NCBI GenBank assembly: GCA_963823655.1
Contig: CAWGMK010000006.1
Span: 64,001 to 128,000 of the forward strand
From: an uncultured Bacillota bacterium
GTDB lineage: Bacteria; Bacillota; DTU025; MWDF01
DNA: 64,000 bases
Direction: 5' to 3'
In this document: positions 1-64,000 of the stretch, one piece after another
How positions within the stretch are numbered: position 1 is the stretch's first letter
Layout: each line of letters opens with the position of its first letter
Notes under the pieces: model-generated
The model's input: only the letters and a program-made list of their open reading frames with translations
Database searches by the model: none
What the model was told of the DNA's origin: nothing
Made by a program: the position numbers and the translations under genes

Positions 1-778
1 TGAACCGCCTAAGCTCAGTCGATATCCACCCGATTATGTCGGCGAGGAACTGCTCTTTTGAGCTGAAGTGGTTGTAGAAGGTGCCCACTGAGGTTTCGGC
101 CATCCTTGCCACTTCCGCTACGCCCACCGCCGAGAAATCGCTCCTGCCCAAAAGCTCCTTGCCGGCTTTTAAAAGCTTCATACGCGTCGTCTGTTCCATT
201 TCCACCGCCGGGGGCAATATCCGCCTGGGCAGGAATTTGTCGGGCTCCCTTGCAATCTGGCCGGGGAAGAGGCCCCCTGCGACGATCTCCCTCAAAGTGT
301 CTACGTCGGCTCCCGTGCCGTCGAAGGCGTGCCTGATGTTCACAAACCTTAGGCCAGAGAGTATGTAAGTGTACTCATCCTCGGTTACAGGCCTTTGGAA
401 GACCTCTCCCAGGTGCCTCTTGTAGACCACATGCAGCTTGCGCTCATAATCTATGTATCTGTACTGGCCCTGCCTGAAGGCCTTGATCAGATGCCTGTTG
501 GATACCGTAATGTCGCGAAGGTCGGAAATGTAATTGTGGATGCGCTCCAAAAGGTCCTTTGTGCCGTTGAGCCTGGGGGAGCCGCCGACTATTTCAATTG
601 TGCGGTCCATGAGGCTGAGGAATATCTCCTCTTTATGATTGAAGTAATGGTAGGCTATGCCGTTCGAGACACCTGCCTTACGGCAGATGTCGGCCACAGA
701 GACGGTGGAGTACCACTTCTCGCTGAAAAGCCGCTCGGCGGCGTCCAATATCCTGGCCCTGGCATCCCCTCTTGGCAT
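1..778 (-). CDS. Tandem (double-HTH) TetR/AcrR family regulator, runs off the left edge
   Basis: Not in the ORF track because no stop lies in the window. ATG at 778 after GGTAGGTG. Translates as MPRGDARARILDAAERLFSEKWYSTVSVADICRKAGVSNGIAYHYF (TetR HTH), with a second in-frame HTH KLLKAGKELLGRSDFSAVGVAEVARMAETSVGTFYNHFSSKEQFL near 60-180. Confidence 0.88.
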   Translation of the reverse strand, partial: MPRGDARARILDAAERLFSEKWYSTVSVADICRKAGVSNGIAYHYFNHKEEIFLSLMDRTIEIVGGSPRLNGTKDLLERIHNYISDLRDITVSNRHLIKAFRQGQYRYIDYERKLHVVYKRHLGEVFQRPVTEDEYTYILSGLRFVNIRHAFDGTGADVDTLREIVAGGLFPGQIAREPDKFLPRRILPPAVEMEQTTRMKLLKAGKELLGRSDFSAVGVAEVARMAETSVGTFYNHFSSKEQFLADIIGWISTELRRF

Positions 779-793
779 ATGCACCTACCTATT

Positions 794-955
794 TGAGAAC
801 CTATTCACTTCTAATTGATTTTACACTGGGTGATAGATTCCTGCTTATAGTGTACAATAAAAATATGCCGAGTTTCGGCTAAAAATTGCATCCGCAAAGA
901 AGGATATTGCCAAATCCCGCTGAATCAGATAATAGTAAATTGAGAGTCAATTCAC
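794..955. promoter_or_regulatory. Two candidate TetR operators (TGAGA-N4-ATTCAC) in the divergent intergenic region
   Basis: TGAGAACCTATTCAC at 794-808 and TGAGAGTCAATTCAC at 941-955; the second overlaps the palindrome AATTGA-GAG-TCAATT. Each lies just upstream of one divergent gene. Confidence 0.55.
901..925 (+). promoter_or_regulatory. sigmaH-like promoter
   Basis: AGGA(901-904)-N17-GAAT(922-925); the same motif recurs upstream of five other genes. Confidence 0.6.
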
Positions 956-974
956 CGGCATCATAACGCAAGGA

Positions 975-1994
975 GTGGGATATTTGAACATAGGTATGAT
1001 GGGATATGGGCTTTACGTGCCCGAATCGCGAATGAGCGCGGCGGAGATCGCGAAAGCGACCAATATTCCTGAGAACGTTATAGCCTTGAAATTTGGAATT
1101 ATGCAGAAGCCGGTCCCCGGACCTGAGGACACAACATCCTACATGGGCCTCATGGCCGCAAAAAGGGCGATAGAGAACGCAGGGATAGACCCCAAAGAGA
1201 TAGACCTGGTTATCTGGTTCGGCGCACAGCACAAGGACTACCCCTGCTGGCTGGCGAGCCTTAAGATTGCAAACGACCTGGGCGCTGAGAACGCATGGGG
1301 CTTCGACATGGAGGCGATGTGCGGCTCATTCATGGTTGCGCTTGAGACCGCAAGGGGCCTGATGTTGTCGAGCGAATCCAACAAGACGGTGCTGCTCGTC
1401 TCAGGCTACAGGAACGCGGACCTGATTAACCTAAGCATTCCCGAGACCACTTTCATGGCGGACCTTGCGGCGGGTGGCGCCGCTGCGGTCCTAAGGCGCG
1501 GATACGACAGGAATGTGCTGCTTGGCACCGCATTCAAGGGCGACGGATCTTTCTCCGAGCTTTGCGTAGTGCCCGTTCTAGGGTCCAAGAAATGGCCGCC
1601 TGAGCCGGGCGACGACCAGAAGGCCTATTTCAGGATAGACGACCCCGAGGAGTTCAAAAGGAAGCTCGGGGAGAAGACGATGCCCAATTTCTACTGGGTA
1701 GTAAGGGAGGCCCTTAAGCGCTCAGGCGGGCTCACCGAGAAGGATGTCGACTACCTGTCGATACTGCACTTCAAGAAAAGTGCCCATGACGCGGTCCTGG
1801 CCGAGCTGGGCTTAACACAGGATCAGACCACATACCTGGGCGATTACGGCCATATGGGTCAGAACGACCAGCTGCTTTCGCTGGATCTGGGCTTAAAGGA
1901 CGGCAAGATTAAAGACGGCGACATAATCAGCATGGTAGGCGCAGGCCTCGGCTTCGTCTGGGCGTCCGCCGTTATGAAGTGGGGCAAGGCCTGA
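975..1994 (+). CDS. fabH: 3-oxoacyl-ACP synthase III (FabH)-like thiolase-fold enzyme
   Basis: GYGLYVPE N-terminus, catalytic Cys in EAMCGSF, His in ILHFKK, C-terminal GAGLGFVWASA. YGHMGQND replaces the canonical GNTSAAS. Confidence 0.85.
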   Translation: MGYLNIGMMGYGLYVPESRMSAAEIAKATNIPENVIALKFGIMQKPVPGPEDTTSYMGLMAAKRAIENAGIDPKEIDLVIWFGAQHKDYPCWLASLKIANDLGAENAWGFDMEAMCGSFMVALETARGLMLSSESNKTVLLVSGYRNADLINLSIPETTFMADLAAGGAAAVLRRGYDRNVLLGTAFKGDGSFSELCVVPVLGSKKWPPEPGDDQKAYFRIDDPEEFKRKLGEKTMPNFYWVVREALKRSGGLTEKDVDYLSILHFKKSAHDAVLAELGLTQDQTTYLGDYGHMGQNDQLLSLDLGLKDGKIKDGDIISMVGAGLGFVWASAVMKWGKA

Positions 1995-2040
1995 TAAGGC
2001 AGATAGATTTCAATACTTTCCATTAGAAGGGGTGATTTAT

Positions 2041-2779
2041 ATGAAAATGTCCGGAAAAATCTGCGTCGTCACCGGCGGCGGCAGCGGCATCGGAAAGGCG
2101 ATCGTCGAGAAGTTCCTGGAATACGGCGCGGAGCTAGTCTACGCTGTTGACTTGAACCCGAAAGCCCTCTGCGGAGCTTGAGGCTGCGCACAAGAACGTC
2201 AGGGGGGCAGTCGTTAGCGTAACCGACACTTCAGCCGTAAACGCGTTCGCGCTGAAGGTAAAAGAGGAGAAGGGCAGAATAGATGTACTGGTAAACTGCG
2301 CCGGCGTTACCAAGGACGCCCTCATTCAGAAGATGACGGATGAGGACTGGCAGTTCGTAATCGACGTCAACCTCAAAGGCCCCTTCGTCATGACCAGGGC
2401 GATAGGCCCCATCATGATGGAGACGGGCAAGGGTTCCATCGTTACCATATCCTCTGTCGTCGGTCTGGACGGCAATATCGGCCAGTCCAACTACGCGGCC
2501 ACAAAGGGCGGCGTAATATCGATGACCAAGACATGGGCGAGGGAGTTTACGAGAAAAGGCGCCAATGTGCGCGCAAACGCCGTGGCTCCCGGCTTCATCA
2601 ACACCCCCATGATGGCGACAGTTCCGGACAAAGTGCTGGACCCCATCAAGGAGAAGACCTACTTCAAGAGGCTGGGTGAGCCCAGCGAGATCGCTGAAGT
2701 GGTAGCATTCCTGGCGAGCGACGAGGCCAGCTTCGTGACCGGCCAGGTCATCAGGGCATCGGGCGGTTTGGTAGTCTAG
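2041..2779 (+). CDS. fabG: 3-oxoacyl-ACP/acetoacetyl-CoA reductase (SDR), one frameshift near 2170
   Basis: ATG at 2041 gives MKMSGKICVVTGGGSGIG; continues in the shifted frame through VLVNCAGVTKD and NIGQSNYAATKGG (YxxxK) to 2779. Confidence 0.85.
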
Positions 2780-2861
2780 GATATAATAGAACATGTATAG
2801 ATAGAAGTAAGTCCAAATATCCAGCGACCGGTTAGATGAACAAACAAACAGGAGGGGTAAA

Positions 2862-4040
2862 ATGAAGAAGATTCTAGTACTCGCTTTGACCGTGGCTCTT
2901 CTTATGACAGGCACAGTCCTCGCCGCCGACCCGGGCGTCACCAGCAAGGAAGTGCTCATCGGAAGCTTCATCGCAATGTCCGGCCCGTATGCCGCAATCG
3001 GCGTTCCTTACTCCAACGGCATTAAGGCGTACTTCAACTGGGTTAACAAGAACGGCGGAGTCAACGGCCGCCAGATCAAGTTCATCATCGAAGATGACCA
3101 GCTCAACCCGGCCAACACGACAGTCGCCGTGAAGAAGCTCGTCGAGCAGGACAAAGTATTCGCACTAGTCGGCGGCCTCGGCACCCCCGGCGTCGTAGCC
3201 ACTTACAAGTACCTTGAGACCAACAAGGTTCCCCACATCTACCAGGGCGCCGGCACCGGCCTCATCGCCATCCCGCCGAACAAGTACATATTCCCCGTAC
3301 AGCCCAACTACACAACCGAGGGCGTCCTCATGGTCAAGTATCTGGCCGAAGTCAAGAAGGCCAAGACGATAGCAGTCATCTACAGAAACCTCGACGACGG
3401 CAAGGAGCTTGCAGCGGCGGTCAAGTCAGAAGCCGCAAAGCGCGGCCTCAAAGTAGTCGCTGACATCCCCGTGGAAGCGACCGCCTCCGACATGTCGGCG
3501 CAGATCCTGCAGCTGACAGCCGCAAACCCGGACGCAATTGCAATCGGCCTCTTCAATCCCCAGAGCGCGTCATTCCTCAAGCAGGCAAGGGGAGACTTCA
3601 AGCTCACAAAGCCCACATACCTCATGACCTACTCCAATGCTGACCTGACAGTCGCAGCAGGAGCAGCCGGAAACGCAGTCGGCGTTGAGGCCATGGCATG
3701 GGTTAGCGTGGACTTCACCAACACGAACCTGCCCATATTCAAGGTATATCAGCAGACATTCCCCGGCCAGCTGCCCAACGCCTTCGGCGTGGCGGGCCTG
3801 ACCGCGGCTGAGATCTTCGTGGAAGGCCTCAAGAGGGCCGGCACCAACCTCACCCGTGAGGGCCTGGTGAAGGCCATGGAATCCTTCGAGAACTTCTCAG
3901 GCATGGTAGCCTCCGACATCACCTACGCCCCGTGGAGCCTCAGCGACTGGACATGCCGCCTTGGCAAGCAGTCGATGTACGTGCTCAAGTTCACAAAGGA
4001 CAACATCGAAGTCGCGAGCGACTGGATCTACTTGAAGTAA
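2862..4040 (+). CDS. ABC transporter substrate-binding protein (LivK/PBP1 family)
   Basis: Signal peptide, PGVT..EVLIGS and GGVNGRQIKFIIEDD motifs; followed by a GC-rich hairpin at about 4058-4087. Confidence 0.9.
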   Translation: MKKILVLALTVALLMTGTVLAADPGVTSKEVLIGSFIAMSGPYAAIGVPYSNGIKAYFNWVNKNGGVNGRQIKFIIEDDQLNPANTTVAVKKLVEQDKVFALVGGLGTPGVVATYKYLETNKVPHIYQGAGTGLIAIPPNKYIFPVQPNYTTEGVLMVKYLAEVKKAKTIAVIYRNLDDGKELAAAVKSEAAKRGLKVVADIPVEATASDMSAQILQLTAANPDAIAIGLFNPQSASFLKQARGDFKLTKPTYLMTYSNADLTVAAGAAGNAVGVEAMAWVSVDFTNTNLPIFKVYQQTFPGQLPNAFGVAGLTAAEIFVEGLKRAGTNLTREGLVKAMESFENFSGMVASDITYAPWSLSDWTCRLGKQSMYVLKFTKDNIEVASDWIYLK

Positions 4041-4112
4041 CTTATCAGTACACTGCGGGCCGCGGGTTCTTCTTTGAATCCGCGGCCTTACTTCCAAATA
4101 AGGAGCATAAAC

Positions 4113-4883
4113 ATGCTTGAGACTCGCAACGTGACGGTCCGCTTCGGCGGGCTTACCGCAGTCAAGGACATGAGCATGAAAGTCCAGCCGGGCACCATAC
4201 ATTCGCTCATAGGGCCAAACGGCGCGGGAAAGACCACGCTTTTCAACGTTATCTCCCGCATTATCGAGCCCACATCGGGCGAAGTGCTCTTCAACGGCGA
4301 GAGCCTCAACGGGCTCAGCTCGGACAAGGTCATTTACAAGGGCATAAGCCGCACTTTCCAGAACCTGCAGCTCTTCCGCAACACTACCGTGTACGAGAAC
4401 ATATACTCCGGCCTGGTTCACGAGTACAAGGGCAGGGAGCTGCCTTTCGTGCCTGGGGCGGGAAAACGCTTCATGGACGAGACTCGCGACAGGGTGCTGG
4501 AAGTAGCGGAGATGCTGGGCATCAAAGACAGGCTGGGATCGTTCCCCGCGTCTTTGCCATACGGGATACTAAAGCGGGTGGAGCTTGCAAGGGCGCTGGT
4601 CTCGAAGCCCAAGATGCTGCTACTGGACGAACCGGCGGCCGGGCTCAACAACGATGAGACCAAAGAGATCGACGAGGTATTCCAGAAGGTGAACGCCTCA
4701 GGCGTCACTATGCTGCTCGTCGAGCACGATATGAACATGGTCATGAAAGTATCGCACATGATTACGGTGATGAACTTCGGCGAGAAGGTGGCCGAAGGCA
4801 CGCCCAAGCAGATCGCATCGAACCCCAAGGTCATTGAGGTGTACCTTGGAAAATCGGACCTGGGGGTGAAGAACGGTGCTTAA
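4113..4883 (+). CDS. livG: Branched-chain amino acid-type ABC ATPase
   Basis: FGGLTAV, GPNGAGKTT, LLLDEPAAGL, VIEVYLG; AGGAG RBS before the ATG at 4113. Confidence 0.9.
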   Translation: MLETRNVTVRFGGLTAVKDMSMKVQPGTIHSLIGPNGAGKTTLFNVISRIIEPTSGEVLFNGESLNGLSSDKVIYKGISRTFQNLQLFRNTTVYENIYSGLVHEYKGRELPFVPGAGKRFMDETRDRVLEVAEMLGIKDRLGSFPASLPYGILKRVELARALVSKPKMLLLDEPAAGLNNDETKEIDEVFQKVNASGVTMLLVEHDMNMVMKVSHMITVMNFGEKVAEGTPKQIASNPKVIEVYLGKSDLGVKNGA

Positions 4884-5571
4884 AGTAGAGAATTTCGCGG
4901 TCAGCTACGGCCATGTGAAGGCGGTCAAGGGAATCAGCTTCGAGGTGGCAAAAGGCGAGATCGTTACGATAATCGGGGCCAACGGGGCCGGCAAGTCGTC
5001 CACGGTGATGGGGCTTGCGGGCATTGTGGAGTCCTCGGGCTCTGTCGAGTTCGACGGGGAGGACATTTCGAGGAACACCAATTACAACAGGGTAGCAAAG
5101 GGCCTTGTGCTGTGTCCGGAGGGAAGGCACATCTTCCCTGAGCTTACTGTGGACGAGAACCTGAAGATGGGCGCCTACAGGCGTGGGGCCTTCCAGAAGA
5201 GCATCGGCCTTGTGCACGACCTCTTCCCGGTGCTCAAGGACAGGAAGAACCAGGTGTCGGGCTATCTGTCGGGAGGAGAGCAGCAGATGCTCGCCATCGG
5301 CAGGTCGCTGATGAGCGACCCGAAGCTTCTGATGCTGGACGAACCGTCGTTAGGGCTTGCTCCAATCTTAGTTGACCAGGTGTTCGAATCGCTTGACAGG
5401 CTGAGGAAAGAGCAGGGCCTGTCGATACTCCTAATCGAGCAGAACGCATTCAAGGCGCTTGGCATATCGCAGAGGGCATACATAATGGAGACAGGCAAGA
5501 TCGTGCTTGAGGGCAAATCGGAGGACCTCTTGAAGTCTGAGGACGTCAAGAAGGCCTACCTTGGGATATAG
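4876..5571 (+). CDS. livF: Branched-chain amino acid-type ABC ATPase
   Basis: GANGAGKSS, LSGGEQQMLAIGR, MLDEPSLGLAP. Confidence 0.92.
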   Translation: MLKVENFAVSYGHVKAVKGISFEVAKGEIVTIIGANGAGKSSTVMGLAGIVESSGSVEFDGEDISRNTNYNRVAKGLVLCPEGRHIFPELTVDENLKMGAYRRGAFQKSIGLVHDLFPVLKDRKNQVSGYLSGGEQQMLAIGRSLMSDPKLLMLDEPSLGLAPILVDQVFESLDRLRKEQGLSILLIEQNAFKALGISQRAYIMETGKIVLEGKSEDLLKSEDVKKAYLGI

Positions 5572-5582
5572 GGGGTGATGGC

Positions 5583-6515
5583 ATGAGTTTGGGTATAAAG
5601 TTGTTGCAAGCCATCCTCTTCGGCCTGTCTAAGGGCTCCTTGTACGGCCTTATGGGCCTCGGGATATCGCTCATCTTCAGGACAGTTGACGTGATGAACT
5701 TCGCGCATGGCAACACCGGCATGTTCGCGACATTCGTGGGACTCTCGGTATACCTGCTGACCGGGAATATCGTGCTCACATTGCTGTCGGGCGCCGCGGC
5801 AGGGCTGATCCTGGGAGTGCTTGTGGACAGGCTCCTCATGAAGAGGGTGAAAGGCCTTTCGCACAGCTCCATGCTGATAATCACGCTGGGGCTCATGATG
5901 ATAGTAGAAGCGCTCGCCTTCGTAATCTGGGGCACTGAGCCCCTGATATTCCCCAAGGTCATCGACATGGCTCCGATGATACTTAGATTGGGCAACGGGA
6001 TACTGATCCTGCCTGCCAACGACATCGCGGCATCGATCATCGCGCTGGGCGTATCGCTGGGGCTTGCCGTCTTCTTCAAGTACACGAGGTTCGGAACGGC
6101 AGTCAGGGCCAAGGCGCAGGATGTAGTCGGGGCGCAGGCAGTCGGCGTGAACACCAAGAGCGTGGACTCGGCCGCGTGGGGCATAGGTATTGCGCTTGCT
6201 GCGTTGGTCGGCATGCTCATCGCCTACAAGTCGTCCGTGACACCGTCAATGATGGTGGAAATGCAGATATATGGCCTGACGGCAGCGGTCCTGGGCGGCT
6301 TCTCGAGCCTGTTCGGGGCGATTGTGGGCGGCATCATGCTGGGCCTTATACAGGATATCGTGGTCGCGCTGATGGCGGCAGGCTTTACGGCGCTCAACAT
6401 AACGGGGGCAAATCCGGTGGATTACCAGTTCTCGATAATTCTTATCATCATCATCGTCATGCTGGCGGTGAAGCCCGATGGGCTCTTCGCCTCCAGGTTC
6501 AAGGGGAAGGTGTGA
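5583..6515 (+). CDS. livH: Branched-chain amino acid-type ABC permease
   Basis: GL..GSLYGLMGLGISLIF, VMNFAHG, TRFGTAVRA. Confidence 0.9.
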   Translation: MSLGIKLLQAILFGLSKGSLYGLMGLGISLIFRTVDVMNFAHGNTGMFATFVGLSVYLLTGNIVLTLLSGAAAGLILGVLVDRLLMKRVKGLSHSSMLIITLGLMMIVEALAFVIWGTEPLIFPKVIDMAPMILRLGNGILILPANDIAASIIALGVSLGLAVFFKYTRFGTAVRAKAQDVVGAQAVGVNTKSVDSAAWGIGIALAALVGMLIAYKSSVTPSMMVEMQIYGLTAAVLGGFSSLFGAIVGGIMLGLIQDIVVALMAAGFTALNITGANPVDYQFSIILIIIIVMLAVKPDGLFASRFKGKV

Positions 6516-6522
6516 ACCTAGG

Positions 6523-8251
6523 ATGAAGAAGAGCTTAAGAAGGTACATATTTATTGCGATTGCGGCGGGCGCCGTCTTCGGGCTGCTGTTCTCCTCCCAA
6601 TCCTATATGCTCATGATATTCTCAAGGCTATCTGATCTTCGCAATAGCCGCCATCGGCCTGAACATACTGGCCGGCATGGCGGGGCAGATATCGATCGGG
6701 CACGCGGCCTTCATGGCCATCGGCGCTTATACTACGGCTTTTCTGTCTCAGAGGTTCAACCTGCCGTTTCTTGTGAATCTGCTGCCTGTAGTTCTCCTGG
6801 CCGCCTTCTTCGGCTATATTATCGGGCTGCCCGCTCTGAGGATGAAGGGGTTCTACCTGGCGATAGCCACTATGGCATTCGGGGTAGTGATCGAGCAGCT
6901 GATAGCCGGGCAGTCATGGCTGGGAGCCCACACCGGAATGAGGGAGATAGTCCCATTCTTCAAGGGCGAGCTTTTGAACTACGGCGTTAACTTCATCTTC
7001 TTCCTGCTCCTGTCGGTCGCGGCATTCGCCTTGATCGATTCTCCTATGGGGACGAAGTACCGCATGGTGCGCGATTTTGAGGTCGCTGCCAAGTCCTACG
7101 GCATCAACGTCGCGAAGGTCAAACTGCATGCATTTATGGTAAGCGCTGTCTATGGAGGCATTGCTGGCGCGCTGTACGCCCACACCGTAGGCTTCATAAT
7201 ACCGTCAAGCTTCGGCATTGCGATATCCGTCAACCTGCTCGCCGCGATAATGATAGGAGGCATAGGCTTCGTCCAGGGCTCGCTCTACGGCGTTGTCCTG
7301 ATATTCGGCCTTCCCTATTTCATGTCACGCGGCTTCGGGCAGTGGCTGACTATGATCATAGGGATTATGCTGATCGTCTTCGTGATGTTCTTCCCCAAAG
7401 GAGTCTCCTACGGGCTTACCATGCTGTGGCACAGATGGCTGCAGCGGCCTATCGTCGAGGCGAGAAGGAGGTTGTTCAAGGGAATGACTAAAGATTCCAA
7501 GTTCATAGTCGTCAACGGCAAGAGGCTCCACTACATCGAGCACGGTGAGGGCGAGCCGGTGATCATGATACACGGCAATACAGGGTGCAACGCCTGGTTC
7601 GAGGACGTGCTCGACATAAAAGGACTCAGATGCATCGCACCCGACCTTCCCAACTGCGGTCTTTCCGACAGGCTGGACACCGCAGGGATGGATACGTATG
7701 CGGACTATATGCTCGGCTTCATGGACGGGCTAGGCATAAAGAAGGCCGTCCTGGTGGCCCATTCGCTGGGAGGAGCTGTGGCAATTTCCATGGCGGCAAG
7801 GCATCCGGAGAGGGTGGAGAAGCTCATGCTTATCGACCCCTGCCCGGTATCAGGCCTTGTGACGCCGGAGGAGCATTATCCTGTCATCGAGCTTTACAAG
7901 ACTTCAAGGGACATGATGAAGATGGCGCTCGGGGCGATGACACCGGGCATGAAGGACGATGCTAAGCTGGACAAGCTTGTGGACGGGGCATTCAGGATGA
8001 ACCTGATGTGCTTCGTGGAGCATGCGCGGGAGCTTTCCAAGTTCAACTACTCAGGCAAGTTGGCCGGTTTCAAGGGTCCGGTAAGCTTAATCATCGGCAG
8101 GAAAGACACGCTAATCACCGAGGAGATGGCGAGGAGGTCGGCGGCGGAGTTCGCAGACGCCAAAGTCGAGGTCATAGAGGGCATAGGACATTCCCTTATG
8201 GTCGAGGATCCGGCCACCTTCGTGAAGAAGGTCGCCGAGTTCAGCAAGTAG
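6523..8251 (+). CDS. livM: LivM permease fused to a C-terminal alpha/beta-hydrolase; frameshift near 6630
   Basis: GLNILAGMAGQISIGHAAF and GFYLAIAT permease motifs, then in the same ORF HGNT, APDLPNCGLS, AHSLGG (nucleophile elbow) and GIGH. Confidence 0.82.
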
Positions 8252-8265
8252 TGACAGGTCAGTTC

Positions 8266-8309
8266 AAGTCGAGGCGGTGCCCCTTTGCAGGGCTCCGCCT
8301 CGACTTTTT
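8266..8309 (+). terminator. Intrinsic terminator
   Basis: AAGTCGAGGCGG...CCGCCTCGACTT stem followed by a T-tract. Confidence 0.75.
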
Positions 8310-8323
8310 GGGAGCTTAGGGAT

Positions 8324-9194
8324 ATGAGCAAGTCCAGCAAGGCGTGCGCGTTCTGCCTGATAATCGCAATAGCCCTTCTTGCCTTGGTTACCGTGCCCCT
8401 CCAAGGAGCGGTTCCATGGAATCAGGGCTATGTTGAGCTTATGTCGGGCAGGATGCACTACTGGTTTGCGGGAGAAGGGGAAACTATTCTGCTTCTGCAC
8501 GGTAATACTGCGTCAGGCAGATGGTTCACCGAGCTTTCACCGCCTGCCGGCTACAAGCTGGTGGCGCCCGACATGCCCGGCTTCGGCAGGTCTTGGAGGC
8601 CCGGGATCTTCGACATCGGCTACTATGCGGATACAGTGCTGGCCTTCATGGACAAGCTGGGGATAGAAAAGGCGCACCTGCTGCTGGGGCACTCCTTGGG
8701 CGGGCTGGTCGCGGCCTCCATGGCCTCCTCAAAGCCGGAAAGGTTCGATCTGCTCATGCTCTCCAACGTACCTTACCTGGGCAAATCCCAGATAGACGAG
8801 AGCTACTTCGAAAGGGCGGGCAGGTATTCGACCGAGGACTACCTACTAAGGGCGGCGCTCAAGAACACCGCGCCTACGCTTCGCAATGAGGGCCTGCTGG
8901 CAATGATGTTCGATGAGGCAAGGCTCATGGATCCTCTCGGCTTCACCGGAAACCCCAGGCTATTGACAACGACGGACCAGCAGGGGAAATTGGTTGCATT
9001 CAAGGGAAACATTCTTTTCGTTGGTTGCTCTCTGGACGCGACCATACCGCCTGCGGTGGTAAGGTATAATGCGATGATCACCCAAGGGTCGCAATATATC
9101 GAGCTTGAGGGGATAGGACATGCGCCCATGCTTGAGGCTCCGGGCCAATTACATGGAAACCATAGTGGCTTTCTTAAAGGGGGCGGCCAAATAG
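8324..9194 (+). CDS. Exported alpha/beta-hydrolase, paralogous to the LivM-fused domain; probable frameshift near 9146
   Basis: Signal or TM segment, LHGNTASGRWF, APDMPGFGRS, GHSLGG, GIGHAPMLEAP. A plausible end (NYMETIVAFLKGAAK*) lies in a shifted frame. Confidence 0.8.
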
Positions 9195-9306
9195 CCGGAC
9201 TTAGGAATGCCGCAAGAATTTAGAAAATATCGGGGAAATGAAACCGAGGTCTATACCGAGGCGTTTTAACTAATGTATGCTTTATCGATAGGATTGGACG
9301 AAAGGT

Positions 9307-10894
9307 GTGAGCGGTTTGATTCTTAGTAAATTCACCCGGATTGCGTTCGCAGCAGGCGCAATATTGGCCCTGGGGCTGGCAACAGGCGCAGTGGCCGAGG
9401 AAGAGGCGAAGCTGCCGGAGGGCGCGGTAGTAATCAGCGGAGGCTATGCCGACGTAACCGGGGACGGCGTAACTGACGAAGTAATACTTATGGGCAAGAG
9501 GGCACAAGCCGATGCCGACTTTATGTCAGAGCACGGCCTTTTCGTGACTGAAGGAAAAGAGGGCAAGACATTTGAGAAGTGGCTGGGCCCTGAGAGCGCA
9601 GGCTATCCGGGGCAAGTTACTTTCGGAAAGCTAAATCCGGGAGCGAGCATCGATATGCTTCTAGAGTTTCCCTCAGGAGGCTCGGGTGGAATCACAACGG
9701 CATTGCCTGTGAGCATGGAAGGCGGAGAGGTAAAATACCTTGCCGACATCTACCTGCTAAACGACGGGCCTAAAGTTGACTTCGTAGTCAACGACAACTA
9801 CAAGCTGGTAGCGAAGTTCGAGGGCATTGAGTACACCCTTGGATCTGCTTAATGGCAAAGCGAAGGATGAAGAGGGAACCTACAAGGGCATATTCGACGA
9901 GTCCGGCAGGAAAGTGGGCACCTTGAAGCCGGCCCTCGATTCTGTCGGCGCGACGGAGCTTTCCGACCTGAACGGCGACGGCATATTCGAGATAATCACA
10001 TACAGGTCGATCTGGGCAGTATTCCATGCCAACGGCGTCGGTTTCGCAAGGAGCACCTGGGGCTGGGAAGATGACGCCATAAAACCCAGGTTCGTCTCGA
10101 TAAAGCCCAATTTCACGCCTGCCGATTTCATGGAATATATAAACTCCATCCAGGCAACCGACCCTATAGAGGTCATCAAGTCGGCTGTAACCAAGTACCA
10201 GTCGGCCTTCGAAGCGGCGCCTGCATCCTGGAGGTACGATGCCTTCATGATCTTCAGGGCTTACCAGGAGGCGGTCGCCGGTAAAATTACCGAAAGCTTC
10301 CCGTCTGTGCAGGGGGCGGACGATGCCACAATGCAGAAGATATACGAATACGCCGACAAGCTGGCAGCCGCCGGCATAGGGGTATTCTATGTGGGCGAGG
10401 GCAGGGTAGCGGCGATTCCTGATCCGATGTTCCAGATCCGTAAGTTCGAGAAGTACATCCCCAAGGAAGCCGTTGAATTCCTTCTCCTGGATACTGTGGA
10501 AGTGTACGATATCTGGGCAATGGACGGCGCTTTGAACATACAGATGGAAGAGGTCGGAAACAGGCTCCATGACTGGGAGTACTTCCTCATGAGCTATCCC
10601 GGTTCTCCTTTTTCCGAGTATGCAATGAGCCAGTATGTGAGCAAGCTTGCGGCCTTCCTGCTCGGAATAGACAACAGCCCGAACTTCAGCTACAGCGACG
10701 GAAGCATCAATCCGGGCGTTATGGCGTCTTTGGAGAAGTATGCGAGGGAGAACAGCGGGGATGCCTCTGCGAACGTCGTGGCCCAGGCATTGGGCATAAT
10801 GCGCGAGGGAAAGGGAAAGCTGACACAGCAGCTTATTGACCGCATATTGGGGCTGCTCCCGCAGCCTAAGCCGGCTGAAGAAGTGAAGCCGTAA
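9307..10894 (+). CDS. Secreted hypothetical protein with DxxGDG Ca-binding-like motifs; frameshift near 9840
   Basis: Signal peptide; ADVTGDGVTDEV and SDLNGDGIFEI motifs. ORFs 9307-9852 and 9827-10894 join at EYTL/DLLNG. Confidence 0.65.
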
Positions 10895-11060
10895 GCAGAT
10901 AATTAGGTTCGTCCGGCGGGCGGTACTTAAAAAGGCCGCCCGCTTTGCTTATTCTGTGCTGCATTTATATTTAAAACGACGGCTTTCAGGCTTAATATTG
11001 TAGGTGTCGGATGAATGCCTCAATCGATGAGCGAAGGTTTTATCAGGAGGTTCTATCAAA

Positions 11061-11495
11061 ATGATAAAGCTTGTAGAAATAGATAAGTCCAACTGGCTGG
11101 GATTGGCCAGGCTGGGCGTTCAGGATTCTCAGAGGAGCTTCGTTGCGGACAACAGCATTTCAATGGCACAGGCGCACTATGAGATGGGAAATTTCCCCCT
11201 TGGGATATATGATGGCGAGATTCCGGTGGGTTTCTGCATGTACGGGCACGATGAGGAGGTTTGCGAACACTGGATCATCAGGCTGATGATAGATAAGGGA
11301 CATCAGTCGAAAGGCTACGGCAGAAAGGCCATGTCGCTGCTGGTAGAGAGGATCCGCCAGGAGTTCGGCGAGGTACCCATATATTTGAGCTTCGAGCCCG
11401 AAAATGCCTGGGGGAGGGCCCTTTATGAGAGCCTGGGGTTCATCCCTGACGGCAGGGTGATGGATGGGGAAATTGTGTACAGGCTGGACGTTTGA
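11061..11495 (+). CDS. GNAT acetyltransferase (BltD/spermidine acetyltransferase-like)
   Basis: FVADNSISMAQA, RLMIDKGHQSKGYGR, LYESLGF. Confidence 0.85.
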   Translation: MIKLVEIDKSNWLGLARLGVQDSQRSFVADNSISMAQAHYEMGNFPLGIYDGEIPVGFCMYGHDEEVCEHWIIRLMIDKGHQSKGYGRKAMSLLVERIRQEFGEVPIYLSFEPENAWGRALYESLGFIPDGRVMDGEIVYRLDV

Positions 11496-11546
11496 CAGGA
11501 GCCGTCAATTCCGAAACTTCTGAGGATCATACGGGCTAAGATGAAA

Positions 11547-11581
11547 AATGACCGGCGGCAAATTACATGCCGCCGGTCATT
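11547..11581. terminator. Bidirectional terminator between convergent genes
   Basis: AATGACCGGCGGCA-N7-TGCCGCCGGTCATT perfect stem. Confidence 0.75.
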
Positions 11582-11602
11582 GCTCTCACGAATTGCACTT
11601 GT

Positions 11603-13114
11603 CTACTTAACGAGCATTATCCTGCCTTCAACCTTGGGGGAGATTTCGAGGCCCTTTATGTAGCGGATCGCCACATCGCGAAGCATCTCGCCTGACATAT
11701 AAAGGACCTTGGCATCCTTGAACATCGAATATCCGTCGCCGCCGGCGGCTGTGAAGTCATTAGTGGCTACTGTGTAGAACCTGAAGGGATGCAGTGCCAC
11801 TCCGTTGACCTTAACATCGCTTACTCTGCTTCCGGCCGGTTTTGCGGGATCGAACGAGAATGTGACTCCGCTCACCTGCAGGAACCCGCCAAGCTGCTCG
11901 GGGTACTTGCTTACTGAAAGCTCCAGGGCGCTAAGCAGCGCGCTTCCGGCAAGCTCTATGGTAACAAGGCTGTTGTCGAAAGGAAGTACCGTAATGACGC
12001 CGCCTACGGTTATGTCACCCTTCTTCAAGGAGGCGCGGATGCCACCGCCGTTTGTAAGGCCGATGTCAGCCTTTGCGGCATCCTTCATGATGTCGGCAAC
12101 GAGGTTACCAAGGTTGGTCTCCTTGGTGCGGACATTGGCGCGCTCGCCGTCGAGGTCTACAAGGGTCTTGGCTATGACTTCGTTCATTTCCTTGGAAAGG
12201 GCGTAGTTGTAAAGCCAGATGCGGGCGCCGACTGGGCCGCTGATCGGGGCATTGGGGATGTCCTCGCCGAGTTTTACGAGCTTCCCATTGAATGCCGACA
12301 CGGCGTTGTTCTTCACTGTGACTTCCAGGGTGCCTGCGTAACCGGCCCACTCGCCTGCTGAGACTATGATTGTGGGTCCGACTTTCACCGGCTGCTCAAG
12401 AAGCGTGTGCGAATGCCCGCCCACGATGATATCGATGCCGGGGAACATCTTTGCAAGCTTCAGATCCTCGGTATGGCCCAGATGGGAAAGGCAGACAATG
12501 ATGTCGGCCTTCATCTCAAGCTCTGCCAGCACGGTCATTGTCGAATCGACCGGATCGAGGAACTTAAGGCCTATTACGTTATTGGGATGCGTTACTATCG
12601 GCGTGTCTACCGGCGAAAGGCCGAACATGCCGACTTTGATTCCATTGATAACCTTGATGGTGTAGGGGACAGCGAAGTAAGAGCCGTCATCATACACAAC
12701 GTTGGCCGCAAGGAACGGGAATTCCGCGGTCTTCCAAAGGTTGATGAGCTGCTTCTGGCCGTAGTTGAACTCATGGTTGCCCAGGGAAGTTGCCGCAAAG
12801 CCCATATCGTCCATGATGTCTACCATGGGCACTCCGTTGAAGAGGTTGACGATGTTGGTGCCGTGGATCATGTCGCCCGAGGCGAGCAGCAGGACGTCCT
12901 TGCCGCCCTTCCTTAGCATATCCACATAGGAAGAGAGCTTGCCCATACCACCGATTGCCACCTTCTCATTGGTGGGAATCCAGGGCTCCAGCCTGCCGTG
13001 GACGTCGTTTACGTGCACGAGTGTGAAGCTGCCATCGGTTGCCGAGGCCATGAAAGCGGCCGTCAGAACCATAATGACCGACATCAGGACAACCAGTAAT
13101 CTTCTGTTACGCAT
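11603..13114 (-). CDS. Secreted 5'-nucleotidase / UDP-sugar hydrolase
   Basis: Signal peptide; HVNDVHG, LGNHEF, LSHLG, GGHSHT, NGGGIRA, GGFLQVSG, GGDGY. Confidence 0.93.
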   Translation of the reverse strand: MRNRRLLVVLMSVIMVLTAAFMASATDGSFTLVHVNDVHGRLEPWIPTNEKVAIGGMGKLSSYVDMLRKGGKDVLLLASGDMIHGTNIVNLFNGVPMVDIMDDMGFAATSLGNHEFNYGQKQLINLWKTAEFPFLAANVVYDDGSYFAVPYTIKVINGIKVGMFGLSPVDTPIVTHPNNVIGLKFLDPVDSTMTVLAELEMKADIIVCLSHLGHTEDLKLAKMFPGIDIIVGGHSHTLLEQPVKVGPTIIVSAGEWAGYAGTLEVTVKNNAVSAFNGKLVKLGEDIPNAPISGPVGARIWLYNYALSKEMNEVIAKTLVDLDGERANVRTKETNLGNLVADIMKDAAKADIGLTNGGGIRASLKKGDITVGGVITVLPFDNSLVTIELAGSALLSALELSVSKYPEQLGGFLQVSGVTFSFDPAKPAGSRVSDVKVNGVALHPFRFYTVATNDFTAAGGDGYSMFKDAKVLYMSGEMLRDVAIRYIKGLEISPKVEGRIMLVK

Positions 13115-13655
13115 TGGTTACCCTCCTTGCTTGTATTGATTTATTTGGGTTTTACAAATAGATTATACTTCATAGCAAGTTCTATTCCCAAGTGTATGTA
13201 TCATATTGTCCGGCAATTGTGACATCATTTGTCGCATTATCCTATTGGACTGATATGAAGGGATTGGAGCATGAGAAACTCACTTCATGTAAATAATGCA
13301 GTTCACACTTTTTAGGCTATACTCCTGCCTTGCTGGAGTTTATAATAATTAAATTAAGCAGCCTATACAGTAATGAAAATTAGAAAACATCATTCGTTTA
13401 ACGAAGCCCCATCACTTAATCGTGAACAGCCAAATCGAATAATCCCATGATCACGGCATAGCCAGTTGGAGTGATTATTCAATCATGGGCCCCGGCATCC
13501 GTCCTTAAAACGCCCTATCGGCAAATGAGGGAAAGGGAGCTGGATTATTGCATACTTTGGCAGGGGCAACTGCGCCTCAACAAGGAGGTATTCGTTAAGG
13601 CGCATAGAAATAGATATCATCGTTTCATACCTTCATTAGAAAGGAGTGCTGGCAT

Positions 13656-16600
13656 TTGAGTTCAAGAAGACTAGCAATCATAGTTTTAGCAGCCATATTG
13701 GCGTTTTCAACGGCAGTGGCTGCCGCTCCGCCGACAATCAACCCGGATGAGGCTCTGAAAGCACTAGGCAAGCCCATGCTTTCCGTGAAACCGGAAGAGG
13801 AGGAGCCCTCCTTAGTAATTGAGGAGGTCAACACGACCGGGGCCAAGGACTGGAGGCCGGGAGCGCTGATCATCAGGCTTGATTCGGCCGCATCGGTCTC
13901 TTCGCTAGGCGGCGGGTTCGGCCTTGCGATCTCAAAGCTTGGAGGTTCAATCGAGCGCAATCTGGACATGAAGAACATGGCAGAGGGCGCGATTGCTTCC
14001 AGCGATGCCACTCTGCACTTCGTCTTTGCAAAATTCTCGGAGGATGCCGACGTTTTTGCACTGGCCGAAGAAGTGGGGAAGATCCCGGGTGTCTTGTATG
14101 CTGAACCTGACTACAGGATGTACCCCGACGCGGTAGCCCTGCCTCCCACAGATCCGGGCTACACGAGCGGAAGACAGTATTATCTGAACAACACAGCCGT
14201 ACCATATTATTCGACCCTGTTCGGCACTGCCGGCTCCGACCTTAAGGCGCCCGCAGGCTGGGAATTTCGCCAATAATGACTTCGGCCTAGACTGCTCATC
14301 TGTAGTAGTCGGGGTCATCGACCAGGGCGTAGCATTCTGGCATGCGGACCTAATAAACAATATGTGGGTGAACGAGGAAGAGTTTGAGGGCACCGAGGGC
14401 GTCGACGATGATGGCAATGGCTACATGGACGACGTCTACGGTTATAACTTCTATCATGACCTCGGCATCAACGATTATGCCAGCGGCTATTATCCTGCGA
14501 TGGATATGACTACCACGGAACCCACGTGGCAGGTACCATATCGGCCGAATGGAACGGCTGGGGCTCGGCAGGAACTGCACGCAATGCGAAGATAATGAGC
14601 CTTAAGTTCCTCGATGAGGGAGGCGGCTGGACTTCCGACGCCATAAGAGCCCTTGAGTATGCAGTTCTCATGGGAGCCGACCTTACAAGCAACAGCTGGG
14701 GCGGCGGCGAACCTGAGCAGTCGATGTCGGATGCTATTAAGAGCAAGCGGCATGCTGTTCGTCGCTGCTGCAGGAAACGACGGCAACAACAATGACTTCT
14801 TCGGTCACTATCCGTCGTCATATGCCAATCCGTCCTCGCCGTACTATTGCGAGAATATAATAACGGTTGCTGCGACGGACGCTAATGACAATCTAGTGTC
14901 GTTCTCCAACTACGGCCCGGAATCAGTACACGTAGCCGCTGCAGGCTTCTATGTGTATGCTTCCTACCCGTATTTCGACGGAGTAAATTACTTGTCATAT
15001 AAACGCATGGATGTCAGGCACATCAATGGCAACACCGCAGGTAAGCGCTGTAGCGGCGATGCTGATAGCACAGGACAAGATGCATGCAGCATACTCCTTC
15101 CCGCAGTATGACGACCCTGATCCCTCAGGGGACTGGGACACCGTCAAAGAGATAGTGCTTAACAGCGCCGAAAAAAAGGCACAGCTGGAAGGCTATGTGA
15201 GCACCGGCGGCAGGGTCAGCATGTACGGCGCGCTGACGATGCAAAGACTGGCAAGCGCATCGGCAATAACTGTCACCCCAGCGTTCAGCAATGAAATCCC
15301 GGTCAACATCAACGTTAGCGTAACTATTGACGGGGGCGACGCCAAAGCATCTGATATGCCCGGTATCGAGCACAGGTGGGAGTTGTGCTGGGCTGACGCC
15401 TTCTATCAGAGGGAGTCCACCGGCATCACGGCGACAGGCGTCATCCGCCACGCTTGTCGCAACGGAATACGGCTACTATGAGGTCAAGTATGAGATGTAT
15501 GACCTGGATCAATGATGTCGTCAATAACAACATCATATAAGCGGGTGATTATGGCACCGGAGGAAGCAGTCATTCTTGTCTTGGATGACCAGTGGTATGG
15601 CTACGAAGACATGTCATACATGGACTGGGCTGCGTTCTCCATTTACGGAGTACCGGTATTCTACAATAAGCCCGCCTATGGAAATCCCATATGACATACC
15701 CAATGTGGTATTCTGGACCACTACCTACACGACTAACGGCGTAATCAATGAAGAGGACGCACAGTGGTTGATCGGATTACCTAAAATACGGCGGAGGAAG
15801 GCTGCTGCTAGCAAGCTATGAGATGCTCAACATGATAGATGGCTATTACGGCGAGTCGGCTCTTTCGCAGGAGACGGCAGAAGAGCTGCTTGAGCTGTTG
15901 AAGGTCAAAGGATTACCTGACAGACTATACTTATGTTGAAGACAGGGACCCTGCCCCGTATGAGACGACGGTACCAGGTGGAAGGAGACAGCATAATCTG
16001 GGCCAATGAGCTGAGACTCGACCTCGAATATGACGCTGTGGGATCCGCGATATGCCCAACTACGGAGACGTCGTAACCGAATTCGGCCGGCGCATATCCG
16101 ATACTGCTGTCCCAATACGGCGGAGACAATCGACGAGCCCGAAAGAGCAGCCTCGGACTAAGCTATGCGGGCGATGACTACAGGCTGATATTCCTAGGCG
16201 CGCCGTTGGAAGCCATGCAGGGAACGGACTTACTTGTATGGCATTACTGGAGGGCCTTGGAGCGGCGATATATACAACTTCTTTGACTTCATGTGGTACA
16301 GCTGGGAATTCCTGATTGGCGAGGGTCCGGACAGGCTGGTCGGCTGGCTGGAGAACCCTGTTGCTGGAGGCACATATTCGAATCCTATTGATGTTGAGTG
16401 GGACATAATGGATTCCGAAGAGACCATACATGAGGCCAAGCTGTGGTACCGCAGTGAAGCCAACCCCTACTGGGAGCCCATAACCCTGTTCGTACCCGGT
16501 GAGGAATTCGGCTACATGTGGGACTTCGCGCACACCCTGGTGGGTGACGGCTATGAAGTGAAGCTCGAAGTAACCGACGCTAATGACCATACCCGCGTCG

Positions 16601-16905
16601 CTTACGACTTCGAAGCGCCGTTTGCGATTTGGCCCGCAAGCCCGACAGAAGGCGCGCGCACAGGCGTAGACAGCGAAAACGAAGAGATCATATTCTACGT
16701 CAACGCACTCAAACCGGGCACATTGTATGTGTATGACCTATCAGGAATACTCCTCTTCTCCGAGGAAGTCCCTGAGGGCATGAGCGAGATCACCTGGGAT
16801 ATGATGGTTAACGGATTGAGGATAGCCCGCGGCCTGTACGCGTTCAGGGTCGTCTACAATGACGGCAGCGCGTCCAAGACCGGTCGCTTCCTCGTCAACT
16901 TCTAG
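13656..16905 (+). CDS. Large secreted S8 subtilase (about 1050-1100 aa) with C-terminal T9SS type A/FlgD-Ig-like sorting domain; broken by about 10 or more frameshifts
   Basis: Signal peptide and prodomain (YAEPDY). Catalytic motifs across frames: VGVIDQGV, YHGTHVAGTI, AAGND, SGTSMATPQV. C-terminus GTLYVYDLSGILLF...ITWD...NGLRIARGLYAFRV...KTGRFLVNF. Confidence 0.8.
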
Positions 16906-16923
16906 AAAGGGAGGTGCGAAAGA

Positions 16924-17865
16924 ATGAACAGAAGGGCGACAATTATCCTCGTCATGGCCGTAATAATGGCCTTGGCAGCGGCAAGTTCTAGCATTGCCGC
17001 CGAGTACTGGGGCACCCTGCCCTCCCTTAAGCTGGGATACTCGGTCAGATCTGAAGGGATGGGAGGAGCCGGGCTGGCGCTTGCCGGAGACCTAAGTCTG
17101 TCAGGCCAGAACCCCGCAGCTCTGCCTACGACGGAATTCTTCACGCTATACACGACCTACACCTCGGTATATGCGACCAACGGAAAGTTCAGCGCAGTCT
17201 TCGGCGGCAAGTATGTAGGGCTGGCAGTTGATGTGCTGAGCGCCTCCGATGTCGAAATTACAGATCCTTACGGCGCGGTCATAGGCGTTGGCGATTATTA
17301 TGAAGGAAACGTCGCGCTTATGGGCGGCTACAGCTTCAAGCTGGGCACCAAGGGCTTCGTGGCCGTAGGCCTCGCAGCCAAGGGCCTAGGGCAGTTCATG
17401 CCGGAAGTCGAAGGCTACGGCGTGGCGCTCGACTTCGGCGCGCTCGCAAGGTACAACCTGGGCAAGGTCGGCCTGAGCGCGGCGTTCGTGCTCAGAAACG
17501 CTCCCGGCATCATCTGGTACCCCGGATCCGAAGAGCCGATGCCGGTACAAGCCTACCCTGAGCAGGGTGCAGAGATGGTCTTCCTGGAGATGGCTTACGC
17601 CGGCGGCGTAGCAGTGCATCTTCTGGATGACAAACTGGTAGTCGCAGTCGACGTCGACTCAGCAAGGGGCCTGTCAGGCGGCGTGGAGGGCAAGATATCC
17701 GTGCTAAGCCTCAGGGCCGGAGTCAACTGGTGGATGGACAGGCCGCTGTCGTTCTCCGCAGGTGCGGGCCTTGACCTCTGGAAGGGCTCAAGGTTCGACT
17801 TCTCCTATACCTATCTCCAGCACATGCCGGACAGGTACAGAGTAGGTCTGCTTATCGAGTTCTAG
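16924..17865 (+). CDS. PorV/PorQ (UPF0164, FadL-like) outer-membrane beta-barrel
   Basis: Signal peptide; N-terminal LKLGYSVRSEGMGGAGLALAGD..SGQNPAAL matches the PorV/FadL pattern aR..gMG..gvA...D.......NPA; amphipathic strands; terminal Phe (LLIEF). Confidence 0.8.
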   Translation: MNRRATIILVMAVIMALAAASSSIAAEYWGTLPSLKLGYSVRSEGMGGAGLALAGDLSLSGQNPAALPTTEFFTLYTTYTSVYATNGKFSAVFGGKYVGLAVDVLSASDVEITDPYGAVIGVGDYYEGNVALMGGYSFKLGTKGFVAVGLAAKGLGQFMPEVEGYGVALDFGALARYNLGKVGLSAAFVLRNAPGIIWYPGSEEPMPVQAYPEQGAEMVFLEMAYAGGVAVHLLDDKLVVAVDVDSARGLSGGVEGKISVLSLRAGVNWWMDRPLSFSAGAGLDLWKGSRFDFSYTYLQHMPDRYRVGLLIEF

Positions 17866-17885
17866 AACTAGGCAATGGACAGAGG

Positions 17886-17925
17886 GTGCGGGATTCTGAG
17901 AAGAGTCCCGCACTTTTCAATTTTT
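17886..17925 (+). terminator. Intrinsic terminator ending the subtilase-porV unit
   Basis: GTGCGGGATTCT-GAGA-AGAGTCCCGCAC-TTTT. Confidence 0.75.
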
Positions 17926-17946
17926 ACGACATATATGCCGAAATGA

Positions 17947-17972
17947 AGGAACGACGCAGTAGCTTATAGAAG
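17947..17972 (+). promoter_or_regulatory. sigmaH-like promoter
   Basis: AGGA-N18-GAAG followed by TTTATAAT. Confidence 0.5.
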
Positions 17973-18012
17973 TTTATAATGGTATAAGCAATACGCTAAT
18001 GGAGGGATCAAC

Positions 18013-18612
18013 GTGAAGAGAAAATTCGTAGCAGCTATTGTAGTTTCGCTCCTTCTTGCCATATCGGCCTCGGCTTCGGCCACAGACGTGATATTCGGGC
18101 TGTCCTACAGGGCGTTCAAGCCCGCATTGGAGGCCTTCGACATCAGCAGCGATTTCAAGGCCAACTTGGGCCTTAAGCTGGACATATCCAAGATATTCGA
18201 CGCTAACCTGAGCCTTAAGCTGGGAATGGTCAGAGAAGACATGCTCAACCCCGCATCTGCCCCGAAATTCGGGATAGCAGGCGAGCTGGACGGTCTGTTC
18301 TCCCTGTTGAACTGGCAGATCAGCGAGGATTATCTACTTAAGATCGGACCTTTGGCCGGAATAAGCTTCGCCAACGGGCCAGCCTACTTCCCGGATGGAA
18401 ACATAGACCTCTTCCTCGGCGGTTTCGTCCGTTTCGACTTCCTGAAGAGCTTCAGCATGGATGCCAAAGCTTCGTACGGCTTCATGAGCAAGGGGCTCCT
18501 GGCAGGCTTCGGAATGGAATATGCCTTCACGCCGAACTGGTTCTTAAGAGGGGATTTCGAGTACATGAGAAAGAACGGCTTCTTCAGCATATCCGGAGGT
18601 TACAGATTCTAG
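18013..18612 (+). CDS. Small outer-membrane beta-barrel protein
   Basis: SPase I signal (ASASA), alternating hydrophobic strands, BamA-type beta-signal FSISGGYRF. Confidence 0.7.
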   Translation: MKRKFVAAIVVSLLLAISASASATDVIFGLSYRAFKPALEAFDISSDFKANLGLKLDISKIFDANLSLKLGMVREDMLNPASAPKFGIAGELDGLFSLLNWQISEDYLLKIGPLAGISFANGPAYFPDGNIDLFLGGFVRFDFLKSFSMDAKASYGFMSKGLLAGFGMEYAFTPNWFLRGDFEYMRKNGFFSISGGYRF

Positions 18613-18634
18613 AGGACCCTAATCAGGGATCGGA

Positions 18635-20251
18635 GTGTTTTACATGCCAAAAGTAAGATTGCGCCTGGAAGCCCTTGTAGTGGGGCTGGTAATGGTAATT
18701 TCAGTCTTGTCGGCATGCACGCCAGCATTGGCATTCAAACCCGTCGAGTTCGTATGGCCCGTGCAAGGGAGCGCCCAATTGATGATCTCCGGGAACACAT
18801 ACGACATAACATTTGCCGAAACGATAAATTTCACCGCGAAAACCGACATGGTCCTGAATTTGAACTTAGGTAAATGGCGTCACAACCTTACAATGAGCCT
18901 CATGCTTAAGAATGGAAACCTTCCTGTTGAGGACGTTCTGAAGATAGGCAAGTTCGGCTTCTATCTGGACAGGTGGCGCCTGGTCAGCACCTACGAGAAA
19001 ATGACGATAACCGCAGGGGATACGGCAGTACCAAACGTATTCGCGAAGTACATGTCGGGCTCTTCCCTCTATGGCGCATCCATTATGGTGGGTGGAAACC
19101 TTCCAGGAGCGATGAAGGATACGAGCTTCACGCTTTCCGGAATGGGCGGCAAGAACAGCACCGGAAGGGGCATAAGCTCCACCACAATGGACGTGGCCGG
19201 TCTTGCGCTTGAGCTTCAATACCTGAAGTCGCTTAAGTTCAACCTGGGGTTCACGGAAGGCCTAAGGCAGGACACCGATATTAAGATAGGTTCAGCCATG
19301 CTGGCGTACAGCTTCGAAGCGAACAACATATCTTTGGATGCGGCGGTCTCGCACGAGGCGTTTTCGAGCAAGCTGGGCTGGTACGGCGCATTGAACTACT
19401 CGGGCAGCTTCCAAAGGAAGGTGGCCTTGTCATCAAGCCTTTCGTATACAAGCAATGATTTCCGGAAAATCAGCGCAGCTTCGCCTGAAACGGGAGGAGC
19501 GCTTAGTTCCGCGGCAAATCTGACATTCTACCTTACGCCGACATGGAAGGGCAGCGAGACTCTGGGTTTGAAAGCCGGGTATTCAAAGGACAACCTGGAA
19601 GGGACAAAGGAGAGTTCCCTTCAGACTTTCGATGCCGGCATCTCCTATTCCGCAAGCGGCTTCGCCCCGTCAACCTCGGCTTCAGCATCCTATTCCTTCA
19701 CGGCAGTATCCAACGATTCACTGCCCAAGACGGTGAACAATACCAGGCATGCACTGGATTTAAGGTATTCCCATCAGGCAATCATTAACAAATCCAGGCT
19801 TTCGGTAAACATGTCAGTTGTCCCCTCGTTGTTGTTAAACAAGGTCAAGGACGATGTATCATTCGCCATGACTAACTCCCTTTCGGCGTCTCTCAACATC
19901 AACAGGACAACGATTACCGGCAAGGCAGAAATGAGGGTAAATGCCAACAGGCTCTCCACAACGCTCTCATTCGCCCCTTCGCTTGACCTTGCCGTAAGCA
20001 CAAGCTTCCAGAAGCCGGCGATTTCTCTAAGCGCCGCGCTCAAGCTTAGCAACAGCAGCACATTGAATTACTCTACGTCTACGATCAGCAGCGATGTCAG
20101 CTATCTTGACGTGTTGCCTAGGGTGACATGGAGGATATCGGACAGCTTCAGCTTATATGGCAACTATTCCGGCAAACTGAGATTCGGAGCATCAGTTGTG
20201 ACGCCGACGTGGACTGACACTTACGGCTTCGGCATAAGCTTTAGGCTCTAG
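18635..20251 (+). CDS. Large outer-membrane beta-barrel protein, function unknown
   Basis: Signal peptide; Ser/Thr/Gly/Tyr-rich amphipathic strands throughout; ends YGFGISFRL. Confidence 0.65.
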   Translation: MFYMPKVRLRLEALVVGLVMVISVLSACTPALAFKPVEFVWPVQGSAQLMISGNTYDITFAETINFTAKTDMVLNLNLGKWRHNLTMSLMLKNGNLPVEDVLKIGKFGFYLDRWRLVSTYEKMTITAGDTAVPNVFAKYMSGSSLYGASIMVGGNLPGAMKDTSFTLSGMGGKNSTGRGISSTTMDVAGLALELQYLKSLKFNLGFTEGLRQDTDIKIGSAMLAYSFEANNISLDAAVSHEAFSSKLGWYGALNYSGSFQRKVALSSSLSYTSNDFRKISAASPETGGALSSAANLTFYLTPTWKGSETLGLKAGYSKDNLEGTKESSLQTFDAGISYSASGFAPSTSASASYSFTAVSNDSLPKTVNNTRHALDLRYSHQAIINKSRLSVNMSVVPSLLLNKVKDDVSFAMTNSLSASLNINRTTITGKAEMRVNANRLSTTLSFAPSLDLAVSTSFQKPAISLSAALKLSNSSTLNYSTSTISSDVSYLDVLPRVTWRISDSFSLYGNYSGKLRFGASVVTPTWTDTYGFGISFRL

Positions 20252-20274
20252 AGATTTTCGACGGAGGATGGAAT

Positions 20275-21654
20275 ATGCGAAACAGGGCGGATTACGCTGA
20301 GCCTTTCCGTATTAAGACTATCGAGCCGATAAAGATGACGACGAGAGAGTACAGGGCAAAGAAGATAGCAGAGGCGAAATATAACCTCTTCGGACTAGAT
20401 TCAGATGACGTCTACATCGATTTGCTGACGGATTCCGGAACGGGCGCAATGAGCGACGCGCAATGGGCGGCGATCATGACGGGGGACGAAGCGTACGCCG
20501 GAAGCAGGAGCTATATTAAGCTGCGCGAATCTGTCAGGCATGTCTTCGGCTACGAGCACATGCTTCCTGTCCATCAGGGCAGGGGGGCAGAGCAGGTTTT
20601 CATGGCCATGATGGTCAAACCGGGCGATATAATACCCGGCAACATGCACTTCGATACGACCATCGGGCACATACTGCTCAAAGGGGGAGTGCCCCTTGAC
20701 CTGGTCGCGGCGAAGGGGTACGAGATCGAAAGCGACGATCCCTTCAAGGGCGACATAGACCTTGTCGAGCTTGAAAGGACATTATCTGAACAGGGCGAAA
20801 AGGTCCCGTTCGTATTGATGACGATAACGTGCAACTCAAACGGCGGTCAGCCGGTATCGATGGCCAACATAAAGGAGGCTTCGAGGCTGTGCCGCAAATA
20901 TGGGAAGCCGATGTTCTTCGACTGCGCCAGGTTTGCCGAGAACTCCTGCTTCATAAAGATGAGAGAGGTTGGCTATTCCGGGAAATCCATACTTGAGATC
21001 GCCCGCGAGACGTTCGGCTACGGTGACGGCTGCATGATGAGCTCCAAGAAAGACGGGCTGGTCAACATAGGCGGCCTCCTTTGCTTCAGGGATGAGGCAT
21101 TGTACAAGAGGGCTTGGGAATATGAGATACCCTATGAGGGGTTCATTACATACGGAGGCATGGCCGGAAGGGATATGGCAGCCCTTGCGCAGGGCCTTTT
21201 GGAAGTGGTCGAGTTCGACTATCTCGAAGACAGGCTTGGGCAGGTGGCCTACCTAGCCGGAATGCTCAAGGACAGAGGAGTCCCGATAATCATGCCCCCT
21301 GGCGGGCACGGAGTCTTCGTCGATGCCAAAGCATTCCTCCCTCACATACCCCAGACCCAGTTCCCGGCTCAGGCTTTGGGCGTTGAGCTGTATATCGAGG
21401 CGGGCGTACGGGGCGTTGAGCTGGGCAGTTGCGCATTCGGGCACAAAGATCCCGTAACCGGGGAAGAAGTACCGCACAAACTGGAACTATTGAGGCTTGC
21501 CATCCCCAGAAGGACCTATACCGACAGGCATATGGCGCTCGTCGCCAGGGCTTTCGAAGGTATTGCCGCAAGGAAGGACAAGATCAAAGGATATAGGATC
21601 AGCTGGCAGGCTGAGGTGCTGAGACACTTCACAGCCAAGTTCGAAATCGCATAG
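20275..21654 (+). CDS. tnaA: Tryptophanase (tyrosine phenol-lyase not excluded)
   Basis: AEPFRIK, DLLTDSGT, GDEAYAGSRS, HQGRGAE, PLP-Lys in MSSKKDGLVNIGG, RLAIPRRTYT, LRHFTAKF. Confidence 0.85.
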   Translation: MRNRADYAEPFRIKTIEPIKMTTREYRAKKIAEAKYNLFGLDSDDVYIDLLTDSGTGAMSDAQWAAIMTGDEAYAGSRSYIKLRESVRHVFGYEHMLPVHQGRGAEQVFMAMMVKPGDIIPGNMHFDTTIGHILLKGGVPLDLVAAKGYEIESDDPFKGDIDLVELERTLSEQGEKVPFVLMTITCNSNGGQPVSMANIKEASRLCRKYGKPMFFDCARFAENSCFIKMREVGYSGKSILEIARETFGYGDGCMMSSKKDGLVNIGGLLCFRDEALYKRAWEYEIPYEGFITYGGMAGRDMAALAQGLLEVVEFDYLEDRLGQVAYLAGMLKDRGVPIIMPPGGHGVFVDAKAFLPHIPQTQFPAQALGVELYIEAGVRGVELGSCAFGHKDPVTGEEVPHKLELLRLAIPRRTYTDRHMALVARAFEGIAARKDKIKGYRISWQAEVLRHFTAKFEIA

Positions 21655-21686
21655 GAAAGTGTACTCACAAAAATATCATAAATTGC

Positions 21687-21711
21687 AGGATTTCCGGGGC
21701 CGGCAAAGAAT
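21687..21711 (+). promoter_or_regulatory. sigmaH-like promoter
   Basis: GCAGGA-N17-GAAT then TACATAAT. Confidence 0.6.
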
Positions 21712-21758
21712 TACATAATGATACGCCCAGTATTATTTTGGGAAGGCAGGCGGAACCA

Positions 21759-23300
21759 ATGAGGAAAGTATTGCTTATTGCGCTGGCGGTAATGCTGGCT
21801 ATAGGCCTTACCGGATGCACATTAAACATCTTGCCGGCGGCGACGCTGCAAGGGCTGATTGAATTCGAGGGGCACATCGTCGCTCCCAACGTCAAGATAA
21901 CGCTGACTCCGGCCTCTGATGCGGGTACTTCGTGGATTGGCTATTCCGACGCATCAGGCAACTGGACCACCGGAAGGACGATAAGGCCTGAGGCATATGA
22001 GATCAAGTTCGAGCATGACGACGCCGACGAAGCGGTGATCATGAGCTATGTTGTCTCACTTCCCTTCAAGACCTATACCATTACCTGATGTTACACTGCC
22101 GTACTCAGCTTCGTCAGTGACCGGCATCAGCGCCTCCGGTACTGCAATCTGGGATCACGACGGAAACCCAGCCACTGCGATGGTGCCGCTTCTTGGCGTG
22201 CTCATCACCCTGGACGGGCCATCGGTGAAGAACGCATATACGGATGCCACCGGCGCATGGAAGATAAACAACCTTACGCAGGGTGAATATGATGTAGACG
22301 GCGAGAAGGATGGCTGGGCTACTGCGTCATTCAGCGGCTTGGATATAACGGGGGCATTGCCAGTTGTGTTACCGCCTCTTGTCATGATCCAGGACAAGGT
22401 GGATGTAGAAGGTTATGTATTACGAAGATGACGGAACGACACCGATAGTAGGGGCCAACGTCACTCTAACGCCCAAATATGGTGCTTACTCAATCCTTTA
22501 TGCAATTACCGACGCTTCGGGCTATTGGTACTTCAACAATATAAAAGCCGGAATGTATGCGGTGAAGGCTGAGAAGGCCGGATACGTGGCGCAGACGCGC
22601 GACCTGGACGCGATGGATTCTACCATTACGACTACGATAGCTGCGGAAGACATACTTCTTCCCGGCGATGTGGTCGGCGTGGCAGGCGCTTACGGAGAGG
22701 TAATGTGGGATCAGGATGCTGATCCGTCTACGCTTGAACCTCTAGAGGATGTGAAAGTAAGCTTCAAGCCGGACGGCGGAGAGCTGCCCGATAAGGATTA
22801 CCTTCACTGAAAGCGATGGAAGCTGGGCCGTTGCTGATTTGCCGCTTGGCTTGTACACTGTGAGCTTCGAGAAGTACGGAATGGCGACTGTGGAGCTTTC
22901 GCTGAACGCTTCTGCAGAGCTTGTTTATGAAATGGATCAGGTGGTTATGATACCTGGCCTCACGACGGAGCCTATTTCGTTGACAGGAAAAGTATATAAT
23001 ACTATCCGGTTTCCCGATAATAAGTGCAGGGTTGAGTTTGTGCCGTACTTCGATTGGGGTTACACAAGGACAATTTATACAAATGAAGAGGGCATATTCA
23101 CAATACCTAGCATGATAGCAGGTATGTACAGACATGACGATTTCGAAAGTCACCTATATACGAAACGGCATCAATTCGATGTTGACCTTTCAGTTGGCGG
23201 CGTCTCCTACGATATCGGAGTATTCGAGCTTGAACAGGATCTAGGTAGAACGGGCTTTGCAGCCGGCGGCATCAACCGCCGGCTTTTTTTATGCCCATAG
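21759..23300 (+). CDS. Lipoprotein with about 5 carboxypeptidase-regulatory/Cna-B-like repeats; several frameshifts, true stop probably near 23250
   Basis: Lipobox LTGC; repeated TDATGAWKINNLTQGEYDV, TDASGYWYFNNIKAGMYAVKAEKAGY and TNEEGIFTIPSMIAGMY units over ORFs 21738, 22048, 22415 and 22839. Confidence 0.7.
23261..23290 (+). terminator. Intrinsic terminator
   Basis: AGCCGGCGG-CATCAA-CCGCCGGCT followed by a T-run. Confidence 0.8.
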
Positions 23301-23405
23301 CATGCCTTACCCATTATTTGGAACCATAGCTTTTCCTGCGCTGTTCTATTAGTGCCCCTTTTCCTTTATAATCTTTCTAGATACTTCAGACAGGAGGCGA
23401 AGCTC

Positions 23406-23807
23406 TTGCATCTATCGACCATAGACAAGCTCTGCTCAGGCTGCAGGGCATGCCAGCTGGCCTGCTCGATGACGAGGAGAAGAGAAGTAAATCCCAAGAG
23501 GTCCTTCATTAGGCCCGAAGGGAGATTTCCCGCACCTGGCGACTACATCGTAAAATACTGCAACCAATGCGGTGAATGCGCCAAAGTGTGTCCTACGAAC
23601 GCCATTACGCTCACCGGTGACATCTATGAGATAGACGAGGATCTTTGCATCCAATGCGGCGCGTGCGTGGCAGCGTGCCCCTACGACGTAATGCTTCTCC
23701 TGGATGGTGAGAAGGCTATGAAATGCAATTCCTGCGGTGCGTGCGTTAAGGCCTGCCCCAGGGGCGCGGTATATGATTCGGATACTTCGAAAGGAGGGCG
23801 CTACTGA
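23406..23807 (+). CDS. Poly-[4Fe-4S] ferredoxin (AOR electron-transfer subunit)
   Basis: Four CxxCxxCxxxC motifs; TTG start after AGGAGG. Confidence 0.88.
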   Translation: MHLSTIDKLCSGCRACQLACSMTRRREVNPKRSFIRPEGRFPAPGDYIVKYCNQCGECAKVCPTNAITLTGDIYEIDEDLCIQCGACVAACPYDVMLLLDGEKAMKCNSCGACVKACPRGAVYDSDTSKGGRY

Positions 23808-25657
23808 TGAACGGCTATGCAGGGTATGTGCTGAGAGTGAATCTAAAAACCCGTACTAGCAGCAAGGAAAAGCTTGATCCCGTGCTTGCCAAGCAGTTTA
23901 TCGGAGGCCGCGGTTTCGTCGACAAGGTGATTTTCGACGAAGTCCCGGTAGGCGCCGATCCGTTCGGGCCCAAGAACAAGGTGGCGATTGCGCCCGGTCC
24001 CATGAGCGGCATCTTCATGCCAGCTGCCGGCAAGGTGCAGTTCGGATCCCTCTCGCCTGCAACAGGCATGATAGGGGATTCCAACATGGGCGGCCATTTC
24101 GGCCCCGAGATCAAATATGCCGGCTATGACCTTTTGATTTTCGAAGACATTTCTGATTCACCCGTAGTGGTGGTCATTGATGACGATAAGGTTTCTTTCA
24201 AGGACGCGTCCCAATTATGGGGCAAGGGGTCATTCGAGGCGGAGGAGACGCTAAAGAAACAGCTGGGCGACTCTTTCCAGATAGCAAGCATAGGGCCTGC
24301 CGGCGAGAACAAGGTAGTTTTCGCATGCGTTAACCATGACTTCGGGCGACAGGCCGGAAGGACCGGAATCGGCGCCGTCCTCGGCTCCAAGAAGGTCAAG
24401 GCGATCGCTGTAAGAGGGAGCAAGAGCATACCGGTAGCAGACCCCGATGCAGTATGCAAGGTCGGCATGGACATGTTCCAGAAGTGCTTCGAAAAGCCCG
24501 GGCTTGCAGAGTGGACGCCACTAGGAACCGCCGGCGTTACGCCTTGGGTTAATGAAATCGGCGCATTCCCCACGAAGAACTTCCAGACCACCTATTTCGA
24601 CTCACACGAGAAGATAGGCGGCCAGGCGATGAGGGACAAAATCATCGTGACGGACAAGGGCTGCTTCTCCTGCCCGACGCCCTGTGGCAAGTACTCAAAG
24701 CTCAAGAAGGATGGCAAGGACGTTTACGTTGAGGGGCCCGAATATGAGACCATAGCTTTGGTGGGCGGCAACTGCATGCTCTCCGAGATAGAAGATGTCG
24801 CCTATGCCAATCGAGTTTGCGACGACCTCGGCCTGGATACTATATCGGGCGGCGCTGTCATCGCCTTCGCACTCGAGTGCTTCGACAAGGGCATCATAAC
24901 CAAAGAGCAGCTGGGCCGAGAAATCAAATGGGGAGACATCGACTCCTTCGAGTTTTTAGCAGGGATGATCGCTAAAAGGCAGGGCATGGGAGACCTTCTC
25001 GCAAACGGCGTGAGGGCAGCAGCCCTTGGGCTGGGCAAAGACAGCATACGCTTCGCAACCCAGGTGAAAGGGCTTGAGTGGAGCGGCTACGACGCCAGAT
25101 GGGCCCCTGCCATGATGATCTCATACATGACGGCAGATATCGGCGCCCATCACAACAGGTCATGGGCGATCACATTTGATGTGGCAAAGGGCCGAGATTC
25201 TTTGGACGGCAAGTCTAAAAGGGTAGTAGAGCTGCAAAGGATCAGGCCGGCGTTCGATCTGATAGGCTGCTGCAGGCTGCAGTGGGTAGAGATAGGCTTC
25301 GAGCTGGAGAACTACCATGCAATATTCGAAGCAGTCTTCGGAGAGAAGACCACATGGGCCGAGATTTACGTTGCGGCCGACCGGGTCTGGAACATGAACA
25401 GGGTGAGGGCGATGCTTGAAATCCCGGGCTTTGGCAGGCGCGACGACTATCCTCCTGCGAGATTCATGGAGGAGCCCGTGCCATCAGGACCGGCCAAGGG
25501 CAAGCTCGTAGACCGAGCCTCGTGCGACAGGCTGCTCGACGACTATTATGCAGAGCGCGGCTGGGACAAGGAAGGGCATCCCACAGAGGCCACTTTGAAG
25601 TCGCTCGGGCTGGATGACTGCGTAAAAGCCCTTAAGGCAAAGGGATTGATGCAATGA
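23807..25657 (+). CDS. aor: Aldehyde:ferredoxin oxidoreductase (tungstopterin family)
   Basis: GYAGYVLRVNL, AGRTGIGAVLGSKKVKAI, CFSCPTPC, GPEYET, DDLGLDTIS, YYAERGWD. Confidence 0.93.
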   Translation: MNGYAGYVLRVNLKTRTSSKEKLDPVLAKQFIGGRGFVDKVIFDEVPVGADPFGPKNKVAIAPGPMSGIFMPAAGKVQFGSLSPATGMIGDSNMGGHFGPEIKYAGYDLLIFEDISDSPVVVVIDDDKVSFKDASQLWGKGSFEAEETLKKQLGDSFQIASIGPAGENKVVFACVNHDFGRQAGRTGIGAVLGSKKVKAIAVRGSKSIPVADPDAVCKVGMDMFQKCFEKPGLAEWTPLGTAGVTPWVNEIGAFPTKNFQTTYFDSHEKIGGQAMRDKIIVTDKGCFSCPTPCGKYSKLKKDGKDVYVEGPEYETIALVGGNCMLSEIEDVAYANRVCDDLGLDTISGGAVIAFALECFDKGIITKEQLGREIKWGDIDSFEFLAGMIAKRQGMGDLLANGVRAAALGLGKDSIRFATQVKGLEWSGYDARWAPAMMISYMTADIGAHHNRSWAITFDVAKGRDSLDGKSKRVVELQRIRPAFDLIGCCRLQWVEIGFELENYHAIFEAVFGEKTTWAEIYVAADRVWNMNRVRAMLEIPGFGRRDDYPPARFMEEPVPSGPAKGKLVDRASCDRLLDDYYAERGWDKEGHPTEATLKSLGLDDCVKALKAKGLMQ

Positions 25658-25890
25658 GAATCAGCGTCAAGGTAATGGGCCACGCCGCGGAGTACTACCC
25701 GGCGGACAAACGTACCGCCTGGACGTATGAGGGGCACGAGGGAGAGAGCATTAAAGACATGCTCTCGAACTCCGGCATAAAAAGCGAACTAGTGATGAAT
25801 GTCGCCTGCAAAGGCAGAGTGATACCGAAGGACAGCAGGCTGGAAGACGGCATGGAGCTGATTTTGTTTACACCGGTATCCGGAGGTTGA
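25654..25890 (+). CDS. MoaD/ThiS-family sulfur carrier
   Basis: 78 aa, ubiquitin-like size, C-terminal PVSGG. Confidence 0.85.
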   Translation: MRISVKVMGHAAEYYPADKRTAWTYEGHEGESIKDMLSNSGIKSELVMNVACKGRVIPKDSRLEDGMELILFTPVSGG

Positions 25891-25943
25891 TTTTGCCCGA
25901 AACAAGAGCCGAAAAGGCAGCTACGAATATCGAAGGGATCCAG

Positions 25944-28286
25944 ATGGCCGCAACGGCTGCCCCGGGGTCCCTTCTTACCCATACCGAAGACGGCATAAAG
26001 TACAGGGGCTTTACTCTTGACCCGTTCCAGGCCCTGGCGATATCCCATATAGACCACGGAAGCTCCGTCATCGTCTCGGCACCTACTGGCGTGGGCAAGA
26101 CGCTCATCGCCGACTACCTGATCGAAAAGATGTTCAGGCAGGGCCACAGGGTGGTTTACACAGCACCGATCAAAGCCCTGTCGAACCAGAAGTTCAAGGA
26201 GTTCAAGAGGCTGCTGGGGCCCGAAAATGTGGGCATAGTCACCGGCGATGTTGTCATAAACTCGCTGGCCCCTGTGCTCATCATGACTACCGAGGTCTTC
26301 AGGAACATTCTGCATCTTTCGCCTCAGGATCTGACCGGCGTAACCCATGCGATCTTCGACGAGATCCATTACCTCGGAGATGAGGAGAGGGGAACAGTCT
26401 GGGAGGAGTCCATTATCTTCATGCCCGAGGATATGAGGCTGCTTGGCTTGTCCGCAACCATTCCGAATGCTTCTGAGCTCGCTGACTGGATTGCCTCGGT
26501 GAAGAAGCATGATGTGAAAGTTGTAAGGCATACAAAGAGGGCCGTGCCTCTTAAGCATATGGTCTTCGAGCGCGACTTCGGCGAGGGCACACTTGCCGAG
26601 TACTTCGACTTCAGGGCGAAGCAGGACGCTGAGGCAATGTCCCTCGGCCTTACTGACGAGCCCTTCGATGACGATGGGGTCCGGACAAGGAAGAAGCCCA
26701 CCACGCACAGGGACCTTGTAAGGCATCTGATCAAGCTGGACAGGCTGCCCTGCCTCTACTTCGTCTTCAGCCGTAAAGGGTGCGAGGAAAGGGCACAGGA
26801 TCTGATGCGAAGCATCGACCTTCTCGACAAGAAGGAAAAAGAGCTTGTGGACGAGGTTTTCGACAGGAAGCTTGAGGGGCTTGGCCTCGACTCGATGGCA
26901 AGCGTCCAGGCCATGAGAAGGTGCGCGAAGCGCGGTGTCGCTTGGCATCACGCAGGTCTTTTGCCGGCGCTCAAGGAGATTGTCGAGGAGCTTTTCGAAA
27001 CCAGGCTGGTAAAGGTGCTCTTTGCGACTGAGACGTTCGCCGTTGGCATAAACTTCCCGGTGCGCACAGTATGCTTCGATTCCATGCGCAAATTCACAGG
27101 TGTAGACTTCAGGCCGATGAGGATGCAGGAGTACTTCCAGATGGCAGGCAGGGCCGGGCGCCGCGGCATAGATACGCTCGGTTTCGTGTATGTGCTTCTA
27201 GATGCTGCAACCTTCAGGATGGATGATTATCCGAGCATCGACGAATCCAGGCTTGAGCCGCTAAGAAGCAGGTTCACGCTCTCCTACAACACAGCTTTGA
27301 ACCTGCTGGACGGACGTACTCCGGAGGAGATAGATACGGTCCTCAGGCACAATTTCGCAAGCTACCAGAACGACAACCAGAAAGCCTCCATTAGAGGCGA
27401 GCTGGACAAGCTCCGCACGTCCGACGAGGAGCTCATGGCGACCGCTTGCAAGGACTTCGGCACTGCATCATGCCCTGTATATCAGTCTATGCTCAAAGAA
27501 GAGCTGGCAGGCTCCATGAAGAAGATCAGGCGCGCAAGGAAGAACCAGAAGGAGAAGAAGGCGCAACTTCTGGCAAGAGTCCAGGACATCAGGGCGAAGC
27601 TTGCCGAGAAATCACCGATAGACTGCCCGAAGGGCAAGCGCAGGGACTGCAGGAACCTGCTTTCGAGAAGGACGGTCCTCTCATCCAAAGTCGACGAGCT
27701 GCAGGCGAGGCTTATGACAATGGCCCCTGACGAGAAGTTCGTTAAGGCCTTCGACAAGAGGATAAGGGTGCTTGAGGAGCTCGACTTCGTAGAGAAAAGG
27801 AAGCTTACGCCAAGAGGGCACATGGCTAAGGAGATACATACACAGGAGCTTTTGAGCACCGAGTTGGTCTTCTCGGGGATGCTGCATTCTGCCACGGTTC
27901 CAGAGGCCGTCTCGCTTCTCATCTGCGTAGATTACGAGCCCAGGCGGGGCGAAATGCCCGTCAGGAAAGTGCCCTTCGACATCAAGTACATATATGAGCT
28001 GATTGGGAGGATAGTCGAAATCGAGGAAAGGCACGTCGGGGCAAGCCAGATAAACTTCTTCACCGGGATGTCGGACCTTGCCTACAGATGGAGCAGCGGT
28101 GCTGAGTTTCCCGACCTTGTGAAGTCTTCAGGATACGCAGAGGGCGACATAGTCCATTCTTTCAGAAGGACGATTGACCTGATTAGGCAGATAAGGTCTG
28201 CTAATAGGGCGGACGAGCTGCTATCAGGCAAGCTCAAGGAGTGCATGAACAGCCTCGATAGGGGAGTCGTGGAAGTGGTCCTCTAG
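25944..28286 (+). CDS. Ski2/HelY-like SF2 DExH helicase
   Basis: APTGVGKT, PIKALSNQK, DEIH, LSAT, ATETFAVGINFP, QMAGRAGRRG, DSHCT-like C-terminus. Confidence 0.92.
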   Translation: MAATAAPGSLLTHTEDGIKYRGFTLDPFQALAISHIDHGSSVIVSAPTGVGKTLIADYLIEKMFRQGHRVVYTAPIKALSNQKFKEFKRLLGPENVGIVTGDVVINSLAPVLIMTTEVFRNILHLSPQDLTGVTHAIFDEIHYLGDEERGTVWEESIIFMPEDMRLLGLSATIPNASELADWIASVKKHDVKVVRHTKRAVPLKHMVFERDFGEGTLAEYFDFRAKQDAEAMSLGLTDEPFDDDGVRTRKKPTTHRDLVRHLIKLDRLPCLYFVFSRKGCEERAQDLMRSIDLLDKKEKELVDEVFDRKLEGLGLDSMASVQAMRRCAKRGVAWHHAGLLPALKEIVEELFETRLVKVLFATETFAVGINFPVRTVCFDSMRKFTGVDFRPMRMQEYFQMAGRAGRRGIDTLGFVYVLLDAATFRMDDYPSIDESRLEPLRSRFTLSYNTALNLLDGRTPEEIDTVLRHNFASYQNDNQKASIRGELDKLRTSDEELMATACKDFGTASCPVYQSMLKEELAGSMKKIRRARKNQKEKKAQLLARVQDIRAKLAEKSPIDCPKGKRRDCRNLLSRRTVLSSKVDELQARLMTMAPDEKFVKAFDKRIRVLEELDFVEKRKLTPRGHMAKEIHTQELLSTELVFSGMLHSATVPEAVSLLICVDYEPRRGEMPVRKVPFDIKYIYELIGRIVEIEERHVGASQINFFTGMSDLAYRWSSGAEFPDLVKSSGYAEGDIVHSFRRTIDLIRQIRSANRADELLSGKLKECMNSLDRGVVEVVL

Positions 28287-28314
28287 CTGGAAATACTTGA
28301 TATTGCGGTAAACT

Positions 28315-28341
28315 GCCCCCCGGGAAACGGGGGGCGTTCTT
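28315..28341 (+). terminator. Intrinsic terminator
   Basis: GCCCCCCG-GGAAA-CGGGGGGC followed by GTTCTT. Confidence 0.7.
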
Positions 28342-28367
28342 ATATATGAACATTGCGTTACAAATGG

Positions 28368-28392
28368 AGGAAATGCGAAAAACTCGGAGAAA
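28368..28392 (+). promoter_or_regulatory. sigmaH-like promoter
   Basis: AGGA-N17-GAAA. Confidence 0.5.
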
Positions 28393-28429
28393 TCATATTG
28401 TGTAAAAAATCTCTAAGGAGGGAAAATGT

Positions 28430-29014
28430 ATGGAAAACAAGATAGTACCCCGTTGGGAGTGGAGGACGTTCGGAGCTGACTTCCCGGCCGATGAGAAGAG
28501 GATCAAGACCTATGGCGAGCCTGCTCCAAGAAAGAGCGAGGAAGCCTACATACTTTCAAGGAACAGCAATGAAAACACCAAAATCAGGGAGGGCCTGATG
28601 GACATCAAGTCCTTGCAGGCCGTAAACGACGACAAGCTGGAGCAGTGGAAGCCGATTATGAAGGAGGCATTCCCTCTTAATCAGGAGAAGCTGCTGAAGC
28701 TGTTCGCCATCTTCAAAGCCGAGCCGCCGAAGTTCGCAAGAGCCGAGTATACCTATGAGCAGTTCCTGGACGAGCTGATAAAGCCCAACCGCGACTTGAA
28801 GGTCGTGGACGTGAAGAAGGAAAGGTACGGCTACACGATAAACGAGACGACAGTCGAGTTCGCCATGACTTGGTTTAACGGCGTCCCGCTTAAGACTTTC
28901 TGCGTGGAACACGCCGATCCGGCGCTTGTTATGAAAACCGTAAAGGAGCTAGGACTTGCGGGATACCCAAATATCAACTACATAAAGGCTATGAAGAAGA
29001 CAGTAGGCCTATAG
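28430..29014 (+). CDS. Conserved hypothetical protein, possibly CYTH/triphosphate-tunnel fold
   Basis: Strong RBS; VPRWEWRTFG start, KIR...DIK and VDVKKERYGY..TTVEF pattern; ends NINYIKAMK. Confidence 0.55.
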   Translation: MENKIVPRWEWRTFGADFPADEKRIKTYGEPAPRKSEEAYILSRNSNENTKIREGLMDIKSLQAVNDDKLEQWKPIMKEAFPLNQEKLLKLFAIFKAEPPKFARAEYTYEQFLDELIKPNRDLKVVDVKKERYGYTINETTVEFAMTWFNGVPLKTFCVEHADPALVMKTVKELGLAGYPNINYIKAMKKTVGL

Positions 29015-29040
29015 CTGGCATCTATTCAGGAGGTAACAAA

Positions 29041-29961
29041 ATGGACAGGAAGGCCGTCATAGATATCGGAACCAACTCTGTGAAGTTCATCCTTGCCGAG
29101 ATGGGCAAAGGCGGCCAGTTCAAGGCCGTAATGGACAAGAACAACATTGCAAAGCTAGGAGAAGGCTTGAAAGAGACCGGCCTTATCAGCCCGGAGGCTA
29201 TGAAAAGAAACTGCGATGCCATCAAGGAATTCGCGGATACAGCCAGGGCGGAGGGAGCAAAGGAGATCTTTGCCGTCGGAACGATGGCATTGAGGACTGC
29301 AAAGAACTCTGCCGAGTTCCTCGCGATGGTAAAGCATGCTGCCGATGTAAGCATCAGGATCATCCCGGGGGATGAGGAGGCCAGGTACTCATATCTGGCA
29401 GTCGTTTCCGGCATAGACCTTGGCCAGGGCAAGCTGGTCATAATTGACACAGGCGGAGGCAGCACGGAGTTCGTGTTCGGTGCCGGAGATGCGCTTGGCA
29501 GAAGGTTCAGCCTTGAGCTTGGCGCCATCAGGATTACCGAGGAATTCCTCAAAGCCGACCCTGTGGGCGTACATGGCATTGACCCTGCTATGAAGTACAT
29601 AGACAAGTACCTTGCGGACAACGGTGTCAATGAGAAGGCGGACAAGCTCGTAGGCATGGGCGGGGGCATAACAAGCATGGCTTCCGTGATGTTCAAAATG
29701 GTCGAATATGACCCAGACAAAGTACAGGGTTGCTTCCTAAGCCTTAAGGAAGTCGAAAAGCAGATCGCCGATTACAGCGTGAAGACCATAGAAGAGCGCA
29801 GAGGCATAGTCGGATTGCAACCTAAAAGGGCGGACGTCATATTGGCCAGCGCGCTCATAGTAAAGGCCATAATGGTGAGGCTTGGAGTAGACGGGCTTAC
29901 GGTAAGCGACAGGGGCCTAAGGCACGGCCTTCTTTACGATGTAGGCAAGGGCAGCAAATGA
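29041..29961 (+). CDS. ppx: Ppx/GppA phosphatase (short form)
   Basis: AVIDIGTNSVK, GDEEARYSY, DTGGGSTE, GLRHGLL. Confidence 0.9.
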   Translation: MDRKAVIDIGTNSVKFILAEMGKGGQFKAVMDKNNIAKLGEGLKETGLISPEAMKRNCDAIKEFADTARAEGAKEIFAVGTMALRTAKNSAEFLAMVKHAADVSIRIIPGDEEARYSYLAVVSGIDLGQGKLVIIDTGGGSTEFVFGAGDALGRRFSLELGAIRITEEFLKADPVGVHGIDPAMKYIDKYLADNGVNEKADKLVGMGGGITSMASVMFKMVEYDPDKVQGCFLSLKEVEKQIADYSVKTIEERRGIVGLQPKRADVILASALIVKAIMVRLGVDGLTVSDRGLRHGLLYDVGKGSK

Positions 29962-30004
29962 ATAAAAGGAGTTTTCCTATTTCAATATTGAGGGGGTTGT
30001 CTGG

Positions 30005-30970
30005 ATGAAAGTCAGAAAATTGGCGCTTCTCATGGTAATGGTTCTGGCATTCTCGTCGCTTGCCCTCGGGGTAAGTGCGGCAGATTTTCCGACGAAACCG
30101 ATTAGGATCGTAAACTACGTTGCGGCAGGCGGAGTCATGGACATAACGACCAGGAAGTTCGTCGAAGTCGCCGCCAAATATACTAAAGCCACATTTGTGG
30201 TCGAGAATAAGACCGGTGCCGGCGGGCTGATAGGCATGGAGTACGTTCTTGAAGCTCCAGCTGACGGCTATACCATATTCGCAGCGACTGGTTCTAACAT
30301 CATAAGCATCGTTTCCACACAGGCCGATGTTAACAAGTACGTCTGGGGTTTCCAGTGGGTATCAATGCTTATGAGAGACCCTGAATGCGTCATCACCAGC
30401 ACAAAGCAGACGATAAATACCATGGCAGACGTATTTAAGGACGGTATGGCCAAGAAGGGCAATCAGATATGGGTTGGCCCCTCGACCGGCGGCAATGACC
30501 ATCTAGTAGCCCTCAAGATTTGGGATAAGGCCGGAATGAAGGCAAAGTGGGTGCCATTCGAGAGCGGACCGGCGGCGATGGTAGCGCTCATGGGAGGCCA
30601 GGGTGTTGCATATGTAGGAAACCCCGCTGATATTTCGGGAAGGCCCGATCTGAAGATTGCGGCGGTATGTGCGCCAGCAAGGCTGAAGCAGTTCCCGGAT
30701 GTCCCGACTTTCAAGGAACTGGGCATAGAAGGCCTTGAGGATGAGATCATGTGGAGAGGTTATGCGGTCAAGAAGGGAACGCCGAAAGAGGCCATAACAT
30801 GGCTGCAGGATCTTGTGGACAAGGTATATGCGGACCCGGAGTGGGTGAAGTTCTTCTACGACCAGGCGATAGACGTCACAAATTACAGGGAAGATCGCTT
30901 CACCAACATAATCAAGATGAACATATCGGACTCCACTGCCTACTTGAAGGCTGAGGGCCTGATAAAGTAG
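30005..30970 (+). CDS. tctC: Tripartite tricarboxylate transporter binding protein
   Basis: FPTKPIRI, VENKTGAGG, PADGYTI, PDVPTFKELG. Confidence 0.9.
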   Translation: MKVRKLALLMVMVLAFSSLALGVSAADFPTKPIRIVNYVAAGGVMDITTRKFVEVAAKYTKATFVVENKTGAGGLIGMEYVLEAPADGYTIFAATGSNIISIVSTQADVNKYVWGFQWVSMLMRDPECVITSTKQTINTMADVFKDGMAKKGNQIWVGPSTGGNDHLVALKIWDKAGMKAKWVPFESGPAAMVALMGGQGVAYVGNPADISGRPDLKIAAVCAPARLKQFPDVPTFKELGIEGLEDEIMWRGYAVKKGTPKEAITWLQDLVDKVYADPEWVKFFYDQAIDVTNYREDRFTNIIKMNISDSTAYLKAEGLIK

Positions 30971-31030
30971 CGGCAAAGTCCTGGGTGCGCCGTTTCCCGG
31001 CGCACCCAAATCACCCTTGGAGGCGATAAG

Positions 31031-31597
31031 ATGTCGATATCCTACTTCGCAGAGGGCACCGGCTTTGCTGTGATGCTTGCAGCCTTCTTCATTGCACTCG
31101 TCATCATAACTATAATAGTCTCCAGATCCAAACATGGCATACAGACGGGAAATATCGCCATATCAAGCTTCTTCATTTTGCTTGGTTTGGTCGTCTTGGT
31201 CCTTAGCACAGGGCTTCAGCAGTCTGCATTCATGGGAAATGAAGCCGCGATGATACCCAGGCTGTGGGCCTTTATCCTGATACCTTCGTCCATTTTCCTG
31301 ATATACCGCTCTTTTACTGGCTTTGAGGATGAGCCGGAGAAGGCAGGGCGGCTGGACAAAGTGGCAATAGTGGCAGTTACGCTGATGATTAGCGTCTTCC
31401 TTATGAAGTACCTGGGATACTTCCTGTGTTCCGGTGTATTCGTCTTCATCTGTATGTATGTGCTCGGCTATAAAAGGATCCTTCCGATGGTAGTCATCTC
31501 ATCGGCATGGGTCGCATTCGCCTATTTCATCTTCTACAGGCTGCTCTTCGTCGGACTTCCCATCGGAAGCCTTATGAAGGCTATTTTCAACATCTGA
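31031..31597 (+). CDS. tctB: TTT small membrane subunit
   Basis: Multi-TM protein between tctC and tctA; LGYF and F..LLFVGLP.G motifs. Confidence 0.8.
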   Translation: MSISYFAEGTGFAVMLAAFFIALVIITIIVSRSKHGIQTGNIAISSFFILLGLVVLVLSTGLQQSAFMGNEAAMIPRLWAFILIPSSIFLIYRSFTGFEDEPEKAGRLDKVAIVAVTLMISVFLMKYLGYFLCSGVFVFICMYVLGYKRILPMVVISSAWVAFAYFIFYRLLFVGLPIGSLMKAIFNI

Positions 31598-31624
31598 TTC
31601 GATGGCAGCAAAGGAGTCTTAGAT

Positions 31625-33118
31625 ATGGTGCTCGTGAATTTGTACGAAGGGCTTCTGAGGATAATGAACCTGCAATCGATAGCGGCGATGACTGCAGGAG
31701 TTGTAGTGGGCATACTTGCCGGTGCCATGCCGGGCATCTCCCCATCCATGGGAGTTGCTCTGATGGTACCCTTCACTTTCAAAATGGATTCATCAACAGC
31801 CCTGATTTTCCTAGTGTCCATATATATCGCTGCAAACTACGGAGGGTCAATTACAGCAGTTACCATTAATACGCCGGGTACTCCGTCGGCCGTTGTTACG
31901 TCCTTCGACGGTTATCCGTTGGCACAGCAGGGCAAGGCAGGATAGGGCTTGGCGTTTCCCTGATCGCCTCAACTGTTGGAGGCCTTATAGGGGCAGTCAT
32001 CCTAATCGCTTTTGCGGCGCCTCTTGCAAATGTTGCCTTAAAGTTCTGGGCGGCCGAGTATTTCTCGCTTGCCGTGCTGGGATTATCAGCCACAGCAAGC
32101 CTTGGGGGGAGCAATTGGCTTAAGGTCCTGGTATCTACAGTGCTTGGGCTGATTATATGTACGGTCGGAATGGACCCAATACTAGGCGTCAAACGCTTCA
32201 ACTTCGGCTATGTGCCACTTTATGACGGATTCACTTTCATCCCAGCACTTATCGGCCTTTTAGCCATAAGTGAGGTTTTCAGCGAAATCGAGAAGTTCGA
32301 GTTCGTTACCTTGAACGTACAGGCGGCCCTTAAGACCAAATGGCCCTCTGTAAGGGATTATTGGAAATTGAAGTGGGCAATACTCCGTGCTTCAATAATT
32401 GGCACAATAGTCGGAATCTTCCCCGGAGCCGGAGCTACCATAGCCACTTTCATCGCATATGACGTAGAGAAGCGCTTCAGCAAGACGCCAGAGAAATTCG
32501 GAACCGGTATGCCCGAGGGCGTCTGCGCTGCCGAGGCATCTAACAGCGCATCCGTCGGAGGCGCACTAGTCCCGCTGCTTACCCTTGGCATTCCAGGCAG
32601 CGCAACTGCAGCTGTGCTCATAGGGGCGCTTATGATACACGACCTGCAACCCGGGCCAGAGCTTTTCACTAAGCATCCCGACATTGTATATAATCTTTTC
32701 AGCTCAATGTTTGTCGCAAATTTCATAATGCTGATCATCGGCCTTGTTGGAAGCAGGCTCTGGGTTAATGTAACTAGGGTTAGGAAAGAGGTCCTCTTCC
32801 CGTTCATCTTCAGTTTCGCCCTAATTGGCAGCTATGCGGTAAGATCATCCATGGTAGATGTAGGTATATGCATCGGTTTTGGCACATTGGGTTGGATACT
32901 TGAGGAAATTCAAGTTCCCTCTTCCGCCTATGGTATTGGGCATGGTGCTCGGCACGATGGCCGAAGTGAATCTGCGAAGGGCGATAATGATAGGCGGCAC
33001 TTGGGCCGTTTTCCAGCGCCCTATTAGCCTGACTCTTCTTATACTCTCCGGGCTTTCATTCGGTGTGCCGATATACAATGAAATGAAGAAAAGAAGGAAG
33101 GCAAAGTCGCAGGTTTAA
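31625..33118 (+). CDS. tctA: TTT large permease; frameshifts near 31940 and 32900
   Basis: GAMPGIS, NTPGTPS, FDGYPLAQQG, PGAGATIA, VPLLTLGIPGS across three ORFs. Confidence 0.88.
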
Positions 33119-33151
33119 GGCCTGTTTTTACAAGGTTTGCCTAAAATTTGC

Positions 33152-33191
33152 GGCAGGAAGGGTGGTAAAAGCCCCTTCCTGCCTGTTTTTT
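33152..33191 (+). terminator. Intrinsic terminator
   Basis: GGCAGGAAGGG...CCCTTCCTGCC-TGTTTTTT. Confidence 0.75.
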
Positions 33192-33210
33192 CCCGGTTTA
33201 GTATCTTCAA

Positions 33211-33235
33211 AGGAAATCGGAGGCCAACGGCGAAA
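33211..33235 (+). promoter_or_regulatory. sigmaH-like promoter of ytxH/DUF948
   Basis: AAAGGA-N17-GAAA; B. subtilis ytxGHJ is a known sigmaH/sigmaB operon. Confidence 0.6.
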
Positions 33236-33278
33236 ACTAGTAATAGACCAATGACCGATTTTTAAGGAGGTCCTGTAA

Positions 33279-33569
33279 ATGGCGGATAAGGAGACTTCGA
33301 ACGCTGATGCCGGCGTTAAATATTTGGTACTGGGTATTGGCATAGGTGCGCTAGTAGGATTGGCGGCAGGTTTGCTTCTTGCACCCAAACCCGGCGAGGA
33401 GACCAGAGCTGAACTGGCTGAGGCTGTTAAGAAAGCATCAGAAAAGGCCAAGGCGAAGCTTGCGGAAGTAAAACTTAAAGTCGAAGAAACCGTTGAGAAA
33501 CACTGCAATGACACGAAGGGCGAAAATGAAGAGGGCCAGGCTGGGGCCGCCACGCCTGCAAAGGAGTAG
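33279..33569 (+). CDS. ytxH: YtxH domain protein
   Basis: GALVGLAAGLLLAPKPGEETR signature. Confidence 0.88.
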   Translation: MADKETSNADAGVKYLVLGIGIGALVGLAAGLLLAPKPGEETRAELAEAVKKASEKAKAKLAEVKLKVEETVEKHCNDTKGENEEGQAGAATPAKE

Positions 33570-33572
33570 GGA

Positions 33573-33977
33573 ATGTATATAACGGCTGAAAACATAAAAG
33601 ACTTCCTTATCACAGGATCGGTTGTAGTTGTCGCAGCTTTCCTGGCAGTTGCCCTCTACCACTTGATTATGCTCCTGAAGAGGCTAAACGGCGTAATCGT
33701 TGCAAATGAGAAGAACATCGAAGAGTCTTTGTCGAAGCTGCCTGATGCGATTGGCAATGTCAGTAGCGCTGTCGCCGACGTCAAGGTTATAACCCAGAAG
33801 GCCGGTGTCGTCGTAGGAATGGTAGAAAACGGCGTGAGCGGTGTTGTGGCAAGCGCGAAAGGTACAACCAGCAGCGTACTCGAGATTGCCAGGACTTTGG
33901 GAGATGTCGTAGGCGGCATTTCCGGCTTCTTCAACCGCAGGAAGAAGGAGCCCGGCAAAGATGAATCCGAGGGCTGA
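33573..33977 (+). CDS. DUF948/YtxG-like membrane-anchored coiled-coil protein
   Basis: N-terminal TM helix plus coiled coil; adjacent to ytxH. Confidence 0.65.
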   Translation: MYITAENIKDFLITGSVVVVAAFLAVALYHLIMLLKRLNGVIVANEKNIEESLSKLPDAIGNVSSAVADVKVITQKAGVVVGMVENGVSGVVASAKGTTSSVLEIARTLGDVVGGISGFFNRRKKEPGKDESEG

Positions 33978-34053
33978 GTGAAGGTTAGCAGGGTTGTTTA
34001 GAGTTGATAACCTGTAAATACCCTGTTATATTGATTTTACCTTTGAAGGATTT

Positions 34054-34148
34054 GGGGGTGGATGGGTCCCGGTGGGTCCCACGGTCTTCAAAACCGATGG
34101 CGGGCACCTGGTGTCCGCGGTGGGTTCGATTCCCACACATCCCCGCCA
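34054..34148 (+). tRNA. selC: tRNA-Sec (anticodon UCA)
   Basis: 95 nt; GGGGGTG acceptor pairs with CATCCCC; anticodon TCA at 34088-34090; long variable arm; GGTTCGATTCC T-arm; G discriminator and encoded CCA. Confidence 0.95.
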
Positions 34149-34153
34149 AATAA

Positions 34154-34190
34154 AAGACCGGAGCATTTCAATTTGCTCCGGTCTCTTTTC
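34154..34190. terminator. Terminator after selC and the convergent gene
   Basis: AGACCGGAGCA-N-TGCTCCGGTCT-CTTTT. Confidence 0.7.
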
Positions 34191-34909
34191 TATGCGATCA
34201 TCATTCCCAGGGCGCTGATCTTTTTCGGCGTGAAGTAGCCGCATATAGCCTCTTTCATGATGGCATGACCCTCAGAATTGGGATGGATGCCGTCCTTGCA
34301 GATGAGATCCTGGTAATCCTTCCTATCCAGGAACCCCTCCCTGAGCCTGATCAGGCCTAAACCCTTCTCAGACGATATCCTTGCCAGCTCGAGATTATAT
34401 AGCTCCTGCCAGCGATATATCCGTCCGACATCTCCCAGGTAGCGGAGCACGTTCATCTTCGAAGCCGCGTCCTTGGCCACCCAGTCCAGGAACTTAAAAG
34501 GGTCAAGGGGAGGAAGGGAGGCAAGTATAGGCTTGATACCCTTCTGCAAGGCAAGGCTAATAATAGATTCCACGGCGGCCCTGAATGCCGGTATGGAAAC
34601 CTTGGGGAAGTGTTTGCCTTCAGGATCTTCGGCAACTTCGGCCCAATCCATGTCACAGTCATTGCCGCCTAGCTCTATCAAAACGGCTGAAGCTTGGAGC
34701 CCGCCGTCTAAGGCACTACGAAAGCGCTCCTCGGCCTGGACAGAGGTCTGTCCCATTTTGGCGAGGTTTGACACGCGCATCCCAAGACCCCTGGTAAATG
34801 CTGTGAGTGCGCCATCTCTAAGTATCGAATACTTGTCCTTCTGCTCGTCGAAGACGACGCCAAGCAATACTGAATCGCCCAGTATGCAGATATCGTTTGC
34901 AGCTGCCAT
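34190..34909 (-). CDS. SGNH/GDSL hydrolase
   Basis: ILGDSV, ELGGNDC, DGIHPNSEGH. Confidence 0.9.
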   Translation of the reverse strand: MAAANDICILGDSVLLGVVFDEQKDKYSILRDGALTAFTRGLGMRVSNLAKMGQTSVQAEERFRSALDGGLQASAVLIELGGNDCDMDWAEVAEDPEGKHFPKVSIPAFRAAVESIISLALQKGIKPILASLPPLDPFKFLDWVAKDAASKMNVLRYLGDVGRIYRWQELYNLELARISSEKGLGLIRLREGFLDRKDYQDLICKDGIHPNSEGHAIMKEAICGYFTPKKISALGMMIA

Positions 34910-35050
34910 TCCTGACACCTCGAATTTCTGGTACAACACATAGTTATTGATACTAGATTAAACGATAATTGATAATGCGTCAAGTGCTGCAGGCCCGTAT
35001 GGCGGTCTTGGCGAACTAATGTTACATTGTTCATATAGACTGCATTAGGA

Positions 35051-35638
35051 GTGATGGGCATGCAGGAGATCTGTAAGAAGGTCAAGGCCTGGACGGAGAA
35101 TATGGCATCCTCAAGGCTTACAGAATGGGACCAGCTACCGGACATTGAGCTTTACATGGACCAGGTGCTTACAATATTGGAAAGACAGGCCGCTTCCTAC
35201 TGGCAGGCGGACGACATAAAAGCCATCACGCCCTCAATGATCAACAATTACGTCAAGGACGGGACTATAAAAAGGCCCGCAAATAAAAGGTACAACAAAG
35301 AGCACATAGCTAATCTAATCATGCTCAACTCGGCAAAGCAGGTCCTGCCCATCTCCGACATATCGTTGCTGCTTAACAAGGCGGATTCGGAAATTTCCAC
35401 TGCCGAGAAGTATGAGTTCTTCACGGTTCTTCAAAGGCAGGCATGTGAATCCCTTTCAGCCAAGATGCAGGAGGCGCTCGACAATGTGGGCGATCAGTGC
35501 GACAGGAAGCAGCTCTTCATCCTTGCGACAAGGATGGTGCTTGAGGCCAATGTCATGGTCTCCGCATCGAAGATGCTAATAAGGGAAGTTCTTGGGGACT
35601 TAGACAAAAAGCCGGATGGAAAGAGGAAAAAAGATTAG
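35051..35638 (+). CDS. DUF1836 family HTH regulator
   Basis: WDQLPDIELYMDQV, ITPSMINNYVK, KRYNKEHIA; AGGC-N18-GAAC promoter-like element at 34991-35016. Confidence 0.85.
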   Translation: MMGMQEICKKVKAWTENMASSRLTEWDQLPDIELYMDQVLTILERQAASYWQADDIKAITPSMINNYVKDGTIKRPANKRYNKEHIANLIMLNSAKQVLPISDISLLLNKADSEISTAEKYEFFTVLQRQACESLSAKMQEALDNVGDQCDRKQLFILATRMVLEANVMVSASKMLIREVLGDLDKKPDGKRKKD

Positions 35639-35682
35639 GCTCCGGTGTTCAAAACGGCTAGCAGCGGAATGGAGGTGCGCCA

Positions 35683-36744
35683 ATGGACAAAAAGGGCGGC
35701 ATAAGGCTTACTGCGATATCATCTAAGGCTGGTTGAGCTGCCAAGATGGGTCCGGCGGACCTTCGAGCGATAATGAGCAAAATACCTCCTCAGCGCTCTG
35801 AAAATCTACTTGTGGGCACCGAGGATTACGATGATGCCGCAGTGTATGCCCTTGAGGGCGACAAGGCACTGGTCCAGACCGTGGACTTCTTCACCCCTAT
35901 AGTCGACGACCCATACGATTTCGGCGCAATAGCCGCTGCAAACGCGCTGTCCGACATATACGCCATGGGAGCAAAACCGATAATCGCCCTTAACATTGCA
36001 TGTTTCCCCAGGTCACTAGGCGCGGACCTGCTGGGTGAGGTAGTAAGGGGAGGGGCAGCCAAAGTCAATGAAGCAGGCGCCGTAGTGGCGGGCGGACATA
36101 CCGTAGAGGATGACGATCTGAAATTCGGCCTTTCGGTTACAGGCATAGTTGATAAGGACAAGATAGCCAAGAACACAAACGGCATTGCGGGAGATATGCT
36201 CTACTTGACGAAGGCCATCGGCACAGGCGTCATTTCGACTGCTGTAAAGAACGGTGAGTGCCCCGAAGAATCAAGGGAGGCTGCCAGGCTCTCCATGCTG
36301 GCGCTGAACGATAAGGCATCCGAAGCCATGCTGGCCGCGGGATCAAACGCCTGCACCGACGTAACCGGATTCGGCCTCCTGGGCCACCTGTTCGAGCTGG
36401 CATCGGGCTCAGGAGTGACTGCCCAACTTTGGGCAGATTCAATACCCCTTCTGCCAGGTGCCCTAAAGCTGTCGGAAGAGGGCTTCCTGCCGGGAGGGGC
36501 CGCCAGGAACAGGTCGTTCCTGCAAAACAACATTATCTCGGAGCCGGGTATCCCCACAAGCCTTTTAGACCTGTTCTTCGATCCTCAGACTTCAGGCGGC
36601 CTTCTAATAGCAATAGCTGCCGAGAAGTCCGTGCGGCTTGAAGAGGAGCTCAAAAAGCTGGGATGCATGTGCAAAGCCGTAGGAAGGCTGCTGCCGTTTG
36701 ATGGAACCGCCATTAGGATAATAAGGTCGCGGCCTGATCGTTGA
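35683..36744 (+). CDS. selD: Selenide, water dikinase; selenoprotein with Sec18 encoded by TGA 35734-35736
   Basis: GGAGGTG RBS and ATG at 35683 give MDKKGGIRLTAISSKAG-U-AAKMGP, in frame with ORF 35746-36744 (QTVDFFTP, TDVTGFGLLGH, DPQTSGGLL). Confidence 0.93.
35737..35763 (+). promoter_or_regulatory. Bacterial SECIS candidate
   Basis: GGGTCC-GGC-GGACCT hairpin starting 12 nt after the in-frame TGA. Confidence 0.7.
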
Positions 36745-36794
36745 GGCGGATGTCCTCTCGCGATAACCTGCAAGGCCGCACCGCAGGAGGAAGC

Positions 36795-38222
36795 ATGTCC
36801 CAGGACACAGACCAAAAGAATGATTTTCGGGCCTTGCCTTCGGTAGGCTCGATTTTAGAATCTGATGAAGGCGCTTTGCTCTCGTCAGAATATGGGGGAA
36901 AGTCTGCAGCTGGCGCCATCAAAAGCGCCATCGCTTCCATCCGCGATTCCGGAAAACTCAGCGGGGATAAAGCCGCCAATATGGAAGCTGCCCTCAAAAT
37001 TGCGGCAGACAGGCTCGCCGATAGGAAAGAGGGCCTAGTAAGCCTGATAAACGCGACCGGCATAGTGCTTCACACCAACTTGGGCCGCGCACCCCTTTCA
37101 AAAAGGGCAATTACAGCCGCGGTCCATGCCGCCACCGGCTATACGAATCTGGAATACGACCTTAAGAAGGGCGAAAGAGGCTCAAGGCAAGCTCATGTCG
37201 AAGGGCTGATTTCGAAGCTGGTAGGCTCCGAGGCTGCGATAGCTGTGAACAACAACGCCGCCGCCGTCTTGCTTTGCCTTGATGCCCTGGCAAAAGGCGG
37301 AAAAGTGGCGGTATCTAGAGGCGAGCTTGTGGAAATCGGGGGCTCGTTCAGGGTGCCCGAGATAATGGCATCGACAGGCGCTGTGTTGATGGAAGTGGGG
37401 ACTACCAACAGGACAAGGGCGTCCGACTTCGAAAGGGCCGCAGCGGAAGGGGCGGTTGCCATCCTCAAAGTACACCCTTCGAACTTCAAGATCACCGGCT
37501 TTGTATCGGAAGTTGGCGTCGCCGAGCTATCGGCAATCGCGAAAAAGCATTCGATACCGCTTATATACGATATCGGATCCGGCAGCGTGGTAGGCCTTGA
37601 GGCTTTAGGCGTGCCGCATGAGCCCATGCCTCAGGAGGCGATAAGAGACGGCGCGGACCTTGTTAGCTTCTCCGCCGATAAGCTTCTGGGCGGGCCACAA
37701 TGTGGGATAATCGCAGGCAGGGCTGACTTGGTGGCGAAAGTATCGAAATCGCCTCTTGCGAGAGCCTTCAGGGTGGACAAGATGCGCCTGGCCGCGCTGG
37801 CCGCGACGCTCAACCAATACCTTTCCCCGCAGGACTGGCGCGATGTGCCCGTCATGGCCATGCTGCATGAGACATATGAGCACCTGCTCGAGAGGGCTGC
37901 AGTGCTCGCCTCAACGATGAAAAGGGCATGCGAGGGGCATTCTTGCCTTGACGGCATCAATACTGAAATCGTCGATACCGAGGATGAGGTGGGCGGTGGC
38001 TCCATACCGGGGGCAAGCCTCAAAGGCGCCGGCGTGAATGTAAGCATGGAGGGTATAAAACCTGCCGACATTTCGGCCAGGCTTCGTGAAGGCTCCATGC
38101 CGGTCGTGGCCCTGGAAAGAGGCTCAGGGGTGCTTTTCGCCGTCCGCACAGTGGCCGATGAGCAGATAGGCGCCCTGGTTTCTGCAATAGTCGAATCCTT
38201 CCTTGCAGCTGTAAAGCGATGA
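36795..38222 (+). CDS. selA: L-seryl-tRNA(Sec) selenium transferase
   Basis: INATGIVLHTNLGRAPL, NNNAAAV, SRGELVEIGGSFR, FSADKLLGGPQ. Confidence 0.95.
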   Translation: MSQDTDQKNDFRALPSVGSILESDEGALLSSEYGGKSAAGAIKSAIASIRDSGKLSGDKAANMEAALKIAADRLADRKEGLVSLINATGIVLHTNLGRAPLSKRAITAAVHAATGYTNLEYDLKKGERGSRQAHVEGLISKLVGSEAAIAVNNNAAAVLLCLDALAKGGKVAVSRGELVEIGGSFRVPEIMASTGAVLMEVGTTNRTRASDFERAAAEGAVAILKVHPSNFKITGFVSEVGVAELSAIAKKHSIPLIYDIGSGSVVGLEALGVPHEPMPQEAIRDGADLVSFSADKLLGGPQCGIIAGRADLVAKVSKSPLARAFRVDKMRLAALAATLNQYLSPQDWRDVPVMAMLHETYEHLLERAAVLASTMKRACEGHSCLDGINTEIVDTEDEVGGGSIPGASLKGAGVNVSMEGIKPADISARLREGSMPVVALERGSGVLFAVRTVADEQIGALVSAIVESFLAAVKR

Positions 38223-40140
38223 AGCATCTGATTCTAGGCACAGCCGGCCACGTGGACCACGGCAAGACGACGCTGGTCAAAGCGCTCACAGGCGTGGACA
38301 CCGACCGGCTTCCCGAAGAGAAGGCCAGGGGGATGACCATAGAGCTGGGCTTCACCCACCTTGAGCTGCCTTCGGGCATCACGCTGGGCCTTGTGGACAT
38401 GCCAGGGCACGAGAAGTTCATAAAGCATATGGCGGCGGGCGCCGGCGGCGTTGACATTGCTCTGCTCGTGGTTGCCGCCGATGAGGGAATAATGCGGCAG
38501 ACCCAGGAGCATCTGGAGATATTGGAGCTGCTGGGCATAGACAAGGCAGTAGTGGCTATAACCAAATCGGACCTCGCAGACGCCGAATGGCTTGACATGG
38601 TGCAAGAGGAGATCGCCTCAAGGCTTGCCGGCACACGGCTTGCGGGCTCTTCAATAGTCTCGGTCTCCGCGATTACGGGCTCTGGCATCGACGAGCTTGT
38701 TACAGAGCTCGACAAGGCCGCCGCCAACGCAGCCGAAAGGGACAAAGAACCTGCATCCAGGATTTATATAGACAGGGTGTTTACTATGACGGGGCACGGT
38801 ACGGTCATCACCGGCACCCTGCTTGGAGGAGCCATCGAGCAGGAGGACAAGCTCCAGCTTCTGCCATCCGGCTCCATCGTCAGGGTGAAGCATATAGAAG
38901 TGCACGATAAGCCCGCGCTGAAGGCGGAAAGGGGCCAGAGGGCGGCTCTAACGTCTCAGGGGCCAACAAGGATGAGATCGAAAGGGGCATGGCGCTGGCA
39001 AGCCCCGGCTGGCTTGAGTCGACCGGGCTGATAGATGTAGAAGCAGTGCTGGCAGAAGGCGCTGAGCCGGTCCTGCACAACGAAAGGCTTCGCCTGCATA
39101 TAGGCACATCCGAGGTAATATGCAGGGCAAGGGTCCCCAAGGACCAGCCTGAGGGCCGGATGTTCATGCAGCTTGAAACCGAGGAGCCCGTATTCCCTGC
39201 AAGAGGAGACAGATTCATACTTAGGACCTACTCCCCTTCCGTTACCGTCGCCGGAGGCAGGGTGCTTTGCGCCAAGCCCCCAAGGCGGAAAGTGGGCTCC
39301 GAAAAGGAAACGGCATCGCTTGTCAGGCTCGCCTCGAAAGATCGAGATGAGTCCCTCAATGAGCTGATCAGGACGGTTTCGCGGGCCGAATGCGGCTCCG
39401 ATTGCATATGGCCTGTGGAAGAAACGCTGCTAAAAAGAAGCGCCTATATGCTCCCTGAGGATTTCGATGCCGCATTTAAGGCAGGCGGCAATGATGGCGC
39501 GGCAGTAATGCTTGAGCTAGAGGGAAGCACGTACTTCTTGGATCGAGGGTCTTACATCGACGCCCTTTCTGGCTTAAAAAAGATGCTCTCTGATTTCCAC
39601 GCGCAATTTCCTCTGAGAAAGGGCATGCCAAAGGAGGAGATCAGGCAGAAACTGATGCCCAAAGCGGACAAAAAGCAGGCAATGGCCCTATTCGCCAGGA
39701 TATCATCGGCCGGGGAAGTTAGATCGTCCGTCGATCTTCTATGGCTGCCAGGCCACAGCGCAGTACTGACCGAAGAGCAGAGGAAAACGGCGGATGCGAT
39801 GGAGGCTGCCTTCAGAAAGGATCTCTTCACGCCGCCGGATCTTGTGGGTGCGATCTCCGTTGCCGGCAAAGGCGCATCCCAGATAGCGGATTACCTGGTG
39901 GGGGAGGGCGTACTTGTAAAGGTCTCATCGGAGGTGGCATTCCATAAGGACGCGGTGGCCGCGGCCCTAAAAGAGGCTTCGAAATTCGAGGGCCAGTTTA
40001 CGGCAGCGATGTTGAGGGATGCTCTTGGCACCTCGAGGAAATATGCGATTGCGATGCTGGAATGGATGGACTCTCAGGAATATACCCAAAGAAGCGGCGA
40101 CAACAGGACGCTAAGGCCTCAGTACAAGAGCGGAAAATAG
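38219..40140 (+). CDS. selB: Sec-specific elongation factor; frameshift near 38948
   Basis: GTAGHVDHGKT, DMPGHEKF, TKSD; C-terminal winged helix LRDALGTSRKYAIAMLEWMD in ORF 38989-40140. Confidence 0.92.
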
Positions 40141-40227
40141 GGCGAGAAAACCGCATCATGAAGAGGCTTCGTCCTTTACAAAGAGGCTTCTTTTGATGCT
40201 ATAATTTACTTAATGACAATAGCATAG

Positions 40228-40407
40228 CCGAATGGGGTGCCCCAAGGCAGGGGATAATAGGGAAGAGGCATCGGATTAGAAAAGAGATTTCCGAAAAGCC
40301 CGCGGTCCCGCCACTGTAAGCGACACGAAATGCCCGAAGCCACTGGTGAAATACCGGGAAGGCGAGGGTGGAAGCAGTCGCAAGCCAGGAGACCTGCCCC
40401 CTTCGGG
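40228..40407 (+). ncRNA. Cobalamin riboswitch
   Basis: GGTGCCC, TAATAGGGAA, CCCGCCACTGT, AGCCACTG..GGGAAGG, B12 box AAGCCAGGAGACCTGCC; upstream of btuFCD. Confidence 0.93.
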
Positions 40408-40461
40408 ATAGCTGTTCCGCCTTCGTGGAAAAAGGGGGATGCAGGCCTAATCGGTCTATAC

Positions 40462-40499
40462 AACCCGCTTACCATTTCAGGTGAGCGGGTTTCTATATT
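40462..40499 (+). terminator. Riboswitch expression-platform terminator
   Basis: AACCCGCTTACC-N6-GGTGAGCGGGTT-TCTATATT between the aptamer and btuF. Confidence 0.7.
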
Positions 40500-40552
40500 C
40501 CAGCGGGCCAGATCATCCGATCCGCCGGTGGGGAAATTGGAGGAATCGGAGC

Positions 40553-41437
40553 ATGAGAAGGAAGATCCTAGTTGCATTGGTCCTGGCAGCAGCACTTGTC
40601 TTGGCAGCAGTTCAGGGAATCGCGGCCTCATCGTATCCTATGGAGATAACGGATGCAACCGGCACGAAAGTGGCCTTGAAGGCCGAGCCCATGAGGATTG
40701 TGAGCATCGTTCCCAGCGTTACCGAGATGCTCTATTCAGTGGGACTTGGACCGAAGATGGTGGGCGTGACCGCATGGTGCACCTACCCGGAGGCTGCAAA
40801 GAGCGTAGCCAAAGTAGGCGACGTTAACATCAATATCGAGGCGGTGCTGTCCAAAAAGCCTGATCTGGTCGTAGCTGATCTGAGCATGAGCGGCACGACC
40901 ATAGATAAGCTAAGGGAGCTGGGCCTTACAGTGCTTGCCATAAACGCGAGGAACATGGAAGAGATGCTGGATGCTCTTGTGGTTCTGGGAAGGGCCGGAG
41001 GCCAGGAGGGCGCAGCCGTGTCGCTGGTGGCTAATCTCAATGCAAGGATAGCCAAGGTCAAAGGGGCGCTTGCAGCAGCCAAGGCCAAGCCTTCGGTGTT
41101 CGTCGAAATATGGAACGAGCCGCTGATGACAGCCGGAAGCGGAACATATGTGAATGAGCTAATAGAGCTTGCCGGCGGCGTAAATATTGCGGGCAAAGTA
41201 TCCGGTTGGCCGGTCTTCAGCCATGAGAGCGTAATTTCCAGCGACCCATTCATAATATTGCTGACGAACTTCAATAGGGGCGAAGTAATGGCAAGAAAGG
41301 CCTGGTCAGGGCTTTCGGCTGTGAAGGCGGGCAGGGTTGTCGAGTCCGATCCGGACCTTCTGGTAAGGTGCGGGCCGCGACTTGTGGACGGGCTTGAGAT
41401 GCTGGCCAGGCTCTTGCATCCTGAACTGTTCAAATAG
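40553..41437 (+). CDS. btuF: Cobalamin ABC binding protein
   Basis: Signal peptide; RIVSIVPSVTEML, IELAGGVNI, GPRLVDG; riboswitch-led. Confidence 0.9.
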   Translation: MRRKILVALVLAAALVLAAVQGIAASSYPMEITDATGTKVALKAEPMRIVSIVPSVTEMLYSVGLGPKMVGVTAWCTYPEAAKSVAKVGDVNINIEAVLSKKPDLVVADLSMSGTTIDKLRELGLTVLAINARNMEEMLDALVVLGRAGGQEGAAVSLVANLNARIAKVKGALAAAKAKPSVFVEIWNEPLMTAGSGTYVNELIELAGGVNIAGKVSGWPVFSHESVISSDPFIILLTNFNRGEVMARKAWSGLSAVKAGRVVESDPDLLVRCGPRLVDGLEMLARLLHPELFK

Positions 41438-41446
41438 GAGGGCGCA

Positions 41447-42496
41447 TTGAAAAGGCGGAGGGCGGCCGGTCCCATTATTCTGATGTGCATACTTTCCGCA
41501 GCGGTTATACTGCTGTCGGCCTCTGTCGGCACGGTCAGGGTACCCGTGCCTGAGGCGCTGAAGGCTCTGCTTGGCATATTGCCGGAGGGCTTGAAGTCTT
41601 TATTGGGTATAGGGGAAGCCGATGCGTCCTTCACGATGATCATCCTGCAAGTGAGGATGCCCAGGATAATGCTGGGCTTTGCGGTCGGAGCGGCCCTTGG
41701 AGCGGCAGGAGCCTGTTACCAGGGCCTTCTGGCGAATCCGCTGGCGGACCCATACATCATCGGAGTATCGTCCGGGGCGGCATTTGGAGCTAGCATCGGA
41801 ATAGTAATCACTTCCGGCAGCATGGCGGCTTTTGGTGCTTCCATTCCGCTTTTCGCTTTCCTCGGAGCACTTTCCGCCATGCTCATCGTGATGGCCCTCG
41901 CGCAGGTAAAGGGCAGGATTCCGCCTGAGGGCCTGCTTCTGTCGGGAGTTGTCGTAGGCTCATTCATCTGGGCCATGGTGTCGTTTACGATGCTGGCCGC
42001 AGGAGAGGACCTGCCCAAGGTCATGATGTGGCTTATGGGATCCCTCTCCTCCAGGAATTGGGGCCACTTTCTCATGTCAGCGCCCTATATCTTAGCGGGA
42101 ATTGTGGCGCTCATGTTCATGGCGAGGGGCCTTAATCTCATATCCATGGGAGAGGAGCAGGCGAGGTTCATGGGCTTAGGCGTCGAAGGGTTCAAGAAAC
42201 TTGTAATAATTGCCTGCTCGCTGGTTACTTCCGCTGCTGTCGGGGTATCGGGGATCATAGGCTTCGTCGGCCTTATAGTCCCTCATATGGCAAGGTACGC
42301 GGTAGGCCCGGACCACAGAGTGCTGATCCCCGTTTCTGCTCTTGGCGGCGGCATCCTGCTTGTTGCGGCAGATACTGTGGCAAGGACCGTCATATCGCCG
42401 GCAGAGCTACCCGTAGGCACAGTGACAGCTCTTGTAGGAGCCCCGTTCTTCTTCTACCTTCTCAGGCGCTCGAAGGCAGGAAGGGGGCGTGACTGA
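41447..42496 (+). CDS. btuC: Cobalamin ABC permease
   Basis: RMPRI, NPLADPYIIGVSSGA, IGFVGLIVPH, GAPFFFYLL. Confidence 0.92.
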   Translation: MKRRRAAGPIILMCILSAAVILLSASVGTVRVPVPEALKALLGILPEGLKSLLGIGEADASFTMIILQVRMPRIMLGFAVGAALGAAGACYQGLLANPLADPYIIGVSSGAAFGASIGIVITSGSMAAFGASIPLFAFLGALSAMLIVMALAQVKGRIPPEGLLLSGVVVGSFIWAMVSFTMLAAGEDLPKVMMWLMGSLSSRNWGHFLMSAPYILAGIVALMFMARGLNLISMGEEQARFMGLGVEGFKKLVIIACSLVTSAAVGVSGIIGFVGLIVPHMARYAVGPDHRVLIPVSALGGGILLVAADTVARTVISPAELPVGTVTALVGAPFFFYLLRRSKAGRGRD

Positions 42497-43278
42497 TGAG
42501 GATTGAGATAAGTGGCATTTGCTATTCCTATGAGGGCAAGAATGCTTTGGAGAAAGTGACGGCCCAAGTGCCATCCGGCAGTTTCACCGGGATAATAGGA
42601 CCCAACGGCTCCGGCAAGAGCACATTGCTTAGGATTTTGGGATCCGTTTTACGCCCCTTTAAGGGTAAGGTCCTTTATGACGGGACGGATATTGCCTTAA
42701 TGCCGCCATTGCACAGGGCAAGGCTTGTGGGAGCGGTACTCCAGGATTCCGGCGCGCAGTTCGGCTTCACCGTAAGGGAAGTCGTTGAGATGGGCCGGTT
42801 CCCGTACAGGGGGTTGTTCGGGAAGACCGACGGTTCGGATAGCGCCGCTGTGGAAGAGGCGATGGATAAAGCCGGCGTGCTGCAGTTCTCCGAAAGGCCC
42901 GTAACAGCCCTCTCTTCTGGCGAGCGCCAGCGGGCATACATAGCAAGGGCCCTGGCGCAGCAGCCGAAGGTCCTGCTCTTGGATGAACCGACGTCCCACC
43001 TGGACATATCCTACCAGCTGGAGGTTATGCAGATGCTGAAGATGCTCTCATCCTCCGGAACAACGGTCGTAATAGTGATGCATGACTTGAACCTTGCCGG
43101 CTTGTACTGCGACAGGCTCATCGCCATGAAGGACGGGGAAGTAGTCGCGCAAGGCGGGCCCGATATGGTCCTTACCGCTAAGAACATCATGGAAATCTAC
43201 GGTGTGAAGGCGCTGGTGGAAAACCACCCCGCCACTTCAAGGCCCCTAATTATTACGATGAGCCCGAGCAAGAATTGA
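42496..43278 (+). CDS. btuD: Cobalamin ABC ATPase
   Basis: GPNGSGKST, LSSGERQR, LDEPTSHLD, HDLNLA. Confidence 0.92.
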   Translation: MRIEISGICYSYEGKNALEKVTAQVPSGSFTGIIGPNGSGKSTLLRILGSVLRPFKGKVLYDGTDIALMPPLHRARLVGAVLQDSGAQFGFTVREVVEMGRFPYRGLFGKTDGSDSAAVEEAMDKAGVLQFSERPVTALSSGERQRAYIARALAQQPKVLLLDEPTSHLDISYQLEVMQMLKMLSSSGTTVVIVMHDLNLAGLYCDRLIAMKDGEVVAQGGPDMVLTAKNIMEIYGVKALVENHPATSRPLIITMSPSKN

Positions 43279-43309
43279 CAAAATCCGTCTCATATCAGGA
43301 ATCGGCTTT

Positions 43310-44269
43310 TTAACTGGGGATTCCTCCTAGTATCTTCAACACCTGGCTTGGACCGACGCTTCCTCCCGATATTATGAAGCACACTTTATCTTCGCGCCTG
43401 ACCTTCAGATCCCCCTGCAAAGCAGCGCCTATACCTACGGCCGAAGAGGGTTCAGCAAGCAGCCTGCCCTCGAAAAGGAGCGCTTTCATCCCGAGTATTA
43501 TGAACTCGTCCTTTACTGCTACGAGATCGTCTACATTGCTCTGGAAAATCGGAAAGTTCTTCTCTCCGGGCTGAAGGGTCAGAAGCGCGTCCGCGATGCA
43601 AGGGCTCTCCTCTATGACCACGCGCCTTCCTGCAGCTACGCTCTTCGTATAGCGGGGCATCGCAGCAGGTTCCGCGCCTATTACTTTCACTTTCGGGTTG
43701 ATGGCCTTTACAGCTGTGGAGATGCCGCCTATGAGCCCGCCGCCGCCGATGGGCACTACGACGCAGTCCAGGTCGGGAAGGGCCGCCATGATCTCCATGC
43801 CGACTGTGCCCTGCCCTGCTATCACGTCATAATCGTCATACGGGTGGATTATCGTAAGCCCCTGCTGCTCGCTAAGCTGCTTGGCTAACACATGGCGCTC
43901 CGAGAGCTTGCACTTCACAACTTTCGCTCCCAGGGCGAGTATGCCGTCGACTTTGATTTGCGGGGCCGTATCAGGAATGACTATGGTCGCCTTGACTCCC
44001 ATCAGACGAGCCGCGAAGGCGACGCCCTTGCCGTGATTTCCGGAGGATGCCGCGACTACTCCGCCTTTGAGCTTTTCAGGGCCCATGGACAGCATCTTGT
44101 TGAGCGCGCCGCGGATCTTGAAGGAATTCGTCCTTTGCAGGCACTCCGCCTTCACATATACCGTGCAGCCCAAATGTTCATCGAGGTTTTCCATCCTGAT
44201 CAGGGGGGTCTCAAGGACGTGGGGCGCAATCCTCGCCTTTGCTTCCTGGATGTCCTTCAAAGTAACCAT
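43310..44269 (-). CDS. PLP-dependent threonine/serine dehydratase (short, no ACT domain)
   Basis: SFKIRGA, ASSGNHG, PIGGGGL, EPSSA; AGGAGG before the ATG at 44269. Confidence 0.88.
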   Translation of the reverse strand: MVTLKDIQEAKARIAPHVLETPLIRMENLDEHLGCTVYVKAECLQRTNSFKIRGALNKMLSMGPEKLKGGVVAASSGNHGKGVAFAARLMGVKATIVIPDTAPQIKVDGILALGAKVVKCKLSERHVLAKQLSEQQGLTIIHPYDDYDVIAGQGTVGMEIMAALPDLDCVVVPIGGGGLIGGISTAVKAINPKVKVIGAEPAAMPRYTKSVAAGRRVVIEESPCIADALLTLQPGEKNFPIFQSNVDDLVAVKDEFIILGMKALLFEGRLLAEPSSAVGIGAALQGDLKVRREDKVCFIISGGSVGPSQVLKILGGIPS

Positions 44270-44499
44270 ATTGTCCTCCTGCATCGATTTTCTTAAAAGT
44301 TGGTGCATCAGGCCGACATGCTTTGAGTTAAGTCTATCCTAAAGGCCAGGATTTGTGAATTTGTGCTTTTATTTGCGCCGACCCCGCTTTTAGAGTGAGG
44401 CAGAAACTGCCCGTTTCGTTAAATGATTAGGAGGTGGAGGTGGAAGATGGGCGCCATTGAATTATAATAGACAAAAGAATACCTGTGGAGGTTATGCGT

Positions 44500-45102
44500 T
44501 TGAAAAGCGCAAAGGGCAGGATAGAGGACGCTTGCGTCCAAGTATATACGGGCAATGGCAAGGGAAAGACAACAGCGGCCTTGGGGCTTGCACTTAGGGC
44601 TGCGGGACACGGCTACAGGGTAAGGATAATACAGTTCATGAAGGGCTCGACATATTACGGCGAGCTCTATTCGGTAGAGAAGCTTGCCCCCGAGGTGGAG
44701 ATATACCAGTTCGGAAGGGGCTGCAGGATACAAGACGCGATCAAAGAGGGCAGCTTGAAATGCGACGGCTGCATGGAATGCTTCGTGTCAAAGGGCTCCG
44801 AGACGAGGACTGACCTTGAGCTCGCTGCCGAAGCTTATGTGCTCGCGCTCAGGACGCTCAAGCATGCCGAGGCCGACATTGTGGTTCTCGATGAACTTAC
44901 GAACGCAATCTACTTCGGCCTGCTGACCGAGGATGACTGCGTGAAGCTTATTAGATCAAGGGCCAAGGGCGTGGAAGTCATAATAACAGGCAGGAACGCC
45001 CCTGAGCAGATATTAGCCGAAGCGGACCTCGTCACCGAGATGAAGATGATCAAGCACCCCTTCGAGAAGGGCATACAGGCAAGAAGGGGCATAGAATATT
45101 GA
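44500..45102 (+). CDS. cobO: Cob(I)alamin adenosyltransferase (CobO/BtuR) with a Cys-rich insert
   Basis: YTGNGKGKTTAALG, QFMKG, LDE, TGR, KHPF..GI.ARRGIEY. Confidence 0.92.
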   Translation: MKSAKGRIEDACVQVYTGNGKGKTTAALGLALRAAGHGYRVRIIQFMKGSTYYGELYSVEKLAPEVEIYQFGRGCRIQDAIKEGSLKCDGCMECFVSKGSETRTDLELAAEAYVLALRTLKHAEADIVVLDELTNAIYFGLLTEDDCVKLIRSRAKGVEVIITGRNAPEQILAEADLVTEMKMIKHPFEKGIQARRGIEY

Positions 45103-45147
45103 TTTTGAGCGGACTTCGTTTTAGCCCGCCTAATTGGGGGAGATCGA

Positions 45148-46296
45148 ATGGGATATTACGATAAGGAGGAACAGGGCAGAAGGCCCGGTTTCCTGGGATA
45201 TTTCATAGCGTCATTGGCCGGCGTCATAGTAGGCGCGGTGCTCGTCGGAGCGCTGCTTCTGAGCCTTCCGATATTGAAGGGCAGCACAAGCACGCAAGTA
45301 GAGGGCGGCCCAACGGTTACGACCAGTTCAGGCCTTTTAACTCCGAACAGCGACTCTATCTTGAGCCCGGTCGCGGATGTAGCCGAGACGGTGGGCCCGT
45401 CTGTAGTCAAGGTGTCGACTAAGCAGCAGGAGGTAGTCTACTCTTTCTTCGCAATACCTATGGTTCAGGAGACCGAAGGGATGGGATCCGGCGTTATCAT
45501 CTCATCCGACGGGTACATAGTGACCAACGCCCATGTGGTAAGCAATGTCACCGAGGCGAAAGTCACTCTAAACGACGGCCGCGAGTTCGAAGCTAAAGTC
45601 GTCGGTTCGGACCAATACACGGACATAGCCGTGCTTAAAGTGGAAGCTACCGGGCTGCCGGCCGCCAAGCTGGCAGATTCCGATTACATCAGGGTGGGGG
45701 AGCTTGCGGTGGCGATAGGCAATCCGTATGGCTTCGACCACACGGTAAGCGCCGGCGTTATATCGGCATTGAACAGGTCTCTTGAGATGGACAACGGCAT
45801 AACAATGGCTGGGGTAATTCAGACCGATGCCCCGATCAACCCCGGCAACTCCGGAGGGGCCCTCGTTTCATCCGAAGGCCTGGTAATCGGCATCAACACA
45901 GCAATATATGAGGAGGCCCAGAACATCGGCTTCGCAATACCGATAAAAGATGCGATGGAGGCGGCCGACGAGATAATACAGTACGGCAAGGTAAGAAGGG
46001 CTTACATAGGCCTTGCTGAATACATCGACCTTAACGAGGATATAGCCGCCCGCTACGGGCTGGACAGCGAAACCGGCGTAATGGTCTACAGCGTTGACAG
46101 GACCGGGCCATTGGCCGTTGCCGGGCTCGTAAGGGGCGATATCATAGTGGAGATGAACGGCAAGGCAATCACCTCGGGCGCCGAGATAAGAGACTTCCTT
46201 GCCAAGGCCGCCATTGGCAGCAAGATGTCGATTGCCTACCTCGACAGTGCCGGCAAACAGAAGTCCGTCGAGCTAACTCTGGTGGAGATGCCGTAA
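45148..46296 (+). CDS. htrA: HtrA/DegP serine protease with PDZ domain
   Basis: TM anchor, TNAHVV, DIAVL, IQTDAPINPGNSGG. Confidence 0.93.
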   Translation: MGYYDKEEQGRRPGFLGYFIASLAGVIVGAVLVGALLLSLPILKGSTSTQVEGGPTVTTSSGLLTPNSDSILSPVADVAETVGPSVVKVSTKQQEVVYSFFAIPMVQETEGMGSGVIISSDGYIVTNAHVVSNVTEAKVTLNDGREFEAKVVGSDQYTDIAVLKVEATGLPAAKLADSDYIRVGELAVAIGNPYGFDHTVSAGVISALNRSLEMDNGITMAGVIQTDAPINPGNSGGALVSSEGLVIGINTAIYEEAQNIGFAIPIKDAMEAADEIIQYGKVRRAYIGLAEYIDLNEDIAARYGLDSETGVMVYSVDRTGPLAVAGLVRGDIIVEMNGKAITSGAEIRDFLAKAAIGSKMSIAYLDSAGKQKSVELTLVEMP

Positions 46297-46311
46297 TACT
46301 AAGGAGGCTAA

Positions 46312-47128
46312 ATGGAGACTGGGCTCAGCTTTCGCATAATCAACTACCCTTTCATGGGCACCGATATAAATACCGAGAGGCTAATGCTCATGGCCAAGCT
46401 CTGCTATACCCCTATCGGCTCCGCGAGCATGGCGGGGATGGTATACGGAGAGGATAACGGCATATCAGATGAGGAGGCCGGCCGCTTCGTAAGGGGCCTC
46501 ATATCTTCAGGGCACATGGGGGCGCTCGAGCATTGGTACACGAGCTTCGCGGTAGAGGGCTACTCAAGGGTATCCAGCCAGCAGAACGACAGGCACAGGA
46601 TAATGAAGATGTTCAAGGACCACGGCTGCGCAGTCGGCTATTTCAGCGATCCTGAGCAGGGCTCCGCCGATACTTCCCAGTTGCAGCAATCGCAAAGATA
46701 CGTCAAGGAGCAGGACTTCAACTTCGTGGTCCCTCCCAGCATAAAGGCCAATCCGGAGGCTTATGAGAGGTTCTTGAAGCTTCAGAAGGCAGGTTCAGGC
46801 CTTCCAGGATTACGGCCTCAACGAGGCGGGCTTACCTGCCGAGGATGTGAGGTTCGCCCTGACAAACGCCACCGAGACCAGGTTCGTGATCACAACGAAC
46901 GCAAGGCAGCTCAGGCACATGTTCAACTTGAGATGCTGCGAAAGGGCACAGTGGGAGATCAGGGCGCTTTTCAAGGGCCTGCTGGCAGAATACAGGAAGA
47001 TCGCACCCAATATTTTCTGGCGTACGGGGGCCTCATGCGAGGAGCTGGGCTACTGCCCCGAAGGCAGCTTGTCCTGCGGCAAAGCGCCCACCTTGAAGAA
47101 ACTCAGGGAGATGGCGGGCATCAAATAA
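46312..47128 (+). CDS. thyX: FAD-dependent thymidylate synthase; frameshift near 46790
   Basis: GHMGALEH, RHR...QQSQRYV; shifted frame gives EDVRFAL, NARQLRH, LRCCERAQWEIR. Confidence 0.88.
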
Positions 47129-47141
47129 ACAGAGGGCTCAC

Positions 47142-48482
47142 ATGAAAGAGAATTCGCCGCTCATCGAAACGGCCCTTTCCGGTCAGCCTGCGAAGGCCGC
47201 ACCGGAAAGCCTAAGGCGCAGGAATTTGCGCAACAATTACAAATGGGCTGTAACTGACGGCATACTAGCTTATGTCTCCAGCGGCATGGTCCCGCCTTTC
47301 ATCGCCATCATGGCCCTGTCATATGGGGCCAGCAGCATCGGCCTTTCGATGCTTAGCCTGCTGCCGTCGCTTTTCAATACCCTGCTTTTCCTGCCTTTCG
47401 CCTCCCTTGCCGAAAGAGACGGGGGAGTCAAGCGGCTTGTTTTGCTCTCGGGCTATATAACAAGGTCGGTCTTCCTTCTAATGGCGTTCATCCCCTTCAT
47501 GCCTGCGGCATACAGGACGGGCCTTCTAATCGGCCTCAACGCCATGCAGGCCATTCCGGCAGTCCTATATTTGATAGTCTGGACCGACATGATGGGAGGC
47601 TCCTTCCCTCAAAGCGAGTGGGGGGCGGTCTTTTCAAGGCGCAACGCATATGCGAACTTCGCAGCTGTCGTGGGCACCCTTTCGGCGGGTTTCCTCATAG
47701 ACTGGCTGCCCGAAGGTTGGGGCTATTTCACCATTTTCATCATATCCGGCATTACCGGCCTTCTTTCCATCTATGCCCTTCAGCAGCTGAAGGAAGTGCC
47801 CACCTTGCATAAGCCCGCAAGGAAGCTGTCGCCTTTCAAAAGGCTCGCAATTCCTTTCTCCGACAAGGTGCTTGGCCGCAAGTTCGCCTACTTCTCATTG
47901 GGCCTGTTCCTGTACAACCTCGGCATATTCCTGTCGGGCCCTGCCTTCACCATTTTCTATGTGAAGGAGTTGGGGCTTTCCAAGGGAGTGATCAGCCTTC
48001 TTGTCACGACGGGCACCCTCTTTGTGGTAATAGCCTCCCCGTTCTGGGGGAAAGTGTCGAAGAAGAGGGGCAATGCACTCGTCTTCGCATATTCCACCAT
48101 CTGGCAGGCCCTCTTCCCATACTTCTTCTACTTGTCCGGGCACGACATCTACATGATGTTCGCCTGGCAGGCGATATTGGGCTTTGGCGTTGCCGGATAC
48201 AACCTCTCCATGTTCAATCTCGGGCTGGAGTATGTGGATGAGTCAGAGAGGCCGAACGGCATTGCAGTGACCAACACGGTAATCTTCTCCGCAGCGGCGA
48301 TCGGCTCGCTCATTGCAGGCCCTCTGACCAGCAAGTTTGGCATCGGGACGGCGTTTCTGGCGTCCACTATCGTGCGCCTTACGGGCTGGGCAGTATTCCT
48401 CGCTGTTTTTGAGCCGGCGAAGTTGATGGGGAAGGTATTGGGCAGGTTCGAGTCGAAGAATACAAGCAGGAGAAAGCAGTAA
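47142..48482 (+). CDS. MFS transporter
   Basis: About 12 hydrophobic helices in two halves; WGKVSKKRG loop. Confidence 0.8.
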   Translation: MKENSPLIETALSGQPAKAAPESLRRRNLRNNYKWAVTDGILAYVSSGMVPPFIAIMALSYGASSIGLSMLSLLPSLFNTLLFLPFASLAERDGGVKRLVLLSGYITRSVFLLMAFIPFMPAAYRTGLLIGLNAMQAIPAVLYLIVWTDMMGGSFPQSEWGAVFSRRNAYANFAAVVGTLSAGFLIDWLPEGWGYFTIFIISGITGLLSIYALQQLKEVPTLHKPARKLSPFKRLAIPFSDKVLGRKFAYFSLGLFLYNLGIFLSGPAFTIFYVKELGLSKGVISLLVTTGTLFVVIASPFWGKVSKKRGNALVFAYSTIWQALFPYFFYLSGHDIYMMFAWQAILGFGVAGYNLSMFNLGLEYVDESERPNGIAVTNTVIFSAAAIGSLIAGPLTSKFGIGTAFLASTIVRLTGWAVFLAVFEPAKLMGKVLGRFESKNTSRRKQ

Positions 48483-48523
48483 ATTTTCCTGGACTTACGG
48501 AAGTTTGAGGAGGTGGCAAGCCC

Positions 48524-48850
48524 ATGAAGCTCATTGTGGCAATCGTAAGGGACGACACCATGAGGGCACTAAACGAGATACTGACCGATGCGGGCTACAT
48601 GTTCACTAAGGTGGCCAGCAGCGGGGGATTCCTCAAACTCGGCAATACGACGCTTCTTATGGGAGTCGATGACGAGAAGGTCGAAGAGGTCATCTCGATG
48701 ATAAAGGACTGCTGCACCACAAGACAGGAGTACATGTCGTTGGGAGTGCCGATACCGTCGCAGGGGGGATTCATACCGCCGCCCGTGAAAGTGGCGCATG
48801 GGGGCGCAACTGTGTTCGTGATGAATGTTGAGAGCTTTACAAAAGTCTAA
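48524..48850 (+). CDS. darA: Cyclic-di-AMP receptor (PII-like DarA/PstA)
   Basis: MKLIVAIV, TKVASSGGFLKLGNTTLLMG, GGATVFV. Confidence 0.92.
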   Translation: MKLIVAIVRDDTMRALNEILTDAGYMFTKVASSGGFLKLGNTTLLMGVDDEKVEEVISMIKDCCTTRQEYMSLGVPIPSQGGFIPPPVKVAHGGATVFVMNVESFTKV

Positions 48851-48872
48851 TGAAGCGAATAATGAAGCTGAA

Positions 48873-48905
48873 AAGGGCGCGGTGCTGATAAGGTACCGCG
48901 CCCTT
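48873..48905 (+). terminator. Terminator
   Basis: AAGGGCGCGGTGC...GTACCGCGCCCTT stem. Confidence 0.65.
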
Positions 48906-48935
48906 AGGGTATCGAAATTAAAACAGGTTTTCTTA

Positions 48936-48953
48936 TTGTGATGCCCTTCACAA
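48936..48953. promoter_or_regulatory. Rex operator
   Basis: TTGTGA-TGCCCT-TCACAA, an 18-bp match to the Rex box TTGTGAA-N4-TTCACAA, directly upstream of the hydrogenase cluster. Confidence 0.8.
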
Positions 48954-48994
48954 GTAAGTATACTTTATTGGGTATTGAAACCGGGGGAATGAGG

Positions 48995-49237
48995 ATGAAG
49001 ACAGTAAAAGTATGTGTTGGGAGCGCCTGCCATATAAAAGGCGCCCCGGAAGTGATCGAACTGTACAAGAAGCTGATAGCGGAGAACTCCCTTCAGTGCG
49101 AAGTCGTCCTGAAGGGCTGCTTCTGCCTTCAAAACTGCGCCGACGGAGTCTCTGTGGACATTGACGGCGAAATATTCGGAGGGTTAAGCATCCAAGAGGC
49201 GGAAGAGAAGTTCCGCCTTCTTCTGATGGGAGCGTGA
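48995..49237 (+). CDS. Thioredoxin-like [2Fe-2S] protein (HfsA-like)
   Basis: VCVGSACHIKGA and GCFCLQNC. Confidence 0.85.
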   Translation: MKTVKVCVGSACHIKGAPEVIELYKKLIAENSLQCEVVLKGCFCLQNCADGVSVDIDGEIFGGLSIQEAEEKFRLLLMGA

Positions 49238-49244
49238 GCGCCTT

Positions 49245-50939
49245 ATGCCGGCGATACTAACAGTACCGTCCGACTGCCGCGACTGCTATAAGTGCGTAAG
49301 GCACTGCCCTGTGAAGGCGATTAGAGTCGAAGGCAACCACACGGAGATAGACGAGCTGCTTTGCTTGACTTGCGGGGAATGCGTAAACGTCTGCCCTCAG
49401 CACGCCAAGATCGTCAGGGATGACAGGCAGGCCGTTCTGGATGCGCTCGCATCGGGCAAGAAGCTCGTGCTCTCGCTTGCCCCGTCATTCGCCTCCTCGT
49501 TTTCGAAGGAGGACGCGCCAAAGCTTATAGGCGCCGCCAAGCGCTTCGGCTTCTCATACATTTCGGAGACCTCGTCTGCGGCAGGGGCGGTGGCCATTGC
49601 GCACGCAAGATATGCAGATGAATTGGGCATCAGGCCGGTAATAGCGTCAGCATGCCCGGTGGTAGTGAACCTTGTTGAGAAGTACTATCCACACGCGGTA
49701 GGAAACCTCGCGCCTGTCGCCTCACCCATGATCGCCCACCTGAGGTGGCTGAAGGACAAGTTCGGCAAGGACTGCTTCACAGTTTTCGCAGGTCCCTGCA
49801 TCGCTAAGAAGCAGGAGGCCGAAAGGCCTGAGTACAAGGGGCTTGCAGATGCAGTGCTGACCTTCCAGGAGCTGCTGTCGGTCTTTTCCAAGCGCGGCAT
49901 AGAAGTAGGCGCATGCCTTCCTGTGAATGCAGACAACTCATCCCTTTCACACAAGGCGGCCAGGTCCTTCCCTCTTGAGGGGGGGCTCATTGACGCTGCG
50001 GGCAAAGGCGCCCTTAGGGATATCTCACTTACCGGAATCGAAGACTGCCGCGAGGCCCTGGAGCATCTGGAGGACTACTCAGATGTGAGGATACTGGAGC
50101 TTATGGCCTGCAGGGGCGGCTGCATATGCGGCTCAGCGGCGATGGAGGGGGCCGGCTGCTACAGAAGGCAGAGGCTTCTTGAGCAGTATTTGGGCATTAT
50201 GGGAGAAGCCGGCGCAGAAGATCCCTCAAGCTATGATACTTTAGCCTCTTACCAGGCCAAGGACGCGAGATGGCCCGAAGCCGACGAGGCGGAAATCGTA
50301 AAAGTGCTGGCCCTAACAGGCAAGTACAAGGCGGAGGATGAGCTCAACTGCGGGGCTTGTGGCTACTACAGCTGCAGGGAGAAGGCGAAGGCGGTAATTA
50401 GAGGTCTTGCGGAGCCTGAGATGTGCATGCCCTATATGAAGTCCAGGGCTGAGACCATGGGCAACCTGGTCGTCAACGAGACCCCCAACGGGATAATAGG
50501 GGTGAAGCCCGATTTGACTGTGGTTATGACCAATCCTGCGCTGTGCAGGCTTACCGGCTTGTCCGCCGACCAGCTTGTCGGCCGCATACTGCCTGACATC
50601 TTCGAGAGGGAGCCCTTCCTTGACGTGTTCGTCTCAAGGACGACCCTTATCAGGGAAGCGAAGGCCAACGCCGGCATACCGCGCTCCAAGGAGGCCTACT
50701 TCCATCTCCAGTCGAAGGACATGGTGGTCCTGCTCGTATCCGACCTTTCCGCAGAGCACAAGGACAAGGAGGCGCTCTCCAAAGTCAGGCGCGAGACCGC
50801 CGAGAAGGCAGGGCGCGTGATAGACAACCAGATCAGAGTCGCCCAGCAGGTGGCGGGCTTGATGGGAGAGGCGGCGGCCGAGACCAAGGTGCTGCTCTCA
50901 AAGCTTATCAAGCAGATGGAAGAGGGGTCGGATAAGTAA
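49245..50939 (+). CDS. hydS: Sensory group C [FeFe]-hydrogenase with FeS and PAS domains (HydS/HfsB)
   Basis: 2x[4Fe-4S]; divergent H-cluster motifs ASACP, GPCIAKK and ELMACRGGC; CGACGYYSC; PAS region. Confidence 0.88.
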   Translation: MPAILTVPSDCRDCYKCVRHCPVKAIRVEGNHTEIDELLCLTCGECVNVCPQHAKIVRDDRQAVLDALASGKKLVLSLAPSFASSFSKEDAPKLIGAAKRFGFSYISETSSAAGAVAIAHARYADELGIRPVIASACPVVVNLVEKYYPHAVGNLAPVASPMIAHLRWLKDKFGKDCFTVFAGPCIAKKQEAERPEYKGLADAVLTFQELLSVFSKRGIEVGACLPVNADNSSLSHKAARSFPLEGGLIDAAGKGALRDISLTGIEDCREALEHLEDYSDVRILELMACRGGCICGSAAMEGAGCYRRQRLLEQYLGIMGEAGAEDPSSYDTLASYQAKDARWPEADEAEIVKVLALTGKYKAEDELNCGACGYYSCREKAKAVIRGLAEPEMCMPYMKSRAETMGNLVVNETPNGIIGVKPDLTVVMTNPALCRLTGLSADQLVGRILPDIFEREPFLDVFVSRTTLIREAKANAGIPRSKEAYFHLQSKDMVVLLVSDLSAEHKDKEALSKVRRETAEKAGRVIDNQIRVAQQVAGLMGEAAAETKVLLSKLIKQMEEGSDK

Positions 50940-52105
50940 TGCCCGGCCTATACTTCGAGGCCTCATACTCCTCGCTTTTGAAACACGGGGAGCCCATATG
51001 CGGGGACAGGGCCGAGATAGTAAGGGCCCCGGGATCTTTGATGGCGGTGCTCTCGGACGGGCTTGGATCGGGCGTTAAGGCCTCTGTGCTGTCCACGCTT
51101 ACCACAAGGATAGCCTCCTACATGCTCAAAGAGGGCTCCAGCATAGACGAAGTCGTTGATACGGTGGGAAGGACGCTGCCAATATGCCAAGTGAGAGGCG
51201 TCGCCTATTCCACATTCTCGATAGTGCAGCTCTTCGAGGACGGCAGCGGCCACATAGTCGAGTACGACACCCCGGACGCATTCCTGTACAGGGCAGGGAC
51301 GGTTACCAAGATAGACACCGAGAAGAGGAAGGTAGCCGACAAGGAGGTCCTAGAGGGGAATTTCGAAGTCAGGGACGGCGACCACATCTTCCTGGTGACA
51401 GACGGAGTAATCCACGCGGGGCTGGGTGAAATACTGAACCTCGGCTGGCAGTGGGAGAACGTGGCGGAATACCTGAGGCGCACTGTCCCCAAGGCAAGAG
51501 GCGACAGCCTTCAGCTGGCAAGGTGGCTCACCGGCGTGTGCGACCAGTTCTATGGCGGAAAGCCGGGCGACGACACTACCGCAGTATGCATAGTGGCAAG
51601 GCAGCCCAGGTCCACAAGCGTGGCGATCGGGCCCCCCAGAAGCAAGGACCGCGACTCCGAGATGGTTAGGAAGTTCATGCAGAAGCCCGGAAGAAAGGTC
51701 ATCTGCGGAGGAGCCACCAGCAACCTTTTCGCTAGGGAGCTTGGTTGCGAAGTGGAAGTGGACCTTAACTCAGGCGGGGACGGCGTGCCGCCCATGGCCT
51801 CTATGAGGGGCATAGACCTGATAACTGAGGGGATAATAACCCTGACGAGGACCTTAGATATATTAGGCGCAGTCGACGCCGGCGAGCTGACGAAAGCCGG
51901 CATTACCGGAAGGGATGCGGCGTCGGTGCTGGCCAAGACATTGATGGAATCCGACAAGCTTGACTTCTTCATCGGGAGGGCGGAAAACGTCGCCCACACG
52001 GACGGTGCGTCGCTCGTGGACTACCGCTTCAAAGGGCAGGCGGTCGATGCGGTCGTCAGGATGATGAGGGCTTTGAACAAAGATGTAAGCGTTACATATT
52101 ATTGA
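50939..52105 (+). CDS. PP2C/SpoIIE-family Ser/Thr phosphatase (HfsC-like)
   Basis: CGD, LSDGLGSGVKA, TDG, PGDDTT. Confidence 0.88.
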   Translation: MPGLYFEASYSSLLKHGEPICGDRAEIVRAPGSLMAVLSDGLGSGVKASVLSTLTTRIASYMLKEGSSIDEVVDTVGRTLPICQVRGVAYSTFSIVQLFEDGSGHIVEYDTPDAFLYRAGTVTKIDTEKRKVADKEVLEGNFEVRDGDHIFLVTDGVIHAGLGEILNLGWQWENVAEYLRRTVPKARGDSLQLARWLTGVCDQFYGGKPGDDTTAVCIVARQPRSTSVAIGPPRSKDRDSEMVRKFMQKPGRKVICGGATSNLFARELGCEVEVDLNSGGDGVPPMASMRGIDLITEGIITLTRTLDILGAVDAGELTKAGITGRDAASVLAKTLMESDKLDFFIGRAENVAHTDGASLVDYRFKGQAVDAVVRMMRALNKDVSVTYY

Positions 52106-52130
52106 CCCTACCAAGGAGGTATGTCTCAAA

Positions 52131-52628
52131 ATGATCCAGGACCTGAGCTCAGCGAGGAAATTCGAGAAGATCAACGGAATCATCGAGAAGAACGGGAAGA
52201 GCCAGAGCGCCCTCATCCCGATACTTCAGGCAGTACAGTCAGAATACAGGTACCTGCCCGAGGAGATTCTCACCTACATCGCAACGGCGCTGGGCATCCC
52301 GACCGCCACAGTCTTCGGGGTGGCCACATTCTATGCCCAATTCTCATTGGAGCCCAAGGGAAAGCACGTAGTAAGAGTATGCGACGGCACAGCCTGCCAC
52401 GTTAGAGGCTCGATGCCCGTATATGAGGCGATAAGGAAGAAGGTCGGCCTGAAAGACGGCAAGTTCACGACCCAGGATCTGCGGTTCACGGTCGAGACTG
52501 TCGCCTGTTTGGGAGCTTGCGGACTTGCGCCTGTGCTCATGGTAAACGACAAGGTGTACGGCCAGATGACCGCGGAGGCGGCGGAGATAATCATCGACGC
52601 CCTTCTTGGCGAGGAGGGATTGGCATGA
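52131..52628 (+). CDS. hydC: Bifurcating hydrogenase NuoE-like subunit
   Basis: GVATFYAQF, CDGTACH, CLGACGLAP. Confidence 0.92.
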   Translation: MIQDLSSARKFEKINGIIEKNGKSQSALIPILQAVQSEYRYLPEEILTYIATALGIPTATVFGVATFYAQFSLEPKGKHVVRVCDGTACHVRGSMPVYEAIRKKVGLKDGKFTTQDLRFTVETVACLGACGLAPVLMVNDKVYGQMTAEAAEIIIDALLGEEGLA

Positions 52629-54511
52629 AAAGGATAGCTGACGCGATTGAGCTGAACATACTCTCCGAGGAGTACAAGGCGAGGCTCACCGGCTTCACCA
52701 GAAGGGCCTTCGTGTGTGTAGGCCCCGGCTGCATACTCTCCGGCGGAAACGAAGTGTATGAGGCCCTGCATGAGGGGCTGACGGCAAGGGGCATCAACGC
52801 GGAGTTCGACGGTGCGGAGCACAAGCACGGCATGAGCGCAAACACGGTAAAGACCGGATGCCACGGCTTCTGCGACATCGGTCCCTTAGTGCGCATTGAG
52901 CCTGAGGGCATAACCTATTGCCACGTAAAGCCTGAGGATGCGGGCGAGATAATCGACAGGACCATAATCGGCGGCGAGGTGGTCGAAAGGCTTCTCTACG
53001 TCGACCCTGTGACAGGCGCTCCCATAATCCACGAGTGCGAGATCCCCTTCTACAAGAGGCAGATCAAAGTGGCGCTCTCCGGCTGCGGCAAGGTCAATGC
53101 CGAGGATATAAGGGAATATATCGCTAACGGCGGCTATAAGGCGATGGCAAAGTGCCTGACAGAAATGGCGCCGAAGCAGGTTATAGATACAGTGCTGGAG
53201 TCGGGCTTAAGAGGAAGAGGAGGCGGAGGCTTCCCCACAGGCAGGAAATGGGGCTTTGCTGCTGCTTCGAATAGCGATATTAAGTACATGATCTGCAACG
53301 GCGACGAGGGGGACCCGGGCGCGTTCATGGACCGCGCCGTTATGGAGGGAGATCCTCACAGGGTCATCGAGGGCATGGTAATTGCCGGATACTCTTTCGG
53401 GGCGCAGCACGGCTACATCTACGTGAGGGCCGAGTATCCAATAGCCATCAAGCGGCTCAGAAAGGCGATAGACCAGGCTGAGGAAATTGGGCTTCTGGGC
53501 GATGACATATTGGGCTCCGGCTTCAGCTTCCATCTTAAGATAAAAGAGGGCGCCGGCGCCTTCGTTTGCGGCGAGGAGACCGCCCTCATGGCCTCAATAG
53601 AAGGCAGGAGGGGAATGCCAAGGCCGAGGCCTCCGTTCCCTGCGGTATCAGGGCTTTTCGGAAAGCCCACGACGATAAACAACGTCGAGACGCTGGCCAA
53701 TGTGCCCGACATCATCAACAAGGGGGCTGCCTGGTTCAAATCGATGGGCATACCCACAAGCACGGGCACGAAGACATTCGCCCTTACAGGCATGGTGAAC
53801 AATACCGGCCTTATCGAAATCCCTATGGGGACGACTTTAAGGGAGATCGTTTTCGAGATAGGCGGCGGCATCAGGGGCGGCAAGAAGTTCAAGGCCGTCC
53901 AGATAGGCGGGCCCTCGGGCGGCTGCCTGACAGAGGAACACCTGGATATGCCGCTTGATTACGACTCGCTCCAGAAGGTGGGAGCCATGGTGGGCTCTGG
54001 CGGAATGGTGGTCGTAGACGAGGGAACATGCATGGTCGAGATGGCCCGCTTCTTCATGAACTTCACCCAGAACGAATCTTGCGGAAAGTGCGTGCCATGC
54101 CGCGAGGGAACGAAGAGGATGCTGGAGCTGCTCACTAAGATAACCTCGGACAAAGCCGAGCTTAAGGACCTCGAGACGCTCGAGGACATCGCTATGGTGG
54201 TGAAGGACAGCTCCCTGTGCAATTTGGGCAAGACTGCGCCAAACCCCATACTTACGACATTCAAGTACTTCAAGCACGAGTACTACTCGCACATCACTGA
54301 CAGGGAGTGCCCGGCCGGCGTGTGCAAGTCCTTCAAATACTACGTAATACTGGATGAGCTCTGTAAAGGATGCGGGAAGTGCAAGAGGTACTGCCCGGTC
54401 GATGCCATTTCGGGCGAGCCGCGGCAGATGCACCACATAGACAGGGACACATGCATAAAGTGCGGGGCCTGCCTGGAATCTTGCGCTTTCAAGGCGATAA
54501 TCATAAGGTGA
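52625..54511 (+). CDS. hydB: Bifurcating hydrogenase NuoF-like FMN/NAD subunit
   Basis: GRGGGGFPTG, CNGDEGDPGAFMDR, CGEETAL, ESCGKCVPCREG, C-terminal 2x[4Fe-4S]. Confidence 0.93.
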   Translation: MKRIADAIELNILSEEYKARLTGFTRRAFVCVGPGCILSGGNEVYEALHEGLTARGINAEFDGAEHKHGMSANTVKTGCHGFCDIGPLVRIEPEGITYCHVKPEDAGEIIDRTIIGGEVVERLLYVDPVTGAPIIHECEIPFYKRQIKVALSGCGKVNAEDIREYIANGGYKAMAKCLTEMAPKQVIDTVLESGLRGRGGGGFPTGRKWGFAAASNSDIKYMICNGDEGDPGAFMDRAVMEGDPHRVIEGMVIAGYSFGAQHGYIYVRAEYPIAIKRLRKAIDQAEEIGLLGDDILGSGFSFHLKIKEGAGAFVCGEETALMASIEGRRGMPRPRPPFPAVSGLFGKPTTINNVETLANVPDIINKGAAWFKSMGIPTSTGTKTFALTGMVNNTGLIEIPMGTTLREIVFEIGGGIRGGKKFKAVQIGGPSGGCLTEEHLDMPLDYDSLQKVGAMVGSGGMVVVDEGTCMVEMARFFMNFTQNESCGKCVPCREGTKRMLELLTKITSDKAELKDLETLEDIAMVVKDSSLCNLGKTAPNPILTTFKYFKHEYYSHITDRECPAGVCKSFKYYVILDELCKGCGKCKRYCPVDAISGEPRQMHHIDRDTCIKCGACLESCAFKAIIIR

Positions 54512-54524
54512 GGAGGCAATTTCG

Positions 54525-56546
54525 ATGCCAGTTAACGGATATGTATCGGTAGACAACATCAAAGTACCCCTGGAAGGGGAGGACAGCCTCCTCAAGATAG
54601 TGCGCAAGGCGGGCATAGACCTTCCCACCTTCTGCTACCACTCCGAGCTTTCCACATACGGCGCCTGCCGCATGTGCGTAGTCGAAGTCGACAGGATGGG
54701 CGTCGTCGCCTCCTGCTCCGTGCCGCCTGCAGATGGCATGGTGGTAAGGACGAACACGGAGAGGCTCAGGAAGATAAGAAAGACCATACTTGAGCTGCTT
54801 CTGGCAAACCACGACCGCGAGTGCACGACTTGCGGAAAGTCCAGCCAGTGCAAGCTGCAGGAGCTGTCGGAGCGCTTCGCGGTGTCAACGCTCAGGTTCG
54901 GCCACGGCGACAAGAAGTACCCGATAGACTCCAGCACACCCGGCATAGTGCGCGATCCCAACAAGTGCATACTCTGCGGCGACTGCGTGAGGATGTGCGC
55001 GGAAGTGCAGGGCGTCGGCATCCTGGACTTCGCTTTCAGAGGGTCCAAGAGCATGGTGGGCCCCGCGTTCGGCAAAGAACTTGTCGACGTGGACTGCGTG
55101 CAGTGCGGGCAGTGCACTACAGTATGCCCGACCGGTGCTCTCATGGTGAAAAGCTGCACAGCAGAGGTATGGAAGGCCATAGACGACCCGAAGAAAAAGG
55201 TGATAGCCCAGATAGCCCCCGCCGTAAGGGTGGCGCTGGGAGAGGAGTTCGGCATGCAGCCGGGCTCCATCGTCACAGGCAAGATAGTGGCAGCCCTCAG
55301 AAGGCTCGGCTTCGATATGGTGTTCGACACCAGCTTCACAGCCGACCTTACTATCATAGAGGAGGGCAATGAGTTCATATCCAGGCTTAAAAGCGGCGGA
55401 GTGCTGCCGCAGTTCACATCCTGCTGCCCAGGTTGGGTGAAGTATGTAGAGCAGTACCACCCCGAGCTCATACCCAACGTCTCCTCGTGCAAATCGCCGC
55501 AGCAGATGTTCGGGTCCGTAATAAAGAAGTACCTGGCCAAGGACATGGGATGGGATCCTAAGTCGGTATCGGTTGTGTCGATAATGCCCTGCATAGCGAA
55601 GAAGTTCGAGGCCGAAAGGCCGGAATTCGCCCACGACGGGGCCAAAGACGTGGACTTCGTGCTGACGACCAGGGAACTGGCAAGGATGATCAAAGAGGCC
55701 GGCTTCAGCTGGGACGACCTTGAGGTAGAATCCTTCGATGTGCCGCTAGGGCTGGGATCAGGCGCCGGCATGATATTCGGCAACACCGGTGGGGTGACCG
55801 AGGCGGTGCTTCGCTCGGCACAGCAGCTTTTAGGCCTGGGCACCGACTCGAAGATAATATACAACGAGGTAAGAGGCCTTGAGGGGATAAAAGAGGCTTC
55901 GGTCAACCTCGACGGCATAGAGCTGAACTTAGCGGTAGCCAACTCTCTATCTGCTGCAGAGAGCCTAATCGACAGAATGAAGGCCGGCGGCAAAGCATAT
56001 CACCTGATAGAGGTAATGGCGTGTCCCGGCGGATGCATAGGCGGCGGCGGCCAACCGATAGCGTCCGAGCCCGACTTCAGGCAGAAGAGGGCCAAGGGCC
56101 TCTACGATGTGGACAAGGGCCAGATGCTAAGAAGGTCGCACGAGAACCCGTATATTACGGACCTGTATGACAGGCATCTGGGAGGAGCCAACTCTCATGA
56201 GGCACATGGTTCGCTTCACACATCCTATGGACACAGGAAGAGAATAACGGGCGGGGACATCAATGTAATGGTAAGCGAGGGCAAGCGCGAAGGCACAGTT
56301 GAAGTGGCCGTATGCCTTGGAACGTCATGTTATCTCAAGGGCAGCTACAATATAATGCACGCTCTGATGAACAGGATTTCCGAGATGGGGCTGGCCGACA
56401 GGATCAATCTGCACGGGACTTTCTGTTTCGAAAACTGCCACGAATCCCCTTGTGTGAAAGTGGACGGCAAGGTAAAGGGGTATATGGGAGAGTCGGACGT
56501 AGTAGACAGCATCATAGAGGAGAGGATACTTCCTCTTCTCGGCTGA
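54525..56546 (+). CDS. hydA: Group A3 [FeFe]-hydrogenase catalytic subunit with C-terminal [2Fe-2S] domain
   Basis: FTSCCPGW, MPCIAKKFE, EVMACPGGCIGGGGQP; terminal CLGTSC...CFENC. Confidence 0.95.
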   Translation: MPVNGYVSVDNIKVPLEGEDSLLKIVRKAGIDLPTFCYHSELSTYGACRMCVVEVDRMGVVASCSVPPADGMVVRTNTERLRKIRKTILELLLANHDRECTTCGKSSQCKLQELSERFAVSTLRFGHGDKKYPIDSSTPGIVRDPNKCILCGDCVRMCAEVQGVGILDFAFRGSKSMVGPAFGKELVDVDCVQCGQCTTVCPTGALMVKSCTAEVWKAIDDPKKKVIAQIAPAVRVALGEEFGMQPGSIVTGKIVAALRRLGFDMVFDTSFTADLTIIEEGNEFISRLKSGGVLPQFTSCCPGWVKYVEQYHPELIPNVSSCKSPQQMFGSVIKKYLAKDMGWDPKSVSVVSIMPCIAKKFEAERPEFAHDGAKDVDFVLTTRELARMIKEAGFSWDDLEVESFDVPLGLGSGAGMIFGNTGGVTEAVLRSAQQLLGLGTDSKIIYNEVRGLEGIKEASVNLDGIELNLAVANSLSAAESLIDRMKAGGKAYHLIEVMACPGGCIGGGGQPIASEPDFRQKRAKGLYDVDKGQMLRRSHENPYITDLYDRHLGGANSHEAHGSLHTSYGHRKRITGGDINVMVSEGKREGTVEVAVCLGTSCYLKGSYNIMHALMNRISEMGLADRINLHGTFCFENCHESPCVKVDGKVKGYMGESDVVDSIIEERILPLLG

Positions 56547-56565
56547 TAGGAATAGTCTGATATAA

Positions 56566-56608
56566 AGGCGCCCGGCAGCTGATCAATCAGCAATGCCGGG
56601 CGTTTCTC
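56566..56608 (+). terminator. Terminator of the hyd operon
   Basis: GGCGCCCGGCA...TGCCGGGCGTT-TCT. Confidence 0.65.
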
Positions 56609-56692
56609 CATATACAAGGCCCCGATTATTATTTATGCTTGGAGGAGACACAAACCCTTTCGGTGAAGTTCTTTACGGGGGATCCACCCAGG

Positions 56693-58302
56693 ATGAGCAG
56701 AACGAGCATCTTTATTACAAGAAGGCTGATTTCGGGCGGCCTTGTGGCAGCCCTTCTTTTCCTGATTCTCCTTGGGCAGGCGCTGGGCGCAACCATCTAC
56801 TGGGCAGTTGCAGCGTCCCATACTGATTTCTCGAAAGCCTCGGACGAGGCGGCTAGAATCGGGGCCGAGACTGGCCTCGCCTGTTCGACAATGGAGGCGG
56901 ATGTAAAGGGAATCAGATATTACCGCGCCGTTGCAGGGCCTTTCGACTCGAAGGCGATTGCTGAGGCTGCGAGGGACGCCTTGAGGTCCAAAGGCTGGGC
57001 GGATGCATGGTTGCTGACCGATACGATTGCGGCACAGAATGCGCCTGAGCCCTCGACCTATGCGGACCCGGAGGCCGTCTTGCCTTTTGAAAGGACAATC
57101 AAAGTGGGCCTTTCGTGGCTTTCGGGGGCGAGCTTCCTTACGGGCACCGACGGTAAGCTTATAGTCTCTGGAACGCTACTTGAGACTGGCGAGGCGGCGA
57201 TAGTCGAAATCGCCAATGATCGCGAAAATCATGTCTGACGGCGATGGCATCAGAATCAAAAAAGACGATGCGGACGTCGGGGTGCTATTCGCGTCCCCGG
57301 TGATAATGAGCAGCAGCTCCGGGGCCCTATGGCTCTCGGACGCATACAAGGTATACAAGGGCGGGATAGAAGTGGCAAGAAGGGCGGGCGCCCCAACTCT
57401 TGCAGTGTCCAACGTAATAGATGTAGAGGATTACCTGCTATCGGTGCTCCCATCCGAAATAGGGGGCAGCTCGCCGATAGAGGCATATAAGGCGCAGGCG
57501 GTCGTCGCCAGGACGGAAGCTCTCTCTTCGGCGGGTCGTCACGCGGACACTGGCTGGGACCTTTGCGACAGCACACATTGCCAGGTATTCAAGGGATTGT
57601 ACGGACAATCGGCAAATGTTGAGATTGCAAGGGCGGTCAAAGCTACCGAGGGGGAAGTGCTCACTTATGAGGGCGAGATGGTCAAGACGGCGAGCTTCCA
57701 TTCGGCGTGCGGCGGCTGGACCGAAACCTGCGAGCAGATATGGGGCTCGAAGCTTGCCCACCTCACCAATGTGGCTGACAACCTGGTTCAACCCCAGATG
57801 CCGGATCTAAGGGACGAGACGGTGCTAAGGAAATATATCGAGACTGAGAACAAGAATGACCTCTGCTACAAGGCCTATGGCTACAGATGGAGCGCCGAAA
57901 TCGAGATGAAGGACGTCCTGAACAGGCTGTCCGTTGCCATTGCCGAGGGCTTGGCCCCTGTGGGCGCTGCCGGGCAGGGCAGCAACAAACCGGCAGTTCT
58001 CGTGAGGACGGACAGGGGAGCCGCGTTGCAGATAAGCGTGCCATCAAACGGCCAGGAATATATAATAAAGGGTGAGCTGAACGTAAGGAAGCTGCTTGGT
58101 GGGGCGACCGTTATAAAAAGCGGCGTCTTCGTAATACTTCCCGGCAGCAAGGAAGGCTCAATGAAGATAATCGGTGCAGGTTATGGCCATGGCGTCGGAA
58201 TGTGCCAGGAAGGCGCGAAGGCAATGGCGAAGCTGGGCAAGGACTATAAGGCAGATTCTCGCCCATTATTACAGGGGAAGCGCAATCGGCGGGCTCTACT
58301 AG
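56693..58302 (+). CDS. SPOR-domain plus SpoIID/LytB peptidoglycan lytic protein; frameshifts near 57220 and 58253
   Basis: SPOR-like YRAVAGPFDSKAIAE..RDALR; SpoIID motifs EDYLLSVLPSE, KAQAVVART, LCDSTHCQVF, GYGHGVGMCQ; shifted end ILAHYYRG. Confidence 0.85.
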
Positions 58303-58322
58303 GCCCGGCGTTCGGGGGATAA

Positions 58323-58949
58323 ATGGGAGCCGACATTAGAAGGGCTATCAAAATAGCGGTGGCATTAGGCCTGGTCCTGCTGGCTGCCTCGGCGGCCTGG
58401 CAGCTGTACCTTCTTTCCAGGGAGGCAGGCCGGCTGGATGACATGCGCCTGAGCCTGGACTCAGCAATAGACGGTGTGGAGGAGCTGGAGACCAAGCTTA
58501 AGCTGCTCGATGAGGAGATAGCAAAGCTCGGCTTCGTGAAAGTGGACCTCTACTTCGCAAGGATGACTGAGACTGATATGTACATAGAGCCTGTCAGAAG
58601 GGTAGTTGAGAAGGACAGGATAGTATTTAATACTGCAGCTCTTCTTCTGGAGGGCCCCGGGGAGAACGATGATGGGCTCTATCCGATAGCGCCAAAAAGC
58701 GTGAAGGTCTTGGACACTAACGAGGCCGGCGGAATGGCTACCGTGAATTTTTCCAAGGAGATCTTGCAGGCAGGCTACGGCAGCGAAGGTGAGCTTGCAA
58801 TGGTGTCGGCCATTGTTGATACATTGTGCTCACTACCCGGCATAGACAGAGTTCAGATACTCGTTGAAGGGAAGAAAGTCGAAAGCCTCGGAGGGCATGT
58901 CTTCGTGGAGGAACCCCTGTCATTTATGGAGGATCTGCTCAAGCAATGA
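58323..58949 (+). CDS. GerMN domain membrane-anchored protein
   Basis: TM helix, coiled coil, LYF, LLEGP, VNFSKE, AIVDTL..LPGIDRVQILVEGK. Confidence 0.88.
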   Translation: MGADIRRAIKIAVALGLVLLAASAAWQLYLLSREAGRLDDMRLSLDSAIDGVEELETKLKLLDEEIAKLGFVKVDLYFARMTETDMYIEPVRRVVEKDRIVFNTAALLLEGPGENDDGLYPIAPKSVKVLDTNEAGGMATVNFSKEILQAGYGSEGELAMVSAIVDTLCSLPGIDRVQILVEGKKVESLGGHVFVEEPLSFMEDLLKQ

Positions 58950-58975
58950 ATTGAACGGCTGGACGGAGGGGACTT

Positions 58976-59815
58976 ATGGACAAGGTCGCTATCGTGACTG
59001 ACAGCGCAGCAGGCATACCTGAAGAGATTTCCAGCCAGCTCGGAATCGAAATCATCCCAATGCAGATAATCAAGGACGGCGAAGCATACACCATGGACCG
59101 CGACATCTCCAACCAGGAGGTGTACGGCGCGATGCGAGACGGCAAGGTCCTCAAGACCTCCCAGCCGCTCATTCCACATATTCGCTCGGCATATGAGAAG
59201 GCGCTTGAAAGGGCCGAAAGGGTCCTCTCCATCCATATAGGTTCCAAACTCACAAGCACAGTGTCGACTTGCCAAATGGTGGCCGACACGTTCGGCCCCG
59301 ACAAGGTTACGGTCCTTGATAGCTCTCAACTTACGATAATGTACGGTATGGCCTGCATAAACGCGGCAAGTGACGTTAGGGCGGGCGGGGATTTCGCATC
59401 CGCATTGAGCACGGCCAAAAACACCCTTTCAAGGATGAGAGGCTGGCTTGCGGTACCTTCCCTTAAATATCTGGCGCAGTCGGGCAGGGTATCAAAGGTG
59501 CTCTCCACGCTCGGCACCCTTCTGTCAATAAAGGTGATACTCAAGATTGGCGAAGGCGAGGTTGTGCTAGTAGATAAGTACCGCACGTCCTCCATGGCCT
59601 TTGAGAAGCTAAGGGACAATGTCCTTGCCGTCTGCCAGGGGGGCGCCGAAACCCTCTGCCTGGTTCATGCCGACAACCTTGAAGAGGCGCAAAAGCTCGG
59701 CGAGATGGTGCTTTCGTCTTTGGAATGCAAAGAAGTGATCTATACGGACATCGGCCCCACCGTCGGAGTACACACCGGCCCCGGGCCAGTCGGCGTAGCC
59801 GTTCTGCCAAGATAG
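58976..59815 (+). CDS. degV: DegV/FakB fatty-acid-binding protein
   Basis: AIVTDS, KTSQP, YLAQSGRV, VHTGPG. Confidence 0.92.
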   Translation: MDKVAIVTDSAAGIPEEISSQLGIEIIPMQIIKDGEAYTMDRDISNQEVYGAMRDGKVLKTSQPLIPHIRSAYEKALERAERVLSIHIGSKLTSTVSTCQMVADTFGPDKVTVLDSSQLTIMYGMACINAASDVRAGGDFASALSTAKNTLSRMRGWLAVPSLKYLAQSGRVSKVLSTLGTLLSIKVILKIGEGEVVLVDKYRTSSMAFEKLRDNVLAVCQGGAETLCLVHADNLEEAQKLGEMVLSSLECKEVIYTDIGPTVGVHTGPGPVGVAVLPR

Positions 59816-59854
59816 AAACCGCCCTACAAATATGCTATTCACGGGGGTGCATCA

Positions 59855-62800
59855 ATGAGGCGCTTGCTTCCGCTTACTATCGTTATTGCCCTGCTGTTAA
59901 CAATTCCCAACGCCGCTTCGGCCAAGCTCACGCTAACAGGCGAGAGCATATGGAGGCTCGGCTACGGAAGCAGGTATTATTCCACATACGGCTGGAAGCT
60001 CGGGCTTGGCGGTTTCCTTGCCTCTCAGGAGATCAGGCTGGATGTTACCGGCGAGATCATCGACGGCCTGTTCCTGGAAGCCCATATCGACAACACCAAA
60101 GGGGATCTATTCCAGCAGCTGGTCGTAAGCCTGGACTGGAGAGGGCTATGGGCAAAAGGCGGCAATATCGTATATGAGCCTGCCAACGCGCTGCTTAGCA
60201 GGCCGAAAACTGCGATCATGGGCATTTCGGCAGGTTTTAAAGGCGAGAAGTTCGCGGCCTTCGCAATCGGCGGCATATCGTCCGGCAGCAAAGGCAGCAA
60301 AGTCTTCAAAGGCGCAACGGCGCAGGAGTCCATAGAATATGTGTCGGGCGGCCCGTACCTGCCTTCCAGGGGCAAATCCGGCCTTCAGGGTGCGCTAGAA
60401 GGCTTATGGCAGTCGGCGACCGGCGCCGAGTTCGACCCCGCCTTCGACAAAGGAGGAGCCCTCTTTGCAGAAAGCTCCTCGTACGGTGAGCTTTCGGACT
60501 TCCTCGGAGCAAATTCGCTGGGATTCCTGGTCAATGGGGCGGCGAACCCGGACGGGACGCTAACTGCCGGGGAATTTGTAAACGGCGCCGGCGTCGACGG
60601 CTTGTCGGGTGTAAGCGGAGCATATATCGTCCTGAAGGAGCTGCCCCAGGCAATCATAAGGGGTATGCTTGTTGATCTAATAAGGCAATACAACGAGAAT
60701 TTAGGGCTTTCCGGGGGCGCGGCAGCCAAGTATCCGTACATCGCAGGAAGCCAGACCGATACCGAGTTCCTTTCCAGCCTGCTTGAAGGCTGGGTAAGCT
60801 TTGCGACCGCTTCCAAGGCAACAGGGGAAGTCATCGCATCGGCCCCATTCACGGCCTTTTCCAGGGGGCTCATCTATCCGCTCGGGTTCACAGACGTGCT
60901 TGCGGACACTCTCACGGTGACTGCGGTAGCTCTGACAGGCACGCAGATACCCCTTATCGCGGTCCCGGGCGCCAACTGGGTCTGCTATGAGGACAGGGGC
61001 TATATCGAAATGGTCCTTCCGGTTGATTTCACCGCCACCTACTCATATATCAGGGCAGCCTTCAGCTACAGGCTGGCACAGGGGCTCTATTTCCTGGGCG
61101 GCGGCATAATCAGGGGAAGCCTGTCTGTAAGGCTCGACGGCAAGCTTCTATATGCGGGGACCGATTACGAGATAGATTACGAGACCGGCATACTTATGCT
61201 CATGGTAACTGCTTCAGACGGGGCAGAGGGGCTGCTGGAGGTTGAATACGAGTTCGCAAAGCCGGGGTCGAAGGCATGGATTGCGGCCGTCGGCGCCTCA
61301 TATTCGCCGGCTAATGATCTGAAGATATCTTTAGAGTACAGCTACGGCTCGGATGCACCATACCTTGCCGAGGACGAGACGACGGTCTCCAGGGAAAGAA
61401 GCTATGAGCATCTGATTGCCGCCTGGGCGGATTGGCGCCTGGCAGATGGGCTGAAACTGTCCGCAGGCGCGTCATTTAGCGCTTCGGTTTTCCCGGGCGA
61501 CTCGTCGCTGAGGGATAACGACTACAACAGGATAAGGTATATCGAAGCACTCGAGGACAACGCAGGGGGCATATGGTGGGCGTTCGCCCATTCGGCAGGT
61601 GTTAGGGTCCTCTCCCCGTACGGTGGAGGATGGTCCGATCTGAGGATGCCCGGCTCATTTGCAGGGGTCCCGGTAAACGGCGCATCACACGACTCGGGCA
61701 TATGGTATTTCGCGACTGACGCGGGGCTTGCCATGCTAGATGCCGACTATATCGGATACGGCGAGGGCTTTGCCGATGTGGTATCGCTTTGGAAGACGGC
61801 AGGGACCAAGGACGGCCTTCCCAGCCGCCTGATTTCGTCAGTCTCAATTAGCATGGGCTCGCTTTTTGCGGGGACTCCGGTAGGACTAGTCGAAGGCCAG
61901 CTGGACCTTGAAGGTCCCTGGACGCTTCACAGGGGCTCAGAGCATCCTGAACTTGGAGACGGCGTTATCTCAGGGCTTGCTCCAATTGCCTCCGGATTGC
62001 TTATCTCCTGCGGTGATTCGATTGCCTATTACGACGGGCTTGTCTTCCAGCAGATATTAGCCGAAGGGGCTCAATCTTTGAAATCGGCCCAGCTGGATAG
62101 CGGCTTGTCGGCGGTCGCTGCCACAGAGAACGGCGCAATTGTAATCGGACCGGCACTCGAAATTGAAAGGATCGGCTCAGGCAGGCATCTCACATCGGCG
62201 GCCGGCTCGGGCGTCTTCGTATTCTATACCTCTGAAGACGGGCTCTTCGCCTATGATCTGGACGGCGAAATAGAAGTCGCGCTGCATTCGGGCTCGGCGA
62301 TGGAGGCCGTCGGCACTGACGGCATCGATATATACGCGGGCGGCATGGCTGACGAGCTTTACGCCATAACTCTGCTCAGGCTCGACTACCCGGCAGGCGA
62401 GATACAGGAGATCGGGCAGCTCGAACACGGCATAAACGGCAGGGACAGGGCCCATTACCTAATAAAGGACCCGTCTGAGAACACTGCAATCGGCGCCGGC
62501 GGCTACATCTCACTTGGATACGATTCCTCGGCATTCGACGCTGAGGCTGTCCTTAAGGCCAGGGGGGCGGGAAGCCTGGCCGGCATGGGGCCGGGTAAGG
62601 CGGATTCTGCTTCTGCGTCCTTGAAGCTCGTATGGAAGCCGACGGGGACCCTTTCGGTCAATTTCCTGGAAATCTTGGAATTGAATAAGCTCTTCAGTTA
62701 CGTCAAAACAGAGGAGCCGATGGTGCTTTCCAACACAGTGCAAGCTGGCCTTGGCTGGAACGGGCCCGTCACGCTTAACCTGCTTACCAGCTATATAGTG

Positions 62801-63883
62801 AGCAAGGGCTTCGGAGAATTCGCCCTGCCATTGAACCAGACTGTGAGCGGCAGCGCCAATCTGCAGTACAGTATAGGCCCGTTGAGGCTTGCCGGCTCAC
62901 TAAGCGCCTCATACAGGCTTGCCGAAGGTTTCGATCCCTATGCCTCGGCAGGGGCGACGGCTGCGCTCTATTTGCAGGCAGGAAAGAATACGTCGATTAG
63001 CCTAAGCTATGGTGAACCCAAACCGTTCGGATCCCTGCTTGCGCCGTCCGGCAATTACAGGTCGCTTGCAGGCAACATACGATATTCGGCATACATGACC
63101 TACGGCAGCCTTACGGCATCTGCCAGGGGAAGCTACAAGTGGGACGTCAGGAACGTCGCGGATACCGCGGATTTAAGCGCAAGCCTCATCTATGCTGCAA
63201 GGCAGATAAAGCTGTTCGGCGCAAGCTTCATTCCCAGGACCGAGCTGACCCTCTCCTACCTGATGCCATTGGGGGCGGACAGCAGGATATCGGCCTTTAC
63301 GAAGCTGTCGGCAGGTACTAGCATCGGAATCTTCGGCATGGACGCAAGCTATTGGCACAAACTGACCTATATGATCGAATCCGGAAGGCTGACCAACGCA
63401 GGCGAGGCGTCGATTACGGGCTATCTCAGCAAGGCCGGCTGGAAGCTCAGGCCCTCATTGCAGCTGGGGGCGGCTTATACTCTGGAAACTCCGAACATGG
63501 GGGAGACGGCGGGTACTTGGAAGGCAAGCGCGAAGTTTTCCCTGTCCAGCGCGGGCACCGTTCCCAACCTGGCGTCGGCGAGCTACGCATACAGCAGCTT
63601 AAAAGGCGGCAGGCACGATATCGGCCTGTCCGATTCATTTAGTTTCAGCATGCTGGAGGGAAGGCTCGGCTTCGGCGCTGGGGTAAACGCCAATATGGGG
63701 CTTCTGCCACTTAGCCTCGCCTCATCCTCATACAAGGCGGCAATTAACGCCAGCATAAGCTACAAGTTCGACAAGAGCTGGTCGGGAAGCCTGCTGGGCG
63801 AAGTCGGGCTGGGTTCATCTGCCCTTTATGATGATCCTAAGCTGCTGTACGGCTTTGAGTTGAAAATTACACTGAAGTTCTAG
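59855..63883 (+). CDS. SprA-like large outer-membrane beta-barrel with inserted beta-propeller
   Basis: Signal peptide; SprA-like segments SQEIRLDVTGEI..LEAHID, GNIVYEPANALLS..IMGISAGF and GSLSVRLDGKLLYAGTDYEIDYETGILML; propeller blades WYFATDAGL and DGLPSRLISSV..LFAGTPVGL; long amphipathic strand series ending LKITLKF. Confidence 0.65.
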   Translation: MRRLLPLTIVIALLLTIPNAASAKLTLTGESIWRLGYGSRYYSTYGWKLGLGGFLASQEIRLDVTGEIIDGLFLEAHIDNTKGDLFQQLVVSLDWRGLWAKGGNIVYEPANALLSRPKTAIMGISAGFKGEKFAAFAIGGISSGSKGSKVFKGATAQESIEYVSGGPYLPSRGKSGLQGALEGLWQSATGAEFDPAFDKGGALFAESSSYGELSDFLGANSLGFLVNGAANPDGTLTAGEFVNGAGVDGLSGVSGAYIVLKELPQAIIRGMLVDLIRQYNENLGLSGGAAAKYPYIAGSQTDTEFLSSLLEGWVSFATASKATGEVIASAPFTAFSRGLIYPLGFTDVLADTLTVTAVALTGTQIPLIAVPGANWVCYEDRGYIEMVLPVDFTATYSYIRAAFSYRLAQGLYFLGGGIIRGSLSVRLDGKLLYAGTDYEIDYETGILMLMVTASDGAEGLLEVEYEFAKPGSKAWIAAVGASYSPANDLKISLEYSYGSDAPYLAEDETTVSRERSYEHLIAAWADWRLADGLKLSAGASFSASVFPGDSSLRDNDYNRIRYIEALEDNAGGIWWAFAHSAGVRVLSPYGGGWSDLRMPGSFAGVPVNGASHDSGIWYFATDAGLAMLDADYIGYGEGFADVVSLWKTAGTKDGLPSRLISSVSISMGSLFAGTPVGLVEGQLDLEGPWTLHRGSEHPELGDGVISGLAPIASGLLISCGDSIAYYDGLVFQQILAEGAQSLKSAQLDSGLSAVAATENGAIVIGPALEIERIGSGRHLTSAAGSGVFVFYTSEDGLFAYDLDGEIEVALHSGSAMEAVGTDGIDIYAGGMADELYAITLLRLDYPAGEIQEIGQLEHGINGRDRAHYLIKDPSENTAIGAGGYISLGYDSSAFDAEAVLKARGAGSLAGMGPGKADSASASLKLVWKPTGTLSVNFLEILELNKLFSYVKTEEPMVLSNTVQAGLGWNGPVTLNLLTSYIVSKGFGEFALPLNQTVSGSANLQYSIGPLRLAGSLSASYRLAEGFDPYASAGATAALYLQAGKNTSISLSYGEPKPFGSLLAPSGNYRSLAGNIRYSAYMTYGSLTASARGSYKWDVRNVADTADLSASLIYAARQIKLFGASFIPRTELTLSYLMPLGADSRISAFTKLSAGTSIGIFGMDASYWHKLTYMIESGRLTNAGEASITGYLSKAGWKLRPSLQLGAAYTLETPNMGETAGTWKASAKFSLSSAGTVPNLASASYAYSSLKGGRHDIGLSDSFSFSMLEGRLGFGAGVNANMGLLPLSLASSSYKAAINASISYKFDKSWSGSLLGEVGLGSSALYDDPKLLYGFELKITLKF

Positions 63884-63890
63884 CTGAGGG

Positions 63891-63916
63891 CAAGGCGGGC
63901 AGTAGCGCCCGCCTTG
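63891..63916 (+). terminator. Terminator-like hairpin
   Basis: CAAGGCGGGC-AGTAGC-GCCCGCCTTG. Confidence 0.6.
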
Positions 63917-63945
63917 ATATTGGCATATAATCTTATTGCTTCCGC

Positions 63946-64000
63946 GCGCCTATAGCTCAGTGGATAGAGCATCGGCCTCCGGAGCCGGGAGCGCAGGTTC
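63946..64000 (+). tRNA. tRNA-Arg (CCG), truncated by the window edge
   Basis: GCGCCTA-TA-GCTCAGTGGATAGAGC D-arm; TCGGC-CT-CCG-GA-GCCGG anticodon arm (CCG at 63979-63981); GGTTC T-loop start. Confidence 0.92.

Follow-up and report, generated by a model that had tools for sequence, protein, structure and literature searches.

A diderm member of the Bacillota quite likely carries a two-gene operon that encodes a subtilase with a C-terminal sorting domain (CTD) and an outer-membrane barrel of the PorV/PorQ family, both acting together with a shortened SprA-like pore. On this view the barrel is probably the anchor of the secreted protein, and the frameshifts that interrupt the subtilase gene are likely errors of the assembly. 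The window, a contig stretch of 64,000 nucleotides, holds all three genes. Direct observation covers the families to which the three parts belong or are related by homology, the synteny of these parts and the rule that pairs barrel with CTD gene. The initial annotation had assumed a Bacteroidota host, which is wrong: the metagenome-assembled genome belongs to a diderm Bacillota, with SpoIID and GerM encoded on the same contig and BamA present, and a profile search places Omp85/BamA above cut-off in genomes G000, G001 and G012. The lineage is two-membraned and related to spore formers. The features of the locus, all on the + strand, are as follows.

13656..16905, +, gene of an S8 subtilase pre-pro-enzyme with a C-terminal sorting domain (open reading frame lists, alignment, Peptidase_S8 matches)
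13659..13727, +, predicted Sec signal peptide SSRRLAIIVLAAILAFSTAVAAA (hydrophobic N-terminus read from the translation)
14305..15037, +, S8 catalytic core with Asp, His, Asn and Ser motifs, which lie in different frames in the assembly
14305-14331, +, S8 Asp motif (translation)
14514-14537, +, S8 His motif (translation)
14764-14784, +, S8 Asn motif (translation)
15017-15037, +, S8 Ser motif (translation)
16633..16902, +, T9SS type-A-like C-terminal domain of about 90 aa (TIGR04183 match; unbroken frame 16198-16905)
16906..16923, +, 18-nt gap between the genes, containing the ribosome-binding site GGGAGG (sequence)
16924..17865, +, PorV/PorQ-family outer-membrane beta-barrel; 313 aa, signal peptide present, last residue Phe (NF033709, fold)
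17882..17917, +, hairpin resembling an intrinsic terminator: 16-bp stem, then a T run (sequence)
59855..63883, +, shortened SprA/Sov-like outer-membrane protein of 1342 aa (profiles, model, synteny)

The barrel reading frame (16924-17865) is intact and begins exactly 18 nt after the TAG stop at 16903-16905, and the hairpin at 17882-17917 lies beyond it; the gap and the closing terminator of the initial annotation are thereby confirmed. Its further proposal, a PorV-like barrel rather than a plain FadL channel, agrees with PorV being the top match by both sequence and fold. The barrel scores 55.5 bits against NF033709 (E 6.7e-15), below the curated cut-off of 90, and the same model is matched by all 13 members of the barrel family, with a best E of 1.1e-35. 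At E<=0.01 the PorV_fam model matches 13/13 barrels, the PorQ model 12/13 and the PorP/SprF models 0/13, and no NCBIfam family other than the PorV/PorQ models is shared by all 13. Against the PDB, the sole significant match of the barrel family profile is PorV (6h3i_F, E 5.4e-7). The predicted model (pLDDT 76.6) is a FadL-like barrel closest to PorV, with PorV chains at Foldseek ranks 1 (8gl6_F) and 3 (6h3i_F) and TM values of 0.63-0.64. Pfam returns no matches on the barrel or on the 1342-aa protein.

The subtilase has a plausible start in the TTG at 13656, which an AAGGAG site precedes by 8 nt. Despite the broken frame, it carries the Asp, His and Ser catalytic motifs of peptidase family S8, and three of its pieces match Peptidase_S8 (56.7, 46.3 and 27 bits; cut-off 21.8). 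The window pieces show a Fervidolysin_NPro-like prodomain, with a weak match (18.6 bits), together with the Peptidase_S8 core, and the intact orthologues have the same two parts. These orthologues, of 1081-1136 aa, occur in G001, G002, G003 and G006.

At the other end of the protein, the tail motifs noted initially, YDLSGIL, WDMMVNGLRIARGLY and KTGRFLV, all fall within 16633-16902. The window tail matches TIGR04183 at 16.7-19.4 bits, below the curated cut-off of 23 (E 7.6e-4 at 19.4 bits), and ends up among 13/13 aligned tails that match this model at E<=0.1 (best E 5.5e-10), so that its original designation as a type A CTD holds in the form type-A-like. PF18962 is matched by 8/13 of the aligned tails. 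The TIGR04183 match stops 8 residues before the stop codon, which puts the domain at the very C-terminus of a protein exported through Sec. The option of a PorP/SprF carrier serving a type B CTD was considered and rejected: the window tail has an E of 0.091 against the type B model TIGR04131, which matches 4/13 tails at E<=0.1, and none of the 13 barrels matches PorP/SprF at E<=0.01. The PorU sortase model (NF033707) finds no match in G000, G001 and G012, against 992 bits in a Bacteroidota control, so that CTD removal by PorU lacks a matching enzyme in these three genomes.

The window tail is the sole CTD found in its own genome and adjoins the barrel, the only PorV/PorQ-family gene found there. 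The initial annotation had envisaged a cargo-specific PorV pairing and had asked whether each PorV paralog follows a CTD gene. In five sister genomes (G012, G010, G015, G007 and G009) this is the case for 23/23 barrels, counting those with an upstream flank on the contig, at distances of 18-189 nt. The proposed pairing is thus supported among relatives, but in the window genome an own and a shared barrel are indistinguishable, since one PorV-family gene and one CTD are found there. Each of six congeners has one barrel, and in all four with enough contig an intact subtilase gene lies directly upstream. Among the loci of the Bacillota type taken from genome_contigs, which partly overlap the five sister genomes, the barrel follows a CTD in 19/20, the exception beginning at a contig end. 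The pairing is not obligatory, since 4/27 CTD matches in the sister genomes are not followed by a barrel. Over 24 unique pairs, the identities of CTD and barrel co-vary (Mantel r 0.93, a value reached by 0/2000 permutations), a pattern that follows from joint inheritance and is no proof of contact. Together, synteny and co-variation speak for a CTD that may bind its neighbouring barrel.

A further part of the locus, the SprA-like protein at 59855-63883, had been omitted from the initial annotation. In nine sister genomes its gene directly follows the barrel gene as the third gene of the locus; in the window genome it lies 42 kb downstream of the pair and is unlinked to it. The protein starts with a signal peptide, ends in Phe and has a propeller-like domain in its middle. 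At 1342 aa it is half the size of SprA (about 2400 aa), and its match to TIGR04189 is weak: it spans 35 residues at 16.2-18.6 bits, where the curated cut-off stands at 200. Homology and fold likeness to the solved SprA emerge from several comparisons: the sole significant PDB match of the family profile is SprA (6h3i_A, E 1.3e-5), hhalign gives 92% (E 5.8e-7), the profile also finds proteins that themselves pass the SprA cut-off (204-243 bits) and thus provides a transitive link, and the three top Foldseek matches of the predicted model (pLDDT 86.4) are SprA chains (E 2.8e-17). A phmmer search of the single sequence against the PDB yields nothing significant, SprA being reached by profiles only, and the nearest Protein Atlas clusters are unnamed, labelled ‘hypothetical protein’. 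The protein is the candidate translocon for the subtilase-barrel pair. The SprA_N profile (PF14349) has no match in any genome, the controls being equally silent. Models of the motor components GldM (TIGR03517, PF12081), GldK (TIGR03525) and GldL (TIGR03513) give no family-level match, and the Bacteroidota control genome is silent too. The sole Gld match in G000 is to GldK at 71.7 bits (cut-off 350), through a generic domain that also matches in B. subtilis.

Binding, transport route and anchoring role are modelled on the Bacteroidota T9SS. By this analogy, the subtilase pro-enzyme would enter the periplasm via Sec, its CTD would dock onto loops of the PorV-like barrel within the SprA-like pore, and cargo and barrel would leave the pore laterally as a complex. 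The barrel would then probably remain the permanent surface anchor of its cargo instead of being recycled. This last step is suggested by the lack of a PorU match together with the presence of one barrel per cargo gene in relatives, and PorQ-PorZ, PorV-PorU and the type B carriers are known parallels for a barrel that acts as an anchor.

Alternatively, the barrel may be a recycling shuttle as in Bacteroidota, with co-encoding serving to balance expression and the protease being released, for example by self-cleavage. PorV is indeed the best structural and sequence match of the barrel, the available text of Lauber et al. 2024 (PMC10994853) describes PorV as carrying type A cargo off the pore, and a protease cargo could free itself by cutting. 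A reusable carrier, however, needs no rule of one barrel per cargo, yet all 23 assessable cases show one; the PorQ model also picks up 12 of the 13 barrels, and PorQ acts as an anchor according to the available text of Madej et al. 2021 (PMC8545088); and the three genomes searched for PorU offer no sortase to remove the CTD. A shuttle is accordingly judged unlikely, and the barrel as anchor is preferred.

The initial annotation treated the subtilase as one gene at 13656-16905, a span that is not a single open frame. Translated with table 11, the span yields at least 10 separate pieces spread over three frames. With frameshifts allowed for, alignment to the intact 1091-aa orthologue of G002, in which 631/1062 aligned residues are identical (59%), reveals 13 single-base frameshifts within the gene and 0 in-frame stops. 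An alternative genetic code was rejected as an explanation, the pieces lying in three frames and the breaks being changes of frame, not stops. Relative to the congener G001, frame changes also occur in 13/59 neighbouring genes, including those of V-ATPase subunits A and B, and because such indels recur in this way, the breaks more probably stem from errors in the assembly. In four other runs, short-read contigs differ by one-base indels at 7/13 sites, with 4 sites outside their cover (around 15001, 15467, 15510 and 15777); these contigs come from relatives 90-99% identical, and what they show to be in frame is the relatives, not this strain. Read in this way, the roughly 13 frameshifts are most likely consensus errors of the assembly, and the organism itself therefore probably has a functional gene.

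It is considered unlikely that the subtilase gene is a true pseudogene of this strain, with a decayed cargo and with barrel and pore as leftovers. Thirteen frameshifts per 3.2 kb exceed those of every other gene compared, the subtilase is less similar to its G002 orthologue than the barrel is to its counterpart (84% identity), and contigs from other samples are silent about this strain. Against decay stand the complete absence of in-frame stops and of large deletions, the retention of all catalytic motifs and of the CTD, the intact barrel and pore genes, and the occurrence of the same kind of damage in the neighbouring genes, V-ATPase A and B among them. An assembly error thus remains the preferred explanation. 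Very improbable, and already largely refuted, is an ordinary FadL-type channel beside an ordinary Ig-like domain with a functionally meaningless adjacency: FadL, TodX and TbuX are also strong fold matches of the barrel, the tail also matches FlgD_ig, and both window proteins score under their family cut-offs, but only PorV/PorQ models among NCBIfam families match all barrels, PorV is their sole significant PDB sequence match, the adjacency persists in every assessable case across diverged paralogues, and the SprA-like gene is part of the locus in 9 genomes.

Compared with the T9SS core of Bacteroidota (SprA/Sov, PorV and type A CTD; F. johnsoniae, PDB 6H3I and 8GL6), all three types of part have homologues here. 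The host is a Bacillota, the pore measures 1342 aa in place of about 2400 aa, each cargo gene has one barrel gene whereas one PorV is shared there, no PorU is found, and every window score lies under the curated family cut-offs. In the attachment complex of P. gingivalis, as given in the available text of PMC8545088, CTD surface proteins are held by PorV/PorQ-family barrels (PorZ-PorQ, PorU-PorV), and the PorQ matches of the Bacillota barrels bring the two close; the cargo here, in contrast, is a subtilase with a co-encoded partner, and nothing indicates an attachment complex or a link to A-LPS. Co-encoding also recalls the type B pair SprB-SprF, in which, according to the available text of PMC10994853, a single PorP/SprF carrier gene adjoins a single cargo gene and its product serves as anchor of the cargo. 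In contrast to that pair, the tails here are type-A-like and the barrels are outside PorP/SprF. Fervidolysin-type S8 subtilases share the prodomain and the catalytic core, whereas the T9SS-like CTD and the co-encoded carrier barrel are particular to the present protein.

In the available text of Abby et al. 2016 (PMC4793230), the T9SS is confined to Bacteroidota and allies, being detected in 60/97 Bacteroidetes genomes and nowhere else. A search of literature other than subscription journals for PorV, SprA or T9SS in diderm Firmicutes found no paper. More tentatively, and with somewhat less than even confidence, the trio may be a self-contained, sortase-less and possibly motor-less system for outer-membrane secretion and display, indigenous to diderm Bacillota as well as to other non-FCB phyla, in which every cargo comes with a carrier of its own that remains behind as anchor; the conserved subtilase might serve as founding cargo and as maturation protease alike. 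If this is true, the outer-membrane core of the T9SS would long predate the Bacteroidota system and be far more widely distributed.

In conclusion, a Bacillota lineage holds homologues of all three parts of the outer-membrane core in a simpler layout, with a half-size pore, a carrier for each cargo and no sortase detected. In the genus of the window the whole apparatus appears devoted to one protease, and for that reason it offers a very small natural test case for CTD recognition, for a carrier that doubles as an anchor and for a pore without a known motor. The finding bears on the evolution of the outer membrane in Firmicutes and may provide a compact module for surface display.

The gene pair comprises an S8 subtilase gene with a C-terminal domain (CTD, the tail) and an intact barrel gene, separated by an 18-nt spacer that carries a GGGAGG ribosome-binding site. 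The main features are as follows.

13656-16905, forward strand: S8 subtilase gene, in pieces
14305-14331: Asp motif of the subtilase
14514-14537: His motif
14764-14784: Asn motif
15017-15037: Ser motif
16903-16905: subtilase stop codon (TAG)
16924-17865, + strand: barrel gene, intact ORF of 313 aa
17882-17917: hairpin (stem of 16 bp) and T run, 3' of the barrel gene

The initial annotation described two genes 18 bp apart closed by a terminator, and this layout holds. The segment 13656-16905 does not form a single ORF, as translation with table 11 yields at least 10 pieces spread over all three forward frames. The pieces are collinear and together make up one S8 subtilase. They include a signal peptide and a region that weakly matches a Fervidolysin-type prodomain, and three segments match Peptidase_S8 above the Pfam cut-off. 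The C-terminal piece spans 235 open codons, the end of which is the tail. Directly 3' of the terminator, a 199-aa OMP_b-brl-type barrel gene (18013-18612) keeps its position in the congeners G001 and G003, not in G002 or G006. The 538-aa ORF at 18635-20251 has no Pfam or NCBIfam match and is missing at that position in G001 and G003.

Frameshift-aware alignment with the intact 1091-aa orthologue of G002 places 13 frame changes and zero in-frame stops within the subtilase (identity 631 of 1062 aligned residues). The gene is intact in four congeners (G001, G002, G003 and G006; 1081-1136 aa), in each of which it lies directly 5' of the barrel and adjoins the same divergent 5'-nucleotidase gene. 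Contigs from four public runs of other samples share 90-99% identity with the window, and one-base indels set them apart from it at 14260, 14503, 14741, 15663, 15907, 15978 and 16243, many of them in short homopolymers and together no more than 20 nt from 7 of the 13 inferred frameshift sites. Four of the remaining sites have no contig cover, and the contigs omit 81 nt of the region that holds the other two. Among 59 G001 ORFs with counterparts on the same contig of the window's genome, 13 are read there in two or three frames, five of these inside the window, and the V-ATPase operon just past the window end (L053, G000:C6:128001-137000) is heavily frame-broken, with subunit A in three pieces and subunits B and I in two each. 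Consensus (assembly) error is quite probably the cause of the subtilase frameshifts. Real decay in this strain is the less likely explanation; it keeps some weight because the contigs compared at these sites come from relatives rather than from the strain itself. Four further window genes (31625-33109, 38219-40116, 46312-47125 and 56741-58253) are two-framed against single G001 ORFs, likely through indel errors or, in part, real differences in gene structure.

The window tail scores 16.7-19.4 bits against TIGR04183, below the cut-off of 23. It can be aligned along its length with cargo tails of sister genomes, with common columns FY, LYVYD..G, W and G.Y. TIGR04183 matches all 13 aligned tails (best E 5.5e-10), FlgD_ig 12 and Pfam Por_Secre_tail 8, and the type B CTD model gives weak matches in 4. 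Judged by its sequence, the tail belongs, as initially proposed, to the type A CTD family, within which it is divergent. The barrel matches NCBIfam PorV_fam at E 6.7e-15 (55.5 bits; cut-off 90), and across the 13 barrels of the family set PorV_fam matches 13, PorQ 12, PorV2 8 and PorV 8; the same NCBIfam scan gave no PorP/SprF match. The sole significant PDB sequence for the 13-barrel profile is F. johnsoniae PorV (6h3i_F, E 5.4e-7). With the AlphaFold model (pLDDT 76.6, pTM 0.73), Foldseek ranks PorV chains first and third (TM 0.63-0.64), with FadL, TodX and TbuX behind. A plain FadL channel was rejected, the sequence family being PorV/PorQ.

The window's genome contains a single PorV-family gene and a single CTD, adjoining each other, and six congeners have one barrel each; barrels are multi-copy in the neighbouring family. 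Searches with the tail and barrel profiles in five sister genomes (G012, G010, G015, G007 and G009) returned 27 tails and 25 strong barrels (at least 179 bits). Two of these barrels start at a contig end, and in all 23 others, the assessable ones, a tail ends 18-189 nt 5' of the barrel on the same strand, so that each of these 23 PorV-like barrels follows a CTD gene. All eight barrels of G012 follow a tail, including those of four tandem cassettes with cargo of 1,900-3,200 aa, spaced about 10-13 kb apart (L018-L020, G012:C1:35671-75794). Barrels and tails are nearly identical in three of the four cassettes, which suggests recent duplication. Four of the 27 tails lack a barrel: two metalloprotease-like, one before a small OMP and one fragment. 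The metalloprotease-like proteins (L054, G015:C146; L055, G009:C19) are orthologous and carry an HEFGH motif, with no barrel gene 3'; the small OMP, 3' of an unpaired CTD cargo in G007, resembles the 18013-18612 product. CTD-then-barrel order occurs in 19 of 20 Bacillota-type loci from genome contigs, a set partly overlapping the five genomes, and the exception begins at its contig end. Tail and barrel identities co-vary over 24 unique pairs (Mantel r 0.93, reached by 0 of 2000 permutations), which shows inheritance as a unit and is not proof of contact. In a Candidatus Coatesbacteria MAG and an unclassified bin (L047, L048), a weak CTD match (20-28 bits) lies directly 5' of a remoter PorV-like barrel, and the arrangement may therefore extend beyond Bacillota.

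In the window's genome, the SprA model gives a weak 35-residue match alone, within the 1342-aa ORF at 59855-63883, whose product starts with a signal peptide and ends in Phe. A profile of 12 N-terminal regions finds SprA (6h3i_A) as the sole significant PDB match (E 1.3e-5, three collinear stretches), and hhalign against a Bacteroidota SprA gives 92% probability (E 5.8e-7). Among 1.84 billion representatives, the N-terminal-region profile recovers 1666 proteins at E<=0.001, mostly of 1300-1900 aa; 14 of 17 scanned with NCBIfam match TIGR04189, three above cut-off (204-243 bits). The AlphaFold model of residues 1-1200 (pLDDT 86.4) has SprA chains as its top three Foldseek matches (E 2.8e-17 to 2.2e-14), with TM of only 0.37-0.39. 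The protein is a candidate pore, a distant, shortened relative of SprA. Its middle (residues about 549-806; 61500-62270) matches two-component-regulator-type beta-propellers (3v9f, E 4.8e-8), in agreement with Foldseek propeller matches. Of 21 genomes of the order, 18 have the SprA-like gene in a single copy, and in nine of these (G007, G009, G010, G012, G015, G017, G018, G019 and G020) it lies directly 3' of a PorV-like barrel. Wherever the contig also covers the cargo gene, this barrel comes after a CTD subtilase of 1290-1390 aa. The G012 cargo at this locus has the Fervidolysin-prodomain and S8 architecture of the window's gene. In the window's genus (G000, G001 and G003), the pore gene is displaced about 42 kb from the pair.

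No PorU turned up in G000, G001 or G012 (control 992 bits); in the motor and hub searches the control itself gave no match. By analogy with the solved type IX secretion system (T9SS) translocon (PMC10994853), we infer a scheme of transport and anchoring. Sec export would deliver the pro-enzyme to the periplasm, the CTD would dock on barrel loops inside the SprA-like pore, and the cargo-barrel complex would exit laterally. The barrel would then stay as the cargo's anchor, as suggested by the pairing of each barrel with one cargo, the PorQ-like scores and the missing PorU; this role is described for PorQ with PorZ and PorV with PorU (PMC8545088).

The initial annotation assumed a Bacteroidota host. 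The host is instead a two-membraned Firmicute, because SpoIID and a GerM-type protein are encoded in the window, on the same 397-kb contig, and an Omp85/BamA gene is above cut-off in G000, G001 and G012. Abby et al. 2016 (PMC4793230) detected the T9SS in Bacteroidetes alone, and full-text literature searches turned up nothing on PorV, SprA or T9SS in diderm Firmicutes. In conclusion, this is a T9SS-like variant in a phylum without an earlier report.

Follow-up and report, generated by a model that had tools for sequence, protein, structure and literature searches.

The open reading frame (ORF) at 59855..63883 of the window, which is the whole stretch of 64,000 nucleotides analysed here, probably codes for an outer-membrane translocon serving a reduced T9SS-like export pathway in diderm Bacillota. 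The relationship of its product to SprA is supported by sequence profiles, the predicted fold, gene context and co-occurrence across genomes. The functional reading is decided by gene context: homologues in sister families are preceded by genes for CTD cargo (giant S8 subtilases) and for PorV/PorQ-family proteins. The host belongs to the Bacillota and not to the Bacteroidota, and it is diderm as judged by a BamA homologue in its genome (178.6 bits, E 7.7e-53; under the curated cut-off of 297.15 bits). By contrast, Abby 2016 (PMC4793230) counted the T9SS in 60 of 97 genomes of Bacteroidetes and in none elsewhere, and reviews and surveys confine it to one phylum.

The ORF starts with ATG, has an SD-like GGGGGTG 7 nt upstream and encodes 1342 aa followed by a stop codon; there are no internal stops, and the 4-kb frame is intact as claimed in the original prediction. 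The ORF was present in no RNA run, which is evidence neither way. Its length relative to SprA, predicted to be about one half, is 1342 aa vs. 2403 aa. Unlike SprA, the window protein has no long periplasmic N-terminal extension, and it is small because this N-terminus and most of the extracellular inserts of SprA are absent. From the translation, the protein ends in ...KITLKF, i.e. in a C-terminal Phe. Its features are the following:

59855..63883, + strand: whole ORF, compact SprA-family outer-membrane protein (profiles, model, Foldseek)
59855..59923, + strand: predicted signal peptide, residues 1-23 (translation, ...PNAASA/KL)
59924..60277, + strand: predicted barrel strands 1-7, residues 24-141, holding motif 1 (parse; DSSP; aligned to SprA 163-264)
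60278..61273, + strand: cap insert between strands 7 and 8, ~330 residues of mixed alpha/beta structure (alignment, parse, model)
61085..61207, + strand: SprA signature stretch GS..V.L.G..L..G.DY.IDYE.G, residues 411-451 (TIGR04189; 9/9 homologues; SprA 6h3i residues 696-808)
61274..61489, + strand: predicted barrel strands 8-11, residues 474-545 (parse; model E448-462 to E509-521)
61490..62491, + strand: insert between strands 11 and 12, with a core (residues 556-849, 61520-62401) forming a 7-bladed Reg_prop-type propeller (profile, model)
62492..63880, + strand: predicted barrel strands 12-36, residues 880-1342, to the C-terminal Phe (parse, models, weak SprA-barrel match)

We compared the family with SprA/Sov of Flavobacterium johnsoniae (PDB 6h3i, 6h3j, 8gl6, 8gl8; NCBIfam TIGR04189). 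The family profile matched SprA 6h3i/6h3j in the PDB at E 3.5e-9, and hhalign aligned it over 520 columns (Prob 99.8, E 3.6e-28) to 20 SprA-family proteins, which themselves match solved SprA at E 6e-52. Homology extends over the N-terminal 560-580 residues, in which the first strands, the DY.IDY..G signature and the cap insert lie, and is concentrated in these N-terminal strands and in the cap insert, which is not part of the barrel; for the C-terminal barrel, the alignment with SprA-family barrels is collinear but weak (E 6.9e-5). Both SprA-like motifs of the original prediction were found in place. The first, at 60020-60325 (residues 56-157), falls within the 520-column alignment, and family profile positions 57-153 align to SprA 6h3i residues 163-264, a match that is weak alone (i-E 4.4). 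The second, at 61085-61204 (residues 411-450), is recovered by TIGR04189, which matches residues 417-451 with HMM positions 603-637 (E 0.0011; 16.2 bits, far under the curated cut-off of 200 bits). The same HMM region was matched in 9/9 homologues scanned, with E-values of 1.8e-4 to 4.8e-10 and scores of 18.8-37.3 bits that are likewise under the cut-off, and Pfam SprA_N (PF14349) had no match in the window protein at E <= 10.

A search with the N-terminal profile returned 105 cluster representatives at E <= 1e-30, a number by which the architecture is not rare; TIGR04189 was present in 18 of 20 spread hits of this search, with three above the cut-off. Because the current database names of the family are only 'hypothetical protein' or 'two-component regulator propeller domain-containing protein', it has been overlooked by genome annotation. 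The family shares a collinear N-terminus with metagenomic SprA-family proteins of 1550-1930 aa (TIGR04189 145-243 bits), which are also shorter than SprA; unlike the family, these proteins have another insert of ~390 columns with weak CBM_11 hits at the propeller position, and a split with full support places the two groups apart in the tree of the N-terminal region (20 rows vs. 82).

The AlphaFold2 model of the window protein (residues 25-1224; pLDDT 88.3) had SprA chains as Foldseek hits 1-3 (E 7.6e-17 to 1.1e-14), and for the model of a propeller-less homologue (L017; pLDDT 89.0), in which the region matching the signal peptide forms a helix that leads into a linker of low pLDDT, SprA occupied ranks 1-4 (TMq 0.48-0.59). 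In a VIA alignment of this homologue model, 867/1035 residues superpose on SprA with an rmsd of 6.3 A, spanning SprA 133-2401, i.e. from residue 133 to the C-terminus. Parsing the strands from the hp-alternation profile gave 36 strands (7+4+25), whose connections alternate strictly between short and long; the count may be 38, with two further short strands next to the cap insert. The parsed strands are seen in the DSSP of both models, with strands 1-7 at E2-13 to E109-118 of the window model (numbering +24) and, for strands 12-36, 19 strands as far as residue 1224, where the window model ends, and 25 in the whole homologue model. The barrel strands predicted up to the terminal Phe are likewise present in the DSSP strings of both models. 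The likely strand number by this parse, 36, is the one given for SprA in Lauber 2024.

The cap insert is conserved with SprA-family proteins, and its length is kept among relatives (median 322, range 296-363); the second insert is a 7-bladed propeller that replaces the largest insert of SprA. A Reg_prop-type propeller had been placed at 61525-62440 (residues 557-862), and it is supported by profile and model, with seven blades in the model: the family profile matches the propellers of the BT4663 sensor 4a2l (E 4.4e-15), 3v9f (1.7e-9) and 3ott (2.5e-6), and model residues 556-849 align to 7-bladed propellers over 261 residues (Z ~26, rmsd 2.7 A). Pfam Reg_prop (PF07494) had no match in the window protein alone at E <= 10, and relatives scored 15.2-20.3 bits, below the gathering score of 20.4 bits. 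The propeller is present in 73-74/76 full-length relatives examined; L017 is a natural variant without it.

PorZ is a T9SS surface protein with two Reg_prop propellers. The propeller described here belongs to the same repeat family as those of PorZ and of the HTCS sensors BT4663 (4a2l) and BT4673 (3ott); unlike PorZ, it is a single propeller inside a barrel loop and not a free-standing protein, and relatives gave weak hits to the PorZ HMM (best E 3.2e-7) that failed its cut-off (29-34 vs. 260 bits). Both ~330-residue inserts fall in the long-loop register of the topology parse, and they are probably extracellular in the modelled topology, closing or decorating the pore on its outer face. The original prediction proposed that the propeller may act as plug or cargo receptor; its placement in this extracellular register speaks against a periplasmic plug.

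The window also contains a candidate cargo gene and a candidate carrier gene:

13656..16905, + strand: S8 subtilase gene, candidate cargo, split over several frames in the assembly (orthologue, CTD profiles)
16573-16902, + strand: T9SS type-A-like CTD, the 110 C-terminal residues of the subtilase (TIGR04183)
16924..17865, + strand: PorV/PorQ-family outer-membrane barrel of 313 aa, candidate carrier (NF033709; f4 homology)

The barrel protein matches NF033709 over residues 31-309 of 313 (E 6.7e-15; 55.5 bits, under the 90-bit cut-off) and is a homologue of the PorV-family gene product encoded beside the SprA-like gene in family f4, in which the orthologue at L011:6805-7707 passes the cut-off (108.9 bits vs. 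90). Similarly, the CTD of the subtilase scores 16.8 bits with TIGR04183, under the 23-bit cut-off (TIGR04183 / PF18962); orthologous tails pass it (L011 26.0, L058 24.1, L060 29.1 and L063 24.3 bits), Pfam Por_Secre_tail scores 29.1 on L065, above 27, and the best PDB match of the lineage CTD profile is the PorU CTD (E 0.006). The subtilase, the sole cargo gene found in the source genome, is broken in the assembly; it has an intact 1136-aa orthologue in a genome of the same genus, and its region carries at least 12 single-base indel differences to the contigs of relatives.

In the source genome, ~42 kb separate the SprA-like gene from the pair of cargo and PorV-like genes. In family f4, the three genes are together, in the order S8/PKD protease with CTD, PorV-family gene and SprA-like gene (L011); the same triad is found in L056, L059, L060 and L061 and, by tblastn, in L012, L018, L030, L032, L033, L035 and L040. 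Moreover, in one genome (G012) each of the CTD proteins (8/8) is followed by one of eight PorV-family genes, and PorV-family genes occur in 21/24 genomes with a SprA-like match vs. 32/377 genomes without. As with SprA/Sov, the genetic links of the SprA-like gene are to a PorV-family protein and CTD cargo, and this genomic evidence suggests that the SprA-like pore acts together with a carrier of the PorV type and cargo bearing a CTD. In the Bacteroidota, as described in the account of Gorasia 2022 (PMC9143113), type-B CTD cargo proteins have adjacent PorP/SprF-like genes. The pairs in G012 resemble these in having one carrier for one cargo; unlike them, they combine a type-A CTD (TIGR04183 / Por_Secre_tail) with a partner of the PorV/PorQ family and not PorP/SprF. 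Separately, weak leads to the same module were noted in Armatimonadota and Rifleibacteriota.

We suggest the following route. Cargo proteins, each ending in a beta-sandwich domain of T9SS type A, would reach the periplasm via Sec; this cargo would be one large S8 subtilase in the source organism, and up to eight giant subtilases together with PKD/Ig proteins in sister genomes. It would enter a very wide beta-barrel of the SprA type, with about 36 strands, from its periplasmic end, and the PorV/PorQ-family barrel, encoded directly after each cargo gene, may take up the CTD at the pore barrel and carry or hold the cargo at the cell surface. Unlike in the T9SS with SprA/Sov, GldL, GldM and GldN were not found (0/21 genomes for each, and none in the host's own genome) and neither was the catalytic domain of PorU, matches to which cover only the CTD part; all these searches were run without a positive control. 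PorP/SprF (TIGR03519) was not found in the host's own genome, in a search likewise run without a positive control. A tentative proposal is that diderm Firmicutes have a three-gene module, in which no motor (GldL, GldM) or ring (GldN) protein was detected and which would consist of a CTD cargo, its dedicated PorV-like carrier and a propeller-capped 36-strand SprA-type pore.

Alternatively, the SprA-type translocon is not self-sufficient, and a trans-envelope energiser that went unrecognised, either a very divergent GldLM-like motor or a stator of the Ton/Tol/Mot type, gates the pore and powers cargo release; the system would then be a full T9SS analogue with missing pieces and not a minimal system. 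We consider this possible but rather doubtful. The canonical T9SS requires its motor, and in Flavobacterium removal of the motor traps the substrate on the translocon, according to the experiments described in Lauber 2024; divergent GldL, GldM and GldN could be missed because the searches had no positive control; and MotA/ExbB-family genes are present in 4/4 genomes searched (G000, G012, G273, G072). However, these genes are unlinked to the triad, and no further conserved neighbour was found beside the triad in the loci inspected from f4, f56, f88 and f112.

It is unlikely that the protein is a SprA-derived giant barrel in another role, for example a wide pore for peptide or glycan uptake or a tether for the envelope or S-layer, in which the propeller would be an outer binding module and the link to the CTD would reflect surface anchoring and not transport. 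In HTCS sensors, Reg_prop propellers serve as modules that bind ligands (the title of 4a2l refers to heparin-sensing BT4663), the Deinococcus SlpA barrel ranks next after SprA by fold (E 8.6e-9, TMq 0.32), and in the source genus the SprA-like gene sits with SpoIID, GerM and DegV genes, away from cargo. By contrast, SprA superposes end to end and SlpA over only 476 residues (rmsd 11.7 A), the cargo-PorV-SprA-like order is kept across several families with strong co-occurrence, and subtilases of 1100-3200 aa, large and folded, must cross the outer membrane by some route.

Finally, a chance similarity to SprA in a generic large barrel, such as LptD, an usher, a TonB-dependent barrel or MtrB, is most improbable. 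The score with the curated SprA HMM is tiny, and in a Foldseek-independent search with the homologue model many barrels reached Z 15-21 (MtrB 21.4) and SprA (Z 17.6) was tied with many porins and set apart only by its aligned length (882) and rmsd (6.7 A). However, the matches to the other barrels extend over 240-420 residues with rmsd 11-16 A vs. 867-882 residues at 6.3-6.7 A for SprA, LptD has a TMq of only 0.16-0.18, and the homology at E 3.6e-28 is mainly in the cap insert and N-terminal strands. The original prediction named as its refutation a fold matching LptD, usher or TonB-dependent barrels with no similarity to SprA; the results contradict this, with alignments to such barrels of just 285-480 residues (rmsd 11-16 A).

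With a SprA-family pore, matching PorV-family carriers and type-A CTD cargo present in diderm Bacillota, the T9SS core reaches into the Terrabacteria. For the abundant uncultured protein degraders of digesters and sediments, the pathway is the likely export route of their giant surface subtilases. At 1035-1342 aa, the family is also a much smaller object for work on SprA-type gating, including the role of energy input. If the proposal of a three-gene module is true, SprA, PorV and CTD would form a core that is an autonomous secretion device and that is older or more mobile than the T9SS of the Bacteroidota, with GldLM/KN as a later add-on, and the system would provide a simple means of studying cargo release by SprA-type pores in the absence of external power.

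The reading frame of the SprA-like gene is unbroken, as had been proposed for it, and is followed by a tRNA gene that runs off the window.

Features at the end of the window
59855-63883, + strand: SprA-like open reading frame, intact, 1342 aa
63946-64000: tRNA (Rfam RF00005, 37.8 bits), beginning 63 nt past the SprA-like stop codon and truncated by the window end

A Shine-Dalgarno-like GGGGGTG lies 7 nt 5' of the ATG, and 39 nt separate the gene from the DegV gene upstream. The N terminus of the product resembles a signal peptide, and the translation ends in ...KITLKF; an ending of this type is typical of outer-membrane barrels. A Pfam scan of the 1342-aa protein gave nothing significant, promoter and terminator scans stayed at chance level, and an Rfam scan of the window returned only the tRNA at its end. 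No RNA data set was listed as containing the gene, a result that is neutral as evidence. In the same genus, the gene order HydA, SPOR protein, SpoIID, GerM, DegV, SprA-like and V-ATPase subunit I was found at 4/4 loci. By reading of translations, the window would carry a multi-subunit [FeFe]-hydrogenase cluster at 49245-56546, with an Fe-S/PAS-like protein and an ORF for a SpoIIE-like phosphatase before it and the SPOR-SpoIID-GerM-DegV genes downstream.

Positions 603-637 of TIGR04189, the NCBIfam model of SprA, matched residues 417-451 of the protein (16 bits, E 0.0011; cut-off 200 bits), and the same model region was matched by 9/9 scanned homologues with E down to 4.8e-10. Moreover, a profile of 17 members of the compact family, i.e. 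this protein and its homologues, retrieved Flavobacterium johnsoniae SprA (6h3i/6h3j) from the PDB at E 3.5e-9 over two collinear stretches, profile 57-153 with SprA 163-264 and profile 426-542 with SprA 696-808; these are the two places at which the original prediction had seen SprA-like motifs. Among 1.84 billion representatives, a profile of the first 565 residues had 2528 matches with E <= 1e-3, of which 725 reached <= 1e-10 and 105 reached <= 1e-30. TIGR04189 was present in 18 of 20 proteins sampled down this list, three of the 20 (1682-1926 aa) passing its cut-off. An alignment of 20 SprA-family proteins (A5) matched solved SprA at E 6e-52, and the compact family matched A5 profile-to-profile over 520 columns, covering about residues 17-600 of the SprA-like protein (Prob 99.8, E 3.6e-28). 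The 180 residues just past the propeller matched, weakly and in the right order, the barrel downstream of the large insert that A5 itself carries (Prob 63, E 6.9e-5). In total, and judged by these profile comparisons, the SprA likeness of the protein exceeds chance.

In a FastTree phylogeny built from 632 columns of the N-terminal region in 102 rows, a fully supported branch splits the side of the compact family (82 rows) from 20 SprA-family rows. Of the 82 rows, 44 are relatives from outside Bacillota. The 82-row side includes six members of 1545-1730 aa as well as two propeller-less members, and this pair nests within the compact family. A third tier of large barrels with a C-terminal Phe (P0093, P0104, P0109, P0111, P0115, P0123 and others; 880-1780 aa) matches the N-terminal profile only by a module of ~60 residues, DY.IDY..G, in 4-7 copies per protein; this module also weakly matches the phage distal-tail/tail-tube models DUF2460, TIGR02217 and NF052337.

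Residues 25-1224 of the window protein were folded with a 76-row alignment (pLDDT 88.3, pTM 0.75), as was, over its full 1035 aa, a natural propeller-less homologue from a different family of this phylum (L017; pLDDT 89.0, pTM 0.76). In Foldseek searches of the PDB, SprA chains took ranks 1-3 for the window model (E 7.6e-17 to 1.1e-14, TMq 0.39-0.40) and ranks 1-4 for the L017 model (E 3.8e-15 to 1.3e-9, TMq 0.48-0.59); for the latter, Deinococcus SlpA (TMq 0.32), TonB-dependent receptors (0.17-0.19) and LptD (0.16-0.18) came after SprA. VIA-align superposed 867/1035 residues of L017 on SprA 8gl6_A with an rmsd of 6.3 Å and Z 20.1, spanning SprA 133-2401. In a search with the L017 model independent of Foldseek, MtrB reached Z 21.4 vs 17.6 for SprA, which was level with many porins; the Z-score by itself does not single out SprA, and this speaks against a straightforward interpretation. 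In the same search, SprA aligned over 882 residues at 6.7 Å, and the other barrels over 240-420 residues at an rmsd of 11-16 Å. A second VIA search, with the window model, listed propellers alone and was uninformative on the barrel. An LptD, usher or TonB-dependent barrel without similarity to SprA, the outcome named beforehand as contradicting the SprA assignment, was not what the models gave: SprA ranks first with Foldseek, and these identities were rejected on their short alignments and low TMq.

The topology was parsed from hydrophobic alternation and indels in a 76-sequence profile.

Parsed topology of the SprA-like protein (predicted)
residues 24-141: 7 barrel strands
residues 142-473: insert of about 330 residues
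residues 474-545: 4 barrel strands
residues 546-879: propeller insert
residues 880-1342: 25 barrel strands

By this parse, the barrel would have 36 strands and match the number in SprA. SprA has 36 strands according to Lauber 2024 (PMC10994853). The 35 connections alternate strictly, with medians of 1-6 residues in one register vs 5-20 residues in the other, which also has the two large inserts (Mann-Whitney p 3e-7), a test that is partly circular because we set the strand boundaries ourselves. The register of short connections is assigned to the periplasm because the termini are taken as periplasmic; both inserts would accordingly be placed by the parse on the extracellular side, where SprA carries its cap. 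DSSP of both models assigned strands where the parse has them, among them the full set of 25 past the propeller site in the whole L017 model, and added two short polar strands (145-163) and one (460-467) beside the first insert. As for the strand count that the original prediction had proposed to take from AlphaFold, the total is probably 36 and could be 38 if the short flanking strands are counted.

The propeller that had been read from the translation was recovered by two routes. The family profile matched the Reg_prop sensor propellers BT4663 (4a2l, E 4.4e-15), 3v9f and BT4673 (3ott), and residues 556-849 of the AlphaFold2 model matched 7-bladed propellers (Z about 26, rmsd 2.7 Å, 261 residues). 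The PorZ model gave weak matches to relatives, the best at E 3.2e-7 and far under cut-off. An insert of 250-420 residues occupies the propeller site in 73-74 of 76 full-length relatives and is lacking in two. In the profile alignments, its position along the sequence is that of the largest insert of SprA. The propeller could serve as a cap, a gate, a binder of glycan or LPS, or a cargo receptor.

Uncultured 'Bacillota' or 'Clostridia' MAGs are the source of the related loci. The window genome (2.3 Mb, 13 contigs, 97% complete) encodes a BamA homologue (178.6 bits, E 7.7e-53). The SprA-like protein was found in 6/6 genomes of the same genus, in 1/1, 0/1 and 10/12 genomes of the three other families of the order, and in 1/20 further families sampled. 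Across the phylum, the N-terminal profile matched 24 of 401 sampled genomes, 20 of them over the whole profile. The ESM Atlas has no model for P0001 or P0019; look-alikes in the Atlas hint at Armatimonadota and Rifleibacteriota as feature-based leads only, and one 1406-aa Atlas cluster bears the automatic name 'SprA N-terminal domain-containing protein'. The single-contig genome G273, of another family, has two longer SprA-like copies of 1677 and 1686 aa (L056, G273:C1:598000-617000; L057, 1944000-1963000), one of which forms a triad with a PorV-family gene and a cargo gene for an M6 metalloprotease. Like G273, the genomes G394 and G179 are single contigs, and all three may be isolates.

Two genes precede the SprA-like gene in the sister family f4. 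The first encodes an S8 subtilase of 1289 aa that has PKD domains and a T9SS type-A C-terminal cargo domain (CTD; TIGR04183 26.0 bits, cut-off 23), and the second encodes a PorV/PorQ-family barrel (NF033709 108.9 bits, cut-off 90). This order of cargo, PorV-family and SprA-like gene was found at L056 (M6 metalloprotease), L059 and L061 (S8) and L060 (1958-aa PKD protein), and at L058 the cargo-PorV pair lies 11 kb away from the pore gene. By tblastn, a CTD tail was detected upstream of the pore gene at L012, L018, L030, L032, L033, L035 and L040, and downstream at L029. The CTD-tail profile of the lineage contains PNPAS, GLY and RLVISR-type motifs. In the sister genome G012 (L011, L064-L070), 8 CTD proteins were detected by profile, each directly before one of 8 PorV-family genes; 6/8 are S8 subtilases of 1289-3217 aa and 2/8 are PKD/Ig proteins. 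The G012 subtilases have up to 8 PKD domains, and contig C1 has four of the cargo-PorV pairs inside a 40-kb stretch. Finally, PorV_fam (E <= 1e-8) was detected in 21/24 genomes with a SprA-like match vs 32/377 without, counts in which related genomes are not independent.

The window itself carries a cargo-PorV pair about 42 kb upstream of the SprA-like gene.

Cargo-PorV pair in the window
13656-16905: pieces of an S8 subtilase in several frames
16573-16902: CTD tail of the subtilase (TIGR04183 16.8 bits, under cut-off)
16924-17865: PorV-family gene (NF033709 55.5 bits, E 6.7e-15, under cut-off)

A phmmer search of the PDB with the PorV-like protein gave no match at E <= 1. In a genome of the same genus, the orthologue of the subtilase is an intact ORF of 1136 aa, and short-read contigs of related strains differ from the window copy by at least 12 single-base indels, e.g. 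at 14260, 15978, 16128 and 16243; the fragmentation reflects either assembly error or gene decay. ORF 46312-47145 begins like ThyX (flavin-dependent thymidylate synthase, read by eye), and its basic low-complexity sequence from midway suggests a further frameshift in the window assembly. Directly past the PorV-like gene are two outer-membrane barrel genes, 18013-18612 (199 aa; weak OMP_b-brl match, 27.3 bits vs a gathering score of 28.7) and 18635-20251 (538 aa; ending in ...GISFRL, no family assigned). At L062, in the same genus, the PorV-like gene is also followed by the 199-aa barrel gene and not by the 538-aa one.

GldL, GldM and GldN were each found in 0/21 genomes, and neither GldM nor PorP/SprF was found in the window genome; these searches had no positive-control genome and the results are to be read as 'not found' rather than 'absent'. 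The PorV equivalog model had no match in the window genome, and matches to PorU were confined to its C-terminal CTD part, none above cut-off. MotA/ExbB-family genes are present and are unlinked to the triad.

Abby 2016 (PMC4793230) detected T9SS in Bacteroidetes only, and a 2026 review still calls the system single-phylum. Among the literature matches listed, none described a SprA-type pore from Firmicutes; nor did these matches include a report of a system of this kind in diderm Firmicutes, Limnochordia, Negativicutes, Synergistota, Armatimonadota or Terrabacteria. Relatives of the pore are publicly annotated either as 'two-component regulator propeller domain-containing protein' or as 'hypothetical protein'; in sister genomes, existing NCBI models would already put names to the PorV-family and CTD partners, so that the picture is partly latent in annotation. 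Altogether, the most likely function of the SprA-like protein is that of outer-membrane translocon in a minimal T9SS-like pathway. This pathway would export CTD-tagged giant proteases, each with its own PorV-like carrier, to which, since no sortase was found, the cargo may remain attached.
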